From: Candidatus Bathyarchaeota archaeon | Lineage (GTDB): Archaea; Thermoproteota; Bathyarchaeia; Bathyarchaeales; Bathycorpusculaceae | Direction: 5' to 3' | Length of the DNA stretch: 64,000 nucleotides | NCBI GenBank assembly: GCA_963827165.1 | Contig: CAWGZR010000012.1 | Span: 64,001 to 128,000, forward strand | Shown: one piece after another, positions 1 through 64,000 of the stretch | Position numbering within the stretch: the stretch's first letter is position 1 | Layout of the letters: every line of letters starts with the position of its first letter | Program-made: the position numbers and the translations under genes | The notes under the pieces: generated by a model | What the model was told of the DNA's origin: nothing | Database searches by the model: none | The model's input: only the letters and a program-made list of their open reading frames with translations

Positions 1-2083
1 CAAAAACCGCTAAGTCGCGTCTTGCGATTGATGTCTTGTCTTCTACCGTTGCGAGCGCCTGGATCGGGTAGAGAAATTCTTTCAGCGGCTTTGTAGTGTA
101 TTTGTCGGTTTCTCTGTCGACGGCGTTGAAGATTTTGATTTGGCGTGTACGTGCGTATGCATTGCCTTTTCCTGCTTTGATTATGGTGACTTCTCCGCTG
201 CGTTCTGCCTCTGCAGTGACGGCCCATTGTGATGCGGAGAGTTTGTGGCAGCCGTCCATTGCTAAGATTTTGCGGTCCATCAGCGGCAAGAAGCCCCATT
301 CGATGAACCAGCCGCCGCTTTCTCCCTGCACAGCCGCGCCTACTAAGCCAACAATGCTTGCGGTTTCTGCGCTGACATACATTCCAGCCTTCAGCAAGCC
401 CTGGATTAATTTCTTGACGGTTTCGCTCTTCCCGACTGTTGAGTCTCCTATGACGTCAACTATGCCCCAGCCATGCTGGACTTCGCCGAAGAGACTAACG
501 TATGTTGGCGTGAACGAGCACAGGAGGACGGCTTTGGCTATGTTGCGTCTACCGACTATGTGGGTGTAGAGTTCGCAGTTGTCCAGTATCCAGTTTAGAC
601 GTTCTTTTGGTGTTTTGCTTTCAAGTTTTGCCTTTAAGTGACTGAGTTTGTTGAGATCAAATTGTTCTATCTTTTCTGGGAAGCTGATTTCATAGGCTAA
701 TAATGTTGTTTTTTGTGTGCGGGGGTGAGGTAGTGGTAGGCCTGTGACGGCTATGAGTCTCGCTGGGCTGGAAATCTAAGGGTTTGTCGGTAGCGATGTA
801 CATGTCCAGATACTTGTATTCGTGGCCTTTGTCGTCTACGAGTTTGGTTCCCTGCTTCACGAGGGTTGAAACGGGTGGTCTGACCCGGACCAAGATAGAC
901 TGTGCGGTATCTCTTGATGCCGATTGAAAGCACTTTCCCCTTGAACATTCTTTTGAGGCGGTTCAGTTTTGTCTCATCTTGAATGCCCACAAGTGCCAAG
1001 TTTACGGGGTTGTCGATTTTCAGAATTTGGTTTTCTGTTTCGGGTTCTTGGTTGTCCTCTTTTGTTATGGCTTCTATTTCTGAGGGTATCATGTAGCTGG
1101 TGCTTGTGCTGCTTACTACGGCTTCGACTGAGACGGGGCTGCCTGATAATTCGGGGTTCTCGATGTCGTTGATGTGGCTAAGCAGGATCGGCTTTTCGAG
1201 TTGGCAGTCGGGTAAGCAGTAGCCATATTCCTTGATTGATTGGCAAGTTGCTGTTTTCTCTGGGTCTACGCTTTCAACTTGGTCGCTGCAGACATCATAG
1301 TCAAAGTCGCTTTGCGACCTGAAAAGATCAATGACTTCTTGGTCTGAGTAGCCAAGTCTTTTGTATTCTCCTGCTATTGCAAGCCGCATTAGGTGTCCGT
1401 TGCCGTTGATCAGTTGCTGCTTTAGGGCTTCTACGATGCAGGGTCTGGGTTGCTTGAGGTGCCTCAACCTGGCCTGAGTTAGCGCTGGCTTTGCTGATTT
1501 TTCTTTCTTGTATAAGCCAACGTTTTCCAATGCTTCGTAGAACAGGGTTTCAGCGTTATCGACGATTGTTATTACGTTGTCGTTTTCTCAAGGCTGTATC
1601 CTTCGCTTGGCGCTATGACCATTAGTTGGCCGTGGCTTAGCAGTTCCATTCCTGTCTTGCTTGGTTTGGCGCCTTTTGCTGGTGATCTTGAGAAGTAGAT
1701 TAGGTGGTTGCCGCCTGACCTTGTTTTCTCTCGGTAAGTTGTTTGCATTTGTTTAGAGCTTGCAGGGTTTTCTGTTTGATGTCCTCACTTAAGTTTGGGT
1801 CTTTGATGTCTCGGTCAATGCCGGTGAGGTAAACTGTTTTTCCGTCAACCGTCAGCTTTGTTCCGCAGACTAAACCAAACATTGTATATCTTTCAAAGTG
1901 TAATTCGTTAAATTCTTGTTCTGATTGAGGTCGATCTTGCCATTGCTTCCACGTTTCTACCGCTGGCCGCTTCTCATACTCTTTTTTCTTGTCGTTCCAT
2001 GAGAGAATGAAGGGGATGACTGAAACGCCTTTTTGATGCCATATTTCAGCGGCTTGGAGCAACATCGTATTTTCAGACATCAT
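1..2083 (-). pseudogene. PrimPol (AEP) - PriL C-terminal Cys domain - MCM-like AAA+ helicase fusion, split by ~4 frameshifts, running off the left edge
   Basis: Joined frames give GIDRD (DxD), TRSGGNHLIY (AEP His motif), PCI...H..R...TC...YC..DC (PriL-type Cys cluster), then VIGDSTVGKSET (Walker A) and SIVGLVGAAV...WFIEWGFLPLMDRKILAMDG (MCM-like). ATG at 2083 has a GGTGA RBS. Frame changes near 1745, 1585, 893 and 755. Confidence 0.8.
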
Positions 2084-2347
2084 TGTCACCCTTCTCAATA
2101 GTTTTGGCGAAAATTGGTCGCATGCTTCGCTGCGGGCTATCTGGTTGATTCTTCCCTTGGTACATCGCCCTGCCCAACTTGAGCAATCCCAACAGCGGTT
2201 TATGGTCTCTCCATTGATGGCTTGACTAAGTAAATTAGCGGCAAGTGCTGTGCATTCTTCAATCGTGTCAGCATAGCCTACAAGCAGAGGTCTATCGTCT
2301 TCTTGTATTTCAAAAGTCGATGTTTCGTTATAGCTTTGGACAGCCAT
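2084..2347 (-). CDS. Small Cys-rich (CxxC...C...C) hypothetical segment, read in frame into the primase
   Basis: N-terminal part of ORF 1700..2347, with GAGGT-like sequence absent but CWDCSSWAGRC...AC motif present; may be a separate gene or an N-terminal extension. Confidence 0.4.
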
Positions 2348-2673
2348 ATCGAGGTAACACTCCTATCTGACCAGTCCTTAGTAAACCTGTTGTGAAGGAG
2401 CAAAATCTTCTCAAACGTTTGCCTCCAGACCTCTTTCAAAAACTGGATGTATAGTTATTTTGCCATTAACTTCTAGTGCAATTGCAATTATTTTTTTACC
2501 AGCTTCTCGCTCGGCATTGTCTAACCAACTTTTTGGTAAGGTTATGCCTTTGGAGGCACCGACTGTCGTTAATTTTCGTATTATGGGCATTTTTTGTCAC
2601 ATCTTTTCTTTTGATATAATATTACAAAATCCTTATAAGCATTGTTTGGCATAGTACGACTGGTAATGTCATA

Positions 2674-3460
2674 TTGTCAAGGACAAAAACTTCAATTAAA
2701 CCCGAAACAAAAATAATGAAGGCGTTTGTCACAAATACAGAACTAAAACAGTATAAGATGCCTAAAGAAACTGGTCTCAGTTATCGAACAGTTCTAAGAA
2801 CCCTTAAACCCTTGGAAAGTCAAGGCTTCATTAAATTAGTCAGGGTTGAGCCTTCGAAAAAAGGGGGAAAAGAAAGCAAGATTTACGCTTTAACATTAAA
2901 AGGGGTCCTAACTTGCCTAAGCTCATTTTCGCCCGTATTCCCCAGCGATTTTGAAGCGAACGGAATAATTTCATTCCTCGATTGAAAAAGTAAACGAAGT
3001 CATTAAAATCAAAATTAAACCATACAACTTGAAAGATATTACCAACTTCTTAAAAATCTCAGGCACTGACTTAGACTTTCCGATTTTTAAGGAAATAGAT
3101 TGGCTTGAGGCACGTTTTGGCATAGATATTTTTCGAGCATTTATAACTGCCGCAAGAGAAGCTACAGCCAAAGATAAATTGCCTAATGTGGACAGTGTGA
3201 GGAAGATTATGATAAATCATGAAGGTAAGAGTCCTGAGGAAGCTGAAGTAACAATAAAAGAATTCTTAAACATGCAAACCGCATTTTTGCGTGATACTTT
3301 TACTGAGGCTTTCGCTTTCCAGCTTTCATACTTACACAGCAAGGGCGATTTTCACAATGAAAATCTGCATCGCATTTTCGCTAAAGTGGCAACTGAAATT
3401 GAGCAAAGAAATCAAAGCTCCATTGCTCCATTAAGGCATCTGGTTGAAACTCTGAAGTAG
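2674..3460 (+). pseudogene. Winged-helix transcriptional regulator, split by a frameshift near 2980
   Basis: ETGLSYRTVLRTLKPLESQGFI...KIYALTLKG wHTH in 2674..2985, continuing in the 3029..3460 frame; divergent from the replication gene. Confidence 0.65.
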
Positions 3461-3550
3461 GCGCATGTTACTTCATATTTCCTTTCTGATTAACTTGAAA
3501 AAAGATAGTGCACAAGGGTCAGCGAAGCCAGCAGAAAACGGAGCAAGGTT

Positions 3551-4252
3551 CTATCGCTTATTTAATTCCATAATATCACCATTAACTTCGATGAAATAGA
3601 AGAGAACCGAGCTTACCAAATTGCCATAGCGTTTGAGCCATTCTTGAGGGACTCGTTTGTCATTTCCAAATACAAGAAATTGAATTTGCGCCTTTGTTTT
3701 TTCAAGCATCCAAACGTGTTCAGCAATGTTTGAGAATTTTGCAGGCGGCAGTTTCTCCCCTTTTACCATAGTGAGGTATTTTGCGTCACCGACTATAGCA
3801 TAATCGTCAGATACAAGATCAAACATTTTTCCCCAATTCTCTTTCTTTCTATGTCTAAGAGGCGTGGCAAAATAGTCACTCATTACTTTCTGCGCTATTA
3901 ACTCAAAAGCTATTCCTGGTGAAGCCAAGACCGTGCTATTTGGAGTGAATGAATTTTCTTTGTTTTGATAATTTTCAAGTTTATCGAGTTGTGTTGAAGT
4001 ATTTTGTTTAGTAAAAGTGACCGCGGTATCTTCCAAGTTAACTTGGGTTACTCGCCAACCGCAAGCTAACCAGCCGTCTTCAGCTTGCACGTGAGTTTTA
4101 TCGTTTGACCACCAAGCTCTATATGCTCTAGCGGATCCTGGAAGGGGAAAACCGAGTATATCCTCGAGGGCTCGGAATCTAATTTTTACCGATTCTTTTC
4201 CTGATGTAACCAGGTATTGATAAAGAGGCGCGTATTTCTTCATATTCAGCAC
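3551..4252 (-). CDS. DUF7662-like N-terminal domain fused to a putative PD-(D/E)xK nuclease-like domain
   Basis: KYAPLYQYL...LGFPLPGSA...AWWSN...W..GW N-terminus; C-terminal FE...FDLVS...VGDAK motif. Confidence 0.55.
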   Translation of the reverse strand: MLNMKKYAPLYQYLVTSGKESVKIRFRALEDILGFPLPGSARAYRAWWSNDKTHVQAEDGWLACGWRVTQVNLEDTAVTFTKQNTSTQLDKLENYQNKENSFTPNSTVLASPGIAFELIAQKVMSDYFATPLRHRKKENWGKMFDLVSDDYAIVGDAKYLTMVKGEKLPPAKFSNIAEHVWMLEKTKAQIQFLVFGNDKRVPQEWLKRYGNLVSSVLFYFIEVNGDIMELNKR

Positions 4253-4468
4253 TCCCTTTGTCGCAATTATTGGTCGCGTTCGAACTAATAAATAATACCT
4301 TTTTTAAATAATAAAGGTATGACAGTTTTGATTAAATGATTGTGACTGTAAGTGAGAGCTTATTAGCTAAAGAGACCAAATATAGTCTTTTGACTTTAGA
4401 GAGGGTTAGTTACGGCTAAACAGTTAAACTTAGACTTAAAGGCAACAAAAACATCTAACGGAGCCAAT

Positions 4469-5992
4469 TTGGGTTTTGAGGCTAAGTTGTGGATGACTGC
4501 CGACAAGCTGCGTAATAACATGGACGCTGCAGAATACAAACATGTTGTTTTAGGCCTAATTTTTCTCAAGTATATTTCTGATGCCTTTACAGAGGTTTAT
4601 AATGATTTGAAGAATGATAAACTCGCTGATCCTGAGGATGTCGATGAGTATAGGGCTCGGAATGCTTTTTGGGTTCCGGCTAAAGCGCGTTGGGATTTTT
4701 TGCAAAAGAACGCCAAACAGCCAACCATTGGAATAACAATGGATGATGCGATGGATGCTATCGAACGGGAAAACCCCAGCTTGAAGGGTGTTTTGCCCAA
4801 GAACTATGCCCGTGAAAGTCTGGACAAGCAGAGACTTGGAGAGCTAATCGATTTAATCGGCACCATAGGCTTAGGCGATAGGGAAAGCCGGAGCAAAGAC
4901 ATCCTCGGCAGGGTTTACGAGTATTTTCTGGGTCAATTTGCTGATGCTGAAGGCAAGAAAGGCGGCCAATTCTACACTCCCAAAAGCATCGTTCAACTTC
5001 TCGTGGCCATGATTGAACCTTTCAAGGGCAGAGTCTTTGACCCATGCTGTGGCAGCGGCGGCATGTTCATACAAAGCGAAAAATTCGTAGCCGCCCACCA
5101 AGGACGCTTAGACGACATACACATCTTTGGGCAAGAATCCAACCAAACAACCTGGCGCCTCTGCAAAATGAACCTCGCCATAAGAGGCATAGAATCAAAA
5201 GAAGTAAGATGGAACAACGAAGGCAGCTTCCTAAACGACCTCCACAAAGACCTAAAAGCAGACTATCTATTGGCTAATCCGCCGTTTAATGATTCTGACT
5301 GGAAAGGCGAAATGCTAAGAGAAGACAATCGCTGGAAATACGGCACACCCCCCGCAGGAAACGCAAACTTTGCATGGGTACAACACTTCATACACCATTT
5401 AGCACCTCATGGCATAGCGGGTTTTGTGCTTGCAAACGGCTCAATGAGCAGCAACACGTCAAACGAAGGAGAAATACGCAAAAACATGATCGAAGCCGAT
5501 TTAGTGGATTGCATGGTAGCCCTGCCCTCCCAACTATTCTACAACACAATGATACCAGCATGCCTATGGTTTGTTGCAAGAGATAAGCAAAATAATAAAT
5601 TCCGAGACCGCAGAGGCGAAGTGCTGTTTATTGACGTTCGAAAGCTTGGAGTAATGGCTGACAGAAGGCATAGAGAACTAACACCAGAAGACATCAAGAA
5701 GATTTCCGATGTTTACCATGCGTGGAGAGGAGAACGGGTAGATGGACAAGCAGTAGAATACCGAGATATTGCTGGATTCTGCAAAGTCGCAAGACTTGAG
5801 ACCATTAGGAAACAAGGACACATACTAACACCTGGACGTTATGTTGGCACTGAAGCGCAAGAGGAAAATCATGAAGAATTTAACAAGAAAATGAAGCAGT
5901 TTATCGCTGAACTTTCAGAGCAAATAGAAGAAAGCAAGAAGCTTGATGAAGAAATAATGAATAGTTTGGAAAGTATCGGATATGGCGCCTGA
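4469..5992 (+). CDS. hsdM: Type I R-M methyltransferase subunit (true start may be upstream at 4412)
   Basis: [14 protein letters not shown] and NPPF motifs. Confidence 0.97.
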
Positions 5993-7332
5993 GGACAAAG
6001 TACTTTTCAAACAAACTGAGATAGGAATGATTCCTGAAGATTGGAGAGTAGTTAGCACGAATGAAGTAGTCGCCTCAGAGAAAAATTCTTTAAAAACTGG
6101 GCCATTCGGAACCCAGCTGAAGAAATCCTTTCTTGTTGCAAAAGGCTTTAAAGTGTACGGACAAGAAAATGTTTTTCGAAATGATTTTTCTTTCGGGGAT
6201 AGATTTATACCAAAAGAAAGATTTGAGCTCTTGAAATCCTGTGAGCTGAAGCCCGGCGATATAGTTATATCCAGAATGGGAACCGTCGGCCTATCAGCTA
6301 TTGTACCTGGCAATATTCAGCAAGGAATAATGGATTTCCATCTTTTGAGGCTAAGACCTAATCGCTCAAAATTTGACGCTGAGTTTCTCCTTTACGCTAT
6401 TCGTTCCGAAGTAATCCAGAATCAGATAAACTCGCTTTCTGTCGGGACTATTATGGATGGATTGAGTTCCAAAGTGATTGGAATGCTAATGTTCCCAATG
6501 CCTTCGCTCCCAGAACAAAAAGCCATTTCGAAAATCTTAAGAAACTTTGATTCGAAAATTAAAGTCAACTCAAAAATGAACCAAAATCTGGAGTCCATCG
6601 GGCGGGCCATTTTTAGTCGTTGGTTTGTTAATTTTGAGTTTCCTAACCAAGAAGGTAAGCCCTATAAATCATCAGGCGGAGAAATGGCGGAATCAGAAAT
6701 AGGTTTAATTCCAAAAGACTGGAAAATTCTCCAAAATATTTCTGAGGCTTGCGAGTTGATAAATTATGGTTACACTCAAAGTGCCAGTAATGAGAACGTT
6801 GGTCCTCATTTTCTAAGAGTGATGGACATAAACAAAGCGGATTGGGTTAATTGGGGTACTGTTCCATTTTGTAAGATTTGTGAAAAAGACAAACCGAAAT
6901 ATTTGCTCAAAATGAAAGATATCGTTATAGCCAGAATGGCTGACCCTGGTAAGATTGCGATTTTTGAGTCAGATTTAGAAGCTATTTTTGCGTCGTACTT
7001 AATTAGAATACGTTTGAAAAACCCACATTATGGGTATTATTTTTACCATTCTTATGAAGTCGCCGTATTATCAAAATTTCATAGAAGGGGCTACTACTGG
7101 CTCAGTTCAAAAAAATCTAAATGCTAAATCGTTAACATCAAACTTACCGGTAATTATACCTAACAAGGAAGTAACTATTTTGTTTGACTCTATCATAGAG
7201 AATTTACGAGCTAAAATAAACTGCAACTTGGCAGAATCTACTACTTTAGCCAAGGTTAGAGATAGCTTGTTACCAAAACTCATGTCTGGAAAAATTAGAG
7301 TTCCTATCGATAACAAAGTGGAGTCGTCTTAA
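5982..7332 (+). pseudogene. hsdS: Type I R-M specificity subunit with a +1 frameshift near 7050
   Basis: IPEDW/IPKDW repeats, PSLPEQKAI and RDSLLPKLMSG conserved regions distributed over ORFs 5982..7127 and 7030..7332. Confidence 0.9.
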
Positions 7333-10300
7333 TGTCTTCGGTTATTACTGAGTCGCAAGTTGAAGAATCCTGTCTTGACTTATTTAGAAATCTTGGGTAC
7401 AGCGTGATTTCTGGTCCTGATATTTCTGAGGGCGGAATAGCTGAAGAACGTAAGTACTGCGAGGTTGTGCTTGTTGGCAAGGTTAAGGATGCTTTGAGGC
7501 GAATTAACAAATCCATTCCTGAAACCGCTATCGATGAGGCTGTTAAGAAGGTTTTAAGAACTGAGAGTCAGGAACCGGTGGCTAACAATCAGCTTTTCCA
7601 TAAGTTAGTAACCGATGGAGTTGATGTTCAGTACAAGCGAGAAGACGGCAGTATCAAAGATTCCAAAGTTTGGCTTTTTGACTTTAAAGACTTAAGTAAT
7701 AATGAGTTTTTGGCTGTTAACCAGTTTACGATTATCGAGGAGCGCAATAACCGGCGACCTGACATTATCTTATTCGTTAATGGGTTGCCGCTGGTTTTGA
7801 TTGAATTGAAGAATCCGGCAGACGAGGAAGCTACTATTTCTTCTGCCTTTAAGCAGTTTGGAACTTACCAGAAAGAGATTCCGTCAATTTTCCGCTACAA
7901 CGAAGTCTTAGTCATCAGCGATGGAACCTATGCGAAAGCTGGAACCATGACTGCAAAAGAAGAACGCTTTTCACCCTGGAAAACAATCAATGCCCAAAAA
8001 ACACCAAAAACCCAGCCACAAATCGAAGTCCTAACAAAGGGAATGCTTAACAAATCAACGCTCATGGATTTAATCGCGCACTTTGTTGTTTATGAAGCTG
8101 AAAAAGACAAGAAAGAAGGCACCGTCAAACTTTCTAAGAAAATCGCTCAGTACCAACAATACAACGCAGTCCAAAAAGCCCTAACATCAACGGTGAATGC
8201 TACAAAAAAAGATCGAAAAGCTGGCATTGTTTGGCATACGCAGGGTTCAGGAAAAAGCTTAACGATGGTTTTCTATACTGGGAAATTGGTTTTGAACCCT
8301 GCCCTTGAAAACCCAACGGTAATTGTGTTAAATGATAGAAATGACTTAGACGACCAGCTTTATGGAACTTTTAGTAGATGTCATGCTCTTTTGAGGCAGG
8401 AGCCACGGCAGGCAACAAGCAGGGAAGAGCTAAAAGAGCTTTTGCAAGTCTCATCAGGCGGCATAATTTTCACAACTATCCAAAAGTTTTTCCCAGAAGA
8501 CCAAGAAACAAAATATCCCCTACTATCCGAAAGGAAAAACATAATAATTATAGCCGATGAGGCGCACCGAAGCCAATACGGTTTTGGACTTAAGGTGCCA
8601 AAGAACGTTGATTCTGAAGCTCTAAAGTATGGTTATGCTAAATATCTTCGGGATGCTTTGCCCAATGCAACTTTTATTGCTTTTACGGGAACTCCGATTG
8701 AAAAGGCAGATAGAAGCACACCTGCAGTTTTTGGAAAAATAATAGATACTTACGACATTAACCAGGCTGTTGAAGATGGCTCCACGGTTAGAATCTATTA
8801 TGAGAGCCGACTTGCCAAAATCGAGCTTAAACCAGAAGAAAGACCATACATTGACCAGGAGTTTGAGGAAGTTACCGAGGGCGAAGAGTCAGCGGGCAAA
8901 GAATACCTCAAGAGCAAATGGAGCCGACTTGAAAGGCTCGTTGGCAGCCAGGAACGCATCAAACGGGTAGCCAAAGACATTGTGGATCACTGGGAGAAAC
9001 GTGTTAGCGTTCTTGATGGCAAAGGCATGATTGTTTGCATGAGCCGTCGCATCTGCGTGGACCTGCATAATGAAATAATTAAGCTCAAACCTGAATGGTA
9101 TAATCCAGATGATGACAAAGGGTACCTCAAGGTTGTGATGACTGGGTCAGCTGCGGATGGACCAGATTGGCAAGAACACATTCGCAATAAGCAGCGCAGG
9201 CATGACCTTGGGGAACGCATGAAAGACCCCTCCGATCCCTTCAAAATAGCCATAGTCCGTGACATGTGGCTAACCGGCTTTGATGCGCCAAGCCTCCACA
9301 CAATGTATCTTGACAAGCCTATGAAAGAAGCCAACTTAATGCAGGCCATCGCACGGGTTAACCGAGTCTTCAAGGACAAAAAAGGTGGTTTAATCGTTGA
9401 CTACATCGGATTAGCAAACGACCTAAGAAAAGCCCTTGCAGAATACACAGAGGACGACAGAAGACTAACCGGCATTCCGCAAGAAATGGCAATAGCCAAA
9501 ATGCAAGAAAAATACGAAGTTGTAAAGGCACTTCTTCACGGCTTTAACTTTCAAAAATTCTTCGCAGCCCCAGCAAACGAAAGAATGACCATCATGCTAG
9601 AAGCAATGGATCACATATTAAAACAGGAAAACGGCAAAGAACGCTACCTCAAAGAAGTCAACGCCTTGCTCTGGGCTTTCGCTCTCTCGGTTCCAGATGA
9701 TCAGGCTTTGAAAATTAGAGATGATGTGGGCTTTTTCCAAGCTGTGAAAGCAGCCATAATCAAGAACACTGAGACTAAATCAAGCCAAGAGCAAGACGTA
9801 GATACAGCAATAAAGCAGATCATTTCAAAAGCCATCATTAGCGACCGAGTAATCGATGTCTTCGCTGCCGCTGGACTCAAGAAACCAGATGTCTCCATCC
9901 TTTCAGAGGAGTTCTTGGAAAAAGTTAAGGAAATGCCGCAAAAGAATCTCGCCTTTGAAACCCTAAAACGTCTCCTAAATGATGAGATTAGGTTTAGGCA
10001 GAAGAAGAATCTGATTCAGGCCCGCTCGTTTGAGGCGCTGTTGGATAAGGCGATTAAGGCTTATACTAACAAAAGTGTTGAGACAGCTCAGGTTATAGAG
10101 GAGCTAATTGAGCTTGCAAGGAAAATGCGGGAAGAACAAAAAAGAAACACCGAGCTAAATTTGAGCGAAGAAGAAATCGCTTTTTACGATGCTTTAGCCG
10201 ACAACGAAAGTGCAAAACAGGTTCTTGGCGATAAAACGCTGCAGGTTATGGCACGAGAGCTTGTGGATATGGTTAGAAAGAACGTTACGATCGATTGGAC

Positions 10301-10454
10301 GCTGCGAGACAACGTTCAAGCAAAACTGCGAATCATGGTTAAACATATACTCAAAAAATACGGTTACCCACCAGATAAGCAGGAAAAAGCAACCATAACA
10401 GTTCTCGACCAAGCAAAGCTGTTATGCAAAGATTGGGCGGAACCACAAAACTAA
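7332..10454 (+). CDS. hsdR: Type I R-M restriction subunit
   Basis: [19 protein letters not shown] nuclease motif; [20 protein letters not shown] and MWLTGFDAP helicase motifs. Confidence 0.97.
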
Positions 10455-10546
10455 ACAAGTTATAATGGGGATGCAATAAGAATTGAAAGCCTCTAAAACA
10501 ATTGAGACAGCCGACTTTTGACTTGCTGCTTCAAGTGTGAAAAACC

Positions 10547-11221
10547 TTACTTGTCTACCCTGTTTAGAAAATAAATTTCTTTTATTTCTGTCCTATAGAG
10601 TTCTTCTTTATATCCTGTAATTTTTCGCATAACATTATCTTTTACTTGTCTGCATTTTACCGTAGCTGACTTGCTACCACTTATTATGTAGGTACTGGGA
10701 TTATGACTTTGAATTCTTGTAACAATTTTTGCCGCTTCCTTTGCTACATTACTATAGTTTTGTATGTAACTATTTGTTACTTCAATATTTTCAAAGAGAT
10801 GTTTAATCTCTAACGTTATCTGATCAATTGTTAAGCCCTTATCAAGAATGTTTGCAATGTATTTGCCAAAAAGCCCATTCTGAACAAATTGGGCAATATG
10901 CAAACCTTCAGCAGCATATTTTTTGACTATCCTATCTCTTAAGTGGTCACATTGGGGCTTATTTTTTTCAACTCTTCTTAGTGTTAAGCCCATTTGGAAA
11001 AGGATGTGAAGTCTTTCGTCATCAACATAATTTCGAAAAAGACCCCATTCTGATGAATTTCTTTGCTCCTTTGCAACCTCAATTGTTTCAGGATTTTGAA
11101 CAAAAGCAATTTTTCTATCTTTGAACTTGCGAGCTAGTAACTTGACTTTCTCTTCAGTCCACCCAAGTGCTCCCTCGGTTGCTCCTTTGGCAGCGCTTTC
11201 AAGAGGATCTTTAGACGCCAT
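10547..11221 (-). CDS. Hypothetical protein (AT-rich cargo)
   Basis: 224 aa ORF with GGAG RBS, overlapping the upstream gene. Confidence 0.7.
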   Translation of the reverse strand: MASKDPLESAAKGATEGALGWTEEKVKLLARKFKDRKIAFVQNPETIEVAKEQRNSSEWGLFRNYVDDERLHILFQMGLTLRRVEKNKPQCDHLRDRIVKKYAAEGLHIAQFVQNGLFGKYIANILDKGLTIDQITLEIKHLFENIEVTNSYIQNYSNVAKEAAKIVTRIQSHNPSTYIISGSKSATVKCRQVKDNVMRKITGYKEELYRTEIKEIYFLNRVDK

Positions 11222-11456
11222 CTCCGTACTCTTCCAAGTATGAGGAGATGCTCAGGGGATTATCATCTAATATTAGCGTACTTCCCGGCAGTATTGCCAT
11301 ACTCTCTATTTTTATCGGTTCACCTATGTACTTGTCGAGAACTTGTTCACCATTCTTATTCAGAACATATGTTCCATCTGAACCAAAACCAAGTTCTTCC
11401 AGTAACAAAATTTTGCAATTTACCGGCATGTCTTTCAGAGACATTATTTCAGTCAA
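11211..11456 (-). CDS. Small acidic hypothetical protein
   Basis: 81 aa ORF overlapping the downstream gene by 11 nt. Confidence 0.65.
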   Translation of the reverse strand: MTEIMSLKDMPVNCKILLLEELGFGSDGTYVLNKNGEQVLDKYIGEPIKIESMAILPGSTLILDDNPLSISSYLEEYGDGV

Positions 11457-11833
11457 TTTTTATCACTCTCTAGTAATGTATTAATTAATTCTTTTTTAAA
11501 TTATCCTATTATGACTATATAGGTTATGAATTCTGTCTCCAGTATAACCCATTTTAGTATTTGTCGTTATCGCTTTATTAGTATTTAACCGTAGTGGCTT
11601 TTTTTGACATATGGTTTCATAAAAAGTCACAGAGTGTCCCTACCTAACATAACGTTAAGGATTGTATAACCATTAAATCTATCGGAACAATGAGTTTCTG
11701 GGTAATTGCTCGACATGAATACAAATCGGCTTTGTATCTCTTATCTACTCCTGTGAATTTATCTTTGTGTGATTGTCAGAATACTATCACAGTGAATATA
11801 AAATAGTCTAACATCATTGACTATATCTTTATG

Positions 11834-12334
11834 TTATAAGGAAATGATTTGCGTTTTGTGCGGATACTTAGAATCGGCTGTTAAGTATTGCATGGAAACC
11901 GTTAATCGACTCCTGCTTAGGCTGCTTCTTATTCCATTGTTAATTTTAGTATCGCCCTTTCCCTTGCTTGCGTGTCCAAACCTAGTCACCTTCCATGATG
12001 GGGTTATCCCCTGGGTAATCCCCCGGATAATCTGGGGGTTACTGGTCAGAATATAGAAGGGCATCTTCGTCTGTGAAGTGTAGAGTTCAGCTATGAAGTT
12101 CAGTAGCCGTTTGCCTATCCCTATGCCCTGATAATCTGGTAAGACTACTAATCGACTAACCCTATAGTATCTTGATTTCATGCGGATATGTGCTACAGCG
12201 ATGAATGCAATGGGCTTATTTTGATATACTGCGGTATAACATCGGATACCTGCTCCGAGCTTGCCGTTTAGATAATGATATTGCCGAAATATCTTCCAAA
12301 GCTGAGCGCCGCACCGATGGATTTGGAGTTCCAC
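11834..12334 (-). CDS. GNAT acetyltransferase (Mom-like DNA-modification type), probably the C-terminal part of a frameshift fusion
   Basis: FRQYHYL and RVSRLVVLPDYQGIGIG acetyl-CoA-binding motif. Confidence 0.85.
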   Translation of the reverse strand: MELQIHRCGAQLWKIFRQYHYLNGKLGAGIRCYTAVYQNKPIAFIAVAHIRMKSRYYRVSRLVVLPDYQGIGIGKRLLNFIAELYTSQTKMPFYILTSNPQIIRGITQGITPSWKVTRFGHASKGKGDTKINNGIRSSLSRSRLTVSMQYLTADSKYPHKTQIISL

Positions 12335-12891
12335 GGGCGGCCTAACCCTTTTTTTCGATCAAACTCCATCGTGTCAGTGCAAAAGACCCAATCGGGATCT
12401 AGCCAATCTACGACATCATAATGGCACGTAACGGCTATGAACCTCTTTTTAGAGCGTCGAACAGCCTTGCTGATTGCAAAGGCGCTAACTTTAGCAATTT
12501 CCCGATCGACAACGCTTGTGAACTCATCAAAAACAATCAACGGCTTATCCAAGCAAAGGGCGCGGGCTATATCAACCCGCATCTTTTCGCCTTGACTCAA
12601 GCAATCATAGCTTTTTAGCCAATCAGGCGGGGAAGCAAAGCCCACACTGCAAAGCATCCGGGTGATCTCTGACGTTTCCAGAGCTTCTGGGAAATCATCT
12701 AGAACACATTTGTTTTTGTAATCAAATTCCTTAACATAAGCGTCTGGGAAAAGCTGTTTTGCTATGCTTGTTTTGCCTGAGCCGCTTCGGCCAACGATAA
12801 CGCCGACCTGCCAATCATCCGCATCTATGGGTAATGAGCCTTTGAAATGCTTCTCTAACTTAACATCAGATAGCGTGTAGCTGCCAACCAC
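12268..12891 (-). CDS. Soluble ABC-type ATPase (reading frame extends upstream to ~12948)
   Basis: GRSGSGKT Walker A, LSQGEKMR signature, IVFDEFTSVVDR Walker B, CHYD H-loop; no permease nearby. Confidence 0.9.
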   Translation of the reverse strand: MVGSYTLSDVKLEKHFKGSLPIDADDWQVGVIVGRSGSGKTSIAKQLFPDAYVKEFDYKNKCVLDDFPEALETSEITRMLCSVGFASPPDWLKSYDCLSQGEKMRVDIARALCLDKPLIVFDEFTSVVDREIAKVSAFAISKAVRRSKKRFIAVTCHYDVVDWLDPDWVFCTDTMEFDRKKGLGRPWNSKSIGAALSFGRYFGNIII

Positions 12892-12929
12892 ACTTTGAGC
12901 ACGAAAGCTATCAGCTTGATCCCAACGCT

Positions 12930-13499
12930 TTACAATGTCAAAATCCGTAGCTTATACCCCTCCAGCTTGAGCTTATCAAAGATGCTTTTCTGATCGGCTT
13001 CATCTTGGCATTCAACAATGATTTCGTAGGTTGAAGGAATAGTTGCTGAAAAGTTATCTTCATCCGACTCCTCGGGCAGTTTCTCGCCTAAAGACTCCAA
13101 TAGTGCTTTTAGATCGTCTTTTTCGCCCATCTGAAGCAACCGTACGTACTCAGCGGTGTCTAATTCTTTATTGTGTTTGCCTTTCAGCTTGTTGAGGATT
13201 TGGCGCAGCATTCGCCGGTCAACGTCAGTAACGGGCAGACGTAGAACGGGCGCAAAGAATTCTCCATGCTGCTTGCAAACTACAGCCCTTTGCTCCCCGT
13301 CGGCGTAGACGCCGTCTTTGTTAGCTATAATCGGATATGCCCATCCGTACTTCTGCAGGCTATGCCAGACCTGCTGTTGCTGCTTAAGTGTCATGCGATT
13401 TGGATTATCTTGGTCTGTTGTTAGAAGACGAATATCCTCTACCAGTTGAAGGTAGGCTTCCGGTACTTTGATCGTAGTTTTATTTTCCATAAACTCCAC
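12930..13499 (-). CDS. ParB/Srx-like N-terminal domain protein
   Basis: NPN...SLQKYGWAYPII...DGEQR...LNKLKG pattern typical of phage ParB-like proteins. Confidence 0.75.
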   Translation of the reverse strand: MEFMENKTTIKVPEAYLQLVEDIRLLTTDQDNPNRMTLKQQQQVWHSLQKYGWAYPIIANKDGVYADGEQRAVVCKQHGEFFAPVLRLPVTDVDRRMLRQILNKLKGKHNKELDTAEYVRLLQMGEKDDLKALLESLGEKLPEESDEDNFSATIPSTYEIIVECQDEADQKSIFDKLKLEGYKLRILTL

Positions 13500-13935
13500 T
13501 TCCCGTTAAAACCTTGGCCAATTCTTCATTGAAAGGTTCATTCTTAGCAAGTTCGTTTTCAATTTCAGCTGCTCTTTTAGAGGCATCTTGCTTCTCCTTA
13601 ACTGTTTCAAGCCCTAGTAAAGTCACAAGCCGATCCGTTATGTCCACCATTCTTGAGAGGAAAATTGGCTTCTGGGCTTCGTTTGCTGTTTGAAAATGAA
13701 GGCTGGCGGTGCGATAGAGATAGTCATAACGGTTTACGAGTATAAGCCGAGCTTTATCCAGGTCAAAGAGCTGGGTTAAGACAGGTTGCCAAGTCTCGCG
13801 GGTTTCCGCGTCATAGTAGATATTTCTATCTGACGTTTGGAATTTTTCGCTCAGCAGCTTCACAATCTCACAGAGGGAGAAGCCTTTAGCTTCGAGCTTT
13901 AGAAATTCCAGGCGTCTTTCAACGACTTCACTCAA
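13480..13935 (-). CDS. HTH protein, terminase-small-subunit-like
   Basis: ERRLEFLKL..KGFSLCEIVKLLSEKF.TSDRNIYYD HTH followed by a helical C-terminus. Confidence 0.5.
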   Translation of the reverse strand: MSEVVERRLEFLKLEAKGFSLCEIVKLLSEKFQTSDRNIYYDAETRETWQPVLTQLFDLDKARLILVNRYDYLYRTASLHFQTANEAQKPIFLSRMVDITDRLVTLLGLETVKEKQDASKRAAEIENELAKNEPFNEELAKVLTGSGVYGK

Positions 13936-14723
13936 GCAAAATCCTCCAAAATTGAAACCCGGATTTCAAAATCGCTATAGTTTGTGGTTCGCCTCAGCAT
14001 ATCGCCTTCCAGCTTTACTTCTCGGCGATGCTGCTCTGTTAGGAAGCAGTAGGGTTTCTCAAAGGTTGGAAGGTGGTATTTTCTGCAGATTTTGAAGTAG
14101 GCTTCCACTATCTCGAAAATGTCGCTGTCGGGGAAACACTCTTGAAAAGCTTTGATGTTTGGGGCACGGTTCCAGTTATAGGTTAAGTGCCAGTAGAGAC
14201 GCAGACAGATCTTCTCGTATTCGGTAGCTTGCTTTTGCAAGACATCCACTTTATCATAAATCACTTTCATTTGCAAAAGTGCCTGAACGAAGGTCCTTCT
14301 TTTAGGGTTTTCGCGTGCTTTAGCTATGTTAATTTGGTAAGGTTCTTCGGGTTCTTCGTCCCATTCCTGCCCAAGCATTTTTGCCTCTTCTTGTGACTGA
14401 GGGTACTTCTCAAGCAGGTATTTTCGGGTTTTAGCGTATGTTACCATGATTTCCCATTCGGCACCAGACATTAACGAAAGGTCGTTGCCATCTTCGTCTA
14501 AGACTTCAGGCCACAACTGCTTTAGAGTAAAATTGTTGGGATCTATGCCCTCTTTCTTAAGCTTCTCAAGGACCTCAGCTGATAATGAAGCACTTAATGG
14601 CTTCTGCTCATTTTGGGAATGTTCTCTTATCTTTTCCTTGAAATCTTCAAACATGTTTTCTCTCTTACTTTGGATTTTTCCTGTTGCCAGCATTCCTTTC
14701 CTTTTGCTTTGCTCTTTGCTCAC
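13932..14723 (-). CDS. Hypothetical protein
   Basis: 263 aa ORF with a 4-nt overlap with the next gene. Confidence 0.7.
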   Translation of the reverse strand: MSKEQSKRKGMLATGKIQSKRENMFEDFKEKIREHSQNEQKPLSASLSAEVLEKLKKEGIDPNNFTLKQLWPEVLDEDGNDLSLMSGAEWEIMVTYAKTRKYLLEKYPQSQEEAKMLGQEWDEEPEEPYQINIAKARENPKRRTFVQALLQMKVIYDKVDVLQKQATEYEKICLRLYWHLTYNWNRAPNIKAFQECFPDSDIFEIVEAYFKICRKYHLPTFEKPYCFLTEQHRREVKLEGDMLRRTTNYSDFEIRVSILEDFA

Positions 14724-14943
14724 GTTTTACAATTCGCCAATATTTGCGGATCTCAGGTGAATGCTTGAATGCTTTCACAGTGTCCATGACAGAGGATTTT
14801 GAGCTTGTAGCTTATGAATAGCATATAAAATTTTTTAAAATAATCTTCTTGACGAACTAAGTATTAATCAAAAAGTTAAATTCAGAATATTCCGTTTAAG
14901 CGCCATTACCTAAAAGAAAAAGAACTCTAAAAAATTTTAGGGT

Positions 14944-16323
14944 CTACAATCTAAGTAGATATTTGTCCTCGCTTAATGTTTGCAACAAGCTCCATCCATC
15001 ACCAAGCTTCTTCATTAGCTCGGTTTCTCCTTTTGCAACTGTGTACTTTTTCTGTTGAGGTATAGGCCTATTGTGTTCACTTGTTGGTTTAGATTGCGGT
15101 TTAACTTCTTCTCCCGACTCTTGTTCGTGTTGATCATTATCGTCTTTAAAGCGTCTGAACTCAGTGATTGCTTCCTCAGGGTCTTTTGATCGCTGTAAGG
15201 CATCTTCTAATTTCTTAAGTTGGTCTACTCCGTAACCGTTAAGTTTAGCAAAGTCCAGCAGCATTTGACTTCTAAGCTTCTTCTCATCCAATACTCGAGC
15301 ACCTTCATGCAAAAACTCAAGGTCAGGAAGAGCCTGTTTATACTTTGCACGAAGTTGTTCAATTAGTGGCTTCGAATAAGGTGCTTCTTCACCGCTAACT
15401 TTTCTGCCTTTAATTTTCTTAATCCAGTTGTTAGAACAGCCAGCGTTTTCTAAAGCAGTTTGAACAATCCTTCGCCCATCATGGAAAGTAAAATCAACAT
15501 TTGCTCTTTGCTCAAGCATTGTTGCTTTCTTGGCGATAATGCGGTAACTCAAAGGCTCTCCGATATTGCGTTTAACTGATAAGAATACGTAGTCGTCATT
15601 TGTCCACTTATGATTAAATGTGGTTTCCATCCATCGCCTGTATTCAATTAGTACTTTTTTTGCTTCAGGTGTTAGGAAGGTTTCTTGTTTTACTCCTCGA
15701 TACTTTCCTTTGCCATGACCTTTAATCATGTCAGAGGGCAAAGATATGTGGGGAATCTCTTGCGTTTGCCAATCCGCTTCAAAGTGTGAGAAACGAAGTT
15801 TTGAGATTGACTCTATCGCTATCGCCGAGGTTGTTCCTAACATAACTAATGCTTGGTCTCTGGGGTTTCGACATGCTTTGAACAGTGCTAAACGATTTTC
15901 TTTAGATGGCACAGTTTGGCTTTCATTTTGTATATAAGGCATTGACCGCCCAGCTTGAGCTTGTAGCTGCTTATAGTTAGTTCTGAAGAATCCTCTCACA
16001 CATTGAGCCACATGCCACTTGCGTCCTTCTGGAAAATTGACTTTTGCGTTAGATAGACTGTCGAGTAGCTTCTCTGCGTCTAAGCTGTTAGAATCCTTTT
16101 TCAAATCTAGGAGGCCATTAGGGTCTAAGTGTGACCACGTGCAGAAGTGATAGAGCGACATGGCTACATTGCCTTGTCTATTATTGAGTTTTCCGAGATA
16201 GTTCATCACGCATTCATAGTTTTTTGCCCAACCGTCGATGATCGTGTTTTCCGTGTAACCATACTTTAAATTCTTCTGCTTGTCTTTTATTATACTCATG
16301 ACCTCGCCACTCTCAAGCAACAC
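14944..16323 (-). CDS. Tyrosine recombinase/integrase (likely start ATG 16299)
   Basis: RDQALVML, K (IKGHGK), FHDGRR and a C-terminal Tyr (APYS). Confidence 0.85.
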   Translation of the reverse strand: MLLESGEVMSIIKDKQKNLKYGYTENTIIDGWAKNYECVMNYLGKLNNRQGNVAMSLYHFCTWSHLDPNGLLDLKKDSNSLDAEKLLDSLSNAKVNFPEGRKWHVAQCVRGFFRTNYKQLQAQAGRSMPYIQNESQTVPSKENRLALFKACRNPRDQALVMLGTTSAIAIESISKLRFSHFEADWQTQEIPHISLPSDMIKGHGKGKYRGVKQETFLTPEAKKVLIEYRRWMETTFNHKWTNDDYVFLSVKRNIGEPLSYRIIAKKATMLEQRANVDFTFHDGRRIVQTALENAGCSNNWIKKIKGRKVSGEEAPYSKPLIEQLRAKYKQALPDLEFLHEGARVLDEKKLRSQMLLDFAKLNGYGVDQLKKLEDALQRSKDPEEAITEFRRFKDDNDQHEQESGEEVKPQSKPTSEHNRPIPQQKKYTVAKGETELMKKLGDGWSLLQTLSEDKYLLRL

Positions 16324-16494
16324 CTTGTATAGCTTTACCTATATTAATGATACTATTTGTATAGCTTCTCCCAAAACATTAAACATCAAAGCGTTAGGCG
16401 CATCGTCTGGGTACAAGCACGTGGAATCTCACTTCGCCCACGTACATCGAACCCTAACGAGGGAAATTGCAGTGTTTGAAAAGGTGCAAAACAA

Positions 16495-17418
16495 ATGAGT
16501 ATCCGCGTGGTTTTCCTAGGAACAAGCGGCAGCGTGCCAACTCTTAAGCGGAGTTTACCCAGCGTAGTCATCGTTTGCCCACGGCAAATGTGGATGTTTG
16601 ATTGCGGCGAAAATACGCAGCGGCAAATGATGCAAGCAAAAGTAAGCTTCCACAAAAAACTAAATGTTTTCCTTACACACCTCCACGGAGACCATGTACT
16701 TGGATTGCCCGGAATTTTGCAGACGATGGCGCTGATGGACCGCAAAGAACCTGTCCAGATTTACGGTCCGCCAGGCATCAAGAATTTTTTAGTTTGCACT
16801 AAAGAAACGCTTAATTTCGGTTTAACTTTCCCCGTAGAAATCAACGAAATCCTTTCTGAAGGCACCATTCTCAATGAGGAAGAGTACAGCCTGATAGCAG
16901 CAAAATCAAATCACGCCGTTGAAAGTTATGCTTACGCTTTTGTAGAGAAGCCACGGCCAGGAAAATTCTATCCCAAAAAAGCGCAAGCACTTGGAATTCC
17001 TTTGGGCGAATTATGGTCTAAACTTCAAAACGGCGAAGAGATTACATTGGCTGATGGCAGATGGATTAAGCCAAACGATGTGATGGGTCCCCATAGACCT
17101 GGAAGGAAAATCGTTTACACAGGCGACACAAGACCATTTGACGTCTTTGCCAAATTCGCTGCAAACGCTGACTTAGTGATTCATGAAAGCACTTTTGACG
17201 ACGCGTTAGCTGAAAAAGCCCAGTTGGATGGGCATTCAACCCCGAGCCAAGCTGCGGCAGAGACTAAAGCGGCTGGGGCTAAGCAGTTGGTTTTGACACA
17301 TATCAGCGCACGATACCCTGACGCCACGTTGCTGCTTGAGCAAGCGAAAAAAGTCTTTGCAAATACGCTGGTGGCTGAGGATTTCATGAAGCTTGATTTG
17401 CCGCTTAAATCAAGCTAA
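16495..17418 (+). CDS. rnz: Ribonuclease Z
   Basis: FLGTSGSVP, DCGE, THLHGDHVLG, YTGDT, HEST, GHST and THISARY motifs. Confidence 0.96.
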   Translation: MSIRVVFLGTSGSVPTLKRSLPSVVIVCPRQMWMFDCGENTQRQMMQAKVSFHKKLNVFLTHLHGDHVLGLPGILQTMALMDRKEPVQIYGPPGIKNFLVCTKETLNFGLTFPVEINEILSEGTILNEEEYSLIAAKSNHAVESYAYAFVEKPRPGKFYPKKAQALGIPLGELWSKLQNGEEITLADGRWIKPNDVMGPHRPGRKIVYTGDTRPFDVFAKFAANADLVIHESTFDDALAEKAQLDGHSTPSQAAAETKAAGAKQLVLTHISARYPDATLLLEQAKKVFANTLVAEDFMKLDLPLKSS

Positions 17419-18197
17419 GCGAGAAGCTGTTTGAGTTTGTGGAGGGTTTCATTAACGTCGGTTACGGATTCGATCATTACAGTTTTGTCATAGCCAGTTT
17501 TGTTTATGGTTTGTTTGAACCACTCGTAGTCGATTTTGCCTTTTCCTACGCCCTTATGCTGGTCGTCTGAGCCGTCGTTGTCGCTTGCGTGTATGTGAAC
17601 GATTTTGTCGGCTAGCAGGTTGAAGAAGGGTTCTATTTGGTCTTCCAGGTAGGCGTGCCCCAGATCTAATGTGATGCCTAAGGGAAGGTTGGTTTCACGG
17701 TAAAACCGCATGAACTCTTCGGGTTTATGCATCAGAAACCAGTATTTACCTGGCAAATTTTCCAATGCGATATTTAAGCCGTATTCTTCCGCTGCCTCGT
17801 AGAGTTTTTTGATGCTTTCGACGTTTTGTTTCCATTCGGCGCCTGGGTAAAATTGGCTGATGCCTGTTTTCGCGCCAGGATGGAAAACCCACACTTTGGC
17901 ATCCAATTCGTTTGCGTAAGCCATCGATTGTTTGAGGCGCTTTAGTGAGGCATCTAAAATGCTTTTGGATGGGGAAGCAATATTGATGTCGGCGAAGGGC
18001 GCGTGCAAAGTAAATTCCAAGTTGAGGCTTTTTGCTGTCTCTTTGAGGGCGGCTACCCTTTTCTTGCTGAGCTCATGGATGCCATCATCCACGATTTCGA
18101 TGTACCGTGTTTCCATGGTGTTTAAGCGTTTAACCATACGGTTGAAAGGTTCGCCTAAGCAAAAAAGCATTGAAACGCCAACTTTAGCCTTTGACAT
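17415..18197 (-). CDS. Sugar phosphate isomerase/epimerase (AP endonuclease 2 TIM barrel)
   Basis: HAPFADINIAS, LENL, LDLGHA and HIHASDN...DQH motifs. Confidence 0.85.
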   Translation of the reverse strand: MSKAKVGVSMLFCLGEPFNRMVKRLNTMETRYIEIVDDGIHELSKKRVAALKETAKSLNLEFTLHAPFADINIASPSKSILDASLKRLKQSMAYANELDAKVWVFHPGAKTGISQFYPGAEWKQNVESIKKLYEAAEEYGLNIALENLPGKYWFLMHKPEEFMRFYRETNLPLGITLDLGHAYLEDQIEPFFNLLADKIVHIHASDNDGSDDQHKGVGKGKIDYEWFKQTINKTGYDKTVMIESVTDVNETLHKLKQLLA

Positions 18198-18286
18198 AAC
18201 GTTTTACCTCAAATGTTAACTGGGTAATTGCTGTTAAGAGTTGGAATGACTTAAAAACTTAGTCTACGAGGTCGGTTAAAAAGGTT

Positions 18287-18805
18287 CTAAGGGAACAGTT
18301 TTCTACCACATTGCTGCCTTTGGATGAAGGCGGCTGTTCGAGTGGTTTTGCACTGCATGTCCCTAACACGCAGAGCTATTTCTGCGAATTCTCTTATGGT
18401 TGAGTGTTGGAAATCATATGATGGGGTTCCGTAACGTAAGCCTGAGCACATTGTGTCACCATAAATGTAGAATCGTAAGCCGCGATAATCGTAGGCTGCT
18501 TGTTTTTCTTCGCCATATTTGGGTTCTGTCATCACTTTGAAGGGCCAAATCTTGCATGCTTCGGGCTTCATATTTTGTAGGTCACAATAGTAGTTGTTAA
18601 CGTCGTTGCAGAGAAAGGCACATGAGCCGTCGCCGAAGCGTTTAATGAAGAAGCGGTTTAAATCTGAACTGGTTGTTTCCACTCCGAAAGTTTTCGTAAG
18701 TCGTAGCCACTCGGGAAAGCTTAAGACTACACTGTAGAGTTTGCAGCAGTAGCCGCATGCTTTGCACTGCCAGTCAGCTATTTTCTGCCATGGAACGAAC
18801 TGCAT
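18287..18805 (-). CDS. YkgJ-family Cys-cluster protein
   Basis: CKACGYCC...CAFL...C...KPEACKIWPF. Confidence 0.85.
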   Translation of the reverse strand: MQFVPWQKIADWQCKACGYCCKLYSVVLSFPEWLRLTKTFGVETTSSDLNRFFIKRFGDGSCAFLCNDVNNYYCDLQNMKPEACKIWPFKVMTEPKYGEEKQAAYDYRGLRFYIYGDTMCSGLRYGTPSYDFQHSTIREFAEIALRVRDMQCKTTRTAAFIQRQQCGRKLFP

Positions 18806-18889
18806 TTCTCAGGGTACACTCACAAAACCGACAAGAATAGGGTGGCTAAAAATGTTTTTCCAACAAGAAATGAGGTTTCCCAAAAAAAT

Positions 18890-19366
18890 TTAGGGTTTTC
18901 GGTAAAGGTAGATGGTGTGTGAAGGGTAGCCGAGCTGAGGGTTTTCGCAGAAGTTCTCAACTTTTTCGGGGTGCCAACCGATGATTTCGTAGTCGTGGGA
19001 TACGACTCGTGCACCTTTTTTGAGGTCGCTGTCAAGTTTGGGCCTAATTTTCTCGTTTGCGCTTGTCGTAAGGTACAGGTAGACTACGTCGGCTTCCGTG
19101 AGGTTAACGTTGAACATGTCGCTATTCACTATGGTTACCCTGTTTTCGAGGCCGTTTTCGTGGATTGACCCCATTGCTTTCTTTGCTAAATCCTCGCGAA
19201 GTTCAATGCCGACGCCGCGGGCGCCGAAGGTTTTTGCTGCCATGATTACGGTTCTGCCATCTCCTGAACCCATGTCAAAAAGTACTTCGCCTGCTTTCAA
19301 ATCAGCGAGCTTGAGCATGTATTCAACCACGGTGCTTGGACTTGGAACAAAGGGTGCGATAAACAT
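18890..19366 (-). CDS. SAM-dependent protein lysine methyltransferase, aKMT-like
   Basis: APFVPSP..VV..ML, DMGSGDGR, VYLYL, RVVSHDY, HTIYLY; GGTGA RBS before ATG 19366. Confidence 0.8.
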   Translation of the reverse strand: MFIAPFVPSPSTVVEYMLKLADLKAGEVLFDMGSGDGRTVIMAAKTFGARGVGIELREDLAKKAMGSIHENGLENRVTIVNSDMFNVNLTEADVVYLYLTTSANEKIRPKLDSDLKKGARVVSHDYEIIGWHPEKVENFCENPQLGYPSHTIYLYRKP

Positions 19367-19393
19367 ACAATTCACCTGTTTAACAAGTTGCTC

Positions 19394-19720
19394 CTATGCC
19401 ACATAGCCATCTTTTTTCGGGAGAGGTCTTCTTGCTTCGCCGCATTTTACGCAACTTTGGGCGCATAGGTCGAGGTATTTTTCTTCGTCCGCTGAGTCGA
19501 CTGCTTTGGATGCTTTGAGACATAGTTCACTTGGCTCGCTACAGCCTTCTTCTTTGCATAGGGTTGAAATGTAACGGCAAACTTCTTTCACGTCTTGAGG
19601 CTCCAAGATTGCTCTGTTGGTGCGTACAAGCAGGCAAAGCTCCCTTGCCATGACACAGGTCTTCACGTATTTGATTCGTTCAAGAACTTCGTTGCGTAAA
19701 TTCCTTCGGCTTATTTCCAC
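19394..19720 (-). CDS. Cys-rich hypothetical protein
   Basis: 108 aa ORF with 9 Cys. Confidence 0.65.
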   Translation of the reverse strand: MEISRRNLRNEVLERIKYVKTCVMARELCLLVRTNRAILEPQDVKEVCRYISTLCKEEGCSEPSELCLKASKAVDSADEEKYLDLCAQSCVKCGEARRPLPKKDGYVA

Positions 19721-19940
19721 GCTTCATATTCACCTACTGGTATAGTGAGCAATTAAGAAAAATTAAGAGGTTCTATGCTTAAAAAGTTAATGTTATTGAA
19801 GAGTTTCGATTTAAAACAGATAAGCCAACAGAATTCATAGAGGCAGAAAGCAAATTCAACCGTATTTTTTTTCCAAGTGAACTCTTATGTTCAACTGAAA
19901 AGAAATTTTCACCAAACAAGGGTGAAACAGCTTGTCCCTT

Positions 19941-22853
19941 TCAAAAGCGCTTGCTCAGTGACTTGCGTTCGGCTTCCATAACTAACTCGTAAAATTTGTC
20001 TGAAAGCTTCGGCTCTTTAGAGAGGACATCGGCTATGTCTGCTATGTAGACACGTCTGGCGCTTAACGCGACTGCAGCCGCCTTGCCGTATTTTTCAATC
20101 AGTTCCGCCGTATGTTTCGCGTGAAGCTGCAGTTTTTCCTCGTCTTTGGTCAAGTGTGACTTTTTTTCAATCAGCGGCAAAGCTTTCTCTTCTTCAACTT
20201 TCAGCAGTCCCAGCGCATAGGAGCCACATCTCGGGCACTTAGGTTTATCCGGTAAGTCTTTTATCTGAATAGTTTCAACGTAATCCCAGCAATTTGTGCA
20301 AATGAAGTTGCCTGTTTCGTTTAACAACCGGGCTTTAGCTGCTGCGATTAGCACGGCACGCATTTTCTCAGGTGGGATAAGGTCAGTTTTCATGCTTACT
20401 CTTTCGATTCCGACCCGAGCGACGGGAGTTGCGATGCCACCTGTTTCAACGACTTGGAATCCAACTTCGCCGTTGCGGATTCGACCAAGAGTGTTTACCA
20501 AGCCATCCGCGTCAAGGTCGTTGCTGAAGACCTCTTTTAATCCTTCCTCGTAAATTGGTGTGCCTTCAAAACTCGAAATCAATTTTTGGATACTGACGTT
20601 GCTGAAGTCAGCCCACTTCTTCAATGCGCCGAAACGCCTCGCCACTTGAATAACACGTCGCTTAAATAGACCCGTTTTAACAGTCGAACGGGTCAAAGTA
20701 GCTTTGATTGTTTCGTTGCTCATGGATTTGAATTCTTCAAAGATTTCAACTAGCCGTTCGGCGCTCATACTGCCCATTGTTTGGACAAAGATGCGGTAAG
20801 GATCATGTTGAACTATTATGCCCCTTCCTAGCTTGTCAGACAGCACTTCACCCAGAAATTGCGCCATTGCACGGTTAATTAGTGATCCAAAGTTAGAGTG
20901 GATAATGATGAATTCTCCCCAATCTTCAACAACAATTCGGTTCGGTGTGGGAACTGCTAAGCCAGAATTCACCTGTTCAGTAGTCTCCGCTAAAGCACGT
21001 GAAATTGTCTCTTGCGTGGCAGGGTAACGTTCACAGAGCAAAGAGCTTATTTCTTCAGTTGAGCGCCCTGCACGTATTTTTTCTTCTACGAACGCACGGA
21101 TTTCAGCCAATTCCTGTGCTACCTCGTAAGGTACCGGTATTTCTTCGCCTATCCAACTGGGGATTGAACCTGTCGGATCATTAACTGGACGAACATACAC
21201 TTTGTCTTCTGTGCCATGCATTATTTGCCATGGGCTGCCTCTTATGATGAACTTTGTTCCAGGCTTGCCATATTCGGCCATGAACGCTTCATCCAAAACG
21301 CCGATTGAGGAATCTGTTGATTCGTCAATGACGAGGAACTGTTTCTCCTCAGGAATCATCGACAAGTTATCGAAATAGTACTCGAACAGAGCCTTGGACC
21401 GTTGAGGTTTGAGGGCAACTTGGTCTTCAAAGCTGACCCATGCTAAACGTGGGAAACGCTCATGCATGTACTTGAAGGCTTTGCTGACATCTTCTATGGT
21501 CAAGTTCTTGAACGGTGCAGCTTTACGCGCCAGCTCTAAAACTTCGCTAAATTCAAGGCGCCTGGTTTTGAGCATCAATCCAGCTATCTGGTGAACCAAA
21601 ACGTCATAGGGTTTGTCAGGGATTTCAACGGGCTCTAGCGTTTCGATGAGGGCTCTGCGGGCGATGACCAGTGCTTCAAGCGTGTCGTCAGAATCCATGC
21701 CTATGATTAAGCCTTCCGCAACATCACCGTAAGTGTGTCCTGCTCGGCCAACTCGTTGAATCAGTCTTGTCACTTGCCTAGGACTCATGTATTGGATAAC
21801 AAGGTCTATTCGCCCAATGTCAATCCCTAGTTCGAGGCTGCTTGTAGCTATCAAACCTTTCAGTTCACCCCGCTTAAAGCCCTGCTCGGCGGCAATTCTT
21901 GAAAGCTTAGCTAACGATCCATGATGGATTGAAATTGGAAAATCGATGTCCCAAACTTTGAAGCGGGAAGCTAAAACCTCCGAGATCGAACGAGTGTTGG
22001 TGAAAAGTAGCACGGATTTGCGTTTGTTCATTTGATCGCGGATAATGCGTAATCGTGCTGCTACTTCGGGATGAGTATAGATTTTGGCGGCGAACCTCAC
22101 ATCTTCTTCGGTTGGTTTAGGATAAATGACCTGCAGCTTGACCATTTTGGCGACGGGAACACGGATGATTTCGACAGGACGATTATTGCCCACGAGGAAC
22201 CTCGCGACTTCTTCCGGACTGCCGATGGTGGCTGACAAACCGATCATTTGAAAGTCTTTCCCGATCAGGTTCCTTACCCTCTCCAGCGCCAGTGACAGTT
22301 GGCTTCCCCGTTTGCTGTCTGCTAGCTCATGGACTTCGTCTATGATTACCCACCGTAGGCTCTGCAGATGCTGACGCAGGACCCAGCCTGAGAGGATGGC
22401 TTGCAGGGTTTCAGGTGTAGTAATGAGAAGGTCAGGAGGGCTTCGGGATTGGCGCATTCTCTCTTTGGTTTCGGTGTCTCCGTGACGCACTGCAAGCTTG
22501 ATGTCTAGGCTGTTACACCACCATTGAAGACGATCCAGAATGTCCCTATTGAGAGCTCTAAGCGGGGTGATATAGAGGACTTTTATTCCTGGAGTTTTAG
22601 GTTCCCGAAGAAGACTGCTCAGAACAGGCAGGAAGGCGGCTTCTGTTTTCCCAGTGGCGGTGGGTGAAATTAACAGGACGTTTTTGCCCTCAAGTATCCG
22701 CGGGATCGTCTTTTCTTGAGGCTCAGTCGGTTTAGAGAATCCTCTTTGTTCAACAAGCCTTCGAACTGGCTTCACAAGCAAATCAAAAGCGTTTTCAGAA
22801 GCTGCCTGCAATAAGTTGCTACCCCGAATTGGTAAGATAATCGGAGCGCCCAC
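19941..22853 (-). CDS. lhr: Lhr-family SF2 helicase with C-terminal Zn finger
   Basis: PTATGKT, DEVHEL, SATIG, SSLELGIDIG, QRVGRAGH, PSWIGE, CxxC..CxxC. Confidence 0.93.
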   Translation of the reverse strand: MGAPIILPIRGSNLLQAASENAFDLLVKPVRRLVEQRGFSKPTEPQEKTIPRILEGKNVLLISPTATGKTEAAFLPVLSSLLREPKTPGIKVLYITPLRALNRDILDRLQWWCNSLDIKLAVRHGDTETKERMRQSRSPPDLLITTPETLQAILSGWVLRQHLQSLRWVIIDEVHELADSKRGSQLSLALERVRNLIGKDFQMIGLSATIGSPEEVARFLVGNNRPVEIIRVPVAKMVKLQVIYPKPTEEDVRFAAKIYTHPEVAARLRIIRDQMNKRKSVLLFTNTRSISEVLASRFKVWDIDFPISIHHGSLAKLSRIAAEQGFKRGELKGLIATSSLELGIDIGRIDLVIQYMSPRQVTRLIQRVGRAGHTYGDVAEGLIIGMDSDDTLEALVIARRALIETLEPVEIPDKPYDVLVHQIAGLMLKTRRLEFSEVLELARKAAPFKNLTIEDVSKAFKYMHERFPRLAWVSFEDQVALKPQRSKALFEYYFDNLSMIPEEKQFLVIDESTDSSIGVLDEAFMAEYGKPGTKFIIRGSPWQIMHGTEDKVYVRPVNDPTGSIPSWIGEEIPVPYEVAQELAEIRAFVEEKIRAGRSTEEISSLLCERYPATQETISRALAETTEQVNSGLAVPTPNRIVVEDWGEFIIIHSNFGSLINRAMAQFLGEVLSDKLGRGIIVQHDPYRIFVQTMGSMSAERLVEIFEEFKSMSNETIKATLTRSTVKTGLFKRRVIQVARRFGALKKWADFSNVSIQKLISSFEGTPIYEEGLKEVFSNDLDADGLVNTLGRIRNGEVGFQVVETGGIATPVARVGIERVSMKTDLIPPEKMRAVLIAAAKARLLNETGNFICTNCWDYVETIQIKDLPDKPKCPRCGSYALGLLKVEEEKALPLIEKKSHLTKDEEKLQLHAKHTAELIEKYGKAAAVALSARRVYIADIADVLSKEPKLSDKFYELVMEAERKSLSKRF

Positions 22854-22893
22854 TATTTAAAAAACGTTGTACCCGTCAACATTTCGCCCCTGA

Positions 22894-22928
22894 AAAACCC
22901 GGATTCCCGCCAAGAGTATCCGGGTTTT
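22894..22928. terminator. Inverted repeat / hairpin
   Basis: AAAACCCGGAT ... ATCCGGGTTTT, 11-bp perfect stem in the intergenic region. Confidence 0.45.
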
Positions 22929-22980
22929 GCTGAAAGCTGGACTCGATTTCACAAAGACTTACAGGACTGAGTTCTCATGT

Positions 22981-23301
22981 TTACCAGCCATGTTTGATTG
23001 TTGAGGCTGTTTGGGGATGTTTGTTTTTCTTTTCTTCTTTTTTGTGATTGAACCTTCTGATTTTGACAGCGTTGCCATCCACAGCTGCCCAATGGCTGCT
23101 GTTTAGTTTCTTGCTGTTAACGAACTTGGTTACCATTCGCTGCAATTCCATGGTCGAAACTTCCGCCCCATCTAATTGTAAACCGTCGGAGATTATAACG
23201 CTCTTTAATTTGAAGTGCTTCTGCAAAAAATTGGCTAGGCTATCTTTCTCATCATCCAAGTCAGGCATTTCAACTCTTACAGGGTTATGGCTCTTTGACA
23301 T
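22981..23301 (-). CDS. Small basic hypothetical protein
   Basis: 106 aa ORF; possible weak resemblance to eL22-like proteins, not asserted. Confidence 0.6.
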   Translation of the reverse strand: MSKSHNPVRVEMPDLDDEKDSLANFLQKHFKLKSVIISDGLQLDGAEVSTMELQRMVTKFVNSKKLNSSHWAAVDGNAVKIRRFNHKKEEKKNKHPQTASTIKHGW

Positions 23302-23378
23302 GAATCTTCGCCATCCTATTTGTATGGCGCTAGGTCAACCTATTAAAGCCTACCTAAATACCGCGCAAAAGGCATCCT

Positions 23379-24845
23379 TTGGTATCAAGAAATAAGAAAT
23401 TGGAGGCAGTCACCGCCAACTTTAACTTCGAACACATGCAAATTAAGGTAAACAGGAACGTGGCATTTCAATTGAAGAAAACCAAGATTGTCTGCACAGT
23501 TGGCCCCGCAAGTTTTCCAAAACATATCATCGAAAAAATGTTTCACGCCGGCATGAACGGCGCTAGAATAAACACTGCCTACGGAACCCTTGAGCAATAC
23601 CAATCTACAATTGGGACAGTTCGTGAAGTTGCCGACATCGCGATAATGGTTGACATCAAGGGACCTGAAATCAGGATCAGAGCATCAAAACCGAAAATTC
23701 TCTGTAGAGGTGACACATTGGAAGTCGGCTTCGACGGCGAAGAGGTCGCCTTCAACCATGATTTGTACGATGAGATGGCGGTTAGCGACTTGGTTTTGAT
23801 TGACAACGGCAAAATCAGAGCACACGTAGTTGAAAAATCCGGCCGCAGACTTTACCTGAAAATCGTTAATGGAGGTACAATAGAAGATGGGAAAGGAGTC
23901 AACATACCAAATAAGCGCCTCTCCGTTCCGACTTTGTGCGAACGAGACCTTGAAATCCTAAAGCTGTGCAAGAAACTTGATGTTGAATACGTCGCTCTGT
24001 CCTTCACGAGGGACGCCAGAGACGTTGAAAACCTGTTACATGCGCATAGGTTTGAAGGTGGCGTCATCGCGAAGATTGAAAATTCTGAAGGTGTTCAGAA
24101 CATTGAGGAGATTTTAGGTGTCGCCAGCGGGGTAATGGTTGCCAGAGGCGACTTGGGTATTGAAATTGAACCTGAAAAGGTTCCGCTTGTTCAAAAATCA
24201 CTAATCAAAACGTGTAACCAAAAGGGGAAGGTGGTGGTTACGGCTACGGAGATGCTTGAATCGATGATTCATCAGCCCTGCCCCACAAGGGCTGAAGTAA
24301 GCGATGTAGCCAATGCTATCTTAGATGGTTCCGACTCTGTTATGCTTTCAGGGGAAACAGCTGTAGGCGCGTATCCTGTAGAGGCCGTTAAAATGATGGC
24401 GCGTATAGCTAACGAAACCGAAAAAGTAGTCAAAAGTAACGTGGAAGAAACCGCTTTCATCAATATTTCTGATACTATTAGCAAAGCAATTCAGCGGATA
24501 TGCCAAAGCATGCCGGTGCACAAAGTCGTGACCTTAACAAGGTCAGGATACACGGCGCGGATGATTTCTCGCTTTAGGATAAGCCAGCCGGTGATTGCGG
24601 TTACGCCGGATTTGAAGGTTAAGAGGCAATTGGAACTAGTTTTTGGCATTGAACCCGTTCTAATAAATTATCTTGAAGAGAAAGACAGGGTTACACATGT
24701 TGCGAATCAACTTTGCTCTATGGGTCTTGTGAATGAGAAAGAAACCGTTCTGTTTACTTCGGGCGTTAGGACAACAATGAAGCATTCGAGCAACTCGATA
24801 GAAATTCACAAAATTGAGGAGCTAAGACAGTTCGCATCCACATAA
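23379..24845 (+). CDS. pyk: Pyruvate kinase (start probably downstream of 23379)
   Basis: KTKIVCTVGPAS, DIKGPEIR, AKIE, MVARGDLG, ATEMLESM, PTRAE, MLSGETA. Confidence 0.97.
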   Translation: MVSRNKKLEAVTANFNFEHMQIKVNRNVAFQLKKTKIVCTVGPASFPKHIIEKMFHAGMNGARINTAYGTLEQYQSTIGTVREVADIAIMVDIKGPEIRIRASKPKILCRGDTLEVGFDGEEVAFNHDLYDEMAVSDLVLIDNGKIRAHVVEKSGRRLYLKIVNGGTIEDGKGVNIPNKRLSVPTLCERDLEILKLCKKLDVEYVALSFTRDARDVENLLHAHRFEGGVIAKIENSEGVQNIEEILGVASGVMVARGDLGIEIEPEKVPLVQKSLIKTCNQKGKVVVTATEMLESMIHQPCPTRAEVSDVANAILDGSDSVMLSGETAVGAYPVEAVKMMARIANETEKVVKSNVEETAFINISDTISKAIQRICQSMPVHKVVTLTRSGYTARMISRFRISQPVIAVTPDLKVKRQLELVFGIEPVLINYLEEKDRVTHVANQLCSMGLVNEKETVLFTSGVRTTMKHSSNSIEIHKIEELRQFAST

Positions 24846-25040
24846 AGAGCCGTCAGTCGGTAGCTCTGGTTTATGGCGTCTGAGCTTAATTGTTGGCCTC
24901 GGCGGAGTGGGTTTTACCGGGGTTTAGACAGAAATATGTTTAAATGTGACATTGAAAGGTGAAATATCAATCCGAAAACTATGGAAAGTTTTTTATTCCA
25001 TAATGATAAAGCATGGAAGCGGTATTACGGAGGAAAAAGA

Positions 25041-25211
25041 ATGGCTAAATGTCCAAAATGCGGAACCGAAGTTGCAAAAGCAAAAAAAACATGGAAAATG
25101 GCTGGTCGCCCAGATAAGGCTGGAAAACGTATGCAACTCGAAATCGGACTTTACGAATGCCCCAAATGCGGCAAAGTATTCCGCGAGGTTTTAAGCAAAA
25201 AGAAAATCTAA
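25041..25211 (+). CDS. cren7: Cren7-like chromatin protein with two CxxC motifs
   Basis: KTWKMAG.P...IGLYECPKCGKVFR; GGAGG RBS before ATG 25041. Confidence 0.8.
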   Translation: MAKCPKCGTEVAKAKKTWKMAGRPDKAGKRMQLEIGLYECPKCGKVFREVLSKKKI

Positions 25212-25323
25212 ATTTGCAACCAACATAAGTTGCATTTCTCGTCCTCTTTTATTTTTCTTTCTCGTCAAGGTAACTTTAAAACTTAGAAACCCTTATTCAT
25301 GGAAATCACCCTGAGGCAAAAGC

Positions 25324-25980
25324 GTGAGTTCTCTTAGGCGATTATGGAAAAACGAGTACTTCAAAACAGTTGTTGCCATTTTGGCGGTTGTCGCGATTGT
25401 TTTCGGGTTGCTTGTTGGCTTGCAGGCATTTCTTCACACTTCATACCCGGTGTTAACGGTTGAGAGCGGTAGTATGAGCATCCCCTACGATGGCGCGGAC
25501 AGTTTTGCCCTGAGCTTAGAGCACCCGTTCGGTCGAACACTAAGCATAGGTGATATAATCTTCGTGCAGGGTGTCAACCCGAAGGATTTGAACGCCAACT
25601 ACCCAAATAGTGACATTATAGTTTTCCACGATCCAGATGACTCAAGCATATTGATTGTGCACCGCATAATAAGCGTCGAAAATGTCGACGGCACTCTATA
25701 CTTCCAAACTAAAGGCGACGGAAACGGAAACTTATGGCCCCAAACGCCGACATCAGCTTTAGATCCGTGGGACAGTAACAACCCGCCGGGAGTTCCCGCA
25801 AGCGATGTGGTCGGCAAAGTGGTTATGCGTATTCCATGGTTGGGTTGGGTAACGCTTTTCATGAAGAATGACCCATGGGGCCTGCCAGTTGTTATCACCA
25901 TCATTATGCTGCTTGTAATCGTTGAGTTCATTGTGCCGGAGCTTTGCAAGAAAAGACCAGAACAACAGAAACTGACTTAG
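25324..25980 (+). CDS. Signal peptidase I (S26, archaeal Sec11-like)
   Basis: VESGSM, GDII, IVHRI, TKGDGN, VVGKV..RIPWLG. Confidence 0.9.
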   Translation: MSSLRRLWKNEYFKTVVAILAVVAIVFGLLVGLQAFLHTSYPVLTVESGSMSIPYDGADSFALSLEHPFGRTLSIGDIIFVQGVNPKDLNANYPNSDIIVFHDPDDSSILIVHRIISVENVDGTLYFQTKGDGNGNLWPQTPTSALDPWDSNNPPGVPASDVVGKVVMRIPWLGWVTLFMKNDPWGLPVVITIIMLLVIVEFIVPELCKKRPEQQKLT

Positions 25981-26060
25981 CAGCAGGCACAGATGTCTTT
26001 ATAAAGTAAGTTTTTGATATGAGGATATTTAAGGGCGGTTAATGCAAAGGGGGAGACTGA

Positions 26061-26621
26061 TTGCCGAAGGTTAAAGCTACTATAAGCGTTGAAAACGTTG
26101 TCGCTTCTGCAACGCTGAACCAAAAAGTTGATTTGAACGCCGTCGTTAAAGGTTATCCAGGCGTCGAATATCGTCCTGAACAATTTCCAGGTTTAGTTTT
26201 CAGGTTGAAACGGCCCAAAACCGCGACTTTAATTTTTAGTTCGGGAAAAATGGTTTGCACGGGCGCTAAGTCAGAGAAAGAAGCAAAACGAGCCGTCATG
26301 AAAGTAGTAAAGGAACTGAAAAAAGGCGGCATCATAATTATCAGCAAGCCCGAACTTAAAATCCAAAACATTGTGGCTTCAGGCGGACTTGGCGGTATGA
26401 TTGACTTGGAAAAAGCCGCTTACACTCTGGGTCACGCTATGTATGAACCTGAGCAGTTTCCCGGCTTAATTTATAGGATGCAGGAGCCGAAAGTGGTAAT
26501 TCTGTTATTCGCGAGCGGAAAACTCGTCTGCACAGGAGCCAAACAGGAACAAGATGTTTATGTTGCGGTAGAAAAATTGCATACGCTACTTGAAGAAACT
26601 AGCCTAATATTCTACGAATGA
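26061..26621 (+). CDS. tbp: TATA-box binding protein
   Basis: Two repeats of NVVAS...Y.PEQFPGL..R...LIFSSGK.VCTGAK. Confidence 0.98.
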   Translation: MPKVKATISVENVVASATLNQKVDLNAVVKGYPGVEYRPEQFPGLVFRLKRPKTATLIFSSGKMVCTGAKSEKEAKRAVMKVVKELKKGGIIIISKPELKIQNIVASGGLGGMIDLEKAAYTLGHAMYEPEQFPGLIYRMQEPKVVILLFASGKLVCTGAKQEQDVYVAVEKLHTLLEETSLIFYE

Positions 26622-26632
26622 GACTGGTTTTC

Positions 26633-27262
26633 TTACTGTTTTTTTACTTGTTTGAGGATTGTCTTTAGGTTTTCGCGGTCCATCCCACCCGAATCGTATA
26701 ACGCATTTGCTATTTCGCTGATTTTCAGCATGGGATGCAGTTTGATTCCGCTTTTTTCAAGCTGGCTGGCTCCGCCTTCTTCTCTGTCAAGGAACACGAT
26801 CGCGTCCGTGACTACACCGCCTTCGGCTCTGACGGTTTCAGCGGCCTTTTTTAGAGTTAAACCTGTCGTGATTAAGTCGTCAATTAGTAGCACTTTGTCT
26901 CCTGACGCTAAGATTCCTTCTACTCGCCGTTTTCTTCCGCGAGGCCGCGTTCCTCTGTGCACGTAAAGGAATGGTTTCTCGAGGTTGTACGCAACTTGCG
27001 ACGCAAAAATTATCCCAGTTAGGGGTACACCAGCAATTCTGTCGAAATTTTTGGCGCCGATTTCGGTTTGGATGTATTGGGCGTAGAATTCGCAGATTTT
27101 TCTGTAGGCATCGGGGAAACTCGGTACAATGCGTAAATCCACGTAGTACGGGCTTGCTTTTCCGCTTGGGAGTTTGAAAACTCCAAATTTCACGGCGTCG
27201 ATTTTGAAAAGTATATTAGCCATTTTTTCCTTTTTATCCTCAACAGCTTGGTCAACCTTCAT
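26633..27262 (-). CDS. pyrE: Orotate phosphoribosyltransferase
   Basis: FKLPSGKASPYYVDLR and VLLIDDLITTG PRPP motif. Confidence 0.88.
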   Translation of the reverse strand: MKVDQAVEDKKEKMANILFKIDAVKFGVFKLPSGKASPYYVDLRIVPSFPDAYRKICEFYAQYIQTEIGAKNFDRIAGVPLTGIIFASQVAYNLEKPFLYVHRGTRPRGRKRRVEGILASGDKVLLIDDLITTGLTLKKAAETVRAEGGVVTDAIVFLDREEGGASQLEKSGIKLHPMLKISEIANALYDSGGMDRENLKTILKQVKKQ

Positions 27263-27266
27263 TTTT

Positions 27267-27971
27267 TCACTTCCTTTTTGACACTTGATAAATTTTGTTT
27301 TGTTCAGGAATCAAGCATGCTGTTCGGGGCATCTCCCTCTTCAATAGTTCGGCGAATTCTGTCTGGCTTGCAGTCGATCCTGTATGATAGGGAACGGCAA
27401 CTTGAGGCTTGATAAGCCATGCGATTTCGAAGCCTGTCTGCGGCGTAGAGCCTGGAGCTATCCCAACAGTGCAAAAAACCACGTCAAATTTTTCTTTTTG
27501 ACCCATAAGTGCCATTTCAGGAAAAGGCAAACTGTCTGCTGTATGGTAAATTTTCACGCCGTCTTCACTGGTTATGATATAAGTCAATGGCGATTGAGCG
27601 GGGTGGTTGCTTTTTTCTGCTTTGACAGTGACTTCGCCGATTTTTGTTTCTTCCCCTGGTTTGGTTTCTTGTAGTTTACCGATGGGTATAACGTGTTGGA
27701 GTTTTTTTGTGGACGCGGGGTCGGCGATGATGATGCAGCTTGTTTCTTTTTGGATTTCCGCTATTAGTCTTGGGTCGAGGTGGTCGTAATGCTCGTGGGT
27801 TATGAGGATTGCGTCCACGTTTTGAAGCTTTTTGGATTTGACGTCAACTGGGTCTATGGCAAGCGTTTTAGTAGGTGTTTTCAGAAGTATCCCCGCGTAT
27901 TGGTTAAACCAAACGAAAAGGACAGTGTTTTTTTCGGGTATTTTCTGAATTGCCATAACTTGATTCCTCAA
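27267..27971 (-). CDS. MBL-fold metallo-hydrolase
   Basis: ITHEHYDHLD, H and PYH motifs. Confidence 0.85.
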   Translation of the reverse strand: MRNQVMAIQKIPEKNTVLFVWFNQYAGILLKTPTKTLAIDPVDVKSKKLQNVDAILITHEHYDHLDPRLIAEIQKETSCIIIADPASTKKLQHVIPIGKLQETKPGEETKIGEVTVKAEKSNHPAQSPLTYIITSEDGVKIYHTADSLPFPEMALMGQKEKFDVVFCTVGIAPGSTPQTGFEIAWLIKPQVAVPYHTGSTASQTEFAELLKREMPRTACLIPEQNKIYQVSKRK

Positions 27972-28114
27972 GAGGACTATGTAACCAGCATTTTAAAGAA
28001 GTTGCGCTTAATCCAAACGCACAGGAAAAAAATGGATTAATAACCTTGAACGAGTCTGTTCAACGTTTAGTTTTGGGAATAAAGGTTATTTAGGTAATAC
28101 CGGCTAAACATAAA

Positions 28115-28759
28115 TTGGGAGAACAAAGTGTGGGATCACTGAAAAGTTTAGCTCAAGGCTTTCTAGCCGGAACAGGCGTAATCTGGAGCTTCAACATAGC
28201 ATCCCTCTTCAAAAACGGCGACGCATGGCTGGCCTCCCTATACCTGATGATCTTAACGATTCCAGTTTCAACCCTACTTTATCTTAAGTTGAAAAACAAA
28301 AAACCCAACGCCCAGGTAGACCGCAGACATAAATGGCGAAGCCTATTGTTTTCAGTTCAGGGAGCAGCTTTAGCCTTCTGGGCATTCGACATATTAACGA
28401 CTTTTTATGCCATCAATGTTACGGGTCTGGCAGTGGAGTTGAACCCGCTCGGTTGGCCGCTTGGAATTATGGGCGCTCTGGTCTACTATGTTCCAACCGT
28501 GGTTTTCTCGTATGTTTTACTATTCAAGATCAAGGAGAGCTTCGCATTTTACTGTGCGGTGCCTTTGACTTTAGTGACCGTTGGTATGGGCATGTTGAGC
28601 TTGACTGCTGGTGCGCAAAACTTCCAAGTATTTGTTGACACCGCTGCATTAGCAACTGGCGTACGTTTTGGGCTGTTAGCGGCGATCTGCACTGTTTGCT
28701 TGGCTGTCCCATTCGCGTTAAAAAGAACAATAACCCAATCTAATCCGCTTTTGCCCTGA
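28115..28759 (+). CDS. Membrane protein (DUF5658-like)
   Basis: Multiple TM segments; DILTT...ELNPL motif. Confidence 0.65.
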   Translation: MGEQSVGSLKSLAQGFLAGTGVIWSFNIASLFKNGDAWLASLYLMILTIPVSTLLYLKLKNKKPNAQVDRRHKWRSLLFSVQGAALAFWAFDILTTFYAINVTGLAVELNPLGWPLGIMGALVYYVPTVVFSYVLLFKIKESFAFYCAVPLTLVTVGMGMLSLTAGAQNFQVFVDTAALATGVRFGLLAAICTVCLAVPFALKRTITQSNPLLP

Positions 28760-29048
28760 CTCTCAAAACGCGTTTTTTGAGTTTTGACTGGGAGTTGCAA
28801 AATAGCTAATTATTGCCTCGTGGGTTCAAGAAGCGATTGCCAATAATCATTAAACTCATGGTAATTAGAGCTCCTAAACAAATCAAGGCTGATCGAGCGA
28901 GCAGTAAACTTGCCGGTTTCAGCAAACGATCATATTTCAATGCTTCTGAACTGTAAGCAAGAAAAACACTTACTTCGGCCCTTGAAGCCGCTCAGTCTCG
29001 CGGGCTGTAGCCAGTTGTCTCAACTTTACTTGTACTTCGAAAGAAAGT

Positions 29049-29463
29049 TTGTGGAAAATAGCGAAGACACCCGTGTCCAAAACGCTTCGATTACAGAACC
29101 CTTCTTCGAGAAGAAAGCCCATCCGACGGCCAATCAGCCGAAAGTTACTCAGAAAAAAGCTGCGACAAACACGGGCAACGGTATTTGCCTCTCCTGCAAG
29201 CGGAAATTCACCGTGTCATCGTCTAAACTCGACGAAGTCGAAGGGGCATGGAAATATCTGGCCTTTGCCCTTATTGCAACAATTCGTCAGTAATTTCCGG
29301 TGCTGGCCCTTCGGAAAATGATCTGTGGGAGAAGTATTTTGAGGGCAACAATCAAGCTGAAAAACTTCCCTTCTGCGAATTCAGAATTGGCTTAACATCA
29401 AAGATTCTTTACTTTTCAATTGGTACATGTTTCTGTAGGACGCTAACTTTTGATGAGATGTAA
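29049..29463 (+). pseudogene. Possible frameshifted Zn-ribbon protein
   Basis: CLSC and CPYC motifs lie in different frames about 70 nt apart. Confidence 0.35.
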
Positions 29464-30386
29464 GGCAAGAGTTTGACAACCGCTATGTATGCTACTGTTG
29501 CATAGATTATTCCCGCGACAACATCCGTGAAGTAGTGTTCTCCAAGGTATACTGCGCTGAACCAGGTGCCGACAGGGATTGCTAGGACAGGAAGAGCTTT
29601 CCATCTCCAGATTTTGAATGCGAATAGGAACACAAGCCATGGAATGGCTGAATGCATGCTGGGGAAGGCGGCGTAGTTGTTTGGGCTAAGGAAGTCAAAC
29701 AGGGTTTTGTAAACCGGGAAGCCTAAGCTGGGGTCAACTGATCCAGTTAAAACTCGTATTACTTGGGGTCCAGTGTAAGACGGGTTAAAGAGATGGCTGA
29801 ACTGAATCCACGGTGGGGCAACGGGGTAAAACAGAAAAGTTATCAAAGCCGAGTACGTTAGTACACCGAAAGCCACGGTGTATTTCCAGTAGTTTTTGGG
29901 GCTTTTCCTCCAGACAATATACGCGAATATAGTTGGCACAAAGAAATATATCGAATAGAAGAAAGCTCCCATGTAATCTAAAATTGGCAACCTAAAGTTT
30001 TGTTGAAGGATAATGCTGGGAACTTGGCCAAACAGGTGCGTATCCACAAAGTCCGGTCCGCTGTGGAGATTACTTGACGAAACGGTGCCGACAAAACTGT
30101 ACATGACCTCGTATGAAAGAAACACCGTAATGAAAGGAAGCCAATCTTTCAACGCGCGGTAAGTCTGTTTGTTGTAAGCGGCTATGAAAACGATGCCTAA
30201 AACCAGAAATTCGGGTCCAGGAATAATTTTGTATTCTAGACAAAAAATGGTTATTGCAACTATGTAAATTGTCAAGAAAACCAACGAAAAGAAACGTGAA
30301 GAATGATAATCGAAGGTTACGTTAGCCTTCAATTTATCAAGCTTTGAATTTTTCAGATTAACTTCTTCAGTTTCTTCTTCCACCAT
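29409..30386 (-). CDS. PAP2 / inositol-phosphorylceramide-synthase-like membrane protein
   Basis: PVAPPW, AAFPSMH and HYFTD motifs. Confidence 0.88.
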   Translation of the reverse strand: MVEEETEEVNLKNSKLDKLKANVTFDYHSSRFFSLVFLTIYIVAITIFCLEYKIIPGPEFLVLGIVFIAAYNKQTYRALKDWLPFITVFLSYEVMYSFVGTVSSSNLHSGPDFVDTHLFGQVPSIILQQNFRLPILDYMGAFFYSIYFFVPTIFAYIVWRKSPKNYWKYTVAFGVLTYSALITFLFYPVAPPWIQFSHLFNPSYTGPQVIRVLTGSVDPSLGFPVYKTLFDFLSPNNYAAFPSMHSAIPWLVFLFAFKIWRWKALPVLAIPVGTWFSAVYLGEHYFTDVVAGIIYATVAYIAVVKLLPYISSKVSVLQKHVPIEK

Positions 30387-30558
30387 TACCTAACCAGACC
30401 CGCGCTAACAGCCTTCCTTTTAGTTCCATGCTTACATTTGCTTTTTAAATGCTTTTCCCCAATTTACCCCTAGATCGAAATAGAGGACACCCGAGCGCAT
30501 GGTGTTTTCTCCTTCGAAATTATTTAAAAACCTCCGCAAAGTCTTTGGCCTACCACTT

Positions 30559-31189
30559 TTAGGCTGGCATGTAAAAGTTTGAGCCGCCGTAGTAAGCCAC
30601 ATTTCTTGCCGTCACTGCGTGGGAGCCTTGGCAAAGTTTGCCGATGTTTGCCATAAGCTGGTAAGATGCTTTCAACGCTAGGTTCAAGTCGTTATTTGTC
30701 AAGAATTTTGCTTCTATGTTAAGCGTTGTTCCCTGAATGTTTGCAGCTATTTGAATTCCGCCGTCTTCAGTAATCCACTTCAAAGTTAAGCCGCGATTGT
30801 TTTCCGAAATGCCTAGCCAACGCAGCAAACCGAACCATTTGCCCCTAAGTGAAAGAATAAGCTGCTGTGTCATGAGGTCGGAAGGCAGAAAGGTCTGAAT
30901 AAGGGGCGTCGCGGGCTCTTCAATGTGTGTTTGGGTAAGTTTCAGCTTGGTTATTTTTGGTGAAACCCGGTAGCCTTCATGTTCTTTTTTGACTATTCCT
31001 TCCTGTTCCAATCTAGGCAAGGATGCGCGAAAGCGTTTCGGGATGCAGGCCTGTTCTGCGTTTTAACCCATCAAACGTAAATATGGTCAAGTCCTCGTTT
31101 TCTATAAGTGCTAAAACGTCTGCATCGCGTTCGCTAAGGTTATAATCGTCGGGAAGGCTCTGCCAATCAACATTCAGGACAGGTATCAT
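30559..31189 (-). pseudogene. wHTH-domain protein with a frameshift near 31020
   Basis: MIPV...FTFDGLKRRTGLHPETLSRIL joins RLEQEGIVKK in another frame. Confidence 0.7.
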
Positions 31190-31355
31190 TGTTGCTATGG
31201 ATTGCCCAAACGTTTCTTTTGAACATTACCCTAATTAATAGAGGAAAACCATGAAACGCGCGCCAAAATCGGCTCCTTTCATTTTTCAAAGGGACTGTTG
31301 TGCAGTCGGATTGGCGTTTTCTTTGGTTTTCACTATGTTGTTTCGAGACGATTTA

Positions 31356-31384
31356 ACTATATAGTCTATAGTAATTATATTGGG
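31356..31384 (+). promoter_or_regulatory. Candidate phosphate-regulon operator
   Basis: ACTATATAGT palindrome plus TAATTATATTGG; both recur upstream of the PhoU/AbrB regulator. Confidence 0.4.
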
Positions 31385-31437
31385 AATCGATATAACAACA
31401 GAATCTACATTGTCGATTGTAATTATGAGGAATAAAA

Positions 31438-32772
31438 ATGAAAACTACATACATGATAGCCATCGCAGTAGTTGTCATCGTTATAATAATAGGCAGCGTA
31501 TTCGCTTACACATACTTATCTAAACCAGGAACATCCACCCCCACTCCAAGTCCAGCTCCAACCGCAACAACAAGTCCATCGGCAACCCCAACTTCTTCAC
31601 CAACCTCAAAGCCAACAGGCTCCCCAACAGCAACGCCCACTTCGGGCCCAACTGCGACCCCAACTGGCGCGCCTACTCCGACTCCGTCACCTTCGCCGAT
31701 ACCCGCAGCGACGTTAAACGGGGGCGGAGGTACACTTGTCGCCCCGCTAATGTCCGTTTGGCAAGGCGCCTATGGATCAGCCTATCCACAAATAACAGTT
31801 AACTACAACGCAGAAGGAAGCGGCGCAGGAATTACTGATTTTAAGAATCAAGTGGTTAATTTCGGTGAATCAGATGCACCAATGACTGCAGCCCAATACG
31901 CTGCGTTACCGACAAACAACGTTGCTTTAACAGTACCTATATCAGCCAGCGCAGTCGTACCAGCATATAATCTAAAGCTCCTCAACGGTACAGTTTGTCA
32001 GAATGGCCTAAATTTCACTGGTACAGTTCTTGCAAATATTTTCTTGGGAACCGTAACCACATGGAACGATTCATCGATCCAAGCTTTACAAAGCCCAGCA
32101 GTCGCAGCTCAATTGCCTAACACACCCATAATCACCGTCCATCGATCTGACGGAAGTGGAACAATGTTCGCCTTCAGCAACTTCCTATCCGACTCAAGCA
32201 CAGCATTTAACACAACAATTGGGAAGAGCACCACTCCAAATTGGGTTAGCACTCCAGGTGGCACTATTGCCGCACCCAAAAACGCTGGTGTCGCAGCTGC
32301 TATTGCCGGAAACAACGGCGCAATCGGTCCGCTTGAAATTGCCTACATACTTGAAAACACAGGTCAAACTTCACTTTACTATGGCACCGTCGAAAACGCC
32401 GCAGGCAACTTCATCTTGGCAAACGTTACGAACATAGCTGCCGCCCTCCAAGCCGGAGCCACAATGGGTCTTCCAGCAGGAAGTGCCTCTTGGACAACTG
32501 TCTCCATAGTCGACAACATATTCACCAATGCATCTGCAACCAACGTCTACCCGATTGCGACTCTAACCTATATGCTGATTTATCAAAACCAGAGCAACGT
32601 CCCAAACACTTCCGCGGCTCAAGCTACCGCCGTCGCCAACTTTGCCTCATGGATCGTGAACTCAGGCCAATCATTAGGAACAGGATTAGGCTACGTCCCA
32701 CTGCCAGCAAACATAGTCTCAGTCGATAACACTTCAATCGCTTCCATAACCTACAACGGAAATCCAATATAA
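31438..32772 (+). CDS. pstS: Phosphate ABC transporter substrate-binding protein
   Basis: N-terminal TM, P/T/S linker, GGGT, GSGAG, HRSDGSGT, YPI. Confidence 0.95.
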   Translation: MKTTYMIAIAVVVIVIIIGSVFAYTYLSKPGTSTPTPSPAPTATTSPSATPTSSPTSKPTGSPTATPTSGPTATPTGAPTPTPSPSPIPAATLNGGGGTLVAPLMSVWQGAYGSAYPQITVNYNAEGSGAGITDFKNQVVNFGESDAPMTAAQYAALPTNNVALTVPISASAVVPAYNLKLLNGTVCQNGLNFTGTVLANIFLGTVTTWNDSSIQALQSPAVAAQLPNTPIITVHRSDGSGTMFAFSNFLSDSSTAFNTTIGKSTTPNWVSTPGGTIAAPKNAGVAAAIAGNNGAIGPLEIAYILENTGQTSLYYGTVENAAGNFILANVTNIAAALQAGATMGLPAGSASWTTVSIVDNIFTNASATNVYPIATLTYMLIYQNQSNVPNTSAAQATAVANFASWIVNSGQSLGTGLGYVPLPANIVSVDNTSIASITYNGNPI

Positions 32773-32845
32773 TAGCTATAAATTTTAATAGCTATATTCC
32801 CTCATCCTTTTTTGTGTTAACCCGAAAGTACTGAGGACAAATAAA

Positions 32846-33775
32846 TTGCAATTCAGGCTGCTAAGAGGAGACACGATATTAACAATAGCTCTTGCAGCAG
32901 CAGCCTTATTCGTTATTGGAATTGTTGTCGCACTTGCAGTTGAGCTTATTTCTGGGTCAGCATCATCCATACTAAAGTTCGGACCAAACTTTTTAGTCTC
33001 ATCGAAATGGCAACCAAGCAACAATTTTTTTGGTGCTTTGCCGTTTATTTATGGAACGTTGGTGACTTCAGCAATTGCCATCGTTATCGGGTTTCCAATT
33101 AGCCTCGGAATAGCTATTTTCATATCCGAGAAATTGAAAAGCCATCAAAAATTCGGTTATTTATTGGGTACACTCGTTGACCTTTTAGCAGCTGTTCCGA
33201 GCGTCATTTATGGCTTATGGGGCGTTTTTGTCTTAATACCACTCTTAAAGGATTATGTTGAAAAACCCTTGAATAAGTCTCTTGGTTCCATTTCATTATT
33301 CTCTGGGCATCCGTTCGGATATGACTTTTTTTCAGCCGGAGTAATTTTAGCCATAATGATTATTCCAACTATGTCAGCGGTTACACGAGATGTTCTAAGC
33401 GTCGTCCCCAATAGTCAGCGCGAAGCAATGTACTCGCTCGGAGGTACAGATTGGGAAGTCACGCAAAAAGCCGTCTTGCCTTATGCCCGATCAGGCATAT
33501 TTGGCGGTTTCATTCTAGGTCTTGGAAGAGCATTCGGCGAAACAATGGCCGTTACAATGGTTATAGGTAACATTCCTTCAATTTCTTCAAGTTTGTTTTC
33601 GCCAGGTGCCACTTTGTCTTCAATTATAGCCAATCAATTTGGGGAGTCTTCAGGGCTTTTTCAATCGGCTTTGATTGAATTAGGATTAATCCTGTTTTTC
33701 GTAGCCGTTCTAATTAACGGCCTTGCTCGATTATTGCTTTGGAGGATGACTCGTGGGACACAAGTTAAACCTTGA
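32846..33775 (+). CDS. pstC: Phosphate ABC permease
   Basis: PSVIYGLWG and LGRAFGETMAV. Confidence 0.96.
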   Translation: MQFRLLRGDTILTIALAAAALFVIGIVVALAVELISGSASSILKFGPNFLVSSKWQPSNNFFGALPFIYGTLVTSAIAIVIGFPISLGIAIFISEKLKSHQKFGYLLGTLVDLLAAVPSVIYGLWGVFVLIPLLKDYVEKPLNKSLGSISLFSGHPFGYDFFSAGVILAIMIIPTMSAVTRDVLSVVPNSQREAMYSLGGTDWEVTQKAVLPYARSGIFGGFILGLGRAFGETMAVTMVIGNIPSISSSLFSPGATLSSIIANQFGESSGLFQSALIELGLILFFVAVLINGLARLLLWRMTRGTQVKP

Positions 33776-33784
33776 GAGGGGATT

Positions 33785-34666
33785 ATGGTAACAACAAAAC
33801 CTAGTTTTCCCACAAGTATTTCACTCTGGCGAAAAATTCTAAACAAATTGATGACCATATTAGTTATAGTAGCGGTATTGCTGGCCGTAATTCCACTGGT
33901 GCTAATTCTTGGGGACGTTTTCGTGCGGGGTGCACCAGCCCTTAGTATCGGTTTTCTTACGCATCTGCAAAAACCACCCAATGTATCAGGTGGCGGAATA
34001 GCCAATGCAATAGTGGGCACCTTTACGATGGTTGGTATTGCCTCTCTTATCTCGGTGCCAATAGGAATTGGAGCCGGCATCTTTTTTTCGGAGTGGGCTT
34101 CATCCAAAGTTTCGACAATTTCAAGTTTCATGAATGACGTTCTAACCGGATTCCCTTCAATTGTATTGGGGCTATTTGTTTTCGTCATTATTGTGTTTCC
34201 AACAAGACAGTTTTCTGCGTTTGCAGGCGGCGTTGCACTGAGTTTTGTAATGCTCCCTATAATCGCGAGGACAACGGGTGAATCTCTTAAACTTGTTCCA
34301 ATGACCCTTAGAGAAGCATCTATGGCTCTTGGAATCCCAAGATGGAAAACTATTTTTAGAATCGTCATTGGCACAGGAAAAAATGGGCTTTTAACAGGCA
34401 TACTTTTAGCCGTGGCACGTGCAACTGGCGAGACAGCTCCAATATTACTAACTGCATCTACAAGCATTTACTTTGCAAAAAGCATATTTCAACCTACAGC
34501 CTCAATGACCGTTCTCATCTACAATTATGCCACTTCCCCCTATGCGTCTTGGCAAACTCAGGCGTGGGGAGCAGCATTGGTACTGATACTTATTATGCTT
34601 GGGCTGAATCTGCTCGTCAAGCTAACAATAGGAAGAAATCTATCAGGAACAAGAATGGAATTGTAA
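33785..34666 (+). CDS. pstA: Phosphate ABC permease
   Basis: PSIVLGLF and ARATGETAP. Confidence 0.96.
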   Translation: MVTTKPSFPTSISLWRKILNKLMTILVIVAVLLAVIPLVLILGDVFVRGAPALSIGFLTHLQKPPNVSGGGIANAIVGTFTMVGIASLISVPIGIGAGIFFSEWASSKVSTISSFMNDVLTGFPSIVLGLFVFVIIVFPTRQFSAFAGGVALSFVMLPIIARTTGESLKLVPMTLREASMALGIPRWKTIFRIVIGTGKNGLLTGILLAVARATGETAPILLTASTSIYFAKSIFQPTASMTVLIYNYATSPYASWQTQAWGAALVLILIMLGLNLLVKLTIGRNLSGTRMEL

Positions 34667-34704
34667 AATGATTACTAAAAACTCAATAAGCTGGATGCAA
34701 AATT

Positions 34705-35511
34705 ATGTCGGGAGGAGAATTTAAAATAAACAGAAATAGCGACTTTGATTCAAATGCTGTTAAGCTATCAACGAAAGACTTGAAAGCCACCTACGGTAAA
34801 GTGGAAGCCCTCAAAGGAATCACACTAAAGTTTCCCGAAAAACGCGTAACAGCTATAATGGGTCCTTCGGGATGCGGAAAAAGCACATTAATAAGGTGCT
34901 TAAACCGGATCCACGAGTTAACCCCCGGAACAAAGGTTGAAGGGGAAGTCATCTTGGATGGCATAAACATTTACTCTCCAAAGGTTGATCCCGTTGCAAT
35001 TCGCAGAAGAATCGGCATGGTTTTTCAGAAAGCCAACCCATTTCCAACGATGTCTATCTACGATAATGTCGTAGCAGGTCTCAAACTCAACGGTGTAAGA
35101 GATAAGAAGAAGCTAGATGTTCTAGCTGAAAAGAGCCTTCGGTTCGCGTTTCTTTGGGAAGAAGTTAAGGGTGACTTGAAGAAACCTGGAACTGCTCTGT
35201 CGGGAGGACAGCAGCAGAGGCTTTGTATAGCACGGGCTCTGGCAGTTGAGCCTGAAGTTATTCTCATGGATGAGCCTTGTTCAGCTCTTGACCCAACCGC
35301 CACTGCAAAAGTCGAAGAATCAATTGTTCAGCTAAAGAAAGAATTCACCGTCATCATCGTTACGCACAACCTTCAGCAAGCCGCACGCATCTCAGACTAC
35401 ACTGCATTCATGTATCTTGGAAAACTGGAAGAATTCGGGGAAACAGCGAAAGTGTTCGAGACTCCTAAAAGTGAGTTAACTGAAAAATACATTACAGGGA
35501 AATTTGGATAG
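34705..35511 (+). CDS. pstB: Phosphate ABC ATPase
   Basis: [32 protein letters not shown]. Confidence 0.97.
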
Positions 35512-36168
35512 GTGAACAACATGGAAAGACTGATAGATGCAGGATTAGAAGAATTAACCGTGATAGTGTATAAGATGGGAGGAACCGCTGAGAAAGCCTT
35601 ATCCACGTCCATAAACGGCTTTGTCGAGGGCAAAGACTTCTCAAAAGACGTTCATGAACTTGCGGAAATTCTCGTAAACAGAACCGTGGAAGTGGAAGAG
35701 AAATCTTTCAGCCTGATAGCAAAGTATCAGCCCGTTGCCTCCGACCTAAGAATCATAAACTCTTACATGAAAGTAGCCTACGACTTCGAGCGTTATGGTC
35801 GATATGCCTGGGACATCTCCTTCATCTCTACGCGCTTCAATGGGAAAACCAGCAACTGCGACGATTGGATATTCGAATACATCGAGAAAATGGCTGAGAG
35901 AGTCCTTCAAATGGTTCGAATAAGCATTAACTCACTCAAACGGCTAGATCCTGACCTTGTTAAGAGTATGACTGAAGAAGAAGCTGCAGTTGACAAAGCT
36001 TACTTTGAGTACTTAGATAAATTGGTCGAACGAGCAACAGTCACCAACGAATGCACCATCTCAAGCGTCCTCGTCGTACGATACCTTGAACGCATTGCAG
36101 ACCACGCTATGCATATCATGGAGGCTGTGGTTTACATTGCAACCGGCGAGAAAGTAACGTTAAGGTAG
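35512..36168 (+). CDS. phoU: Phosphate uptake regulator PhoU
   Basis: QPVASDLR and LERIADHA. Confidence 0.93.
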   Translation: MNNMERLIDAGLEELTVIVYKMGGTAEKALSTSINGFVEGKDFSKDVHELAEILVNRTVEVEEKSFSLIAKYQPVASDLRIINSYMKVAYDFERYGRYAWDISFISTRFNGKTSNCDDWIFEYIEKMAERVLQMVRISINSLKRLDPDLVKSMTEEEAAVDKAYFEYLDKLVERATVTNECTISSVLVVRYLERIADHAMHIMEAVVYIATGEKVTLR

Positions 36169-36259
36169 CACAGCGAAGAAAGTGACCCGAAAAAGATTTT
36201 CTTGGCCCTAAAAATATGGACCACCCAATTTAAGATTAATCTGGACAAAAACTCGAAAA

Positions 36260-37318
36260 TTAGCCGAGAACCGATTCAACGTTCATGTTCAACACAACCT
36301 CTGAAATATCGCTAGCATATTCTGCTGTTCTGCGCACACTTTCAATGGATAGTCTCAAGTTGATAGCGTCTTCGATTTTGATGTTCTGCATCAGCATCAC
36401 AGATTCCTTCTCTAACTTGTGCACTTGACTTGTTCTCTCGATGACGGTTTCAGCCAGGTTAAAGTCGCGTCTGAATAATGCATCCATGGAATTCTCAAAC
36501 ATCAATATTGCCAAACTACTTAGCTCGGTTAGCTTGTCTGAAAACTCTCCGTTGACCTGCTCCTTTAGGGACAAAGTGTTTTCAGCGATTTTAGTAGCGT
36601 GGTCCGCGGTTCTCTCCACTGCTTTAGCGATGAGTCTGTAGCCGAGGCAGTCTCTCTGGGAATTCAAGCCGATTTCCTTCACTACTCGCGGGTTCGAAAC
36701 TGCTAATTTCAAAAGTCTGACAATGTACAGCCCAAACCGGTTTACTTCTCGGTCGGTTTCAATAACTGATTTTGCCGCTGAATAATCCAGTTTTTTTAGC
36801 GCCGACAAGGCTTCTTTATGCATGGATGAGGCAATTATCGACATTCTACTCAAAGCGTTTTGAACTGTAAGCTCTGGGTAATTAAGCAGGACCTGAAGGG
36901 TCAATTCTGTCGGCGTATCGATCACGATTTCGGTTCCAACCAAGTAATGCCTTGCAAAGTTTTTGAGGTGATTTCGAACTTTGGCTGAAAGAATTTTTTG
37001 GGCTGGCGCTCTGATGTGAAGGATGTTGTACCCGCTTAAGTAAGCCGAAATCGCTGTTCTCATGATTGCGTCAGGGTTATCGCTCGCTGAGGCTTTGATG
37101 AAGGCTTCGTCTTGTTTTTCTTTTTTTACAAATTTTGATGGCGCAACGCAAAGTGATCCATCATCTTCCTCCCGAACGACCATTGAGCTCCCTCTTTTGA
37201 GCTCATTTCGTATAGCCCATTCTTTGGGAAGGGAAAGGATGAATGTTGATCCGCCGGTTACCTGAAGTTTGCGTTGTTCTTCGTTTTGTTTCTCAACTTC
37301 TGCTGTCAACGTTAACAC
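36260..37318 (-). CDS. AbrB-PhoU fusion phosphate regulator
   Basis: RKLQVTGGSTFILSLPKEW AbrB domain plus ERTADHA PhoU repeats. Confidence 0.92.
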   Translation of the reverse strand: MLTLTAEVEKQNEEQRKLQVTGGSTFILSLPKEWAIRNELKRGSSMVVREEDDGSLCVAPSKFVKKEKQDEAFIKASASDNPDAIMRTAISAYLSGYNILHIRAPAQKILSAKVRNHLKNFARHYLVGTEIVIDTPTELTLQVLLNYPELTVQNALSRMSIIASSMHKEALSALKKLDYSAAKSVIETDREVNRFGLYIVRLLKLAVSNPRVVKEIGLNSQRDCLGYRLIAKAVERTADHATKIAENTLSLKEQVNGEFSDKLTELSSLAILMFENSMDALFRRDFNLAETVIERTSQVHKLEKESVMLMQNIKIEDAINLRLSIESVRRTAEYASDISEVVLNMNVESVLG

Positions 37319-37340
37319 GTCAGTATGGTGTCTACTGTTT

Positions 37341-37371
37341 CCTAATTATATTAGGTAACTCTATATAGAGT
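37341..37371 (-). promoter_or_regulatory. Candidate phosphate-regulon operator
   Basis: CCTAATTATATTAGG and ACTCTATATAGAGT palindromes. Confidence 0.4.
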
Positions 37372-37504
37372 ATGTATTTTATTGAGTTTTACTATATAAA
37401 AAATGTGGTTTACAAAACAGCAAACAAGAAAAACCGAAATAAAGAAAATACATACTGCCTCTCCCTGATTTGCCGGTCTCGTAACTTGCTTTGATTTATC
37501 TAAA

Positions 37505-37678
37505 TTATTGAAACGCTTCGAAGAAACAAATTACGTCTGGACTTTGGGCTACGCTGGAGTTATCAATCAGGTGTGCTGTTCCATCTGGGCAGTAAACTTT
37601 GTCTCCTTTGATCGCTTTCTTGTAACGGACGCTGCATTTCTTAAGCATGGTGCAGCCGTCGCAATCACGTGATAGCAT
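37505..37678 (-). CDS. Small Cys/His-rich protein
   Basis: CDGC...C...CPDGTAH; GAGGTGA RBS. Confidence 0.6.
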   Translation of the reverse strand: MLSRDCDGCTMLKKCSVRYKKAIKGDKVYCPDGTAHLIDNSSVAQSPDVICFFEAFQ

Positions 37679-37857
37679 TCTTTTTTCACCTCTCCAATTG
37701 TTCAACAGATAAATGTATGAAGGCGCCTATAGAGATTCACTTAATAATATATATAAAATATATACTTGATAATCGAATTGACCCTTTAAAAGGTACTTGA
37801 GTGGAAAGAAAAAATTTAAGTAACAAACAAGCGCTTCTTCAAAGAAGGGTTCACGGA

Positions 37858-38109
37858 ATGCCATACGAGATTGACTATGCTGCAGGCGAAAAAGCGAGCT
37901 GCTCCTCAAAAATCACAATAGCCGATAGAATCTTCTACGTTAAACTCTTTTCTTCGCAGCCCTCACGTTTTTTTTCAGGAGACCAAAAAGGCATAATCCA
38001 AAAGGAAATCTCCAAAGCCGAATTCGAACTATGGATCAATATTTTAGTTGACAGCGAAGGCGACGCCGCCGAGATCGGCAAGAAGTTGAACGTTGGGAAA
38101 ACGTATTAG
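37858..38109 (+). CDS. Hypothetical protein
   Basis: ORF beginning MPYEIDY. Confidence 0.55.
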   Translation: MPYEIDYAAGEKASCSSKITIADRIFYVKLFSSQPSRFFSGDQKGIIQKEISKAEFELWINILVDSEGDAAEIGKKLNVGKTY

Positions 38110-38114
38110 ATGCC

Positions 38115-38858
38115 CTAAACGTCTTTCCACCGTGTCTTCTTGTACGCAACGAACAATACTACAGTGCAAACCGCCGAAAGGACTGCCCAATCAAAAATTA
38201 GCAAGTTGACTGGGATGCTTAGGTACCCTGTTGCTGACTGCATAATTTCCGCCACGTATGTTGTGGGTGAAAGGTAAGCGATGTACCTATAAAACGTGGG
38301 GACATAGGTTATCGGGTAGTATACTGGTGGCAACGTAGTAAACAATAATGAAAGAAGCCTGGAAAACGCATAGCTCTGAACAACATCGTTTGAAAATGTT
38401 GACAGCATAAAACCCAAAGCCACTGAAATAGCGAATATAAGCAGCAATGCTGCAGACAAGATTGCCACCTGAATAAGCGAAGGATGCAAATAAATTGTGG
38501 CGAGCGCAATAAGTATAGCTAAAGATGGAATTGAGTATACAACCTCAGCAAGAGTCATTCCCAACATGTAAATTGATGAACTTGTTGGCGAGCTTACGAT
38601 CATATCTTGCAGTTTGAAGTCATTTTTTAAGTGTGAAAGGTCCGATTGAAGCGAAATCCCCGCTGAAAAAAAAGTCATTATCAAACCACCTTCAATCGCC
38701 GTTCCAAAAAGAGTGCCATGACTCACGAAGGTAATTACAATTAGAATCGAAAACGGCGCGATAACGGCGCTCAGCAAAACTACAGGGTAATTTACCATTT
38801 CATAAATGGCATTTACCAGAATTCCCGCCAGAATTTGGCTGAATTTGCTGCGTTTCAA
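38115..38858 (-). CDS. ABC-2 type permease
   Basis: 6 TM; PVYYP...SPTTY. Confidence 0.88.
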   Translation of the reverse strand: MKRSKFSQILAGILVNAIYEMVNYPVVLLSAVIAPFSILIVITFVSHGTLFGTAIEGGLIMTFFSAGISLQSDLSHLKNDFKLQDMIVSSPTSSSIYMLGMTLAEVVYSIPSLAILIALATIYLHPSLIQVAILSAALLLIFAISVALGFMLSTFSNDVVQSYAFSRLLSLLFTTLPPVYYPITYVPTFYRYIAYLSPTTYVAEIMQSATGYLSIPVNLLIFDWAVLSAVCTVVLFVAYKKTRWKDV

Positions 38859-39761
38859 TTATTCGTCCCTCGCTTTTTGCCCAACGAGATAAAAGAAAAT
38901 ATCGTCCAAAGTGACCGGTGTAATCGAGAACTTTACTGATTGATCAGCGAAAAATCTGGCCAGACTGAAAGCTTCAGTTTCATTAGTCATTATCTGGGTG
39001 ACTCCTGTTTGGTCCGTGGTTACTTTCACGTCTCTCAACAGCGGAACCTGCACTTTAGGCGGCAGTTTGATGCTATACTGGTATTTCGCAGCTCCTCTAA
39101 GCTCCGAAAGGGTGCCGAGAGAAACCAATTTTCCATCTTTAAGAATCGCTATTTTATCCGCAAGTTGTTCTGCCTCTTCAAGATAATGGGTTGTAAGAAA
39201 AATGAACCGCTCCTTCCCCAACGCCCTAAGAATTTCCCATAGCTCCCGCCTCGAAATGGGATCTAAACCCGTTGTGGGTTCATCGAGAAAAATGATTTCT
39301 GCTTCTGAAGCCATGACCATTGCTATGAGAACTTTTCTTTTTGTTCCACCCGAAAGCTTACTGGTTAAAACGTTCGCGTACTCTTGCAACCCGAGCTTCG
39401 CAAGCGACTCGTCGGCAAGCCTCTTTCCATCGCCGTATGTGTAGCCTCGCCAAAGAAGATATGAAAGGACAGCTTGTTTAGTTGTCATCCACCTTATCAC
39501 TCGGGCTTCCTGCGGGACAATCGCAATTTTCTCCCTCAACTTATCCTCCTGCTTTGAAATGTCAAAGCCGTTGATGCTTGCAGTTCCCGCGGTGGGTTCA
39601 AGTTCAGTGGATAGGATTCGGATAAGCGTGGTTTTTCCTGCGCCGTTTCTGCCGATTAAAGCGAAAATACCTTTAGTATCCACTGAAAAGGTGACGTTTT
39701 CAAGAGCTTTTCTTTGGTCCCCGTAAACCTTCGTTAAACCGTTGCATTCAAGCTTGCCCAT
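38859..39761 (-). CDS. ABC transporter ATPase
   Basis: GRNGAGKTT, LSGG, LDEPTTGLD; likely start ATG 39761. Confidence 0.92.
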   Translation of the reverse strand: MGKLECNGLTKVYGDQRKALENVTFSVDTKGIFALIGRNGAGKTTLIRILSTELEPTAGTASINGFDISKQEDKLREKIAIVPQEARVIRWMTTKQAVLSYLLWRGYTYGDGKRLADESLAKLGLQEYANVLTSKLSGGTKRKVLIAMVMASEAEIIFLDEPTTGLDPISRRELWEILRALGKERFIFLTTHYLEEAEQLADKIAILKDGKLVSLGTLSELRGAAKYQYSIKLPPKVQVPLLRDVKVTTDQTGVTQIMTNETEAFSLARFFADQSVKFSITPVTLDDIFFYLVGQKARDE

Positions 39762-39948
39762 GGAACTTGTTACCTGAAAATATGACAATATCATTTTTGC
39801 ATATTTTAATTTGCTTGTGCCCTTGATGTACTTGGCTCTTTTCTGCAACTCATAATGACGGCATAGCTTTGGAGATTTTTTTTCGTGCATGCCTTAGAGA
39901 ACCACTCTTGATCGGAAAGTCTAAAGCACCAAGGTTTGTTAACCTTCA

Positions 39949-40078
39949 TTGACTTTTTGTGACTTTATTAGACTTTTTTTGACTTTTACAGACTAATTTT
40001 GACTTTTATTGACTCAATCTGCAAACGTCCCAAGTCCCAAACCAAGAAAGCAAATCAAAAAATAAACAACAAAAACTC
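39949..40078 (+). repeat. 10-bp-period array element, copy A (GACT x7 plus conserved tail)
   Basis: GACT at 39951, 39961 ... 40011, followed by CAATCTGCAA...CAAG...GAAAGCAAATCAAAA. Confidence 0.8.
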
Positions 40079-40112
40079 ATTAGCAACCAAAGATTGACTT
40101 CTTGCGAGTCGT

Positions 40113-41285
40113 CTAATGCTTGCTGTAATAGTCAGCCACAGCTTTAAAAGACTCCTTGGGCTGCCATGGCATTTCAGGGTACGTATCTCCGTGCTTATCT
40201 ATGACGTTGGCGAACTTTGCTGACAGATCTGGAATTGACTCGATGCCTGTTAGTTCCTTTCCCTGTTTTGCGCTATCGGACAGAATCATCTGGAATGTTT
40301 CTTTTTCAGGGTAGCTTTTGACGAGGCTAAAGCTGCCCAAGTCCATGTCAAATCTTGGGTCTTCATTGTAGACCGATGTCGGGGAAACGAAGGTGAAAAT
40401 GAATGTACCTTCCACTCCTGCAGCGTCGAACGCACTGAGTTGTTCAACGATCTCCTTTGACTGCAAACTTTCGTCTCTGATATAGTGGCCGTCTATCTTC
40501 GGAATTATCTTGAGCATTTCGGCAAACGGTAAAGGTACAACAATTTTTTCCCCAAGATAATCATTCATCATTCCAAATACCACAATGAAGCCGCTTCCGC
40601 CAAGCAAATCTGCCCCACGGTAAGTGCAGCAACCGAACTCCCCGATCACAAGCGGCTTGCCATACGAGAGGCAACCCTCGACCACTTTGTCAAAAATCTT
40701 CTTTATCCTGACGTCTCGGTAAAGATCAACACCCACAAAATCGAATTGACCCCATTCAACCCTTTCAAACGGCACTGAAAAATACGTCAATTCACCATTG
40801 AATATCTGTTTGACAGAAATGCATGCTTTGGACAAGAAGGAGTTAAGCGGTTCATTTTGCTTCCCCGCTTGAATGTTCTTCCAAAACGTTGGATTATTCA
40901 TTCTTTGCATGAAGTTCTCGCCCTCGACGATTCCTTGCATGAACAGCGTCAACTCGGAACCAACACTGAAAATCACCCTCCCCCCGAACTTGAGCCGCAA
41001 TGCTTCCGCAACTTTCGCAGCTTGCAAAAGGTAGCCAAGTGTTTCTTCTTGACTTTTATCCCACATCTCTGGCGACAGCCAAACTTCCAACCCCTGAGCT
41101 AGCGCTTCCTCAGCGGCGATTTCAAGACGTTTCAGATCTAAGCCGCAGATTCTAACAGTATTGCAATGCAGATCGTTTTTGATTATGCCAAGTTCGCGCT
41201 TTACTTGCTTGAGGTCAAATTTGGGGCGCCACTGGCTTCCCATCATCACCCGGCCAACATCGTAGCAAACTCCTTTTCGATTCAT
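40113..41285 (-). CDS. TIM-barrel glycoside-hydrolase-like protein
   Basis: KGVCYDVG, DLHCNTVRI, SVGSEL and GEFGCC (clan GH-A-like Glu pair). Confidence 0.6.
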   Translation of the reverse strand: MNRKGVCYDVGRVMMGSQWRPKFDLKQVKRELGIIKNDLHCNTVRICGLDLKRLEIAAEEALAQGLEVWLSPEMWDKSQEETLGYLLQAAKVAEALRLKFGGRVIFSVGSELTLFMQGIVEGENFMQRMNNPTFWKNIQAGKQNEPLNSFLSKACISVKQIFNGELTYFSVPFERVEWGQFDFVGVDLYRDVRIKKIFDKVVEGCLSYGKPLVIGEFGCCTYRGADLLGGSGFIVVFGMMNDYLGEKIVVPLPFAEMLKIIPKIDGHYIRDESLQSKEIVEQLSAFDAAGVEGTFIFTFVSPTSVYNEDPRFDMDLGSFSLVKSYPEKETFQMILSDSAKQGKELTGIESIPDLSAKFANVIDKHGDTYPEMPWQPKESFKAVADYYSKH

Positions 41286-41286
41286 T

Positions 41287-41904
41287 TTAAACACGCTCCT
41301 CGCAATCGGGTTTGAGCATGCGCAGGATGATTTTTGTGTCAGGAAAGTGCGTTTTTGCATCTTTCGGGTCAAGCATGGTGGCTCTTTTCATTAGGCCGTT
41401 AAAACAAGCCAACAAAGCAACCATAAGCTCGTCGGGGTTATCGTGTGCGATTTCTCCTGTTGATTGTGCTTCAACAATGAGTTGACGCATGGCGTCTTGG
41501 ACAGCTTTGCCGTTTCTTTGAACCAACGCCTTAAGTTCCTTTGGCGCGGCTTCGTCTTCTAAGGCATTGGACATTATTTGGGTTATGCCTGGATTTTGGC
41601 GGTTGTTTTCTAAAATGTAGGTGATGAGGAGGGTTAGACGTTGGCTAGGTGTTCCTTTGATTTTGTTTATGCGTTCAATTGGTCCGCCCTCTGCTTCTGC
41701 AGCCTGCCTGACGAGGGTTGTGAAGATTTCTTCTTTGCTTTTGAAGTAGTGGTAGGCTAAGCCTTGGCTGATTTGGGCTTTGGCTGCTATGTCCGCCATA
41801 TTGGCTGTGTGTCCTTTTGTTGCGAAAACTTGGGTTGCGGCGTTTAGAATTTTTTTAGTTGTTTCTTCTCTGATTTGTTGGTTTGCTTGTTCGTTGCGGG
41901 GCAT
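41287..41904 (-). CDS. TetR/AcrR family regulator
   Basis: ILNAATQVF...DIAAKAQISQGLAYHYFKSKEEI. Confidence 0.93.
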   Translation of the reverse strand: MPRNEQANQQIREETTKKILNAATQVFATKGHTANMADIAAKAQISQGLAYHYFKSKEEIFTTLVRQAAEAEGGPIERINKIKGTPSQRLTLLITYILENNRQNPGITQIMSNALEDEAAPKELKALVQRNGKAVQDAMRQLIVEAQSTGEIAHDNPDELMVALLACFNGLMKRATMLDPKDAKTHFPDTKIILRMLKPDCEERV

Positions 41905-42194
41905 GTTTCACCCTTCTATTGTTGATTGAATATTTATTCAACTAATAAACCTGCTTCCACCAACGGCAAAAAGCGCATATTTGGATCCTGAAAGAAGCTT
42001 ATTTGGCTCATCTAGAAAAGACCTCCATCCATTTGAAAAGAAGCTTTTTTTTTCACAAACTACCAAAAATGAGTGGAAAAGATGAAGCGAGGATAACCAC
42101 CTTAAGCGTCAAAATTAATGAGAATTGGGCGCGGCATGGATACCGACCAGTTTATATCGGTTCTCCGTCTGGTAGTTGGGCGGAGACTCTTTAC

Positions 42195-43220
42195 ATGGCT
42201 GTTCATTTAGTTCCTTGGGACCCATCTCGTAACTTGTTGGATGAGGCAAACCGCCTCTATGATGAAGCAGGAACCTTTGACTGCATACAGAAAGGCGACC
42301 TTGTAGCCATCAAACTGCATGTGGGTGAGCTCGGAAACCCGTATTACGTCCAACCATTTTTCGTCAACGATTTGGCGCGCAGGGTCAAGGAAGCAGGCGG
42401 AAAACCCTTCCTCACTGACTCTAGCACCCTCTACACTGGCCAACGCAGCAACGGTTATGACCACACAATTAACGCGTTGACAAACGGATTCAACAAGGCA
42501 CCATTCTTCCCCGCTGACGGACTGAAAAGCGAAAACTACCGAACAATCCCAACTAAAGGCATACTCAATGAGATCGAGGTGTCAGGCATGATTGCAGAAG
42601 CTGATGCCATGGTAGTTGTTTCACACGATAAAGGTCATGAACTCAGCGGCTTCGGCGGAGCCATAAAAAACCTCGGCATGGGATGCACACCAGCAGCAGG
42701 GAAGTTGCGGCAGCACCGAGTTGTTGGGTTGTTGATAGATGAGTCTAAATGCGTTGGCTGCGGCAAATGTACAGTAATCTGCGCCCAGCACCTGCCCGAA
42801 ATTATCGAAGGAAAAGCACATAACACTTCACCGCTTTGCATGCGTTGCCCGATGTGCAAGCACAGTTGCCCGATGGAAGCAATCAGCTTCATAGACCAAG
42901 ACAATTTCTGCAAGGCTCTCGCTTCAGCCGCTTACGGAGTGCTATCTACCTTTAACCCGAAAAAAGTCTCCTTTGTCAGCTTCGCCAAAGACATAACTGC
43001 AAACTGTGATTGTTTACCGATGCCCGGCGAACCCGTCATGAAAGACATCGGAATATTCGCATCTAACTCAGTCGTGTCAATCGACGGCGCCTTCCTCGAA
43101 TCGATCGATTACAAAATGTTTAACGACGCCTCACATGTCGACTGCATGTTGCAGGTTCAAGAAGCAAAAGCCATTGGATTAGAGGGCGAAGTCAAACCGA
43201 AGATAACAAGACTAGTCTAA
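42195..43220 (+). CDS. DUF362 Fe-S protein with ferredoxin domain
   Basis: IKLHVGELGN, HDKGH..SGFGGAIKNLGMG, two CxxCxxC motifs, NCDC. Confidence 0.88.
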   Translation: MAVHLVPWDPSRNLLDEANRLYDEAGTFDCIQKGDLVAIKLHVGELGNPYYVQPFFVNDLARRVKEAGGKPFLTDSSTLYTGQRSNGYDHTINALTNGFNKAPFFPADGLKSENYRTIPTKGILNEIEVSGMIAEADAMVVVSHDKGHELSGFGGAIKNLGMGCTPAAGKLRQHRVVGLLIDESKCVGCGKCTVICAQHLPEIIEGKAHNTSPLCMRCPMCKHSCPMEAISFIDQDNFCKALASAAYGVLSTFNPKKVSFVSFAKDITANCDCLPMPGEPVMKDIGIFASNSVVSIDGAFLESIDYKMFNDASHVDCMLQVQEAKAIGLEGEVKPKITRLV

Positions 43221-43226
43221 GCCTAT

Positions 43227-44009
43227 TCACTCTACCAATTGCTTTTGCTGCTGTGTTTTTCTCCGTCTTAAGAACAAGTAAACAGTGATTACAGCTACAA
43301 CAGCCACAACGGAGCCGATAATCAAATAACGGGAAATTCCAGCAACCTCAGTCCAATTCTTGCCCAGGTACCATCCCAAATAAACTAGGACCGCATTCCA
43401 CACGAGGCAACCTGCCGTGGTGAATAGGAGGAATTTTTTCAAAGGCATTTTAGCCGCCCCGGCGGGGAAAGAAAAAGTTGTTCGAAAACCAGGGACTAAT
43501 CGACTGGCAAAGACAACTAGGCTGCCATGTTTGTCAAACCATTTCTCGGCGAGTTGCAGTTGGCCCGTTGACAAAATAAATTTTCCCAATATCTTGTGTT
43601 TAACGAGGGATTGGACGCCTTTTAACCCAATGTAATAGTCAATTAATGCACCAAATATTCCTGCCACTGTCGCTACTGTCACCACTATGTATGCGTTGAA
43701 TTGCCCGGTGAAAGTCAGGTAGCCTGCGAAGGGAAGAATGACTTCGCTTGGGATGGGAAGTGAGCTTGTTTCAAGTAACATCAACGCGAAGATGCCTGGA
43801 TACCCGAATGCACGCACTGTTGAAGTGACTCCGCGCACAATGGAAACAACGAAGCCGATAAGCGGTTCACTGGCTGGGGGATTACCTTCGAGAACTACGT
43901 CATCCAAAATATCTAGCAGAAAATAAAGAACAACGACGATAGCAATTGCTATGACGATTAACTGCGGCGCTTTCTTACGTAACTGCCCAAGTTTTAGAGA
44001 TGACCCCAA
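43227..44009 (-). CDS. DedA family membrane protein
   Basis: LPIPSEVILPFAG and RLVPGFRT..SFPAG. Confidence 0.92.
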   Translation of the reverse strand: MGSSLKLGQLRKKAPQLIVIAIAIVVVLYFLLDILDDVVLEGNPPASEPLIGFVVSIVRGVTSTVRAFGYPGIFALMLLETSSLPIPSEVILPFAGYLTFTGQFNAYIVVTVATVAGIFGALIDYYIGLKGVQSLVKHKILGKFILSTGQLQLAEKWFDKHGSLVVFASRLVPGFRTTFSFPAGAAKMPLKKFLLFTTAGCLVWNAVLVYLGWYLGKNWTEVAGISRYLIIGSVVAVVAVITVYLFLRRRKTQQQKQLVE

Positions 44010-44413
44010 GATAATCCGCTTAGCTTGATTTCTAACCTGAATACATTTTAGCCTATTTTAGCGTATTCCCGAAGCTTGAAAATTAGGTAGTGGAAAAAAA
44101 ATAAATAATTTGTTCAGTTATTTGAGAAAAACCCTGCTATCAGATTCGAACCTATCGTCTTGGGGTCTAAGCTATGCCTGACCAGAACGACTTTTTTAGT
44201 AGAAAAATTGCAATTTTCCGGAGCATTTCTTTTGGGATTGCTCAATTTTTGTCACAAGTTTGCCTGCGAAAGCTGACAGAAGAGGTTGTTCATATTTTGC
44301 ACAGATATATGTTTGTGTTATGAACCGTTATAACTGTCATGTGTCAAGTATTGCTAAGTCAGATTCACTAAATCAGATTCAAGAAATACGATTAATGTTG
44401 GAGCGCGAGGAAA

Positions 44414-44725
44414 ATGGAAAAAACACTCATGATGGACAAAGTCTCTGAAGAATATAACTTACTATTGAAACAAATGTACCTGAAGGTAGTCTCGGAGCCA
44501 AATCACGACTGCCTCAAAAAGGGGGTCATCAAATGCCCAGAATGTAACGAGGAAATCCTCATGATTCCCTCGCTTAGAGCCATGAACGAGGCAATAGAGA
44601 CCCATGTCAAAGTACACAAAGAATGCCTCAAAACAAACCCCATAATCATGCATAGCAAATCAATAAACATTCGTCTCGTCCTCGCGCAACAGGTCCTACT
44701 TCAAGCTTCAAGCAAATTCCAATAG
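44414..44725 (+). CDS. Hypothetical protein with C2H2-like motif
   Basis: CPEC...HVKVH; GAGG RBS. Confidence 0.65.
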   Translation: MEKTLMMDKVSEEYNLLLKQMYLKVVSEPNHDCLKKGVIKCPECNEEILMIPSLRAMNEAIETHVKVHKECLKTNPIIMHSKSINIRLVLAQQVLLQASSKFQ

Positions 44726-44799
44726 AGCCGCAACGACGCACCCCGCGTACTGAAAATAAGAATTTCGTTCTAAAATGGGTTCAACAGCTATTATTTCGC

Positions 44800-45543
44800 T
44801 TAAGGTGAGTGCTTAAGTTTGTTGATGGCGATTTGATAGGTGACTACCGCAGAATATACGCCGTAGGGGAGCAAGAGAAGTGGACGGCGTAAGGCAAATT
44901 TTAGATCGCTGACCATGAGCTCAACGTGTTTTTTGGCGGTCCAAACGCTGTCTGCCCGAAAATGGATGCAGTGAGGTTCATAGACTCCTAGCACTTTGTA
45001 GCCTTTGTTGTCAATCCACGATTTGATGAATGCGTCCTCGTAAGTGTGCAGCTGATACGGTATCTTAATATCTTCTACGGTTTTTCGCCGAATCAACATG
45101 TCGTGGGTTCCGCCTCGCCGCTCAAAAATCTTCATCGTAACCCTTTCAAACAACGGCAAAATCTTTTTTCCTTTAAGAACCGACCAGATTTCAATTCCCC
45201 AGACAGCGCCCACATCTTCCCCGACGTGCTTTTCCGCTTCAGCAAACCAGTTCCTTGAAAGGACAACATCGCTGTCAACAAACATGAACCAGTCGCCCTT
45301 CACCAGTCGAATCGCCGTCTGCCTAGCGGTGGCTCTTGTCCCTTTTTCCTGAATGAATAAAACGTTGCCGTACCTTTGCTGGAACTGCGCCACAATGGCT
45401 GGCGTCGAGTCCGTTGAAAATCCGTCAACGACAATCAGGTTCTTTACAGGTACGTTTAGGTAAACTGAATTGATGCATTCTCTAAGCTTTGCGGCGCTGT
45501 TATAGGTGAGGATTGCGACGTCAATGGGCTCCATCTCGGTCAA
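44800..45543 (-). CDS. GT2 glycosyltransferase
   Basis: ILTYN, VVDGFSTD and FVDSD motifs. Confidence 0.9.
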   Translation of the reverse strand: MTEMEPIDVAILTYNSAAKLRECINSVYLNVPVKNLIVVDGFSTDSTPAIVAQFQQRYGNVLFIQEKGTRATARQTAIRLVKGDWFMFVDSDVVLSRNWFAEAEKHVGEDVGAVWGIEIWSVLKGKKILPLFERVTMKIFERRGGTHDMLIRRKTVEDIKIPYQLHTYEDAFIKSWIDNKGYKVLGVYEPHCIHFRADSVWTAKKHVELMVSDLKFALRRPLLLLPYGVYSAVVTYQIAINKLKHSP

Positions 45544-45562
45544 CCCATTTCTAAGAGCATTC

Positions 45563-46732
45563 TTAGTACCCCATTAAGCCGCAACATCGGGAGCAGATCG
45601 GGAAAACGCCGTTTTCGCAGCTTCTTAAAGCGCGCCTGAACTTGCGGTATTTTTCGCCATTGTATACGTCAAGGATAGGCGACTCTTGAATGTTGCCTGT
45701 GACGAAATCTGGGAAATCCCTACATGTGACCACGTCGCCGTTCGGCATTACATCCAACTGGAACCATGGCGAAACACATTTTTTGTAGCCGAAGAAGTTT
45801 TCGGGTTGAGTGTAATAAGTTCGGATGTCCTCAAATTTGAGGTCGGGCACGAAAAGAACGTTTCCGAAGTGTTTGTTGCTTTTTATTTCCTTCACTTGCT
45901 TTTCGATTGCCTCTATATCCAAGGTTGAGGTGTCACGGACGTAACCTTTCCAGGCGAATGGTGTTATGCCCAGTTTTTCATTCGCTATTTTCGTGTGTTT
46001 CTGCCCAATCCATTCTTGAGTGAACCACGAGTAATAGATTATGATGCCAGTGGGGTTTAGTTTTTCTGCTTCCCTTACGGTGTCGACTAAAGTGTATTGG
46101 TTGTTGCTGGAGATTGTGGTTAAGGTGAAGATCGAAGGTTTTCTTTTCTTTTTCTCTTTCTTTATCTTTTGAATAGTCGATAAGCCTTTGATTGCCGTGT
46201 CCATTGCGCCTGGGACTCCTCGGCATTTGTCGTGGATTTCTCTGGGGCCGTCGAAAGAGACGCATATCATGTCCCACCCGTTGTCAACGATGGTTTCAGC
46301 GTTTCGTTCAAGCCCGACGCCGTTTGTGACTATCTGAACCGTCAGCCCCTTCTCTTTGATGTAATTTACAAAGGGAACCAGTGATTCGTAAAGAAACGGT
46401 TCTCCGCCTGTTATGTAAACGTGAACTTTTTTGGATGCAACTTCATCAATTACTTTCTTGTAAACATCAACCGGGACCTCACCGGTGACTTTAGGTGTGT
46501 CGTCCCTTGCATTGTATCCGCTTTGGCCCCACTGAGCGCAGATCGCGCATCTGTGGTTGCAGCGATGCGTGATTCTCAGACTCAACAGCCAAAGCGAAGA
46601 ACTGCTTCCATCCTCTTTTCCGTAGTCCAACTTCGACTTTACAAACTCTCGATAAGCACCTCTGCCAAAGCTCATAACCAGATGGGGGTTTGTGCAAACC
46701 GAGCCGACAAACTGTAGCGGAAGTCTTCTCAT
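45563..46732 (-). CDS. Radical SAM/SPASM protein
   Basis: CNHRCAIC, GGEP, C..PW...GDV..C and CSRCC. Confidence 0.9.
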   Translation of the reverse strand: MRRLPLQFVGSVCTNPHLVMSFGRGAYREFVKSKLDYGKEDGSSSSLWLLSLRITHRCNHRCAICAQWGQSGYNARDDTPKVTGEVPVDVYKKVIDEVASKKVHVYITGGEPFLYESLVPFVNYIKEKGLTVQIVTNGVGLERNAETIVDNGWDMICVSFDGPREIHDKCRGVPGAMDTAIKGLSTIQKIKKEKKKRKPSIFTLTTISSNNQYTLVDTVREAEKLNPTGIIIYYSWFTQEWIGQKHTKIANEKLGITPFAWKGYVRDTSTLDIEAIEKQVKEIKSNKHFGNVLFVPDLKFEDIRTYYTQPENFFGYKKCVSPWFQLDVMPNGDVVTCRDFPDFVTGNIQESPILDVYNGEKYRKFRRALRSCENGVFPICSRCCGLMGY

Positions 46733-46823
46733 TAGTCCGTGCCTTAGTATGTTTTAGTAGTTAAATTTTACTATCATCCATGTCATTAGGCGACGGCCAA
46801 CATTGGGGCATCGGTTGCTTCGT

Positions 46824-47687
46824 TTAGGTGAATTCTTTTCTTTCGAAGAATATCAATCCCAAAATTGCGGTGACGACAAGGTAAATGGCGATGATAACTA
46901 ATCCTTCAGGTATTGTGGCGTTAAAACTGGTTATGGAGAAATTTCCTCTTGGGCCTAACGGCGCGCTGATGGGTCCGTGTTGCGGGAACGGCGAGGTTAA
47001 TACGTTTCCTATTATTCCTGCGCCATAGGTTATGATGAACGAAGGCTCAACTCCAAGCAGTGGTAAGACAAAGCTTGACAGCAAATTGAACACGAAGAAG
47101 AACAGGATAACCGTCGTTATAATTGATATTGCGCTGCTTTTGAACAAGGAGCTAAAGAAGAACGTAACGCTAAGGACCGCTGCTAGGTAGAGTAAGGCAA
47201 AAACCAGTGATTCGCCGAATTGATACGGGATGGTTGCGCCCCAAAGGGCTGCGCCGGTTCCGACGGTGAAGACAGCGAAGACTCCGAACATTATGGCTGA
47301 GGCTATGAATGCACCTAACCATTTTCCAATGTAAATTGATGAGCGTCTTATTGGGTTTGGAACGCTGAAGTAACCGGTTTTGTTTTGGAATTCTCCCGAT
47401 ATGGCGTCGCCTCCGAAAAATATTCCAGACAAAATAATTATGAATGTTACCGCACTTCCCCAGTAACTGGAGTAAAAGTCTAAACTTGAAGTGTTGAATG
47501 CGCCTGGTCTAAAGTGAACTAGCGCGGTGAGAAGCGCCCCGATTATTATGGTGATTATGAATAAAACGAAGAACCTTCTTGACCTGAGATAGTCTAAGAA
47601 AGTGTATTTAGTTACGATTCCAACCTGGGCCATGCTGCCGGGCACTGTATTGTTTGACATTGATTGGTTTTTGCTCATGTTTATCAC
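46824..47687 (-). CDS. ABC-2 type permease
   Basis: DAISGEFQNKT...PIRRS..GK; multiple TM. Confidence 0.88.
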   Translation of the reverse strand: MINMSKNQSMSNNTVPGSMAQVGIVTKYTFLDYLRSRRFFVLFIITIIIGALLTALVHFRPGAFNTSSLDFYSSYWGSAVTFIIILSGIFFGGDAISGEFQNKTGYFSVPNPIRRSSIYIGKWLGAFIASAIMFGVFAVFTVGTGAALWGATIPYQFGESLVFALLYLAAVLSVTFFFSSLFKSSAISIITTVILFFFVFNLLSSFVLPLLGVEPSFIITYGAGIIGNVLTSPFPQHGPISAPLGPRGNFSITSFNATIPEGLVIIAIYLVVTAILGLIFFERKEFT

Positions 47688-48637
47688 AACGTTGCAGTTA
47701 TTAGTTTCAGATAAGCATCTTCAAGCTCGGAAGACGATGGTCTGTAGCTTATTACACCAAGGTTTAACCCGACCAAATCGCTTAAAAGTTTTCCCTGTGC
47801 TTCCAAGTCGCCCGTGAACTTGATGGTAAGGTTCTTTTCGTCTTTTTTGTTTACACTTACTACTTGCGGAAGATGCTCAATCGACTTAGTCACTCTTTCG
47901 TCGATTGGACGTGGGAATCCAACCTCCACTATGTTTTGTCCGCCGCCGAACTTGGAAGTTATATTAGTAATCGAGTCATATACCAAAAGTTTACCATGAT
48001 CGATCATGGCTACTTCATCGCACACGTCTGAAACCTCACTCAAAAGGTGAGAACTCATGAAAATCAAACGCTTCTCAGACTTCAACCCTTTAATTATGTC
48101 CCTGACCTCAGTCATTCCCCTTGGATCAAGCCCCGTGGTAGGCTCATCTAATAGAAGAATGCTCGGATGGCTAATCAACGCCGCAGCTATGTTTATCCTC
48201 TGCTTCATTCCTTTGGACATCCTGCCGACTCTTTTATCCATCCACTCTTCCATTCTGACTTCCGCGACAGCAGTCTCAATGTTCTTCATTTGCTGGTCAG
48301 CAGGAATCCCTCTGATTTCAGCAATCATCTTCAATGCTTCTCGAGGAGTCAGTGACGGGTAGATTTCGGGGGTTTCAATAAGCGCGGCAACCGAAGCCAA
48401 TGCGGTTTTTTTGTTGGTGTGAACGTTTATGCCGTTTATTAGGGCCTCTCCGGAAGTGGGACGGATCAAGTCAGTGAACATTTTAAGTGTGGTTGTTTTT
48501 CCCGCGCCGTTCGGACCCAAAAAACCGACGCATTTTGAGCCTTCGATTTTAAGGTTCAAATCGCAAACAGCCAGAAATGAACCGTACTGTTTTGTAAGCT
48601 TTACGGCTTCAATCGTTGGAACATCTGTCAATGGCAT
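47684..48637 (-). CDS. ABC transporter ATPase
   Basis: GPNGAGKTT, SKGMKQR, LDEPTTGLDP; likely start ATG 48637. Confidence 0.92.
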   Translation of the reverse strand: MPLTDVPTIEAVKLTKQYGSFLAVCDLNLKIEGSKCVGFLGPNGAGKTTTLKMFTDLIRPTSGEALINGINVHTNKKTALASVAALIETPEIYPSLTPREALKMIAEIRGIPADQQMKNIETAVAEVRMEEWMDKRVGRMSKGMKQRINIAAALISHPSILLLDEPTTGLDPRGMTEVRDIIKGLKSEKRLIFMSSHLLSEVSDVCDEVAMIDHGKLLVYDSITNITSKFGGGQNIVEVGFPRPIDERVTKSIEHLPQVVSVNKKDEKNLTIKFTGDLEAQGKLLSDLVGLNLGVISYRPSSSELEDAYLKLITATL

Positions 48638-48804
48638 AAAGTCATCTCCCGAGCAGAAGGATCTGCCTAACTTATAAATTCTAGCCACAATTAAACCGAA
48701 CTCTAACCCGGGTTTTCGGAAATTCAAACTCCGAAATGAATGTTTAAAAGATAAATATTGGGCAAAACAAAAAAAGATAAAGAAAGAAAAAGATGAGTAG
48801 TGGC

Positions 48805-49800
48805 TTATCTGTTGAATTTCAGTGGTCCCAGATGCTTTTCGTTTTTCCGTAGGAATGCGCTTTCTACGCCGGTGATTACAGCCATAACTGAAACTGCGCC
48901 TTGCAGTTCTTTGTCGACTCTTGCGCCCCAGATGATCTTTGTTTTCGGTGGTAGTGAACGTTTCATTATCTCGGCGGCTCGGTTGACTTCGGTCAGAGTT
49001 AGGTCTTCTCCACCTGAGACATGTATGAGCAATCCTTTTGCCTTGGTTACGTCTTCGATGTCGAGTAGGCGTCCGTTTAACGCTTTTTCTACTGCCTGTT
49101 CAACTCTTGTTTCGCCTGTGCCTTCGCCGATGCCTATTGAAGCTAAGCCTGATCCTGTCATGATTGCTTTCAAATCCGCGTAATCCATGTTTATGAGGCT
49201 TGCGGTTGTGATGGTTTCTGTTACTCCTTTTACGAATTTGCCGACTGTGGTGTTTGCTACGCCCAAGGCTTCTCTGAAAGGCAAGTTCCCAGCTACTTTT
49301 ACCAGTCTGTTGTTGTCAATCACTACCACTGTATCGCATGATTCTTTGAGTCGATTCAAGCCTTTTTTCGCGGCGTTCATTCTTGCAGTTTCAACTTCGA
49401 ACGGAAGAGTTACTACGCCTACAAGCAAAGGTGCCATCGCAGATCCAGCGGTCTTTCTATGTAGTGTCTCAGCTAAGCCTACGATTGATCCTGTCCCTGT
49501 GCCTCCGCCTAAACCTGCCACCATGAAGATGATGTTGGCTCTTTGTAATTCATGGATGACTTCGCCTGCTGTTTCATACAGCGCTTTTTCGCCTACCTCT
49601 GGGTAGCCTCCACTGCCTAAGCCTCTGGTCAGTTTTTCACCGATTAAGATTCTCTTATCTGCTTTGATGGTCAACAAGTGTGTTGCATCAGTGTTTACTG
49701 CGACTAGTTTACCGCCTGTGATTCCCTTTTCTTTGATCCATGTTATAACGTTGCATCCTGCCCCGCCAAGTCCGACGGCGACCAGTGTTGGTGCTGCCAT
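48805..49800 (-). CDS. ftsZ: Cell division protein FtsZ
   Basis: GLGGAGCN, NTD, GLGGGTGTG, LINMDYAD. Confidence 0.95.
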   Translation of the reverse strand: MAAPTLVAVGLGGAGCNVITWIKEKGITGGKLVAVNTDATHLLTIKADKRILIGEKLTRGLGSGGYPEVGEKALYETAGEVIHELQRANIIFMVAGLGGGTGTGSIVGLAETLHRKTAGSAMAPLLVGVVTLPFEVETARMNAAKKGLNRLKESCDTVVVIDNNRLVKVAGNLPFREALGVANTTVGKFVKGVTETITTASLINMDYADLKAIMTGSGLASIGIGEGTGETRVEQAVEKALNGRLLDIEDVTKAKGLLIHVSGGEDLTLTEVNRAAEIMKRSLPPKTKIIWGARVDKELQGAVSVMAVITGVESAFLRKNEKHLGPLKFNR

Positions 49801-50050
49801 TTTCGCGAATTTCGCTATTTTTTCTTCTTGTGACTCTATATACGGCGTTTCCGCATATTCGAACGGTTGTTGAGCTTCTATCTTTATACCCCCAATATTT
49901 TCCTATATCGTAAATCTCACGATATTAGAATATAAAGATTTTGAATTCTTATTCAAAATGAATATTTGTAGTACACGGCGACAGATAACTTATCTCGTAA
50001 TATACCTTATATATGACTTTTATCCACAACCAAGTTAGGGAGAAGACCAA

Positions 50051-50455
50051 ATGAAAAAACTAACACTCATGAAACGCTTCATGAAAAACTTCGTAGGAAA
50101 AAACTTCCGCCTAATTATAAAAGACAAAGACGGTACATTCAAAGTCCACACCATAGAAATCATGCAGAAAACCGACGACACCTGCCCAGCAAAAGACATC
50201 CCAGTAGGCGACTACTTCCTTCACCTTCGCGCGACAAACCCACAGGGGAATGACGCATCAATAGTTTGCGATTGGACAGACGAGCTGCTGAAAAACCTCA
50301 TGACCAACTACAAAGACGCAAAAGATGCAAACTACTCGGAGATAACAATGTTCAAAGACCCTCAATCGGAAGATTCGGACAAGTGGCTCTTAACATGGGG
50401 CGATGAGCCCAGAGAACCCGGACAAACCTACACCCCAATACGATACATCAGCTAA
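50051..50455 (+). CDS. Hypothetical protein
   Basis: 134 aa ORF with GGAG RBS. Confidence 0.7.
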   Translation: MKKLTLMKRFMKNFVGKNFRLIIKDKDGTFKVHTIEIMQKTDDTCPAKDIPVGDYFLHLRATNPQGNDASIVCDWTDELLKNLMTNYKDAKDANYSEITMFKDPQSEDSDKWLLTWGDEPREPGQTYTPIRYIS

Positions 50456-50661
50456 AGTTATGGCAACTCCAAACTCACCTCCGCCATCAAAATTATTCTC
50501 CTTATATCCCAACACTTAGTTTCGACAAAAGAGAACCTATTGATCAAACCGAATTCCATCAACAAAAGAAATACCAAAAAACGTGTTAACTTGATTTTGA
50601 AATGAAAGCTTTTTCTAGTATCTTAGCCACCTTATAATAATCCCTGGCATGGAGAAAAAGA

Positions 50662-51657
50662 ATGACAAACGTCCAAATAGAAAACAAAGAGGTGTCTTGG
50701 GAAGTCCTTGATGTTCCTGAATATGGAACCATTACGGCACCAAAGGACGGAGAAGTTCATTCTGCCGTTGTCTTTGTAGCTGGCAGTGGCCCAACTGACC
50801 GAAATTGGTGCTCACCCCTGCTGCCTGGAACAAACGGCAGCGCCAAACTGTTGGCTGAAGCACTCGCAATTCGCGGTTTCGTTACTCTGCGGTATGACAA
50901 ACTTGCATCAGGACCATACGTTACAGAAAACATTCCTAGGCTTATCGGCAAAATAAGCATGCAAAGTCACTTGAAAGAACTCTCAGGCGCAGTAGAAACA
51001 ATCATGGCTGAAGAAAACGTTGACAAAGACGGTGTTTTTGTGTTAAGTAACAGCGAAGGCGCTATCCACGCGGTGAACTATCAGCTGCAGGCAAAGGTCA
51101 GCCGTTTTAGAGGTCTAGTGCTAACTGGAGCCCCCGGTAGGTCGGTCGGGGACTTAGGTCGCAGCCAAATCTTCAGTCAAATCAAGCATTTGCCTAACGC
51201 CGAAATTCTCATGAAGCCTTATGACGATGCCATCGAGATGTTCTTGGCGGGTAAACCTATGGTTATTGATGCGTCTCTTCCGCAAGGAATAAAGTTGTTG
51301 CTTCAAAGCTTGGAGACTCCAGCCAACTTGCCGTTCAGCCGTGAATTATGGAATTATACGCTCTCAGAGTACATCGAAAAAGTGGCTGATCCGATGATAG
51401 TTGAAATCGGCAAAAAGGATATCCAGGTTGATTGGGAAGTAGATGGAAAGTTGCTGGAAGAGGCAACTGTCAAAAAAACCAATGCAACTTTTATTTATCC
51501 GGAAAACGCAAATCATGTCCTTAAGCATGAGGATACTCCGCGAGAACAACTCAATGCGCTATACGTAGCTCAGCATTACAATGCGCCAGACGCGGTACTT
51601 GACCGAGAAGCTACAAACGCTATTTTCAATTGGCTGAATAGTCAGATACAGCAGTAA
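50662..51657 (+). CDS. Alpha/beta hydrolase
   Basis: GSGPTDRN, SNSEG nucleophile elbow, DIQV, NHVLK. Confidence 0.85.
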   Translation: MTNVQIENKEVSWEVLDVPEYGTITAPKDGEVHSAVVFVAGSGPTDRNWCSPLLPGTNGSAKLLAEALAIRGFVTLRYDKLASGPYVTENIPRLIGKISMQSHLKELSGAVETIMAEENVDKDGVFVLSNSEGAIHAVNYQLQAKVSRFRGLVLTGAPGRSVGDLGRSQIFSQIKHLPNAEILMKPYDDAIEMFLAGKPMVIDASLPQGIKLLLQSLETPANLPFSRELWNYTLSEYIEKVADPMIVEIGKKDIQVDWEVDGKLLEEATVKKTNATFIYPENANHVLKHEDTPREQLNALYVAQHYNAPDAVLDREATNAIFNWLNSQIQQ

Positions 51658-51698
51658 ACTCGGCTAAGATTATTTGGCTAATTCTTTTAAGAAAAATT

Positions 51699-51871
51699 TG
51701 GTGGGGCCGGCCGGATTTGAACCGACGACCTTTACCCAAGAACGGCGCGAAGCCGTTCTTTACGGGTTTCTCTAGACACGCTCCAGAACTTCGTCATTCC
51801 TCTGGGCGAGGTCAGCAAACCCGTTGCTTGCTTCTGGAGCCCGTCGTCATACCTGTCTAGACTACGACCCC
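51699..51871 (-). tRNA. trnW: tRNA-Trp(CCA) with two introns (37/38: 51768-51833; 43/44: 51732-51761) and encoded CCA end
   Basis: GGGGTCG/CGGCCCC acceptor stem, ACGGG-CTCCAG|A-CCCGT anticodon arm, GTCGG-TTCAAAT-CCGGC T arm; 77 nt after removing both introns. Confidence 0.93.
51768..51833 (-). ncRNA. Intron-encoded box C/D-type guide RNA
   Basis: ACGGGTTTG+CTGA (D'), ATGACGA (C'), and TTCTGGAGC antisense to the anticodon loop. Confidence 0.75.
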
Positions 51872-51943
51872 ACCGTGGTCTAGTCGAAGCAAATAAGTGA
51901 ATTTGCAACAATAAAAGTTATTCGTTTTTCCAGAAGGTTCCCA

Positions 51944-53128
51944 CTAAGAATTTGCGTTTTGGGGAACAAACCGTCTTAGTCTTTCAAGCGAATGCAGTTT
52001 TTCTTTTTCCCCGATTTTGGCTTCCTGCACAGATTGTTTAAGGATTTGGATTGACTCGTCCATTGCTTTGCGGTCAACTGGGTATGGGACGCCGTCTTTG
52101 CCGCCAAATGCGAAGCTGAATTTAACTGGATCTTCCCAACAGGGTTTTTCCCCGTAAACTAACTCAGCAACAAGTGCTAAGCCTCGGACTGTGGCTGGCC
52201 CCACGCCTTTTACGCTTAGCAGCTCCTCGTAGTTTCTGGGTTGAAACTCGTAAACGCGGTTCAAAGTGTCCCAGTTTATGTTTCTGGGCATGTTCAGGCT
52301 ATATAGGGTTTGCCGCCAAGGATCATCTGTCCGAGGCATCCAATTCTGCAATGACGATTGGTTGATTGGTTTTGCGGCTGCTTGGATAAGATTCATGAGT
52401 TTACGGGTGGGTTCTTTTGCTAAGTCAACGGAGGCTTTTCTGGCGCCTGCACTGGTTTTCGACACCATGTTTAAGGCTGTTTGGCGCTTGGCATCGCCGA
52501 CTATTGCGTTTTCGGGCTCAACCACGAAGTCGGTCACGTTTTCCGAGAGCCAATGATAGCGTCTTGCCGAACTGTCCAACTCGCACATGCCCTGCTGGAT
52601 GACGGCCCATTTCGCTTCCCGAGTAACCAAGAAGGCGTGATGGTATAGCTGATACCCTGCTTGAATGGCAGTGTTATCAACTTTTGCAGCCATTTTACTG
52701 CTGTAAGTCAGCGCGTTGACGGTTTCTTCGGAAAAGCCAAATTTTTCGCCTGCCTCCGCTATGTCGTTTGGAGTTTTTTTGGAGGTTTTGCCTTTGCCGC
52801 CGCAGATTGCAACGCCGTGTTCTTCAGGGGTAATCGCAGTTTTGAGTATGCCTGTCACGACTGTAGTTACTCCGCTGCTGTGCCAGTCGTAGGCTAATAC
52901 GCAGCCGAACGCTTGGAACCAGTACGGGTCAGAGAGACGTTCGATAAAAGTTGTTGCGCCGTACTCGTCAATCATGATGTCGGCTATTTCCTTGGCTAAC
53001 TTACGCATACGCACTGTAAGCCAGGATGGCGCTTTTCCACCGTGAAGAGGAAGGTTCGCAAGTCCAGTTCTATACATCACGTCACAAGTCTCTGATGGAT
53101 CGCCATATGATATATGGGTTTTTTCCAT
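51944..53128 (-). CDS. DUF763 domain protein
   Basis: LPLHGGKAP, DWHSSGVTT, YHH, QQGM, RRYHW, GGKDGVP. Confidence 0.9.
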   Translation of the reverse strand: MEKTHISYGDPSETCDVMYRTGLANLPLHGGKAPSWLTVRMRKLAKEIADIMIDEYGATTFIERLSDPYWFQAFGCVLAYDWHSSGVTTVVTGILKTAITPEEHGVAICGGKGKTSKKTPNDIAEAGEKFGFSEETVNALTYSSKMAAKVDNTAIQAGYQLYHHAFLVTREAKWAVIQQGMCELDSSARRYHWLSENVTDFVVEPENAIVGDAKRQTALNMVSKTSAGARKASVDLAKEPTRKLMNLIQAAAKPINQSSLQNWMPRTDDPWRQTLYSLNMPRNINWDTLNRVYEFQPRNYEELLSVKGVGPATVRGLALVAELVYGEKPCWEDPVKFSFAFGGKDGVPYPVDRKAMDESIQILKQSVQEAKIGEKEKLHSLERLRRFVPQNANS

Positions 53129-53186
53129 TAACCTAGCAAAACGAAAGAAAAATGGTTAGAGAAAGCCTCTCATTTTAGAAGGGTGG

Positions 53187-53492
53187 TTAGGTGTTCCCTG
53201 TTAATTGCAGGAGCTGCTTCTTTGTCAATCCTTCACCTGGCTCAGCATCAAGGCGCTTGTCTACTTCGCCCTTTTTGAAAAGCAACACCGTCGGGTAGTA
53301 ATCAATTTGGTATTTGTCGCATAAATCCGGTTTATCGTCGATCAAAACAGTCATGCATTCGTCCGGGTGGCGCTTTGCATATTCCTTGAATATCGGCAAA
53401 AATTGCTGTGAAAAATGGCACCACGAAGCATAAAAAAGCACGTATGCTTTGTCTTTTGACTTAACCGTTCGTTCAAAGCTGTTATCAGCCAT
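53187..53492 (-). CDS. Thioredoxin-fold protein (CxxS)
   Basis: FYASWCHFS...YPT. Confidence 0.85.
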   Translation of the reverse strand: MADNSFERTVKSKDKAYVLFYASWCHFSQQFLPIFKEYAKRHPDECMTVLIDDKPDLCDKYQIDYYPTVLLFKKGEVDKRLDAEPGEGLTKKQLLQLTGNT

Positions 53493-53498
53493 TCATTT

Positions 53499-54206
53499 TC
53501 ACCTCTGTTCTCTGTCTTCCTCTTCTGGATAGTGGCTGCTGTCGCAAAAGGGCTTGTTTGTTGATTTTCCGCATCGGCAAAGGGTCACCCGGTTTCTCAC
53601 CTCATACAGTTTTCCGTCTGCGGAGTAAACAGGAATCCCACCACGAACCCAATAAGGCCCGCTTACATCTTTAGCAGGATCCTCAATCACGCCGATGGAT
53701 TTCTCAAGCTTTGGCTCCAACGCCACGTTTGTTTTTTTGTCGTAAGCAACAAGTCTGCCAGATGGGCAATCAGAACAGTTTTCGCTGACGTTTTTCTTTG
53801 CCTCAGGAATATTCGTTTGATGGATAACATTCCAAACGTCTCCTCCTCTATGGCAGAAACGTGCCGAAGCGCAAAGAATAACAGCATCCCTGAGCAGCAA
53901 TTCGGGTCCGTCAATTTTCTCCGCCATCTTTTCGAAAGGTTCATTGTCGCTTGCTTCAGCGCCGTCAAAATTGATTTTTAAGTGGCTGCTGTCGCAAAAC
54001 GGCTTTTTCGCTGATTGCCCGCATCGGCATAAAAGGTAGTTTTGCGTCGTCTTTAGCCGCTCTCCGAAAATCCACTGAACAGGAGTGCCTGTACCATCGC
54101 ATTCGATTATCGCGGGGAACAAAGCGTCTACTCCAGATACTAAGTAAGGTCCATTTTTCATTACCGTAATCTTCTTGTCAACGGACTTGTCTAAACCAGC
54201 TTCCAA
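53499..54206 (-). CDS. CDGSH iron-sulfur protein
   Basis: Two LCRCG.S..KPFCDSSH motifs flanking a CPSG ferredoxin-like region. Confidence 0.9.
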   Translation of the reverse strand: MEAGLDKSVDKKITVMKNGPYLVSGVDALFPAIIECDGTGTPVQWIFGERLKTTQNYLLCRCGQSAKKPFCDSSHLKINFDGAEASDNEPFEKMAEKIDGPELLLRDAVILCASARFCHRGGDVWNVIHQTNIPEAKKNVSENCSDCPSGRLVAYDKKTNVALEPKLEKSIGVIEDPAKDVSGPYWVRGGIPVYSADGKLYEVRNRVTLCRCGKSTNKPFCDSSHYPEEEDREQR

Positions 54207-54284
54207 ACTTCGCGCCTCACATTAATTTCACAAAACTCTTGTTTAATCAATAAAAATGTTAGTAATAAGCTTACGTTGATCTAA

Positions 54285-55772
54285 TTATGAAAGTTCGCTT
54301 ACTTCGGCATGTCTGATTTGTCGTTTAATCAATCCAGCAAAAACCTTGTAGGCTTGCTTTAACGGAATCCGGTACCCCTTATCCCTAAATGACATGTCGA
54401 GCAGGTTGTCTACCCAGCGTAGACTGTGTTCAGCGCATAGAAACATCAGTTCCTCGTGAAGCTTGTTAACTTGAGTTTCTCTGAACCACTCCTTGTTTTT
54501 TAGTCTGCCTAACGGAACAAAGAAAAGCGGCACGATAAGGCTTCGGCAATCTTTAACGTCCTCCAGCAACTCCATCGTTTTTATGACATCATCCTCTGTT
54601 TCATCAGGAAGTCCAACGATAAGCGTTGCTACAGGAATCAAATTGTGGTCATGCATTATGCCAAAACCCTGGCGCGCGACCTGTGGCCATTCTTCGGCTT
54701 TAAACGGAAAGGCTTTCGCAGGCATGATTTTCTTGGCAAGTTGCGCTGAACCTGTTTCGAGACCGATTTCGGCTCCCCACCAAGCTTGCTTCTGAAGAAT
54801 AATGTCTGAGAGTTTGGCGACCAACTGGGGTTTTGACGCGACAGCAGCGAGGGAACAGTGGCTCCAGCTTATCGTGTTCACTTTGCTCATAACTGTCTCG
54901 TGAAGCTTCAGGAGTTTTTCGTCGTTCGGCACTGCGTTTTGGGAACCGTATAACATGACGTCTTCTGAGTGCAGACAGATAACCCTCTGTTTGCCATCAA
55001 GATTAACTGCTAATTCCCGAATTATTTTGTCTATGGGATACCATCGTAGAGGTCTTAGTGTGACGTTGCAGAATTCGCAGCCTCTACAGCATCCGCGGCC
55101 CAGCTCGACTAACCCGTTTATAGACGGATGGACGATGTCTGGGATTTCCTCCATTTTTGGTGCGTCCTTCCCCGGGATTTCGAAGTGAGGTGGCAGCGGT
55201 TCGCCCTTTATAGCATCTTTGAAGAGTTTCCCTATTACGTTTTCGGCCTCTCCTTCTACAACGCAATCAACGATTTTTTTCTCAACTAACTGTGGTCTGT
55301 AACGGAACTGCCATGCGCCAGGTCCGCCCACAATTATTTTTGCACCGTTTCGTTTTGCTTCTCTGATAAGCGGACTTGTAACTAACCCTTGAAAGTGTCT
55401 TGCCAAAAATGGTTCCTTTTGGAAAAGCGCAGCTAACGTGGTTGAAGCGGGACCGAATCCGAAGGGATCCATGGTGTGGATTCCGATGACTTTCGCGCTT
55501 TTTACGTATTTTCGGAGGTGCTGCGGGCTGATGGTTAGAACGTTGAAGCCTTCTTTTAGTAGTTGAGCTTCGATTTTTCTTAAGCCATAAGGCGCAGCAG
55601 TCGGTAGCCCTCTGTTGGCTTTTATGGGTGGAAAAAACAGGTAGCTGTATAGTACATCTGGAATGAAGTTGGATGGGGCGCATGTGCCGAATCCTAAAAA
55701 CTGGTTTCCGTGGTAGTTGCTCATTAGAGTTCTGTCAGCAACTAAGACAACTTCTACACCGTTGTTTGCCAT
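54285..55772 (-). CDS. B12-binding radical SAM protein, GDGT ring synthase (GrsA/B)-like family
   Basis: VVLVADRTLMSNY, APYGLRKIEA, MDPFG.GP, GRGCCRGCEFC, GLETGS. Confidence 0.75.
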   Translation of the reverse strand: MANNGVEVVLVADRTLMSNYHGNQFLGFGTCAPSNFIPDVLYSYLFFPPIKANRGLPTAAPYGLRKIEAQLLKEGFNVLTISPQHLRKYVKSAKVIGIHTMDPFGFGPASTTLAALFQKEPFLARHFQGLVTSPLIREAKRNGAKIIVGGPGAWQFRYRPQLVEKKIVDCVVEGEAENVIGKLFKDAIKGEPLPPHFEIPGKDAPKMEEIPDIVHPSINGLVELGRGCCRGCEFCNVTLRPLRWYPIDKIIRELAVNLDGKQRVICLHSEDVMLYGSQNAVPNDEKLLKLHETVMSKVNTISWSHCSLAAVASKPQLVAKLSDIILQKQAWWGAEIGLETGSAQLAKKIMPAKAFPFKAEEWPQVARQGFGIMHDHNLIPVATLIVGLPDETEDDVIKTMELLEDVKDCRSLIVPLFFVPLGRLKNKEWFRETQVNKLHEELMFLCAEHSLRWVDNLLDMSFRDKGYRIPLKQAYKVFAGLIKRQIRHAEVSELS

Positions 55773-56138
55773 GCGAAACCATCAGTTTAAACCAATTTAG
55801 GGATTGAATAGGTTATTCTACTTAGCATGTGGAGTAATTAAGTTATTCTGTTGTATAGAATAAGCCTTGAAGCTGCATAATACTGTTTAGTTTCTATCGT
55901 GGAAGAATAGTTGGTTTGCGGCTCCTTGTAGATGATGTTTCGGATTTTTGTGGCAGCATGTTCTTTCCCATTATGATGTCCCTTTAACGAGCTAGACAAT
56001 CGTTAAGGGTTTATACGTCGATTGTCGATTTGGGGTTGCTGCAACTACAACCAATGTTTACATTATTTCAGTTTTTATGCGGTGATGTTTATATATTTCT
56101 TGATTTAATAAACAAACGTCAAATATACCGTTTGGGGC

Positions 56139-56621
56139 GTGAGAAATTTGGGTACAAAACCCAAAAAAACTCCGAAGAAAATGTTGGACTCCGTCGATGA
56201 TCAAATTATACGCGCATTGGAAGACGATTCCCGTCTGAGCCTACGCAAGTTAGCACAAAGAGTCGGTTTAACCCCAAACATTCTGCACAAACACCTTGAA
56301 ACGCTCGAGCATGACGGCATAATCCTTGGATATGTGCCCGTAGTTGACTCAGCAAAAATGGGTTTAGCTCTCACAGCCATAATCATGATCCAGATCGAGG
56401 GAGGACACATCCGAGAAGTAGAAGAAGAAATAGCAAAAGAAACCAATGTCTCCTCCGTATACGACATAACAGGGGAGTACGACGCCGTCGTTTTCGCCAA
56501 GTTCCAAGACAACCCAAGCCTCAACGCTTTTCTAAAAAAACTCCTCGGCGACCGATTCATAAAAAGAACAACAACCCTTGTTGCACTCAACGCCGTTAAA
56601 GAATGCAGCAAAGTGATTTAG
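56139..56621 (+). CDS. Lrp/AsnC regulator
   Basis: LDSVDDQIIRAL..DSR and YDITGEYD. Confidence 0.92.
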   Translation: MRNLGTKPKKTPKKMLDSVDDQIIRALEDDSRLSLRKLAQRVGLTPNILHKHLETLEHDGIILGYVPVVDSAKMGLALTAIIMIQIEGGHIREVEEEIAKETNVSSVYDITGEYDAVVFAKFQDNPSLNAFLKKLLGDRFIKRTTTLVALNAVKECSKVI

Positions 56622-56761
56622 TCTTTCGGTCTTTTAATTTTCTTATGTAGGTTTTTTCGTCGTTTGCTTCGGCCATAACATTTGTTATGCTTCTAGGTTT
56701 TTTGAAATTGTAAAGTTTAATACGTCTTGGCTTTTATTGTCTTAAGGGAGACGGGTTTGGG

Positions 56762-57433
56762 TTGAAGAGCATCAAGGGCATCTTGGTTGTTGGCGAAAAA
56801 AATATTTTTGGCGAGTTAGCCCAGTTGGTTGACATAGCCATGGAAGCTAACGCTCTTTTGGGAAAAATGTTCAAAATGAGCCCCACGGACAACGAGTTGA
56901 CTGAAGCTCTGCGTGGAATCCAGGCGCTTCAGAAAAAAGCGGGTGACGTTGGCTTCAAAATGAACGAGGGCATCACAGGTGGCGCGGTCAGCCCCAATGT
57001 TATCGATAGCCTGCTCAGGTGCGACATAATAATCGGCGATGTAGTTCACACCTGTCTTCACATCAGCCGGGAACTTGCAAGAATGGCTGAAGCCTATTCC
57101 GCCGGGCTTGAAATGCACCACGCCGACTGGGACTCTGTGTTTAAGAATATGCTCGAACTTATAGAAAAATCACTTTCAAAGCTCAGGCAGGCCCTTTTCT
57201 CTTCGGATATGGCTGAGATTTTCAGTCTGCACAAGGAAATACAAGTTTTAGAGGAGCAGGGCGACGATGTTAAGGACCTCGGCTTTGATAGGTTGTACAG
57301 CATTGCCCCGCAACTCCATTACCTTGAATTTTACCACTACCAAAAAATGCTTCATAACTGCGAAGACATTTTAAACGACTGCTCAGACTTCGCCTCTCTG
57401 ATAGTGTCTGTGGTTACATCAATCCTTAAGTGA
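56762..57433 (+). CDS. DUF47 phosphate transport regulator
   Basis: LEEQGDDVK motif; adjacent to PiT. Confidence 0.8.
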   Translation: MKSIKGILVVGEKNIFGELAQLVDIAMEANALLGKMFKMSPTDNELTEALRGIQALQKKAGDVGFKMNEGITGGAVSPNVIDSLLRCDIIIGDVVHTCLHISRELARMAEAYSAGLEMHHADWDSVFKNMLELIEKSLSKLRQALFSSDMAEIFSLHKEIQVLEEQGDDVKDLGFDRLYSIAPQLHYLEFYHYQKMLHNCEDILNDCSDFASLIVSVVTSILK

Positions 57434-57440
57434 CGCTCCG

Positions 57441-58406
57441 ATGATTTGGCTTTCTTTTGCAGTTGTCATCTTGACCTTCGTTGCCGTGATGCTTGTTGCA
57501 GGAAACAACCTGTCTGCATGCGTAGGCCCCGCCATAGGCTCGAGAATCATAACTAAAAGGTTCGGGATGCTGCTTGGCGCCGTAGGGTTTTCCATAGGAC
57601 TTTTAGCTCAGGGTGCTGGAATGATAAAAACAGTCGCTAGGCTTTTGCCGAGCGGTGCCATGCAGTTTCGCGCTGAAGCCTTGTTAGTTGCCATATTAAT
57701 CTTTGTTATCGCCGACTTGATTAGGGCGCCGATGTCTGTTAGCATGTCTCTCGTCGGAGTGCTTGCAGGCCTGTCGGTTGCCGAGGACACATTTAGAAGC
57801 GGCGCTTACGTGTCTGAGGTTGCCCTAATGTGGGTTGCGGCCCCCATAATCGCTATAGCATTCTCGTTTTACGTCCTCCGCTTTATCAATAGACGCAAAC
57901 CGAAGAACTTTTGGCATAGGCTGCAAATCTACAAGATTCTACTCATTGCTTTGGCGCTTTCCACCTCGTATGTATTGGGAGCAAACACCATTGGCTTGAT
58001 AGTTGCCACGGGAGGCTTTGACTTGCCAATTGTAGCTTTGGCTGTCGTAGCAATTTTCATCGGTGCTTTCTTCTTGAGTGCGGGTGAGATTCGCAGAGTT
58101 TCGGAGGAGCTTTTTCTCATGCGGTACCCCAATGCAACTGTGACTCTTTTGACTTCCACGGTTCTTGTAGAAGCGGCTACCCTGCTGAGAATTCCGCTGT
58201 CAAATACCCAAGCGCTTTCGGCGTCGGTTCTCGGTGCGGGGATTTCGTATAAGTCGAAGTTTGTTTCTGTTAAGCCTTTTCTTATTATAGTTTTGAGCTG
58301 GGTGATAGCGCCGTTGCTTAGCTTTTCGATTGGGTTGTTGCTGGGCAGAACTCTAGACGCTGTGTTGATTTGTTGGGCGATTACTTTTGACATGTTTAGC
58401 GTTTAG
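57441..58406 (+). CDS. PiT-family inorganic phosphate transporter
   Basis: GNN / GAN repeats, P.S..Q, SWVIAP. Confidence 0.82.
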   Translation: MIWLSFAVVILTFVAVMLVAGNNLSACVGPAIGSRIITKRFGMLLGAVGFSIGLLAQGAGMIKTVARLLPSGAMQFRAEALLVAILIFVIADLIRAPMSVSMSLVGVLAGLSVAEDTFRSGAYVSEVALMWVAAPIIAIAFSFYVLRFINRRKPKNFWHRLQIYKILLIALALSTSYVLGANTIGLIVATGGFDLPIVALAVVAIFIGAFFLSAGEIRRVSEELFLMRYPNATVTLLTSTVLVEAATLLRIPLSNTQALSASVLGAGISYKSKFVSVKPFLIIVLSWVIAPLLSFSIGLLLGRTLDAVLICWAITFDMFSV

Positions 58407-58433
58407 ACATTTTATTGTGTATTATTTTAGTTT

Positions 58434-58474
58434 TTCATAAAAGTTATGAACAAATATTAACTAAGCTTATATTT
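58434..58474 (+). promoter_or_regulatory. Promoter P1: TTCATAA-N3-TTATGAA box plus TATA
   Basis: Box at 58434-58450; TTATATTT at 58467. Confidence 0.75.
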
Positions 58475-58514
58475 GGTTGAACGCCTTATTGCTACACTTG
58501 AATTGGTGTTACAA

Positions 58515-58625
58515 TTGAAGAAAGCGACCAAAGAAACTGAACGAAACTTTGAAGAGCAAGTTATCTTGGACTCTCGAAGACAACCTCATAGCATCTTTCG
58601 AAAAAGAATTTTCAAGAAAAAATAA
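58515..58625 (+). CDS. 36 aa basic microprotein MKKATKETERNFEEQVILDSRRQPHSIFRKRIFKKK
   Basis: TTG start, GGTG RBS, 48 nt from the P1 TATA box. Confidence 0.55.
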   Translation: MKKATKETERNFEEQVILDSRRQPHSIFRKRIFKKK

Positions 58626-58689
58626 GCAAACAGAGTGCACTCCTAATTTATAAGCTCGCAGTTTTGCTTTTGGAAAGTTGAGGCATTCA

Positions 58690-58840
58690 GAGATTTTTTT
58701 TGTTTGTGTTTTGGGTTCTTTTTTTGGTTTGAGGCTTGGATTGGTTGCAACTGTATGCTATAATATGCCATAATATGCTATAAAGCGCTAAAATATGCTA
58801 TTTTAAGCTAAAAAACGCTAGAATATGCTAGAAAAGGATA
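58690..58840 (-). repeat. 10-bp-period array element, copy B (TAGC x8 plus tail)
   Basis: GCTA/GCCA every 10 bp from 58757 to 58827; tail aligns to copy A. Confidence 0.8.
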
Positions 58841-58879
58841 GAAAAGACAATGTGAGTCAACAGAGGGGAAGAGGAAATT

Positions 58880-59060
58880 CGAGCTTTGGGATGTTTTGGG
58901 TTTTTTCGCGTTTTTTTTTCCGCTAGTGTTTTGAGTTGCTTTCATGCTGGGAAGCTTGAATCACTTGTAGGTTGCGTCCTAAAACGTCGCCAAACGTCAG
59001 GTACCGTCATAAAACGTCACTAAACGTCAACAAAAATTAACATGCGACCACAGACGTCAA
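58880..59060 (-). repeat. 10-bp-period array element, copy C (GACG x7-8 plus tail)
   Basis: CGTC at 58975 ... 59025 and 59055; tail GAAAGCAACTCAAAA aligns ungapped to copy A. Confidence 0.8.
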
Positions 59061-59128
59061 TTAACAGCGTTATAGTGTTTAGAATTGGACGATTCAAAAA
59101 AAAAGGTAGAAAGACCCAAAGAAGGGGG

Positions 59129-60691
59129 TCAGTCTTTTTTCCAGAACATTAGAGTTCCGGATTTGGCAGCCTTCTTAGGCTCGCTCTCGTCCTCATCTTT
59201 GCCTGGGAACGGGAACAAACCGGAAGACTTTGATTTTGAGTTAACCCGGAAATAGATTAACCCTATTGCTAGCCAAATTGCAGTGCCTGCTATAGCAAAG
59301 ATTCCTTCTTGCGCCGAAGCCCCTCCGCCAGCAAAGCTTAGGTACACAATAGTGGCCATCATAACTGCGTTAGCCGCGAATCCTGCGATTGGAATTACTC
59401 TGCGTTTCAATATAGACGCTCTCTCTTTAGTGAAGGCGATCAATGCAACAATGTTTGTTAGTGCATACAGCAGGAAGGTGCCAAAGTTAGACAGCAAAGT
59501 AATGGATGTTAAGTTCGTGATCGTCAGTACTCCGAAAGATCCTATGGCGGCTGCGACAGCGGTCATTACCCAGATTCCAATGGCTGGAGTCGAGTACTTT
59601 GGGTTTAGCTTGCTAAGGTGATAAGGCACTTCAGTATCTCGGCTTATAGCGTAAGTTACTCTAACACCGGTGTTCATGCATGCAAGCGTAGTTCCTAATA
59701 TTGCGGCGGCAACAATGGCGGCTATTATTAACTCGAGTGTGAACCCGTTGCCTCCGAGGAATACGTTCCCAAGGTTTCGAACCATATCTCCGATGGGAGC
59801 GCTTGAAACTGCAGCAGCACCAAATCCTGAGAACACCTTGCCGTTTTGCGTTACTGTATAGCTACTGTTCATCCATGCCTCAGCTCCGAAATATTCGAAC
59901 AGATACGCGAAGGCTCCTTGAATAACCAATGATAAGATGATTGCTTTTGGAACGACCTTGGGGTCTTTGGCTTCTCCGGTATAAGCAGTCGCGGATTCGA
60001 ACCCGACTAGCACTAAGATAGCAATGGTCGCTTGAAATAGCACGAAGCTGATGTCATGAGGTGTAACTATTCCGCCAAGGCTAATGAACGTGAAACTTAC
60101 ATGTTGAGGGTTCGTAAGACGGAACGCCAATGCCATTCCAGTGATGACCACCAGCATCCCGATTTGAACAATGTTCAGAAGAAGGTTCGTTCTTGTTGAT
60201 CCTTGAATCCCGCGATAGGCTATTGCGCCTGTAACAACCGCAAATACGCAAGCAATGGCAATTTCCCCTAAGGGTGAGACGCCGAAACCGAGTACAGATA
60301 GGATCCATGTGAGCAGGATGGACATTGCTGCGACCATGACCCCTGGATAGACCCAGTAATAGAGGTGAGAAATCCACCCGACACCGAACTTTGCGTTTCT
60401 AGCCGAAGTGTTGCTGGCTCCGTTGTCTAGTAAGGCTCTTTGAGCGAAATAGTACGAACTGCCTGGACCGGCGTCGGGGTATCGTCGTGCTAGCCACGAA
60501 TAAGAAGCGGCAGTTAGGAACGCCAAGATTAATGCTATTGTGAGGCCAAAAAATATGTCGTTGGCAGTTGAAGCGCCAGATGGCGAGGTCTGGGCTGCGT
60601 TTATCTGAAAAGTGAGCCATAAGAATGCTCCTGGAGCTATTAAGGCCATGGCGTTTATTGTGATGCCGCCTAGGCCTAGAGTTTTTTGCAA
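59129..60691 (-). CDS. APC-family permease
   Basis: ~12 TM; GFESAT...E.KDP...PKAI, R..YAISRD, TP. Confidence 0.9.
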   Translation of the reverse strand: MQKTLGLGGITINAMALIAPGAFLWLTFQINAAQTSPSGASTANDIFFGLTIALILAFLTAASYSWLARRYPDAGPGSSYYFAQRALLDNGASNTSARNAKFGVGWISHLYYWVYPGVMVAAMSILLTWILSVLGFGVSPLGEIAIACVFAVVTGAIAYRGIQGSTRTNLLLNIVQIGMLVVITGMALAFRLTNPQHVSFTFISLGGIVTPHDISFVLFQATIAILVLVGFESATAYTGEAKDPKVVPKAIILSLVIQGAFAYLFEYFGAEAWMNSSYTVTQNGKVFSGFGAAAVSSAPIGDMVRNLGNVFLGGNGFTLELIIAAIVAAAILGTTLACMNTGVRVTYAISRDTEVPYHLSKLNPKYSTPAIGIWVMTAVAAAIGSFGVLTITNLTSITLLSNFGTFLLYALTNIVALIAFTKERASILKRRVIPIAGFAANAVMMATIVYLSFAGGGASAQEGIFAIAGTAIWLAIGLIYFRVNSKSKSSGLFPFPGKDEDESEPKKAAKSGTLMFWKKD

Positions 60692-60725
60692 TGCCGGTGA
60701 CTTTTGCGTCTGTTCACCTGTGGAG

Positions 60726-60860
60726 TCAGTAGGTATCTAATTTCCCCCCTTTAAGTGGCAAGCTGAAAATAGCGGAAAATAGTTTTTCGATTTTGACAAC
60801 TAATGTTTTGTGCTTTCTGCTTGTCTCTTTTACATTTGGAGATTCCATTTCCTTTTTCAT
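60726..60860 (-). CDS. 44 aa microprotein MKKEMESPNVKETSRKHKTLVVKIEKLFSAIFSLPLKGGKLDTY
   Basis: ATG with GGTG RBS, 48 nt from the P2 TATA box, directly upstream of the permease. Confidence 0.55.
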   Translation of the reverse strand: MKKEMESPNVKETSRKHKTLVVKIEKLFSAIFSLPLKGGKLDTY

Positions 60861-60900
60861 CTAGAAACACCGAACTTTTAGTAGATATGGCAAATCTAGT

Positions 60901-60941
60901 GAATATAAACTTGGTTAAGATTTGTTCATAATAATTATGAA
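60901..60941 (-). promoter_or_regulatory. Promoter P2: box plus TATA
   Basis: Box at 60925-60941; TTATATTC at 60908-60901. Confidence 0.75.
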
Positions 60942-61246
60942 TAACTGTAAGTATTTTCATTATATTAATAAATTAATGCATAAAAAGTCATTGAAAGATG
61001 TTTCTGTTGAACAAAATAAAGAAATTTCTTGCGGGCAAGGCAAGAGGGCAAAACATTACGGGCTTCCTTTGAGAAAAACCTTCAAACGACCTCAAATTCT
61101 GAAATCCATTGCCTCGCCTCCGATTACACAAACATTTCGAACAGCAATCAAGATTCTCTTTTTTATGCTCCTTCGCAGTCATGTTTTAATATTTTCAATA
61201 AAAAAAGCGCCATTGGCGATATTTATGGGGTGCGAATTTTACGGCA

Positions 61247-61342
61247 TCACTTGATTTTTAGCTGTAACCGAATTTGGTAGCCAATCGTCGCTATTGACCC
61301 CATTATGACACATGTCCAGACTACATCCACTAATCCAAACAT
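61247..61342 (-). CDS. 31 aa single-TM microprotein MFGLVDVVWTCVIMGSIATIGYQIRLQLKIK
   Basis: GGTGG RBS; paralog at 61758. Confidence 0.75.
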   Translation of the reverse strand: MFGLVDVVWTCVIMGSIATIGYQIRLQLKIK

Positions 61343-61392
61343 TTTTCCACCAGATTCCAATTTTATTGAACGATTTCTAAGGAGAAAGCATC

Positions 61393-61433
61393 CTATATAA
61401 ACGTAATTGTGAACCGTTCATAACTTTTATGAA
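61393..61433 (-). promoter_or_regulatory. Promoter P3: box plus TATA
   Basis: Box at 61417-61433; TTATATAG at 61400-61393. Confidence 0.75.
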
Positions 61434-61676
61434 AAATAAAAAAGCTGTGCAATTGGAGAGAATGAAATTAGACGTTTGGCTGTGTAATTTCTATTTGCTT
61501 GGACACTTGGTCCGGTCCAATTCGTTCTCGGTTCGGGCACTTCAATTTTCATCCTCAAAACCCGAAGTGGCCACCTCTCATAAAATAAATGTGCTTTTTA
61601 GTTGTATCAAACAAGCTCACGCCAATTATTTATTTCACACGAATTTTCTTTTGTCATTTTGACGCTTGTCGATGTT

Positions 61677-61717
61677 TTATGAAATGTTATGAACAAATCA
61701 CAACTTTATTTATATTT
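61677..61717 (+). promoter_or_regulatory. Promoter P4: degenerate box plus TATA
   Basis: TTATGAA-ATG-TTATGAACAAAT; TTATATTT at 61710. Confidence 0.7.
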
Positions 61718-61757
61718 AGCTGAGCAGATAACTAACTTACGTAAAAACGGTGAAAAT

Positions 61758-61856
61758 ATGTTTGGACTATTAGATTTAGCTTCAATCGGTTTAATCTTTG
61801 CTTCATTCGCTATTATAATGTACAACATCAGATTAGAGCTCAAAATCAAAGCATAA
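61758..61856 (+). CDS. 32 aa single-TM microprotein MFGLLDLASIGLIFASFAIIMYNIRLELKIKA
   Basis: GGTGA RBS; paralog at 61342. Confidence 0.75.
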   Translation: MFGLLDLASIGLIFASFAIIMYNIRLELKIKA

Positions 61857-61893
61857 TACACGAAATATGTTTTGTGCACTTTAAATCACAAAG

Positions 61894-62091
61894 ATGAGAA
61901 ATATGGAATTCAAAAACATACACGAAGCATTGAAATATATTAATCACCGAGCGAAAGCCTATCCGAGTGAAATAGACTACTATTCATCGGAAGAATACAG
62001 AAAAGTTTATCCTGAACTTTGTCGCGTAAATCGCTTATTGCAAGCTGCTTATAATGTTCGTCATGAAAGTGGCAGCGTGCCCTTGCGCTAA
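61894..62091 (+). CDS. Small hypothetical protein
   Basis: 65 aa ORF following the microprotein. Confidence 0.45.
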   Translation: MRNMEFKNIHEALKYINHRAKAYPSEIDYYSSEEYRKVYPELCRVNRLLQAAYNVRHESGSVPLR

Positions 62092-62381
62092 GATTCTAAA
62101 GCACATGTTTCTAGCCGACGGCTTTAAAGAGAAAGGAGAAATAGTAACATTAAATGCCATACTCTCACTACACTAATCTGGAAGAACCGATAAGCTGGAA
62201 AATGAAACGCATTTTCTCGAAAAGTTTTCTGAAGGACATAATATCAAGAAAAGGCAGCGCCAAGGAATGCGATAAAGCCGTCGCCTCATTCGTCTTGATG
62301 TGCAAAGTCAACCGACCAAAAAATTACTTAAGGATTTAAGAGGATCGCGCATTAGACAATAGTTCGGTTGGCGGAGTATAT

Positions 62382-64000
62382 TTGGAAAAAGCTGCTTCTT
62401 TACAAATTTACGAGGTCTTCGACGATCTAGGGACGTCACCAAATGGTTTGTCAAGCGAAGAGGCAAAAATTCGCCTGACTAAAAACGGCTACAACCAACT
62501 TTCCGAAAAAAAACAATTACCCTTTATTCATAAATTTATTAGAAATCTTCGGGACTTATTCGGCATTTTATTGCTCGTTGCAAGCATATTATCTTACATA
62601 AGCGGCAGCCCGGAACTCGCATTAATCATACTGGCTGTTGTTTTCGTAAACATTTTTGTAAGTTTGTTCCAAGAGTCCCGTGCAGAAAAAGCGATGGCAA
62701 CTCTGAGAAGCTGGATGCCTGAGTTTGCCAAAGTAATTCGAGACGGAGAGCTTAAGAAAATCTCAGTCAGAGAAATCGTTCCCGGAGACATTATATCTCT
62801 TGATGAAGGCGACCGTGTGCCGGCAGACGCACGCTTAATCGAGGCTTTTGACTTGTGGACCAATAATGTCCCCTTGACCGGCGAATCGGAGCCGCAGCCG
62901 CGTGTTGCTGAATCGGTGCAAGTTGTAGAGAAAGCCTACTTGTACGCGCCTAACCTCGTGTTCATGAGCACAAGTGTCGCCAAAGGTCAAGGGAAAGCAA
63001 TTGTTTACTCAACAGGAATGAATACCCAGTTTGGAAAAATCGCTAATTTAACTCAGACAATCCATGAAGAGGAAAGCCCGCTTCAGAAAGAAATCGCTTT
63101 AACAGCAAAGTATGACTTCATAATTGCTATTGGCGTTGGCGCATCATTTTTTGTCGCTAGTTTTCTGTTTCTACACGCAACTTTGGCGACAAGCATTTTC
63201 TTTATGATTGGTGTAATGGTTGCTTGTGTTCCTGAAGGGTTACAAGTCACTGTGTCGAGCGCCTTAGCTATCAACGTTCTAAAGATGGTCAAGCAGAACG
63301 TTTTAGTAAAACGGTTATCAGCCGTCCAAACCTTAGGCAGCGTTACCGTAATCTGCACAGACAAAACAGGCACGATAACAAAAGGCGAAATGACTGTAAA
63401 CAAACTATGGGTTTACAACTACGTTGTGGATGTTTCCGGTTTAGGTTATACGCCTGAAGGAGACTTCACAACAAACGGTCAGCCATTGCAAGAAGGGCAA
63501 ACGGATTCACTAGAGAGGCTCATGGAGATTGCCGCGCTCTGCAACGGTGCAAAGTTGGATCCACCTTCGGATAGAAACAAAAATTGGGGTGTGATAGGTG
63601 ATCCTACCGACGGGGCTTTGCTCGTTGCGGCACTTAAGTCGAATGTGAACGTCCAGGATGCTCTGGACAAGAAACCCATTGTGCATCTTTTGCCGTTCAG
63701 TTTTGAGCGAAAACGAATGAGTACCGTGCATAAATTGAACGGTGATTTCTATATTTATACGAAAGGTGCTCCCCGAAACATCTTAGATATATGCAACAGA
63801 GTGCTTGTGGGCGGCGAAATTAAAGAATTAGACGAAGAAAACATGATGCTTGTTGAATCAAGGATTCGCGAGTTTGCGAATCAAGGCTTGCGAGTCATAG
63901 CTGTAGCGTATAAGGTGATACCCAAAAACCAATACAGCAAAGACGAAGCAGAGGAAGACCTAATTTTTGTCGGCTTAACTGCGATGCGCGATCCTCCCAG
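62382..64000 (+). CDS. P-type (type II-like) cation-transporting ATPase, truncated by the window end
   Basis: TTG start with GGAG RBS; GDRVPADAR, LTGES, VPEGL, ICTDKTGTIT, GDPT, KGAP, MRDPP. Confidence 0.95.
   Translation, partial: MEKAASLQIYEVFDDLGTSPNGLSSEEAKIRLTKNGYNQLSEKKQLPFIHKFIRNLRDLFGILLLVASILSYISGSPELALIILAVVFVNIFVSLFQESRAEKAMATLRSWMPEFAKVIRDGELKKISVREIVPGDIISLDEGDRVPADARLIEAFDLWTNNVPLTGESEPQPRVAESVQVVEKAYLYAPNLVFMSTSVAKGQGKAIVYSTGMNTQFGKIANLTQTIHEEESPLQKEIALTAKYDFIIAIGVGASFFVASFLFLHATLATSIFFMIGVMVACVPEGLQVTVSSALAINVLKMVKQNVLVKRLSAVQTLGSVTVICTDKTGTITKGEMTVNKLWVYNYVVDVSGLGYTPEGDFTTNGQPLQEGQTDSLERLMEIAALCNGAKLDPPSDRNKNWGVIGDPTDGALLVAALKSNVNVQDALDKKPIVHLLPFSFERKRMSTVHKLNGDFYIYTKGAPRNILDICNRVLVGGEIKELDEENMMLVESRIREFANQGLRVIAVAYKVIPKNQYSKDEAEEDLIFVGLTAMRDPP

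Follow-up and report, generated by a model that had tools for sequence, protein, structure and literature searches.

We describe a locus of a Candidatus Bathyarchaeota genome at which an ABC-type ATPase and a GNAT acetyltransferase, encoded in overlapping frames, are very probably joined by programmed recoding of some kind; ribosomal −1 frameshifting at an A7 heptamer followed by a hairpin is the best reading of the locus and, in our judgement, a reasonably likely one. The locus lies in a stretch of 64,000 nucleotides, hereafter the window, to which all coordinates refer. Our literature search found no description of the site.

Anatomy of the site and its reading frames

At the site, the minus strand reads GAT CGA AAA AAA GGG TTA GGC CGC CCG TGG, and the ATPase frame translates as EFDRKK GLGRPWNSKSIGAALSFGRYFGNIII up to its stop codon, so that the run of seven adenines is phased as A_AAA_AAA, a heptamer of the X_XXY_YYZ type in the upstream (0) frame (Table 1). 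The positions and phase that a preliminary description had assigned to the heptamer, the spacer and the hairpin proved to be exact. The ATPase ORF comprises 181 aa before the run and a 26-aa tail that ends at TAA (12270–12268), and the −1 frame reads KKRVRPPVELQIHRCGAQLW... from the run and remains open for 171 codons, up to a stop at 11834. A −1 shift does lead into the GNAT, as had been proposed, and the predicted trans-frame product (ATPase–GNAT) has 352 aa. Pfam searches bore out the identities given to the two ORFs, with matches to ABC_tran for the upstream one and to Acetyltransf_1/7/10 for the downstream one.

The hairpin, with arms GCCGC-CCG-UGGA and UCCA-(U)CGG-(U)GCGGC, is a stable predicted RNA structure, and its 7-nt spacer falls within the 5–9 nt expected between a heptamer and a structure 3′ of it. 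Its folding energy was −23.2 kcal/mol (ViennaRNA; z=−1.98), and equally good folding was obtained in 4/200 shuffles; we count the z-score as a weak point for the window's hairpin. The apical UGGA/UCCA part of the stem is specific to the window. A pseudoknot between the loop UCCAAA and a downstream UUUGGA, complementary in the window, was considered and rejected, as no linker would be left across the 15-bp stem and the pairing is lost in the relatives' alignment. A7 runs occur 56 times in the window against 83 expected from shuffles; the run by itself is thus unremarkable, and what makes it significant is its phase, its position and its conservation. The motif GGAG is present upstream of the heptamer.

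Table 1. Features of the ATPase/GNAT locus and its surroundings (positions in the window)
Feature	Position	Strand	Basis
Slippery heptamer A_AAA_AAA, phase CG[A AAA AAA] in ATPase frame	12349..12355	−	Sequence and ATPase frame
Spacer GGGUUAG, 7 nt, heptamer to hairpin	12342..12348	−	Sequence; relatives' alignment
Predicted hairpin: basal stem GCCGCCCG / CGG(U)GCGGC plus apical UGGA/UCCA	12308..12341	−	ViennaRNA; alignment of 53 sequences
Overlap zone, both frames read	12268..12348	−	Codon-position entropies; kept 0-frame end
0-frame ORF, ABC-type ATPase, 207 aa	12268..12891	−	Pfam ABC_tran 9e-10; phrog_11143 positions 30–195 (3.7e-57)
−1 frame ORF, GNAT acetyltransferase, 171 codons, last A of run to stop	11834..12349	−	Pfam; phrog_11143 positions 197–353 (2e-31)
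ParB-like gene, constant upstream neighbour of the ATPase/GNAT gene	12930..13499	−	PHROG ParB-like matches
Tyrosine-type integrase, end of ~6-kb island with the window's copy	14944..16323	−	Pfam Phage_integrase; PHROG integrase

Conservation of the split arrangement

We examined 99 related loci, 79 of them intact and 20 degraded elsewhere in the gene. The intact loci come from Bathyarchaeia genomes, from viral contigs and from eight places in the window's own genome. In all 79, NNA AAA AAA is in phase with the 0 frame and the GNAT follows in the −1 frame; the eight places just named share the −1 arrangement at 57–100% identity. Since the in-phase run and the −1 GNAT are kept in every intact locus, the arrangement appears to be neither an error nor a pseudogene, which agrees with the earlier argument against a homopolymer error in the A7 run. 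The codon before the run varies (CGA, AGA, CAA, AAA, ATA, GTA or TTA, encoding six residues) and always ends in A, and the run itself is AAA AAA in 79/79 loci, as against 55% AAA among the Lys codons elsewhere in these genes (AAA 1040 : AAG 847), indicating selection at the nucleotide level on the shift site, over and above the demands of the protein.

The 0-frame tail is 26 codons long in 76 loci and 27 codons long in the other three. Its stop codon is kept throughout, and the Leu codon that preserves this stop is always CTA, CTG, TTA or TTG (CTR or TTR, 79/79), while elsewhere 865 of 2067 Leu codons are CTT or CTC. This complete retention of the 0-frame stop suggests that both products matter, and the earlier proposal that the site sets the ratio of two products gains support from it. 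Within the overlap, the entropies by GNAT-frame codon position (0.666, 0.367 and 0.742) fit the −1 frame, and the 0-frame C-terminal end, G-x-I-x-I-stop, is also kept across loci. On these patterns, both ORFs are intact and under purifying selection.

An A tract acting as a mutable on/off switch for the fusion, a frameshift mutation that became fixed, or a mistake in assembly would be in keeping with the mutability of homopolymers, with the loci degraded elsewhere (20/99) and with rare in-frame variants, namely locus L105, which has A10, and the fused protein P0122 described below. We nevertheless consider phase variation or decay at the DNA level very improbable: the run length is not scattered, the intact loci are all out of frame in the same way despite saturated synonymous divergence, the two ORFs are maintained, and the ATPase's best 120 database relatives are 195–282 aa long and have no GNAT domain. 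A single case, L106, has the GNAT in the −1 frame and no A run.

The GNAT might instead be a separate overlapping gene translated from its own start (GTG 12334, or an ATG near +19 in relatives), perhaps coupled to ATPase termination. A GTG is present at +5 in the window, and the first ATG, GTG or TTG of the −1 frame lies at +16 to +19, near the 0-frame stop, in 51 of the 79 loci; however, the start at +5 is unique to the window and GTG 12334 was rejected as the start of the GNAT, whereas the first such codon lies upstream in six loci, at +1 in three and at +31 or later in 18. In 70/79 intact loci, the −1 frame is closed by a stop codon 2–3 codons before the end of the run. The downstream ORF, without a conserved start of its own, continues the protein of unsplit homologues, its residues being conserved from +1 onwards and homologous to those of fused relatives, and separate genes leave both the invariant in-phase run and the frozen A before it unexplained. 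We give this explanation very little credence and return to recoding.

A scan of metagenomes with the stem-arm pattern gave, among at least 119 stretches listed, 112 unrelated GC-rich sequences, one chance A run and six family members, and the family members among these listed matches are all A7, six being too small a number for counting run lengths in populations. A search for sequencing runs gave five soil-metagenome DNA runs (best word share 0.34) and no RNA run; among contigs from four of the five, none spans 12300–12376.

Constraint on synonymous sites and on the hairpin

The entropy of 80 four-fold sites was computed over 55 stem-bearing loci. The median was 1.70 bits, which means saturation of synonymous positions along the whole gene, and only 8/80 sites fell below 0.15 bits: the A before the run and those of GNAT codons 3, 4, 5, 7, 11, 13 and 21. 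The first A of the heptamer, which is the third base of the preceding codon, is thus frozen although the residue varies. Codons 3, 4, 11 and 13 correspond to the two complementary arms of the hairpin, and codons 5, 7 and 21, as well as TTT/TAT/TAT, lie outside the stem. Reading of the whole overlap in two frames confounds frozen synonymous sites in principle. Lineages without the stem use freely varying codons for the same GNAT residues, and no conservation is seen over the first ~19 residues of their 0-frame tail; dual coding therefore fails to explain the frozen arms.

The spacer shows no indels in 53 aligned sequences, its sequence being variable, and the basal 7–8 bp of the stem are invariant in the same alignment; the basal stem is present in 61/79 intact loci. 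No compensatory changes were found in these 53 sequences (0/14 pairs changed on both sides), the covariation score was 0.095 compared with 0.086 for shuffles and was reached by 17/500 shuffles, and RNAalifold retained just seven pairs, all of them invariant. The basal pairs never vary, and covariation lends the structure no support, which comes instead from the frozen synonymous sites and from the contrast with the stem-less clades. The preliminary description had suggested checking whether homologues keep the −1 overlap, the A run and a covarying stem: overlap, run and hairpin arms are kept in close homologues, and the stem does not covary.

Arms that are invariant and do not covary would also be found if the inverted repeat were a DNA site, for example one recognized by the ParB-like protein or the terminase, which lies by chance beside the A run and is no RNA stimulator; the gene's place between ParB-like and packaging genes in viral relatives (see below) is in line with this. 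Against such a site, the repeat keeps a constant distance from the heptamer, the one that is optimal for a ribosomal stimulator, its loss coincides exactly with A9 runs, and the arm variant seen in 2/53 aligned sequences, C to U, preserves a G–U pair in RNA. We regard a DNA site as most unlikely and treat the repeat as a putative RNA stimulator.

Run length and the mode of slippage

The hairpin is found in A7/A8 loci and in one A9 locus, and it is absent from the basal A9 lineages. In the tree, 57/57 A7 loci have it and all 15 stem-less loci are A9. The run is exactly A7 in the window and in 57 relatives, and no other run length occurs in the window's clade. Three of three independent contrasts between A7 with stem and A9 without stem went in the same direction (sign test, p=0.25). 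The pairing of A7 with a hairpin and of A9 with none constitutes a natural experiment on the trade-off between run length and RNA structure.

Programmed transcriptional slippage, in which the archaeal RNA polymerase adds one A to some transcripts and the hairpin is irrelevant or otherwise used, would give a protein identical to that of −1 frameshifting. For the run length at which it operates we adopted a threshold (an A or T run above about 7–8) from the part of PMC3711429 available to us, where 'An, n > 7' is tied to transcriptional realignment; the basal lineages, which have A9 and no hairpin whatsoever, fall within this range, and forms with one additional A exist (A10 in frame in L105, A8-like and fused in P0122). 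The A7 of the window, by contrast, falls short of this threshold for efficient polymerase slippage. Moreover, every A7 locus has a strong hairpin at the classic ribosomal spacing of 6–7 nt, and transcriptional slippage does not predict frozen synonymous sites in complementary arms. As far as is known to us, hairpins that stimulate slippage form in the nascent RNA upstream of the run, which also counts against this mechanism. We judge transcriptional slippage to be unlikely, though far from negligible, and retain ribosomal −1 frameshifting for the window's locus.

Origin from a single-ORF family

The two ORFs of the window are colinear with the halves of phrog_11143 ('ABC-type ATPase with predicted acetyltransferase domain'), the ABC-type nucleotide-binding domain and the GNAT domain following the order of the profile. 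The GNAT match begins at residue 2 after the run, directly beyond the end of the ATPase part (195), and the ParB-like neighbour is shared with the window's locus. The family has one uninterrupted ORF, whereas the window's gene changes frame by −1 at 12349–12355: outside the Bathyarchaeia-associated clade, 42/42 distant viral loci are in-frame fusions with no stop and no A run longer than five. Because all of these are fused and lack the run, the split state is derived and has been maintained. The preliminary description had named homologues that are in-frame fusions with no conserved stem as grounds for abandoning a −1 shift; in-frame fusions lacking an A run were encountered only among these distant phage relatives.

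The natural fused relative P0122, which is A8-like, reads EFARKKRVMPPVELKVYRCG and matches the predicted trans-frame junction. In its AlphaFold model (pLDDT 86.9, pTM 0.81), the junction is predicted as a short linker from the last ATPase strand to the first GNAT strand. A PDB fold search with P0122 matched HlyB-NBD and a GNAT, each domain separately, and no two-domain analogue was found in it. As for protein function, PADLOC gave generic ABC-like matches only (mad3), and the NCBIfam matches were confined to generic models of ABC transporters, with scores far under the cut-offs.

Proposed mechanism

According to our model, a programmed −1 recoding site would lie within what was ancestrally a single gene of the phrog_11143 family, encoding an ABC-type ATPase with a fused GNAT. 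With ribosomes at CG-A AAA AAA-G, the hairpin 7 nt downstream would sit at the mRNA entrance and act as the stimulator, and a fraction of the ribosomes would slip one base back, both Lys-tRNAs re-pairing perfectly on AAA; the slippage would be ribosomal rather than transcriptional. Slipped ribosomes would enter the GNAT frame and produce the 352-aa ATPase–GNAT fusion, and unslipped ones would translate 26 more codons and stop, leaving the 207-aa ATPase without GNAT. Both products are presumably used, plausibly as mixed ABC dimers with fewer GNAT than ATPase domains.

A wider scenario, which we put forward tentatively and which is doubtful as a whole, is that the means of recoding were swapped within the family. 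The ancestral single ORF would have given way to an A9 split with unaided slippage, at which stage the shift may have been made largely by the polymerase or by unstimulated ribosomes, and then, in the crown clade, to A7 with a GC hairpin and stimulated ribosomal −1 frameshifting, with one or two lineages reverting to A9 without a hairpin. The fixed product ratio would lead to asymmetric ABC dimers with a single acetyltransferase; encoded next to the packaging genes in tailed viruses of Bathyarchaeia, these dimers would work together with the ParB-like protein.

Comparison with known recoding systems

That few archaeal cases are documented, as the preliminary description had stated, is in agreement with the portion of a 2021 review accessible to us (PMC8211752), where a single −1 programmed frameshift is experimentally reported for Archaea, that of fucA1, the alpha-L-fucosidase gene of Saccharolobus solfataricus. 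Besides this one, a few archaeal cases are inferred. As portrayed in that portion, fucA1 shares with the window's site an archaeal host, an A-rich heptamer, a putative stem-loop, overlapping ORFs and full-length homologues elsewhere; it is split in some strains only, its relatives having a run shorter by one A and a full-length gene, whereas in the window's family the split is conserved over 79 loci with saturated synonymous sites. With dozens of diverged copies, this saturated background and a clear in-frame outgroup, the window's site is a comparatively well-supported archaeal −1 case. It belongs to a lineage of archaea that is widespread and uncultured, and to the viruses of that lineage, and recoding is not known from its gene family.

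In Escherichia coli dnaX (tau/gamma), a −1 frameshift takes place at A_AAA_AAG, with an upstream SD-like element and a downstream stem-loop. This frameshift has in common with the window's site an A-rich Lys-Lys heptamer, a hairpin a few nucleotides downstream and two products with a common ATPase N-terminal part at a set ratio. In dnaX, shifted ribosomes stop almost immediately and the shifted product is short, whereas in the window it is a long fusion; in addition, the dnaX heptamer ends in G and the window's in A, and the window's host is archaeal. The dnaX frameshift is mentioned in PMC1851650.

Magnesium chelatase cassettes carrying A_AAA_AAA without a stimulator reportedly gave ~10% apparent frameshifting in E. 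coli, ribosomal and transcriptional events not being separated there. An A_AAA_AAR overlap in magnesium chelatase genes is described for Methanocaldococcus, Methanococcus and bacteria, with a shift efficiency in E. coli that rises with the run (A7 10%, A9 40%, A11 63%), in the available sections of PMC3711429 and PMC5009743. These genes resemble the window's family, as far as those sections go, in having a poly-A shift site under purifying selection, two ORFs with fused homologues and a lineage-variable run length; they differ in being cellular and of another protein family, and those sections describe no hairpin trade-off for them, whereas the window's family has short runs with the hairpin and long runs without it. 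The tail assembly chaperones G/GT of tailed phages and haloarchaeal tailed viruses also use −1 frameshifting, including at A_AAA_AAC (PMC5009743, available sections). As presented there, they share with the window's gene a conserved −1 shift in a gene of tailed viruses, archaeal ones included, and a short and a C-terminally extended product; G/GT are tail genes, however, whereas the window's gene adjoins ParB-like and terminase genes and its extension is an enzyme domain.

Genomic setting

The ParB-like gene adjoins the ATPase/GNAT gene in eight places of the window's own genome, and likewise in phage L118 and three archaeal viral contigs (L094, L101 and L103); in viral relatives the ATPase/GNAT gene lies between the ParB-like gene and packaging genes (terminase). 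The gene is virus-derived, a virus or provirus gene present in several copies per genome of a soil archaeon. In present annotation its two parts appear as an 'ABC transporter ATP-binding protein' and as a GNAT gene of its own, and a virus or provirus gene is thereby mislabelled. In its main text, the Bathyarchaeia virus paper makes no mention of ParB, GNAT, ABC, acetyltransferase, frameshift or slippery. A search for element borders around 10300–17600 gave no convincing direct repeats on the flanks. Among the genome's copies, only that of the window has the integrase beside it, and the Phage_integrase match of this protein (26.4 bits) is just below the cut-off of 27.1.

Anatomy of the site

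The ATPase and GNAT reading frames of the window meet on the minus strand at an A7 run followed by a hairpin. Around the run the ATPase frame is ...GAT CGA AAA AAA GGG TTA GGC CGC CCG..., and because it reads CGA AAA AAA the phase of the run is A_AAA_AAA. Past the run the 0 frame continues for 26 more codons to a TAA, and the −1 frame, read from the last A as RVRPPVELQIHRCGAQLWKIFRQYHYLN..., is open for 171 codons. When the minus strand was read again, the positions given in the preliminary description for the heptamer, spacer and hairpin were all found to be right. The predicted hairpin has a folding energy of −23.2 kcal/mol (ViennaRNA, z = −1.98), equalled by 4 of 200 shuffled sequences, while an A7 alone is not unusual in the window (56 observed, 83 expected).

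Features of the ATPase/GNAT site, its surroundings and related loci (window positions unless a contig or locus is named)
Feature	Position	Strand	Description
ABC-type ATPase ORF	12891-12268	-	207 aa; Pfam ABC_tran, 9.3e-10
Open ATPase frame 5' of GTG start	12892-12951	-	~20 codons
SD-like GGAG	12364-12367	-	within ATG GAG
A7 run	12355-12349	-	phased A_AAA_AAA in the ATPase-frame reading
Hairpin	12341-12308	-	7 nt past the A7 run; ViennaRNA fold
G-x-I-x-I-stop	12268-12300	-	0-frame C-terminus
0-frame TAA	12270-12268	-	
GNAT acetyltransferase ORF	ends 11834	-	Pfam Acetyltransf_7, _1, _10
Island with window copy	10547-16323		~6 kb; integrase, three ORFs of unknown function, ParB-like, ATPase/GNAT
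Type I operon	4469-10454	+	HsdM, HsdS, HsdR
RNase Z	16495-17418		
tRNA (Rfam)	51702-51871	-	170 nt
Own-genome ATPase copies with TGA stops	G000 C10:404850-405471; C5:28936-29557		A7 and hairpin still present
L105 (viral)	6520-6560		A10, in frame
L106 (viral)	6440-6560		GNAT in −1 without A run
L118 (phage)	4681-7941		two fused ATPase-GNAT genes, 366 and 367 aa

With the codons 5' of its GTG start the ATPase frame is open for 227 aa, and many relatives have annotated lengths of 221-226 aa; translation may really begin further upstream, close to the end of the ParB-like gene. The GGAG lies 8 nt 5' of the heptamer. Its Glu codon is GAG in most loci, GAA being commoner elsewhere in these genes (634:522). 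The GGAG could act as a stimulator upstream of the shift site, like the one in dnaX, or be there by chance.

Conservation in related loci

A search with the ATPase found 7141 database relatives (E <= 0.001), of which the top 120 (81-89% identity, 195-282 aa) had no GNAT domain; their alignments covered the query including its 0-frame tail. Scanning species-representative genomes gave 80 loci of 62-91% identity, nearly all in MAGs titled Bathyarchaeota or Bathyarchaeia and often with several copies per genome. The ParB-like, ATPase and GNAT trio occurs at 8 places in the window's own genome (3.13 Mb, 57-100% identity), and the two copies whose ATPase is interrupted by TGA stops are decaying members of a multi-copy element.

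We examined 99 loci (the 80 genome loci, 5 further own-genome copies, 13 close viral loci and the window) and counted as intact those with an ATPase open up to the run, a −1 ORF of at least 150 codons and a 0-frame tail of 24-28 codons. This filter was passed by 79, the remaining 20 being truncated, broken in frame elsewhere or cut by a contig end. Each of the 79 had NNA AAA AAA in phase with the ATPase and its GNAT in the −1 frame. The codon preceding AAA AAA (CGA in 52, AAA in 16, AGA in 6, CAA in 2, and ATA, GTA and TTA in 1 each) encodes six different residues, and its third base is always A; Lys codons elsewhere in these genes are AAA or AAG at 1040:847. The preliminary description had allowed for a homopolymer error, which in its view would leave the correctly spaced hairpin unexplained, and the run is in phase with the GNAT in −1 at every intact locus: judged by this conservation, the split site is neither an error nor a dead gene.

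IMG/VR yielded 56 loci. Among the 13 with at least 70% ATPase identity, 12 had the GNAT in −1 at A7 or A9 and one (L105) had it in frame; in all 42 distant loci (38-54% identity) the GNAT followed directly in the same frame, with no intervening stop and A runs at the junction never exceeding 5. With in-frame relatives as the root of a tree, the split forms fell into one group, whose basal branches (L072; L076-79; L097-L104) have A9 without a hairpin and whose crown clade (63 rows, SH-aLRT 98) has A7 with the hairpin, apart from three nested A9 rows lacking the stem. These results indicate a split state that is derived and has since been maintained. DNA-level phase variation or decay, the in-frame L105 and the TGA-broken copies notwithstanding, is most improbable beside a run that is in phase, with the GNAT in −1, at every intact locus.

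In-frame variants were rare: L105, inside an A9 clade with both domains intact, and L069, with an extra C in the spacer and a truncated GNAT. L106 (56% identity) has only GGTTTTTC near the junction, and its −1 frame may reflect a homopolymer error or another shift site.

The GNAT as a continuation of the ATPase

In 70 of the 79 loci the −1 frame is closed by a stop 2-3 codons ahead of the run's end. The first ATG, GTG or TTG of the −1 ORF lies upstream of the run in 6 loci, at +1 in 3, at +5 in the window only, at +16 to +19 in 51 and at +31 or later in 18, and GNAT residues are conserved from +1 onwards, most distant copies included (R-x-R/H-P-x-I/V-x-L-x-V/I-x-x-C...L-W...F-R-Q-Y-H-Y-L-N). 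Entropy in the overlap, by GNAT-frame codon position, was 0.666/0.367/0.742, the order that would be expected of a coding −1 frame, since the second position of the 0 frame would vary most if that were the sole coding frame.

In PHROGs, the ATPase matched positions 30-195 of phrog_11143, a phage family of single-ORF ATPase-GNAT proteins, and the −1 product, from its second residue, positions 197-353, so that the two ORFs are halves of one family. Of 447 candidates with a length of at least 304 aa, 117 were single-chain proteins with both domains (E <= 0.001). In the closest, P0122, the junction (...EFARKKRVMPPVELKVYRCG...) is that predicted for the window after a −1 shift or one extra A (...EFDRKK-RVRPPVELQIHRCG...). 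Its AlphaFold model (46 fused relatives; pLDDT 86.9, pTM 0.81) predicts that the Lys-Lys junction is a short linker from the last ATPase strand to the first GNAT strand, and a PDB fold search with this model returned ABC nucleotide-binding domains and a GNAT as separate matches. Taken together, these comparisons indicate that the GNAT lacks an independent start and is an extension of the ATPase; separate genes, which start codons early in the −1 ORF would permit, are very unlikely given residues conserved from +1 and a natural fusion with the predicted junction.

Probable selection on the hairpin

In 55 stem-bearing genome loci, 80 four-fold degenerate sites at conserved residues of both ORFs had a median entropy of 1.70 bits, indicating synonymous sites near saturation, and only 8 had less than 0.15 bits. 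These are the heptamer's first A, which is the third base of an Arg codon, and sites in GNAT codons 3, 4, 5, 7, 11, 13 and 21; codons 3-4 (CCG CCC) and 11-13 (CGG TGC GGC) coincide exactly with the two arms that pair in the basal stem. Because third positions of the GNAT frame in the overlap fall on second positions of the 0 frame, dual coding might in principle account for the frozen sites there. Against this, stem-less lineages encode the same GNAT residues with other, freely varying codons (for example CGA CCC CCA; AGG/AGA; CCA/CCC/CCG), and between these lineages the 0-frame tails are unrelated over their first ~19 residues. Selection on an RNA hairpin is the simplest explanation for the conserved arms.

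Across 53 distinct aligned sequences the 8 basal pairs were invariant except for two C-to-U changes, which preserve pairing as G-U, and five G-to-A changes, which disrupt the innermost pair. In the apical part the 6 pairs were imperfect, the window being in a different register there. The preliminary description had looked to homologues for a covarying stem, and covariation did not appear in this alignment: 0 of 14 pairs had compensatory double changes, the covariation score was 0.095 versus 0.086 in shuffles (reached by 17 of 500), and for the 7 pairs that RNAalifold retained the covariation term was −0.04. In the tree set, the stem was present in all 57 A7 loci, 2 A8 and 1 A9, and the 15 stem-less loci were all A9. 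Three independent contrasts of hairpin against run length agree (sign test p 0.25), a consistent if thin link. Folding energies downstream of the run were −13 to −26 kcal/mol in stem loci and −3 to −9 kcal/mol in distant A9 genome loci. With the stem missing only from A9 loci and the C-to-U changes keeping a G-U pair in RNA, a repeat serving as a DNA site, which the want of compensatory changes would allow, is very unlikely.

The 0-frame stop and the short product

The HYL motif of the GNAT provides the 0-frame stop through its Leu codon (CTA in 55, CTG in 16, TTA in 4 and TTG in 4 of 79 loci), which is always CTR or TTR and thus gives a 0-frame TAA or TGA in 79/79. Elsewhere in these genes 865 of the 2067 Leu codons are CTT or CTC. 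The TTT, TAT and TAT ahead of it are invariant, Phe and Tyr codon use being about even elsewhere, and preserve the 0-frame C-terminus G-x-I-x-I-stop. This constraint is present across the 79 loci even in hairpin-less lineages, and so is a second one besides the hairpin. Such conservation suggests that the unshifted ATPase is a selected product, more than a by-product. It fits the earlier proposal that the signal sets the ratio of ATPase to ATPase-GNAT fusion, and both products may be put to use. ABC ATPases act as dimers, and in a mixture of GNAT-bearing and GNAT-free chains the complexes would hold fewer GNAT than ATPase domains.

Proposed mechanism of the shift

Ribosomal −1 sites of textbook geometry have a structure 5-9 nt from an X-XXY-YYZ site (PMC8211752), and the heptamer, phase, 7-nt spacer and GC-rich hairpin read from the window are of this kind. 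Ribosomal −1 frameshifting is probably what occurs at the window locus. Transcriptional slippage, with RNA polymerase adding one A, would yield an identical protein; next to a hairpin at this spacing we consider it possible, if doubtful. In E. coli, Mg-chelatase cassettes are reported to give apparent frameshifting of 10% with A7, 40% with A9 and 63% with A11 (PMC3711429), and by analogy with this run-length effect it is plausible that A9 lineages would need no stimulator and A7 lineages would.

The −1 cases known or proposed in archaea are fucA1, the G/GT chaperones of haloarchaeal viruses and Mg chelatase (PMC5009743, PMC8211752). Our literature search turned up no account of frameshifting in an ABC-ATPase-GNAT gene, and the main text of the Bathyarchaeia virus paper has no ParB, GNAT, ABC, acetyltransferase, frameshift or slippery. 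The ATPase-GNAT site would join these archaeal cases, as comparison supports well.

Genomic context

RNase Z, a housekeeping gene close by, shows 87% identity to proteins named from Bathyarchaeia MAGs. The Rfam tRNA spreads a 71-position model over its length, which implies an intron, archaeal style; ARAGORN found no tRNA anywhere in the window. From the RNase Z match and the intron-bearing tRNA, the host is very probably a Bathyarchaeia archaeon. The island carrying the window copy is flanked by a type I restriction-modification operon and RNase Z, and no terminase or portal was found in it; it looks like a small integrated element or provirus remnant. The adjoining type I operon is complete.

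On the archaeal viral contigs L094, L101 and L103, the ParB-like and ATPase/GNAT genes are followed by one to three small ORFs, large terminase and portal. On the bacterial phage contig L118, HNH and ParB-like genes come first, then two fused ATPase-GNAT genes with two small ORFs between them, and then small terminase and large terminase with one more small ORF between these. The two fused genes of L118 suggest that the ATPase-GNAT protein possibly acts as a pair of unlike chains.

Follow-up and report, generated by a model that had tools for sequence, protein, structure and literature searches.

Organization of the locus

The window, i.e., the whole stretch of 64,000 nucleotides that was analyzed, comes from a Bathyarchaeia archaeon and carries four promoter units (P1 to P4) around the gene of an APC-superfamily permease, which are preceded by genes for a full-length Lrp/AsnC regulator and a PhoU_div/PiT pair and followed by the gene of a type II cation P-type ATPase (Table 1). 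The 17-bp box TTCATAA-N3-TTATGAA occurs perfectly at 58434, 60925 and 61417, as the initial annotation had described, whereas every one of 100 dinucleotide-preserving shuffles contained none. With up to three mismatches, the box was found 10 times in the window as compared to a shuffle mean of 6.08, and significance is therefore limited to the perfect boxes and to the composite pattern. The latter, TTATGAA-N16-TTATAT, is present exactly four times in 64 kb, always between 58444 and 61687 (3.3 kb). In all four units (P2 and P3 read on the minus strand) the gap is 16 bp and TTATAT begins 23 nt from the first base of the proximal TTATGAA, which confirms the phasing noticed earlier. A 50-nt PWM scored the four units at 56.7–65.5 bits, the next-best scores in the window being 9.4, from the P2 palindrome read on its opposite strand, and 2.0. 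In the window and the related loci together (467,627 bases), the composite of box and TATA was detected 59 times, whereas none of 20 first-order Markov simulations contained it, and within these 468 kb the box was seen only in this cluster.

The boxes of P1, P2 and P3 are perfect 7+3+7 dyads with the centers AAG, TTA and AAG, respectively. The P4 box at 61677, by contrast, lacks this dyad symmetry; it had been called degenerate, and it does show three mismatches to TTCATAA-N3-TTATGAA, but 21 of 26 P4 promoter copies carry TTATGAA as the distal half, i.e., the P4 box is a conserved direct-repeat variant and not a decayed copy. Each unit has GGTG 4–8 nt ahead of the start codon, and the ORFs of 36, 44, 31 and 32 aa at 48, 48, 58 and 48 nt from the TATA box (P1 to P4) all hold as originally described. 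Pairwise comparison of the window units gave 12–17 identities in the 17 positions of the box versus 3–12 in the 25 positions directly after TATA.

Table 1. Features of the window, in window coordinates.
Feature	Position	Strand	Remarks
TBP gene	26061–26618		
Full-length Lrp/AsnC regulator	56139–56621	+	Pfam HTH_24 and AsnC_trans_reg
PhoU_div (DUF47) and PiT phosphate transporter pair	56762–58406	+	Pfam; ends 28 nt before P1 box
P1 operator box TTCATAAAAGTTATGAA	58434–58450	+	Perfect match
P1 TATA box TTATAT	58467–58472	+	23 nt after start of proximal half-site
P1 small gene, 36 aa, basic peptide	58515–58625	+	TTG start; GGTG 6 nt upstream of start
APC-superfamily permease (AA_permease_2), 520 aa	59129–60691	-	PF13520, E 2.6e-21, residues 45–469
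P2 putative leader ORF, 44 aa	60726–60860	-	Stop 35 nt ahead of permease start; open in 10/10 P2 units
P2 TATA box TTATAT	60903–60908	-	48 nt upstream of ATG at 60860
P2 operator box, palindrome	60925–60941	-	Perfect match
P3 small gene, 31 aa, hydrophobic (MFGLVDVVWTC...)	61247–61342	-	Orthologues in 8 loci
P3 TATA box	61395–61400	-	58 nt upstream of ATG at 61342
P3 operator box	61417–61433	-	Perfect match
P4 operator box TTATGAA-ATG-TTATGAA, direct repeat	61677–61693	+	Form conserved in relatives
P4 TATA box	61710–61715	+	23-nt phase with proximal half-site
P4 small gene, 32 aa, hydrophobic (MFGLLDLASIG...)	61758–61856	+	24 loci in searched contigs
orf65, small conserved protein	61894–62091	+	58 database clusters at E ≤ 1e-3
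orf61, small ORF between orf65 and ATPase	62154–62339	+	tblastn matches
Type II (P2) cation P-type ATPase, N-terminal 539 aa	62382–63998	+	Pfam domains; cut by window end

The earlier observations that P2 runs into the permease gene and that P4 points toward the ATPase gene were borne out: both pairs share a strand, with the P2 ORF ahead of the permease and ORFs of 65 and 61 aa ahead of the ATPase. Permease orthologues in related loci are 86–97% identical, each behind a P2 unit, and TIGR00909 scored 77 bits with the window protein as compared to a cut-off of 557. In 7 of 24 loci, orf65 is the gene immediately behind that of the P4 peptide, while tblastn matches of orf61 are confined to L001, L002, L003 and L023 (45–70% identity); neither product has a match in Pfam or NCBIfam. 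The ATPase fragment contains Cation_ATPase_N, E1-E2_ATPase and Cation_ATPase, to which its full-length orthologues of 926–932 aa in L001 and L023 add Cation_ATPase_C. Its best NCBIfam models, of the PMR1-type Ca and the Na,K-type, fall far short of their cut-offs, and no equivalog reaches its own. On the other side of the locus, L007, L012 and L015 share the gene order Lrp-PhoU_div-PiT-P1 with the window. Syntenic orthologues of Lrp were found in L003 (77.5%), L007 (73%) and, partial at the locus edges, L012 and L015, and among solved structures PH1519 was its second-closest match (E 3.4e-21).

Conservation of the promoter module in related loci

Twenty-four related loci were picked solely via the P4 peptide, i.e., the promoter was not used in their selection. 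TTATGAAC stands at the same position in all 24 of them, TTTATAT follows after 14 nt in 23 (TTTAAAT in L018), GGTG precedes the ATG of the P4 unit in 23, and the phase of box and TATA seen in the window is kept in 24/24. Promoters orthologous to P1 were found in 10 related loci (distal half TTCATAA in 9 of 11 copies), to P2 in nine and to P3 in seven by pattern scan as well as in L003 by eye, and they carry the same small ORFs as in the window. Hence motif, phasing, ribosome binding site and the four ORFs of the regulon initially proposed are all conserved in relatives. The P4 class, conserved best, is a direct repeat, a form that is not simply explained by a symmetric dimer.

Within classes, the pairwise difference was 0.03–0.10 for the box and 0.00–0.03 for TATA, with the proximal half-site and TATA fixed by the search pattern, as compared to 0.27–0.51 for the 35 nt upstream and 0.26–0.44 for synonymous sites of the ORFs. 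That the box is kept while synonymous sites diverge demonstrates that the box itself is under selection. Conservation extends to the spacer between box and TATA, CAAAT(C/A)nnAA, and to the bases after TATA; spacer conservation of this kind might reflect recognition of the module by the basal machinery and not by a regulator. Moreover, a second conserved element, TTAGACG..TGTCGA, precedes the P4 box by about 20 bp and suggests a site for a further, different factor.

The same module stands ahead of unrelated genes, namely those of the P1 peptide, the P2 leader with its permease and the P3/P4 peptides, and in relatives it also precedes glutamine synthetase in L008 and L023, an Lrp-like gene likewise found in L023 and, in L013, a RAM gene. 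The promoter of the window Lrp gene itself has no full box, only the shared TTTCAGTTTTTATG stretch beside TATA. In 15 of the 24 loci kdpA-kdpB-kdpC, flanked by stand-alone RAM-domain genes, is situated between P3 and P4. A box-like kdp promoter, TTCTGAA-AAA-TTATGTG/A with CAAATCAYAA and TATA, was recognized by a pattern search in 9 of 14 loci, and visual inspection added L021; in the remaining kdp loci, kdp lies downstream, in the same direction, of a box-driven permease or glutamine synthetase operon. The presence of kdpABC inside the cluster, with a degenerate box of its own in 9–10 of 14 loci, strengthens the possible link to K+ homeostasis that had been raised at the outset. The accompanying idea that microproteins go together with transporters stands within a wider set, as glutamine synthetase/asparagine synthase operons and RAM genes are box-driven as well. 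No kdpF-like ORF was found in the 260 nt upstream of kdpA in the 11/11 loci checked, i.e., the canonical kdpF position is empty, and neither kdpD/kdpE nor kdpQ was seen beside kdp in the related loci. P4 units without any pump nearby occur in L004, L006, L018 and L019, and TFB genes are found in L004 and L017, at 0.7–2.3 kb downstream from P4.

Coding capacity of the small ORFs

Whether the four ORFs encode microproteins, as originally claimed, was answered differently for P1, P3 and P4 than for P2. The former show purifying selection, with dN/dS values of 0.32, 0.23 and 0.28, respectively, and a third-position excess of variation (variable columns by codon position 13/8/19 of 30 for P1, 11/4/19 of 28 for P3 and 15/9/26 of 28 for P4). 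Orthologues of the P1 peptide (34–36 aa) are present in seven loci, the TTG start is kept, and the ORF is conserved even in genomes without a permease behind it; the peptide has no Pfam or NCBIfam match. P3 and P4 peptides share 55% identity, and the P4 peptide retrieved 21 clusters (50%-identity representatives) at E ≤ 1e-3 among 1.84 billion proteins. The P3/P4 peptides and four homologues gave no Pfam match at E ≤ 10, KdpF (PF09604) included, the window peptides gave none in NCBIfam, and solved chains yielded no match better than chance for P3/P4. Judged by their sequences, they are predicted to be paralogous hydrophobic peptides of about 31 aa that form a new family.

By contrast, the P2 ORF displays a dN/dS of 0.55–0.60 and variable columns of 21/21/21, and its 3' half is read in another frame in 3 of 10 copies, giving two alternative C-terminal frames. 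It has six database homologues (65–98% identity), is always upstream of the APC permease in relatives, and ORF, ATG and GGTG are kept in 10/10 P2 units. Since codon-level constraint is missing, the 44-aa ORF looks like a leader ORF and not a conserved protein. Runs of regulatory codons were not found in the P2 leader, the consensus fold is weak (-10.9 kcal/mol, unfavorable covariation term, 2/28 pairs compensatory), and there is no GGTG within 23 nt of the permease start in the window.

Discussion

From these data we infer that the four sites of this Bathyarchaeia genome are archaeal promoters belonging to a single conserved family, and together with the related loci they point to one shared switch that has not been described before; most likely, they belong to one operator-controlled K+/nitrogen gene cluster. 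We propose a module of about 40 bp, consisting of the 17-bp operator, the conserved spacer and TATA at 23 nt from the proximal half-site, which would mark a compact gene cluster serving cation and nitrogen supply. In relatives, this cluster would be centered on kdpABC, which encodes the high-affinity K+ pump and would share a transcript with stand-alone RAM-domain genes, and it would further hold one or two APC permeases and a glutamine synthetase/asparagine synthase operon, while the window lineage would add the type II P-type ATPase. P3 and P4 would each give rise to a short mRNA, encoding in either case one member of the paralogous pair of hydrophobic peptides, P1 would direct formation of the conserved basic 36-aa peptide, and P2 would yield the permease mRNA with the 44-aa ORF as translated leader. 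A dimeric or oligomeric protein of the Lrp/AsnC family may bind the operator just upstream of BRE/TATA and aid binding of TBP/TFB, and would thus act as activator, with the RAM-only proteins of the cluster as possible ligand-sensing partners; the perfect and strongest sites would serve the small genes and the weaker site kdp. Taken all together, we regard this explanation with its shared operator module, cation/nitrogen cluster and Lrp-type activator as probable, though far from certain.

The best candidate for a regulator of the box promoters is the Lrp encoded at 56139–56621. According to PMC2995911, archaeal Lrp-type activators have their site upstream of BRE/TATA at a fixed distance; the box is located at such a constrained distance, and the P1 to P3 boxes fit operators of activator-type Lrp/AsnC proteins (FFRP) as dyads with an A/T-rich center. 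For Ptr2 of Methanocaldococcus jannaschii and LysM and Ss-LrpB of Sulfolobus, the same work describes a dyad dimer site tightly fixed just upstream of BRE/TATA and, in such activator systems, further upstream sites, both in accordance with the present cluster (PMC2995911). Similar to Lrp systems, the cluster includes several RAM-only genes besides a full-length Lrp gene, and it also holds genes resembling the Halobacterium Lrp targets listed there, i.e., glnA and phosphate and peptide transport genes (PMC2995911). Contrarily, the natural Lrp sites described in that work are degenerate (PMC2995911), whereas the putative operator boxes reported here are perfect and near-invariant across genomes, and the P4 class is a direct repeat and not a dyad. 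An archaeal regulator site matching TTCATAA-N3-TTATGAA was not found in print.

Alternatively, the box may be a repressor operator or a DNA-wrapping site of an octameric Lrp, the cluster being kept silent except under K+ or nitrogen shortage. Repression is common among archaeal regulators, including those of the Lrp type, the boxes of P2 and P3 form perfect palindromes between divergent units, and the extra conserved elements about two helical turns upstream would fit the cooperative multi-site binding treated in PMC2995911. However, BRE/TATA and the expected start site, the usual positions of archaeal repression, both lie outside the box, and the fixed phase of the box with TATA, seen in every class, agrees with the activator arrangement outlined in that work (PMC2995911); we consider repression rather unlikely. 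The likeness of the promoters might also be a mere trace of duplication, a promoter-plus-small-gene cassette having been copied without need of a common regulator. The paralogy of the P3 and P4 peptides, the two P4 units of L001, the apparent gain, in the window lineage, of an additional P4 unit together with orf65, orf61 and the ATPase and the distance of only a few kb between all copies would be in line with this, but the module precedes unrelated genes, high identity between window units is limited to box, spacer and TATA, and the box has outlasted synonymous divergence in each class, which leaves duplication as sole cause unlikely.

It seems less likely still that the module is an extended core promoter for a particular TBP/TFB pair, i.e., a promoter class and not a regulator-specific operator, despite the fixed TATA distance, the conserved spacer (CAAATCAYAA) and bases past TATA, the TFB genes near P4 units (L004, L017) and the TBP gene of the window. 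In archaeal promoters, BRE contacts are expected to adjoin TATA directly, whereas the box lies 16–33 bp upstream; moreover, a 7+3+7 bp dyad is typical of a dimeric helix-turn-helix protein, and the box was confined to this cluster in the 468 kb examined. That the small ORFs are untranslated and the units make small regulatory RNAs is very improbable: the P2 ORF carries no codon-position signal and the 5' regions are conserved as well as the ORFs, but P1, P3 and P4 are under purifying selection at the protein level with third-position excess, start codon and GGTG are conserved, Rfam gave no match at E ≤ 1 in 58300–62500, and the P2 leader has only a weak consensus fold.

The P2 unit may have a counterpart in leader ORFs ahead of transporter genes such as mgtL before mgtA. 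The P2 ORF lies in the 5' leader about 35–50 nt before the APC permease start, as does the P1 ORF in L007, L012 and L015, and it retains open frame, ATG and GGTG in 10/10 units with a weakly constrained peptide. Unlike in mgtL-type leaders, no regulatory codon runs and no convincing alternative RNA structure were seen in P2, and unlike a plain leader ORF, the P1 ORF is conserved where no permease follows. To our knowledge, there are no archaeal examples of leader-ORF control of transporters.

The high-affinity K+ pump Kdp is made at low K+ (PMC6255902). As with bacterial KdpDE and kdpFABCQ of Halobacterium salinarum, the pump genes in the related loci have a dedicated control region; unlike there, RAM-domain genes flank kdp and the promoter bears a weak version of the box.

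P-type ATPases have small membrane partners, including KdpF, MgtS/MgtR, sarcolipin and phospholamban. The P3 and P4 peptides resemble these in having about 30 aa with one hydrophobic stretch and in being encoded next to P-type pumps: in relatives, these genes are located on either side of kdpABC, and an operon-like row that ends in the type II ATPase begins with P4. Unlike kdpF, the P3/P4 genes have their own promoters, outside the operon and facing away from kdp, and unlike pump partners, some P4 units stand without a nearby pump. The peptides were rejected as KdpF (PF09604) itself, given the lack of a Pfam match and their position not directly upstream of kdpA. As a tentative and rather doubtful suggestion, the MFGxxD...IRxELK peptides may be the archaeal counterpart of KdpF and the regulins, i.e., single-helix subunits that tune or stabilize KdpABC and the type II pump, their supply being set by a Lrp-plus-RAM switch. 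If true, this switch would couple K+ uptake to the glutamate/glutamine (nitrogen) state, and the peptides, with near-perfect operators as compared to the weak one on kdp, would be its first and most sensitive output.

Predicted promoters in the window

Scanning of the window confirmed the perfect boxes, the fixed TATA phase, the GGTG motifs and the four small open reading frames (ORFs) claimed in the initial annotation. The box, a 17-bp predicted operator of the form TTCATAA-N3-TTATGAA, occurs perfectly at three positions as compared to none in 100 dinucleotide-preserving shuffles; matches with up to three mismatches carry little weight, because 10 were observed against a shuffle mean of 6.08. 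The site of the fourth promoter is one of these loose matches and is included by the composite pattern of box and TATA: TTATGAA-N16-TTATAT is found exactly four times in the 64 kb, two per strand, all within 58444-61687. In 4/4 promoters (P1 to P4, of which P2 and P3 lie on the minus strand) TTATAT starts 23 nt past the start of the proximal half-site TTATGAA, on the TATA side of the box, and each promoter heads a small ORF preceded by GGTG 4-8 nt 5' of its start. A 50-nt matrix, which was built from the same four promoters that it scores, gave them 56.7-65.5 bits, followed by 9.4 bits for the P2 palindrome on the opposite strand and then 2.0 bits.

On the plus strand, a TTATAT lies 25 nt after the half-site of the palindromic P2 box and hints at a divergent promoter; a TATA at the matching position is absent in the relatives. 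Two longer ORFs were dropped as genes: the 110-aa ORF at this divergent site had no Pfam match, and the 77-aa ORF, which starts inside the P3 box, has an in-frame stop in L016 and candidate starts that vary between loci.

Positions of features in the window and in related loci
Sequence	Feature	Position	Strand
Window	Type I restriction-modification system	4469-10451 and 14947-16323	
Window	Rfam tRNA match	51702-51871	minus
Window	Lrp promoter region	56066-56096	
Window	Lrp/AsnC regulator	56139-56621	
Window	PhoU_div-PiT pair	3' end 28 nt before P1 box	
Window	P1 box, perfect	58434	plus
Window	10-bp array, TATGCTATAA x7.7	58754-58830	
Window	10-bp array, AAAACGTCAC x5.4	58981-59035	
Window	APC permease	59129-60691	minus
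Window	110-aa ORF, dropped	60922-61254	
Window	P2 box, perfect	60925	minus
Window	TTATAT beside P2 box	60956-60965	plus
Window	P3 box, perfect	61417	minus
Window	77-aa ORF, dropped	61429-61662	plus
Window	Second-element sequences	61468-61482 and 61657-61672	
Window	P4 box	61677	plus
Window	Type II P-type ATPase	first 539 aa within window	
L005	Integrase gene	11174	
L013	Leader before RAM-kdpABC	3998-4336	
L013	Stand-alone RAM genes	4336-4623, 9178-9468, 9579-9818, 11619-11909	
L013	Integrase gene	13236	
L014	tRNA gene	10264-10339	
L016	Integrase gene	10452	
L023	Further box-promoter unit	16027	

Conservation of the promoter module

One genome-contig scan with six P4-type peptides yielded 24 related loci (L001-L024), 22 of which are titled Bathyarchaeota or Bathyarchaeia MAGs; the window's own genome lies outside this set, the best peptide identity being 90%. 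Homologues of the P2 ORF and of KdpA are likewise named Candidatus Bathyarchaeia. The same cluster is present, at 73-92% protein identity to the window, on contigs L003 and L007, which are titled Acidobacteriota MAG and Methanomassiliicoccales MAG and are probably mis-binned.

Since the loci were picked by peptide alone, they allow an unbiased comparison of promoters. TTATGAAC stands at the same distance from the P4 peptide gene in 24/24 loci, TTTATAT follows 14 nt past it in 23/24 (TTTAAAT in L018), and GGTG precedes the ATG in 23/24 (GAGTG in L014). A pattern scan of the window and the 24 loci detected 59 box+TATA promoters in 467,627 bases, whereas 20 first-order Markov simulations all gave zero; the 59 fall into classes orthologous to P1-P4 plus four others. 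Pairwise differences within classes were smaller in the module (box, 0.03-0.10; 15-nt spacer, 0.08-0.20; TATA, 0.00-0.03) than in the 35 nt upstream (0.27-0.51) or at synonymous sites of the adjoining ORFs (0.26-0.44); because the scan pattern fixed the proximal half-site and the TATA of all 59 promoters, the fair comparison for these two elements is that of the 24 peptide-chosen loci. At the level of sequence comparison, the promoter module is shown by these figures to be under strong selection. Both the motif and the small ORFs are thus conserved in relatives, as orthologous classes of P1-P4. The P4 site at 61677, initially called degenerate, is a conserved direct-repeat variant, as TTATGAA forms its distal half in 21 of the 26 P4 copies.

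In nearly all loci the P4 box is preceded, at a distance of about 18-20 nt, by a second, weakly dyad element, TTAGACG..TGTCGA (TAGAC-N4-GTCKA), and the related TTAGACGTTTGGCTG is found on the right-hand side of the P3 box. This element may be a site for another factor.

Promoter classes (copies include the window) and substitution patterns of their ORFs
Class	Copies	Distal half-site	ORF (aa)	TATA to start (nt)	Sequences compared	dN/dS	Variable columns by codon position
P1	11	TTCATAA in 9/11	36	48	7, window left out (indel)	0.32	13/8/19 of 30
P2	10	TTCATAA in 8/10	44	48	6 of equal length	0.55	21/21/21 of 44
P2, first 22 codons					10	0.60	9/10/12 of 21
P3	8	TTCATAA in 6/8	31	58	8	0.23	11/4/19 of 28
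P4	26	TTATGAA in 21/26	32	48	26	0.28	15/9/26 of 28
Other	4						

Small open reading frames

The P3 and P4 peptides are paralogues with 55% identity, and a profile of both recognized 21 cluster representatives at E<=1e-3 among 1.84 billion proteins, all of 30-60 aa and with MFGxxD...I..S.A....Y.IR.ELK in common. Starts are mis-called in the longer representatives, whose additional residues are translated from the conserved GGTGAAAAT leader and, for P0007, from ATGAACAAA of the box itself; this gave the first hint of promoter conservation. For the 44-aa P2 ORF six homologues with 65-98% identity and a one-codon in-frame indel were found, and for the P1 peptide the database evidence comes from the 24 loci only. 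Searches of the four small ORFs or their transcripts in Pfam, NCBIfam, PDB (by sequence) and Rfam returned no match, BLASTP gave no alignment between the P1 and P2 peptides, and ESM Atlas scores for the P4 peptide and for orf65, a 65-aa ORF downstream of it, reached 0.76-0.80 at best, within the chance range.

The dN/dS values (Nei-Gojobori, own script) and the distribution of variable columns over codon positions indicate that P3 and P4 are protein genes and that P1 probably is one. All 10 copies of the P2 ORF retain the ATG, the GGTG and an open frame, and in three of them (L003, L014, L017) the 3' half is in another frame; single frame shifts in small ORFs need care, because several MAG loci carry frame-shifted genes (kdpA and kdpB in L010 and L015). 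The P2 leader has a weak consensus RNA fold (-10.9 kcal/mol, compensatory change in 2/28 pairs). We read the P2 ORF as a translated leader, the peptide sequence of which would be of little importance. By sequence and comparison, the small genes are shown to be real.

Gene cluster and link to kdp

Gene maps of the loci were drawn from Pfam and tblastn. The canonical order starts with Lrp, PhoU_div and PiT, followed in the same direction by P1 and its 36-aa ORF; the APC permease preceded by the 44-aa ORF and P2, and then P3 with its peptide gene, read in the opposite direction; RAM-kdpA-kdpB-kdpC-RAM (RAM being the Lrp/AsnC ligand-binding domain) reads forward, one RAM gene backward, and P4 with its peptide gene forward again. 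The kdpABC genes are present in 15/24 loci, where some 1-1.5 kb separates their end from the P4 peptide gene downstream; a number of the remaining loci are too short for a decision. A second APC permease, sharing 59-66% identity with that of the window, starts about 40-50 nt past the P1 ORF in L007, L012 and L015; RAM-kdpABC comes next, and all read in one direction. Box promoters also stand before a RAM gene in L013 and, in L008 and L023, before glutamine synthetase followed by asparagine synthase genes, and the box promoter of an Lrp-like gene in L023 is degenerate. A weaker box, TTCTGAA-AAA-TTATGTG/A, belongs to a separate promoter of the RAM-kdp operon, in which CAAATCAYAA and a TATA follow; this promoter was detected in 9/14 loci by pattern and in L021 by eye. 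The comparison of loci shows the module before unrelated genes of one cluster, and shows the promoter cluster to be linked to kdp.

The window variant is that of L001, L002, L003 and L023: the P4 unit, orf65, a 61-aa ORF (orf61) and the type II ATPase. Following the ATPase, L001 has RAM-kdpABC-RAM and a second P4 unit, and the window's genome probably continues in the same way beyond base 64000. The conserved small protein orf65 (58 clusters) follows the P4 peptide gene in 7/24 loci, three of them without any ATPase. After the P4 peptide gene, the canonical order gives way to a variable region, with a tRNA gene directly 3' of the P4 unit in L014 and integrase genes in L005, L013 and L016; an integration hot spot therefore seems to mark the end of the conserved cluster and would account for the variable genes.

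Stand-alone RAM genes on both sides of kdp, located in the table for L013, are found in the same way in 15 other loci and amount to 48 copies in two clusters (32 and 16), each over 16 loci. Pairing of kdp with RAM-only proteins is not familiar to us from described kdp systems. The framing of kdpABC by RAM genes instead of bacterial-type KdpDE suggests that amino-acid sensing may be tied to K+ uptake.

A conserved leader of about 280 nt lies between the kdp box-like promoter and the first gene of RAM-kdpABC (L013, L014, L016, L017, L022) and could contain another small ORF or else an RNA element; an Rfam search of L014 and L002 at E<=0.1, this leader included, detected tRNAs only. The two 10-bp-period arrays of the window sit between the P1 unit and the permease gene's 3' end, in a spacer of 503 bp. 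In most relatives the spacer is shorter and lacks the arrays. In L022, AAACGGTT-like units form a similar 10-bp array at the same place, and TTGCAGGTTGAGG-like words flank it as they do in the window. The arrays may represent a small insertion or serve for protein binding.

Other genes of the window encode TBP, FtsZ, phosphate ABC transport and a type I restriction system, complete with HsdM, HsdS and HsdR. A phage-integrase-family match, weak and under the Pfam cut-off, lies near the latter, and the region resembles a defence or mobile island that has no connection with the promoter cluster. The 170-nt Rfam tRNA match (38.4 bits) is probably an intron-containing archaeal tRNA, uncalled by ARAGORN presumably because of the intron.

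Candidate regulator and role of the peptides

The box is a putative operator for a dimeric helix-turn-helix protein. Its position upstream of the TATA leaves a slight preference for a role in activation. Whether the Lrp encoded in the window is the regulator is a somewhat less than even proposition. The Lrp gene is syntenic in L003, L007, L012 and L015, several RAM-only genes lie inside the cluster, and PH1519 (FL11) is the second-closest relative of the window Lrp among solved structures. In the review PMC2995911, archaeal Lrp-type activators are described as binding dyad sites at a constrained position next to BRE/TATA on the upstream side, with more sites further upstream; the Halobacterium Lrp targets include glnA and phosphate and peptide transport, and stand-alone RAM proteins are said to exist with an unclear role; with its syntenic Lrp, RAM-only genes and second conserved element, the cluster fits the Lrp systems presented there. 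Two points speak against a simple picture: P4 has a direct repeat, and the Lrp gene's own promoter has no full box.

The Lrp promoter region itself is conserved in L003 and has TTTCAGTTTTT in common with the stretch just before the P1 box, then ATGCGG and a TATA 6 nt on. The TTTCAGTTTTT stretch could be an autoregulatory half-site.

Regarding the P3 and P4 peptides, the flanking of kdpABC by their genes and the lack of a kdpF-like ORF before kdpA in 11/11 loci suggest a KdpF-like or regulin-like role. This role appears unlikely on balance: in contrast to KdpF, the peptides have no Pfam KdpF match and their genes have their own promoters and a place outside the operon, and P4 units also occur without pumps nearby. 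A complex prediction for KdpA (alignment 71) and a P4-type peptide (alignment 32) gave a score of 0.00 and a mark of 0.32; it was run without controls, and nothing was drawn from it.

Significance

Bathyarchaeia are abundant and uncultured, and to our knowledge next to nothing is known about their gene regulation. Three kinds of arrangement are already known: operators placed upstream of an archaeal core promoter, small membrane peptides encoded next to pumps, and leader ORFs that precede transporters. What appears to be undescribed is this particular operator, together with the peptide families and the arrangement of kdp with RAM genes, as no family database match and no relevant paper were found: literature searches for both half-site words with archaea gave primer-like or unrelated matches and no regulator with TTCATAA-N3-TTATGAA among the matches listed, and those for Bathyarchaeia with kdp, potassium and Lrp gave no paper with 'Bathyarchaeia' among the matches listed.

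The operator-promoter module is sharply defined, nearly base-for-base constant across many genomes, and has few target genes and an obvious candidate regulator, which makes a direct test with recombinant proteins and synthetic DNA possible. The interest lies in archaeal regulation and in small-protein biology: two or three families are added to the archaeal small proteome, one of them a hydrophobic peptide of about 31 aa with at least 21 sequence clusters and in no family database.

Follow-up and report, generated by a model that had tools for sequence, protein, structure and literature searches.

Two divergent micropeptide genes and their surroundings

The stretch of DNA analysed here (64,000 nucleotides, C12:64001-128000; the window) comes from a genome of 3.13 Mb in 14 contigs with ~44% G+C, and carries two short divergent reading frames, copies A and B, whose start codons lie 415 bp apart (Table 1). 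The positions and peptide sequences that an earlier note had given for these frames were exact, and the two products aligned without gaps, as described there, with 17 of 31 residues identical and 21 of 31 positive (E 7e-11 in a single BLASTP comparison). At the DNA level the likeness extends upstream, where A and B have a common promoter block (TTATGAAC-N3-TCACAA ... TTTATAT) and a ribosome site, GGTG(A/G)AAA. Using tblastn, we detected four family copies in the source genome, all on contig C12: A, B, C (C12:131858) and D (C12:147122).

Table 1. Features of the A-B region, in positions of the window
Feature	Position	Strand	Remark
APC-superfamily permease(a) (AA_permease_2)	59129..60691	-	downstream of A, co-oriented
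Permease(a) promoter	60903..60941	-	inverted repeat TTCATAA-N3-TTATGAA at 60925-60941, TATA box at 60903-60909
Hairpin and T-rich site beyond A	61045-61027		
Short palindrome and T7 run past A	61200..61218	-	possible archaeal terminator
Micropeptide copy A (subtype 2, 'WTC' core)	61342..61247	-	31 aa and TGA stop
Shine-Dalgarno-like GGTGG of A	61347..61351	-	5 nt ahead of ATG
TATA box of A (TTTATATA)	61394..61401	-	
Operator-like inverted repeat TTCATAA-N3-TTATGAA of A	61417..61433	-	directly upstream of the TATA box of A
Operator-like direct repeat TTATGAA-N3-TTATGAA of B	61677..61693	+	subtype-1 form of the box
TATA box TTTATAT of B	61709..61715	+	
Shine-Dalgarno GGTGA of B	61749..61753	+	4 nt ahead of ATG
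Micropeptide copy B (subtype 1b)	61758..61856	+	32 aa and TAA stop
ORF65, soluble three-helix protein	61894..62091	+	conserved; constant downstream partner of subtype 1b
ORF61, weakly conserved small ORF	62154..62339	+	between ORF65 and ATPase
Type-II P-type ATPase, 926 aa, 5' part	62382..64000	+	extends past the window end

The ATG at 61903 is the probable conserved start of ORF65. The small ORF61 showed 37-51% identity to frames in 5 loci of relatives, in some of them at the same position, and the best NCBIfam rows for the P-type ATPase were PMR1/SERCA-type models, all scoring below their cut-offs. A PiT-family gene also lies near the peptide genes in the window. Scans for tRNAs and Rfam families returned nothing in or near the A-B region, the sole Rfam match being a tRNA at 51702-51871. 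A pattern search for the 16S rRNA 3' end, as an anti-Shine-Dalgarno check, found nothing, and a sigma-70 promoter scan, a model that is not relevant to an archaeon, gave fewer matches than shuffled sequences.

Selection was analysed on 45 distinct coding sequences from relatives. Third codon positions were the most variable (entropy 0.71, 0.45 and 1.12 for positions 1, 2 and 3), and the pooled pN/pS was 0.44 in frame versus 1.38 and 1.06 in the two shifted frames, with a median dN/dS of 0.275; for A against B, pS was 0.78 and pN 0.28. All 45 peptides contain one 17-residue window with a mean Kyte-Doolittle hydropathy of at least 1.96. These values bear out the suggestion, made when the pair was first noticed, that the paralogs are under protein-level selection with a core that stays hydrophobic. 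Start, length and stop are conserved in 37 clusters at 50% identity, and positions -9 to -2 (GGTGAAAA), with the GGTGA ribosome site, are nearly invariant across the 45 family members. Every copy that was read has its own TATA promoter, short leader and ribosome site, a near-perfect Shine-Dalgarno sequence, ahead of a 30-38-codon frame under purifying selection; each is its own small gene.

Contigs from peat metatranscriptomes (three libraries, three studies) match the locus at ≥99% identity. These contigs, which are unstranded and may contain carried-over DNA, cover A and its 3' flank (61060-61350 and 61102-61318) and B together with ORF65 and ORF61 (61760-62317). Past A they traverse the palindrome and T7 run, reaching about 61060. 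The stretches without RNA contig cover (60871-61041, 61384-61725, which is the A-B promoter region, and 62353-62400) are not evidence of silence. A and B are very probably real membrane micropeptide genes.

A lineage-restricted family and its operator-like box

A (subtype 2) and B (subtype 1b) are paralogs within a lineage-restricted family, whose members are single-pass membrane micropeptides of 30-38 aa, present in 1-5 copies per genome. The peptides start with an acidic N-terminal cap (M-F-G-x-x-D), continue with a core of ~17 hydrophobic residues, many of them small, and end in a basic juxtamembrane tail that is itself conserved (Y/I-x-I/L-R-x-E-L-K). Conservation is highest at columns D6, S16, R25, E27, L28 and K29. 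Because the 45 peptides have a mean net charge of -1 on the N-terminal side of the hydrophobic core and of +2 on its C-terminal side, we infer an N-out, C-in orientation.

Three subtypes have both caps in common and differ in the helix core, and in all of them the R-x-E-L-K tail is the most conserved part. Subtype 2 (A) was found 460-800 nt upstream of permease(a) and co-oriented with it in 11 of 11 genomes read, and in 10 of 10 genomes subtype 3 and permease(b) form a convergent pair. Subtype 1a (D, for example) is divergent from a stand-alone RAM-domain gene, RAM-only(3), and lies beside kdpABC in most loci, while subtype 1b (B) is followed 35-50 nt further on the same strand by ORF65. As in the window, 1b and 2 also stand back to back in the genomes G072 and G095.

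In a pattern scan that took a single genome for each prokaryotic species, 22 loci were recovered, of which 21 belong to MAGs of Candidatus Bathyarchaeia/Bathyarchaeota from peat, bog and soil; the 22nd lies on a 6.5-kb contig that is labelled otherwise, yet was placed in the same genus. With a 20-sequence profile the peptide was detected in 47 of 120 genus genomes (24 of the 73 high-quality ones) and in 2 of 12 genomes of the sister genus. In a 401-genome class sample no match at E<=0.001 was obtained beyond those two genera, and three weak matches had E values of 0.001-0.006. A HMMER search of 1.84 billion protein representatives recovered 37 clusters of 30-69 aa, every one of them clearly this peptide. 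No meaningful match to the peptides came from Pfam or NCBIfam (the best was Ost4, at E 0.026, for 1 of 20 members), and the best scores in an ESM Atlas search were 0.80, which is chance level. The earlier proposal of an undescribed archaeal family is supported: no Pfam or NCBIfam model matches it, and in the class sample it was confined, at E<=0.001, to two genera. Of the four copies in the source genome only D is present as a called protein, without a name, in a 15-billion-protein collection; since the other three are absent from it, gene callers appear to miss the family.

Directly upstream of the TATA box lies the box TTCATAA-N3-TTATGAA, the first half of which is turned in subtype 1 so that a direct repeat results. 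The inverted-repeat form occurs 11 times in the genome versus 0-2 times in 10 shuffles, and a wider promoter pattern 21 times versus 4-9 times. Sites precede glnA, the nifH cluster, a second homocitrate-synthase (HCS) gene, both APC permease genes and a CobQ-like amidotransferase gene. The nif cluster, on contig C4, has the order nifH-radical SAM-nifD-nifK-like-HCS, with NifH scoring 433 bits against a cut-off of 394 and the alpha subunit 595 against 486. In the loci of relatives, box and TATA were found at 9 of 9 permease starts and 2 of 2 glnA starts, and the box was seen at 0 of 25 kdpA and 0 of 3 P-type ATPase starts. The genome also encodes four RAM-only proteins and full-length Lrp/AsnC proteins (window 56139-56621 and C4:~132.9 kb). 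Judged by its gene content, the regulon is probably a nitrogen regulon, which would be run by an Lrp/AsnC-type factor together with the stand-alone RAM proteins whose genes lie around those of the peptides, and the peptides would be made together with it.

Two further ideas on this regulon were given up. The kdp genes had been considered as members on account of a single weak site that this genome has ahead of RAM-only(1), and were dropped in view of the counts in relatives (0/25 kdpA and 1/54 RAM-only(1)-like starts). An absence of Amt, as a reason for finding Kdp in a nitrogen context, was rejected because the genome has two Amt genes.

Permease linkage and possible roles of the peptides

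The tightest link of the peptides is to the APC-type permease, both in co-occurrence and in the tracking of permease paralogs by peptide subtypes. Among the 120 genus genomes, which include kin and are not independent, the permease was present in 45, all of which also carry the peptide; the peptide alone was found in 2 (G009 and G089, 56% and 85% complete) and the permease alone in 0. At the level of genes, a peptide gene is found no further than 1.2 kb from 25 of 50 APC-permease genes, and 28 of 83 peptide copies have a permease within that distance. A single inherited island, counted repeatedly, may account for the co-occurrence, and the tracking of paralogs by subtypes could result from block duplication rather than from interaction.

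We put the probability at roughly 0.45 that the peptides are accessory or regulatory helices of transporters, with the APC permease as the first candidate partner, a reading that draws on genomic linkage. The peptides would be expressed alongside the nitrogen-acquisition genes, and their membrane helix would pack against the co-inherited transporter to tune its stability or activity, as in the bacterial cases of MgtS, MgtR, MgtU, AcrZ and KdpF. The variable core might then confer partner specificity, subtype 2 going with permease(a) and subtype 3 with permease(b), and the common tail might provide a shared cytoplasmic contact. In subtype 1, where B goes with ORF65 and others are divergent from RAM-only(3) next to kdpABC, the scaffold may be the same and the partners different. 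A more far-reaching version, tentative and on the whole doubtful, is that a nitrogen-starvation regulon of the Lrp/RAM type (nif, glnA, APC permeases) includes diversified micropeptides whose cores are matched to transporter paralogs and whose common tail recruits ORF65 or RAM proteins; such a paralog-specific 'micropeptide layer' would be undescribed in any archaeon.

For subtype 1b the constant partner is ORF65 and not the P-type ATPase. ORF65 (62-65 aa, 58 homologous clusters) is strongly conserved and modelled as three helices with a mean pLDDT of 86.7; it matched no Pfam family, and a fold search of the model against the PDB gave nothing at E<=0.001. Each of the 21 matches to ORF65 in the genus immediately follows a peptide gene. 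The 1b module was found between the ribosomal-protein/RNA-polymerase operon and exosome genes in L028, in a like setting in L032 (judged by gene sizes, the Pfam scan having covered L028 only), and beside a CHASE4 histidine kinase and tRNA-modification genes in L033; in L024 no transporter lies nearby. Because of these contexts, at least subtype 1b needs no adjacent transporter. B belongs to a mobile peptide-ORF65 pair that is found in housekeeping contexts too, and in two genomes read, L029 and L034, the copies upstream of the P-type ATPase have decayed.

This pairing lends itself to a different explanation, in which the peptide is a membrane tether whose cytoplasmic tail would hold a soluble partner at the membrane in nitrogen signalling, ORF65 in the case of 1b and RAM-only(3) in that of 1a. 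The invariable position of ORF65, its conservation and confident three-helix model, the divergent pairing of 1a with RAM-only(3) in most loci read and the conservation of the R-x-E-L-K tail across subtypes all fit such a role, and a like logic is described in PMC10714827 for sP36, which brings GlnK1 to AmtB1 in Methanosarcina mazei. However, the tail measures 8-10 residues only, subtypes 2 and 3 lack a soluble neighbour of this kind, and several ORF65 copies are broken while the adjoining peptide is intact. No longer fused form of ORF65, such as a peptide-ORF65 fusion, was found among proteins of 171-2000 aa, which is weak evidence. We regard a tether as rather unlikely.

Type I toxins such as Hok, TisB and Fst are small, hydrophobic, multi-copy, lineage-specific and intergenic, and they usually have occluded leaders. 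The peptides are likewise small hydrophobic membrane peptides with the same multi-copy, lineage-restricted and intergenic distribution, they occupy varied sites including the housekeeping contexts, and decayed copies exist. They might accordingly be imagined as starvation-induced stress peptides that perturb the membrane or the proton motive force, multiplying as a selfish or semi-mobile cassette for which ORF65 or an antisense RNA might serve as antidote; the RNA-library contigs reach 190-290 nt past the stop of A, so that an overlapping transcript is possible. Against this, the ribosome site is strong, exposed and near-invariant behind a short leader, and no conserved antisense gene is visible, since the 3' flanks are not conserved between species across the 45 loci. 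The promoter is moreover the one common to anabolic nitrogen genes, and the peptides accompany one permease family strictly and track its paralogs by subtype. We consider a toxin-like role quite improbable.

The earlier note had proposed regulators of P-type ATPases or transporters, of which the narrowest form is a dedicated KdpF-equivalent subunit of the KdpABC potassium pump. Size and topology do resemble KdpF (30-38 aa here, with a hydrophobic window in 45 of 45, as against a single TM helix of ~25-30 aa). Among the same 120 genomes, KdpA was present in 51, together with the peptide in 45; the peptide alone was found in 2 (G098 and G124) and KdpA alone in 6, and of the 83 peptide copies in the genus 53 are at most 6 kb away from kdpA, arranged in at least two ways. 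The KdpF slot of the source genome also seems empty, because no KdpF-like ORF was found in it, a six-frame whole-genome search with PF09604 gave 0 matches at E<=10 (control genomes were positive in 11 of 14 cases), and only 52 nt separate RAM-only(1) from kdpA. Yet the peptide is never inside the kdp operon ahead of kdpA: it lies beyond kdpC and two RAM genes, or is divergent, or is kilobases away, each copy having its own TATA box and ribosome site and a promoter without kdp context. There are up to five paralogs per genome, A and B are 16 kb from kdp, and in several genomes kdp is broken and the peptide intact. Nor does the peptide accompany kdpABC throughout the lineage, given that the six KdpA-only genomes have none within 8 kb or genome-wide; five of these six carry a kdp lineage that is ~65% identical, in which no small TM ORF was found within 8 kb of kdp, and the sixth has a broken kdpB. 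When 20 family members were compared with Pfam by hmmscan (E<=10), KdpF was not among the matches. A complex prediction for KdpA (13-row alignment) with the peptide (20-row alignment) scored 0.00 in two runs with unfolded controls, and is no evidence either way.

Because three of the five features that mark a KdpF were lacking, the P-type ATPase idea is only partly supported, and a KdpF-equivalent subunit is very unlikely. What stands is the link of the homologs to transporters, which homology search and synteny did reveal for both the APC permease and kdpA, with B lying upstream of the type-II P-type ATPase; what does not stand is specificity for P-type ATPases, in view of the kdp findings, the lack of a box at kdpA and at the ATPase, and the partnership of B with ORF65. 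Finally, that the peptides are regulatory leader ORFs, whose translation controls downstream genes and whose product is functionless, is hardly credible: a degenerate 41-codon relative does overlap the start of a homocitrate-synthase gene behind the same promoter (C12:129395-129517), and B precedes ORF65, ORF61 and the ATPase, but purifying selection acts at the amino-acid level along the whole peptide, hydrophobicity is kept in every member and many copies stand alone before T-rich stretches.

Significance and comparison with known small membrane proteins

Bathyarchaeia abound in peat, and we know of no functionally characterised small protein from these uncultured archaea; a literature search of papers without their supplements found none on small proteins of Bathyarchaeia among the matches listed. 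Few archaeal small proteins are presented as functionally characterised in PMC10714827. The present family offers a concrete and testable case, with coding signatures, a promoter and operator shared with nif, glnA and the permeases, and a one-to-one pattern of subtypes and paralogs. If the peptides tune transporters, micropeptides would be seen to control uptake post-translationally in archaea too, and in the scavenging of nitrogen from nutrient-poor peat, and the operator would offer a first way into the nitrogen regulation of this lineage. If they are toxin-like, they would represent a type I-like system in archaea, where to our knowledge few have been described. On either reading, the family is one that gene callers have missed.

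KdpF, as portrayed in PMC3618439, is a 30-aa peptide that shares a transcript with kdpABC and is believed to stabilise the complex. The peptides described here likewise form a single hydrophobic helix of ~30 aa near kdpABC. Unlike KdpF, they have conserved charged caps, are encoded outside the operon, have paralogs elsewhere and are absent from the second kdp lineage of the genus. Closest in setting is sP36 of Methanosarcina mazei, described in PMC10714827 as a 61-aa protein of the nitrogen response that is first cytoplasmic, then at the membrane, and acts at AmtB1. Both cases concern archaeal small proteins tied to nitrogen availability, and sP36 acts at a membrane transporter, but the peptides of the present family are predicted integral-membrane helices of 30-38 aa that have no sequence likeness to it.

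Sarcolipin and phospholamban are single-helix modulators of transporters. AcrZ, too, is described as a single helix that packs against a large transporter (PMC10710835). The peptides have in common with these three a single TM helix and a face of small residues (S/A/G); there is no homology, and the known targets are an RND pump and SERCA, whereas a target here is suggested by gene neighbourhood.

The enterobacterial MgtS, MgtR and MgtU are portrayed in PMC10710835 as membrane peptides of 28-31 aa that act on the P-type ATPases MgtA and MgtB and on PitA, and one peptide family may, according to the same source, act on several transporter classes. In contrast to them, the present peptides come from an archaeal host and show no sequence relation in Pfam or NCBIfam, there are several paralogs with a promoter each, and in genomic terms they are tied most strongly to an APC permease, not to the ATPase. 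They are alike in being single-pass peptides of ~30 aa made with transporters under nutrient limitation, a limitation that is here suggested by the regulon, and a P-type ATPase and a PiT-family gene both lie near the peptides in the window. The peptides have the size typical of the MgtS/AcrZ class (single-pass, at most 50 aa). As to shared control, judged from promoter sequence alone, the box stands at the peptides and at 9/9 permeases, as against 0/25 kdpA and 0/3 P-type ATPase genes. MgtS, MgtR, MgtU and AcrZ make up a functional class and not a homology family, and it is this class that the peptides would, by their putative role, most resemble in the way they work.

Further small hydrophobic peptides and the micropeptide-type promoter

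A second family of transmembrane peptides (32-37 aa), with the tail A-F-x-Y-Y-x-x-K-Y-R-K/R, was preceded by the same type of promoter as the micropeptides. In two genomes a member lies 3' of a subtype-1 micropeptide, at a distance of ~130 nt (locus L041) or ~340 nt (the source genome, G000). The source genome also carries three copies of a third family, hydrophobic 41-aa ORFs that start with M-L-D-L and share 47-68% identity; the micropeptide-type promoter was seen ahead of two of these (C4 and C11).

One 41-codon ORF on contig C12 has a degenerate likeness to the micropeptides (M-F ... I-R-L-x-x-K), has the same promoter and ribosome site, and overlaps the start codon of a homocitrate synthase gene by ~10 nt. 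This ORF may be a decayed micropeptide copy that now acts as a coupled upstream ORF. Within the window, a complete operator box with TATA is directed into the 58.5-59.1 kb region, in which no ORF exceeds 56 aa. It could be an orphan promoter, or else belong to a small RNA or to a further small gene that has escaped recognition. An Rfam tRNA match in the window (170 nt span, 38.4 bits), for which ARAGORN made no tRNA call, is probably an intron-containing archaeal tRNA.

Coordinates of the features (C, contigs of G000; L, loci in their own numbering)
Feature	Position	Strand
Second-family peptides	G000 C5:54259; C12:132292	+; +
	L041:6225-6326	
Third-family ORFs	C4:136446; C12:133770; C11:168792	-; -; +
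41-codon ORF	C12:129395-129517 (L001:1395-1517)	
Box + TATA	window 58434-58472	+
tRNA match	window 51702-51871	-
Stand-alone RAM genes	L001:13435-13764, 18328-18612, 18715-18996; L002:613-876	
Gene remnants	L001:8386-8655 and 2907-3251	
Nitrogenase-like cluster	C4:~126-132 kb (L079:4235-9948)	-
Its operator box	C4:132083	

Surroundings of kdpABC and gene decay

The potassium pump genes kdpABC are flanked by four genes for stand-alone Lrp/AsnC ligand-binding (RAM) domains, all without a DNA-binding domain, and one such gene always precedes kdpA. Two kdp lineages, ~65% identical, occur within the genus, and in several genomes (e.g. G023, G100, G101, G112, G116 and G130) kdp is disrupted by stops or frameshifts. 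The same island contains short pieces of two other genes, one matching the N-terminus of an H+-pyrophosphatase and one the C-terminus of an asparagine synthase. These remnants suggest that rearrangement and gene decay are frequent in this region.

A nitrogenase-like cluster with the shared operator box

The operator box of the micropeptides was also found ahead of a compact nitrogenase-like cluster. The cluster includes nifH and an alpha subunit, which score above the NCBIfam cut-off and the subfamily cut-off, respectively, together with a beta-like subunit, a radical-SAM NifB-like gene and homocitrate synthase. It points to possible diazotrophy in this peat Bathyarchaeon.
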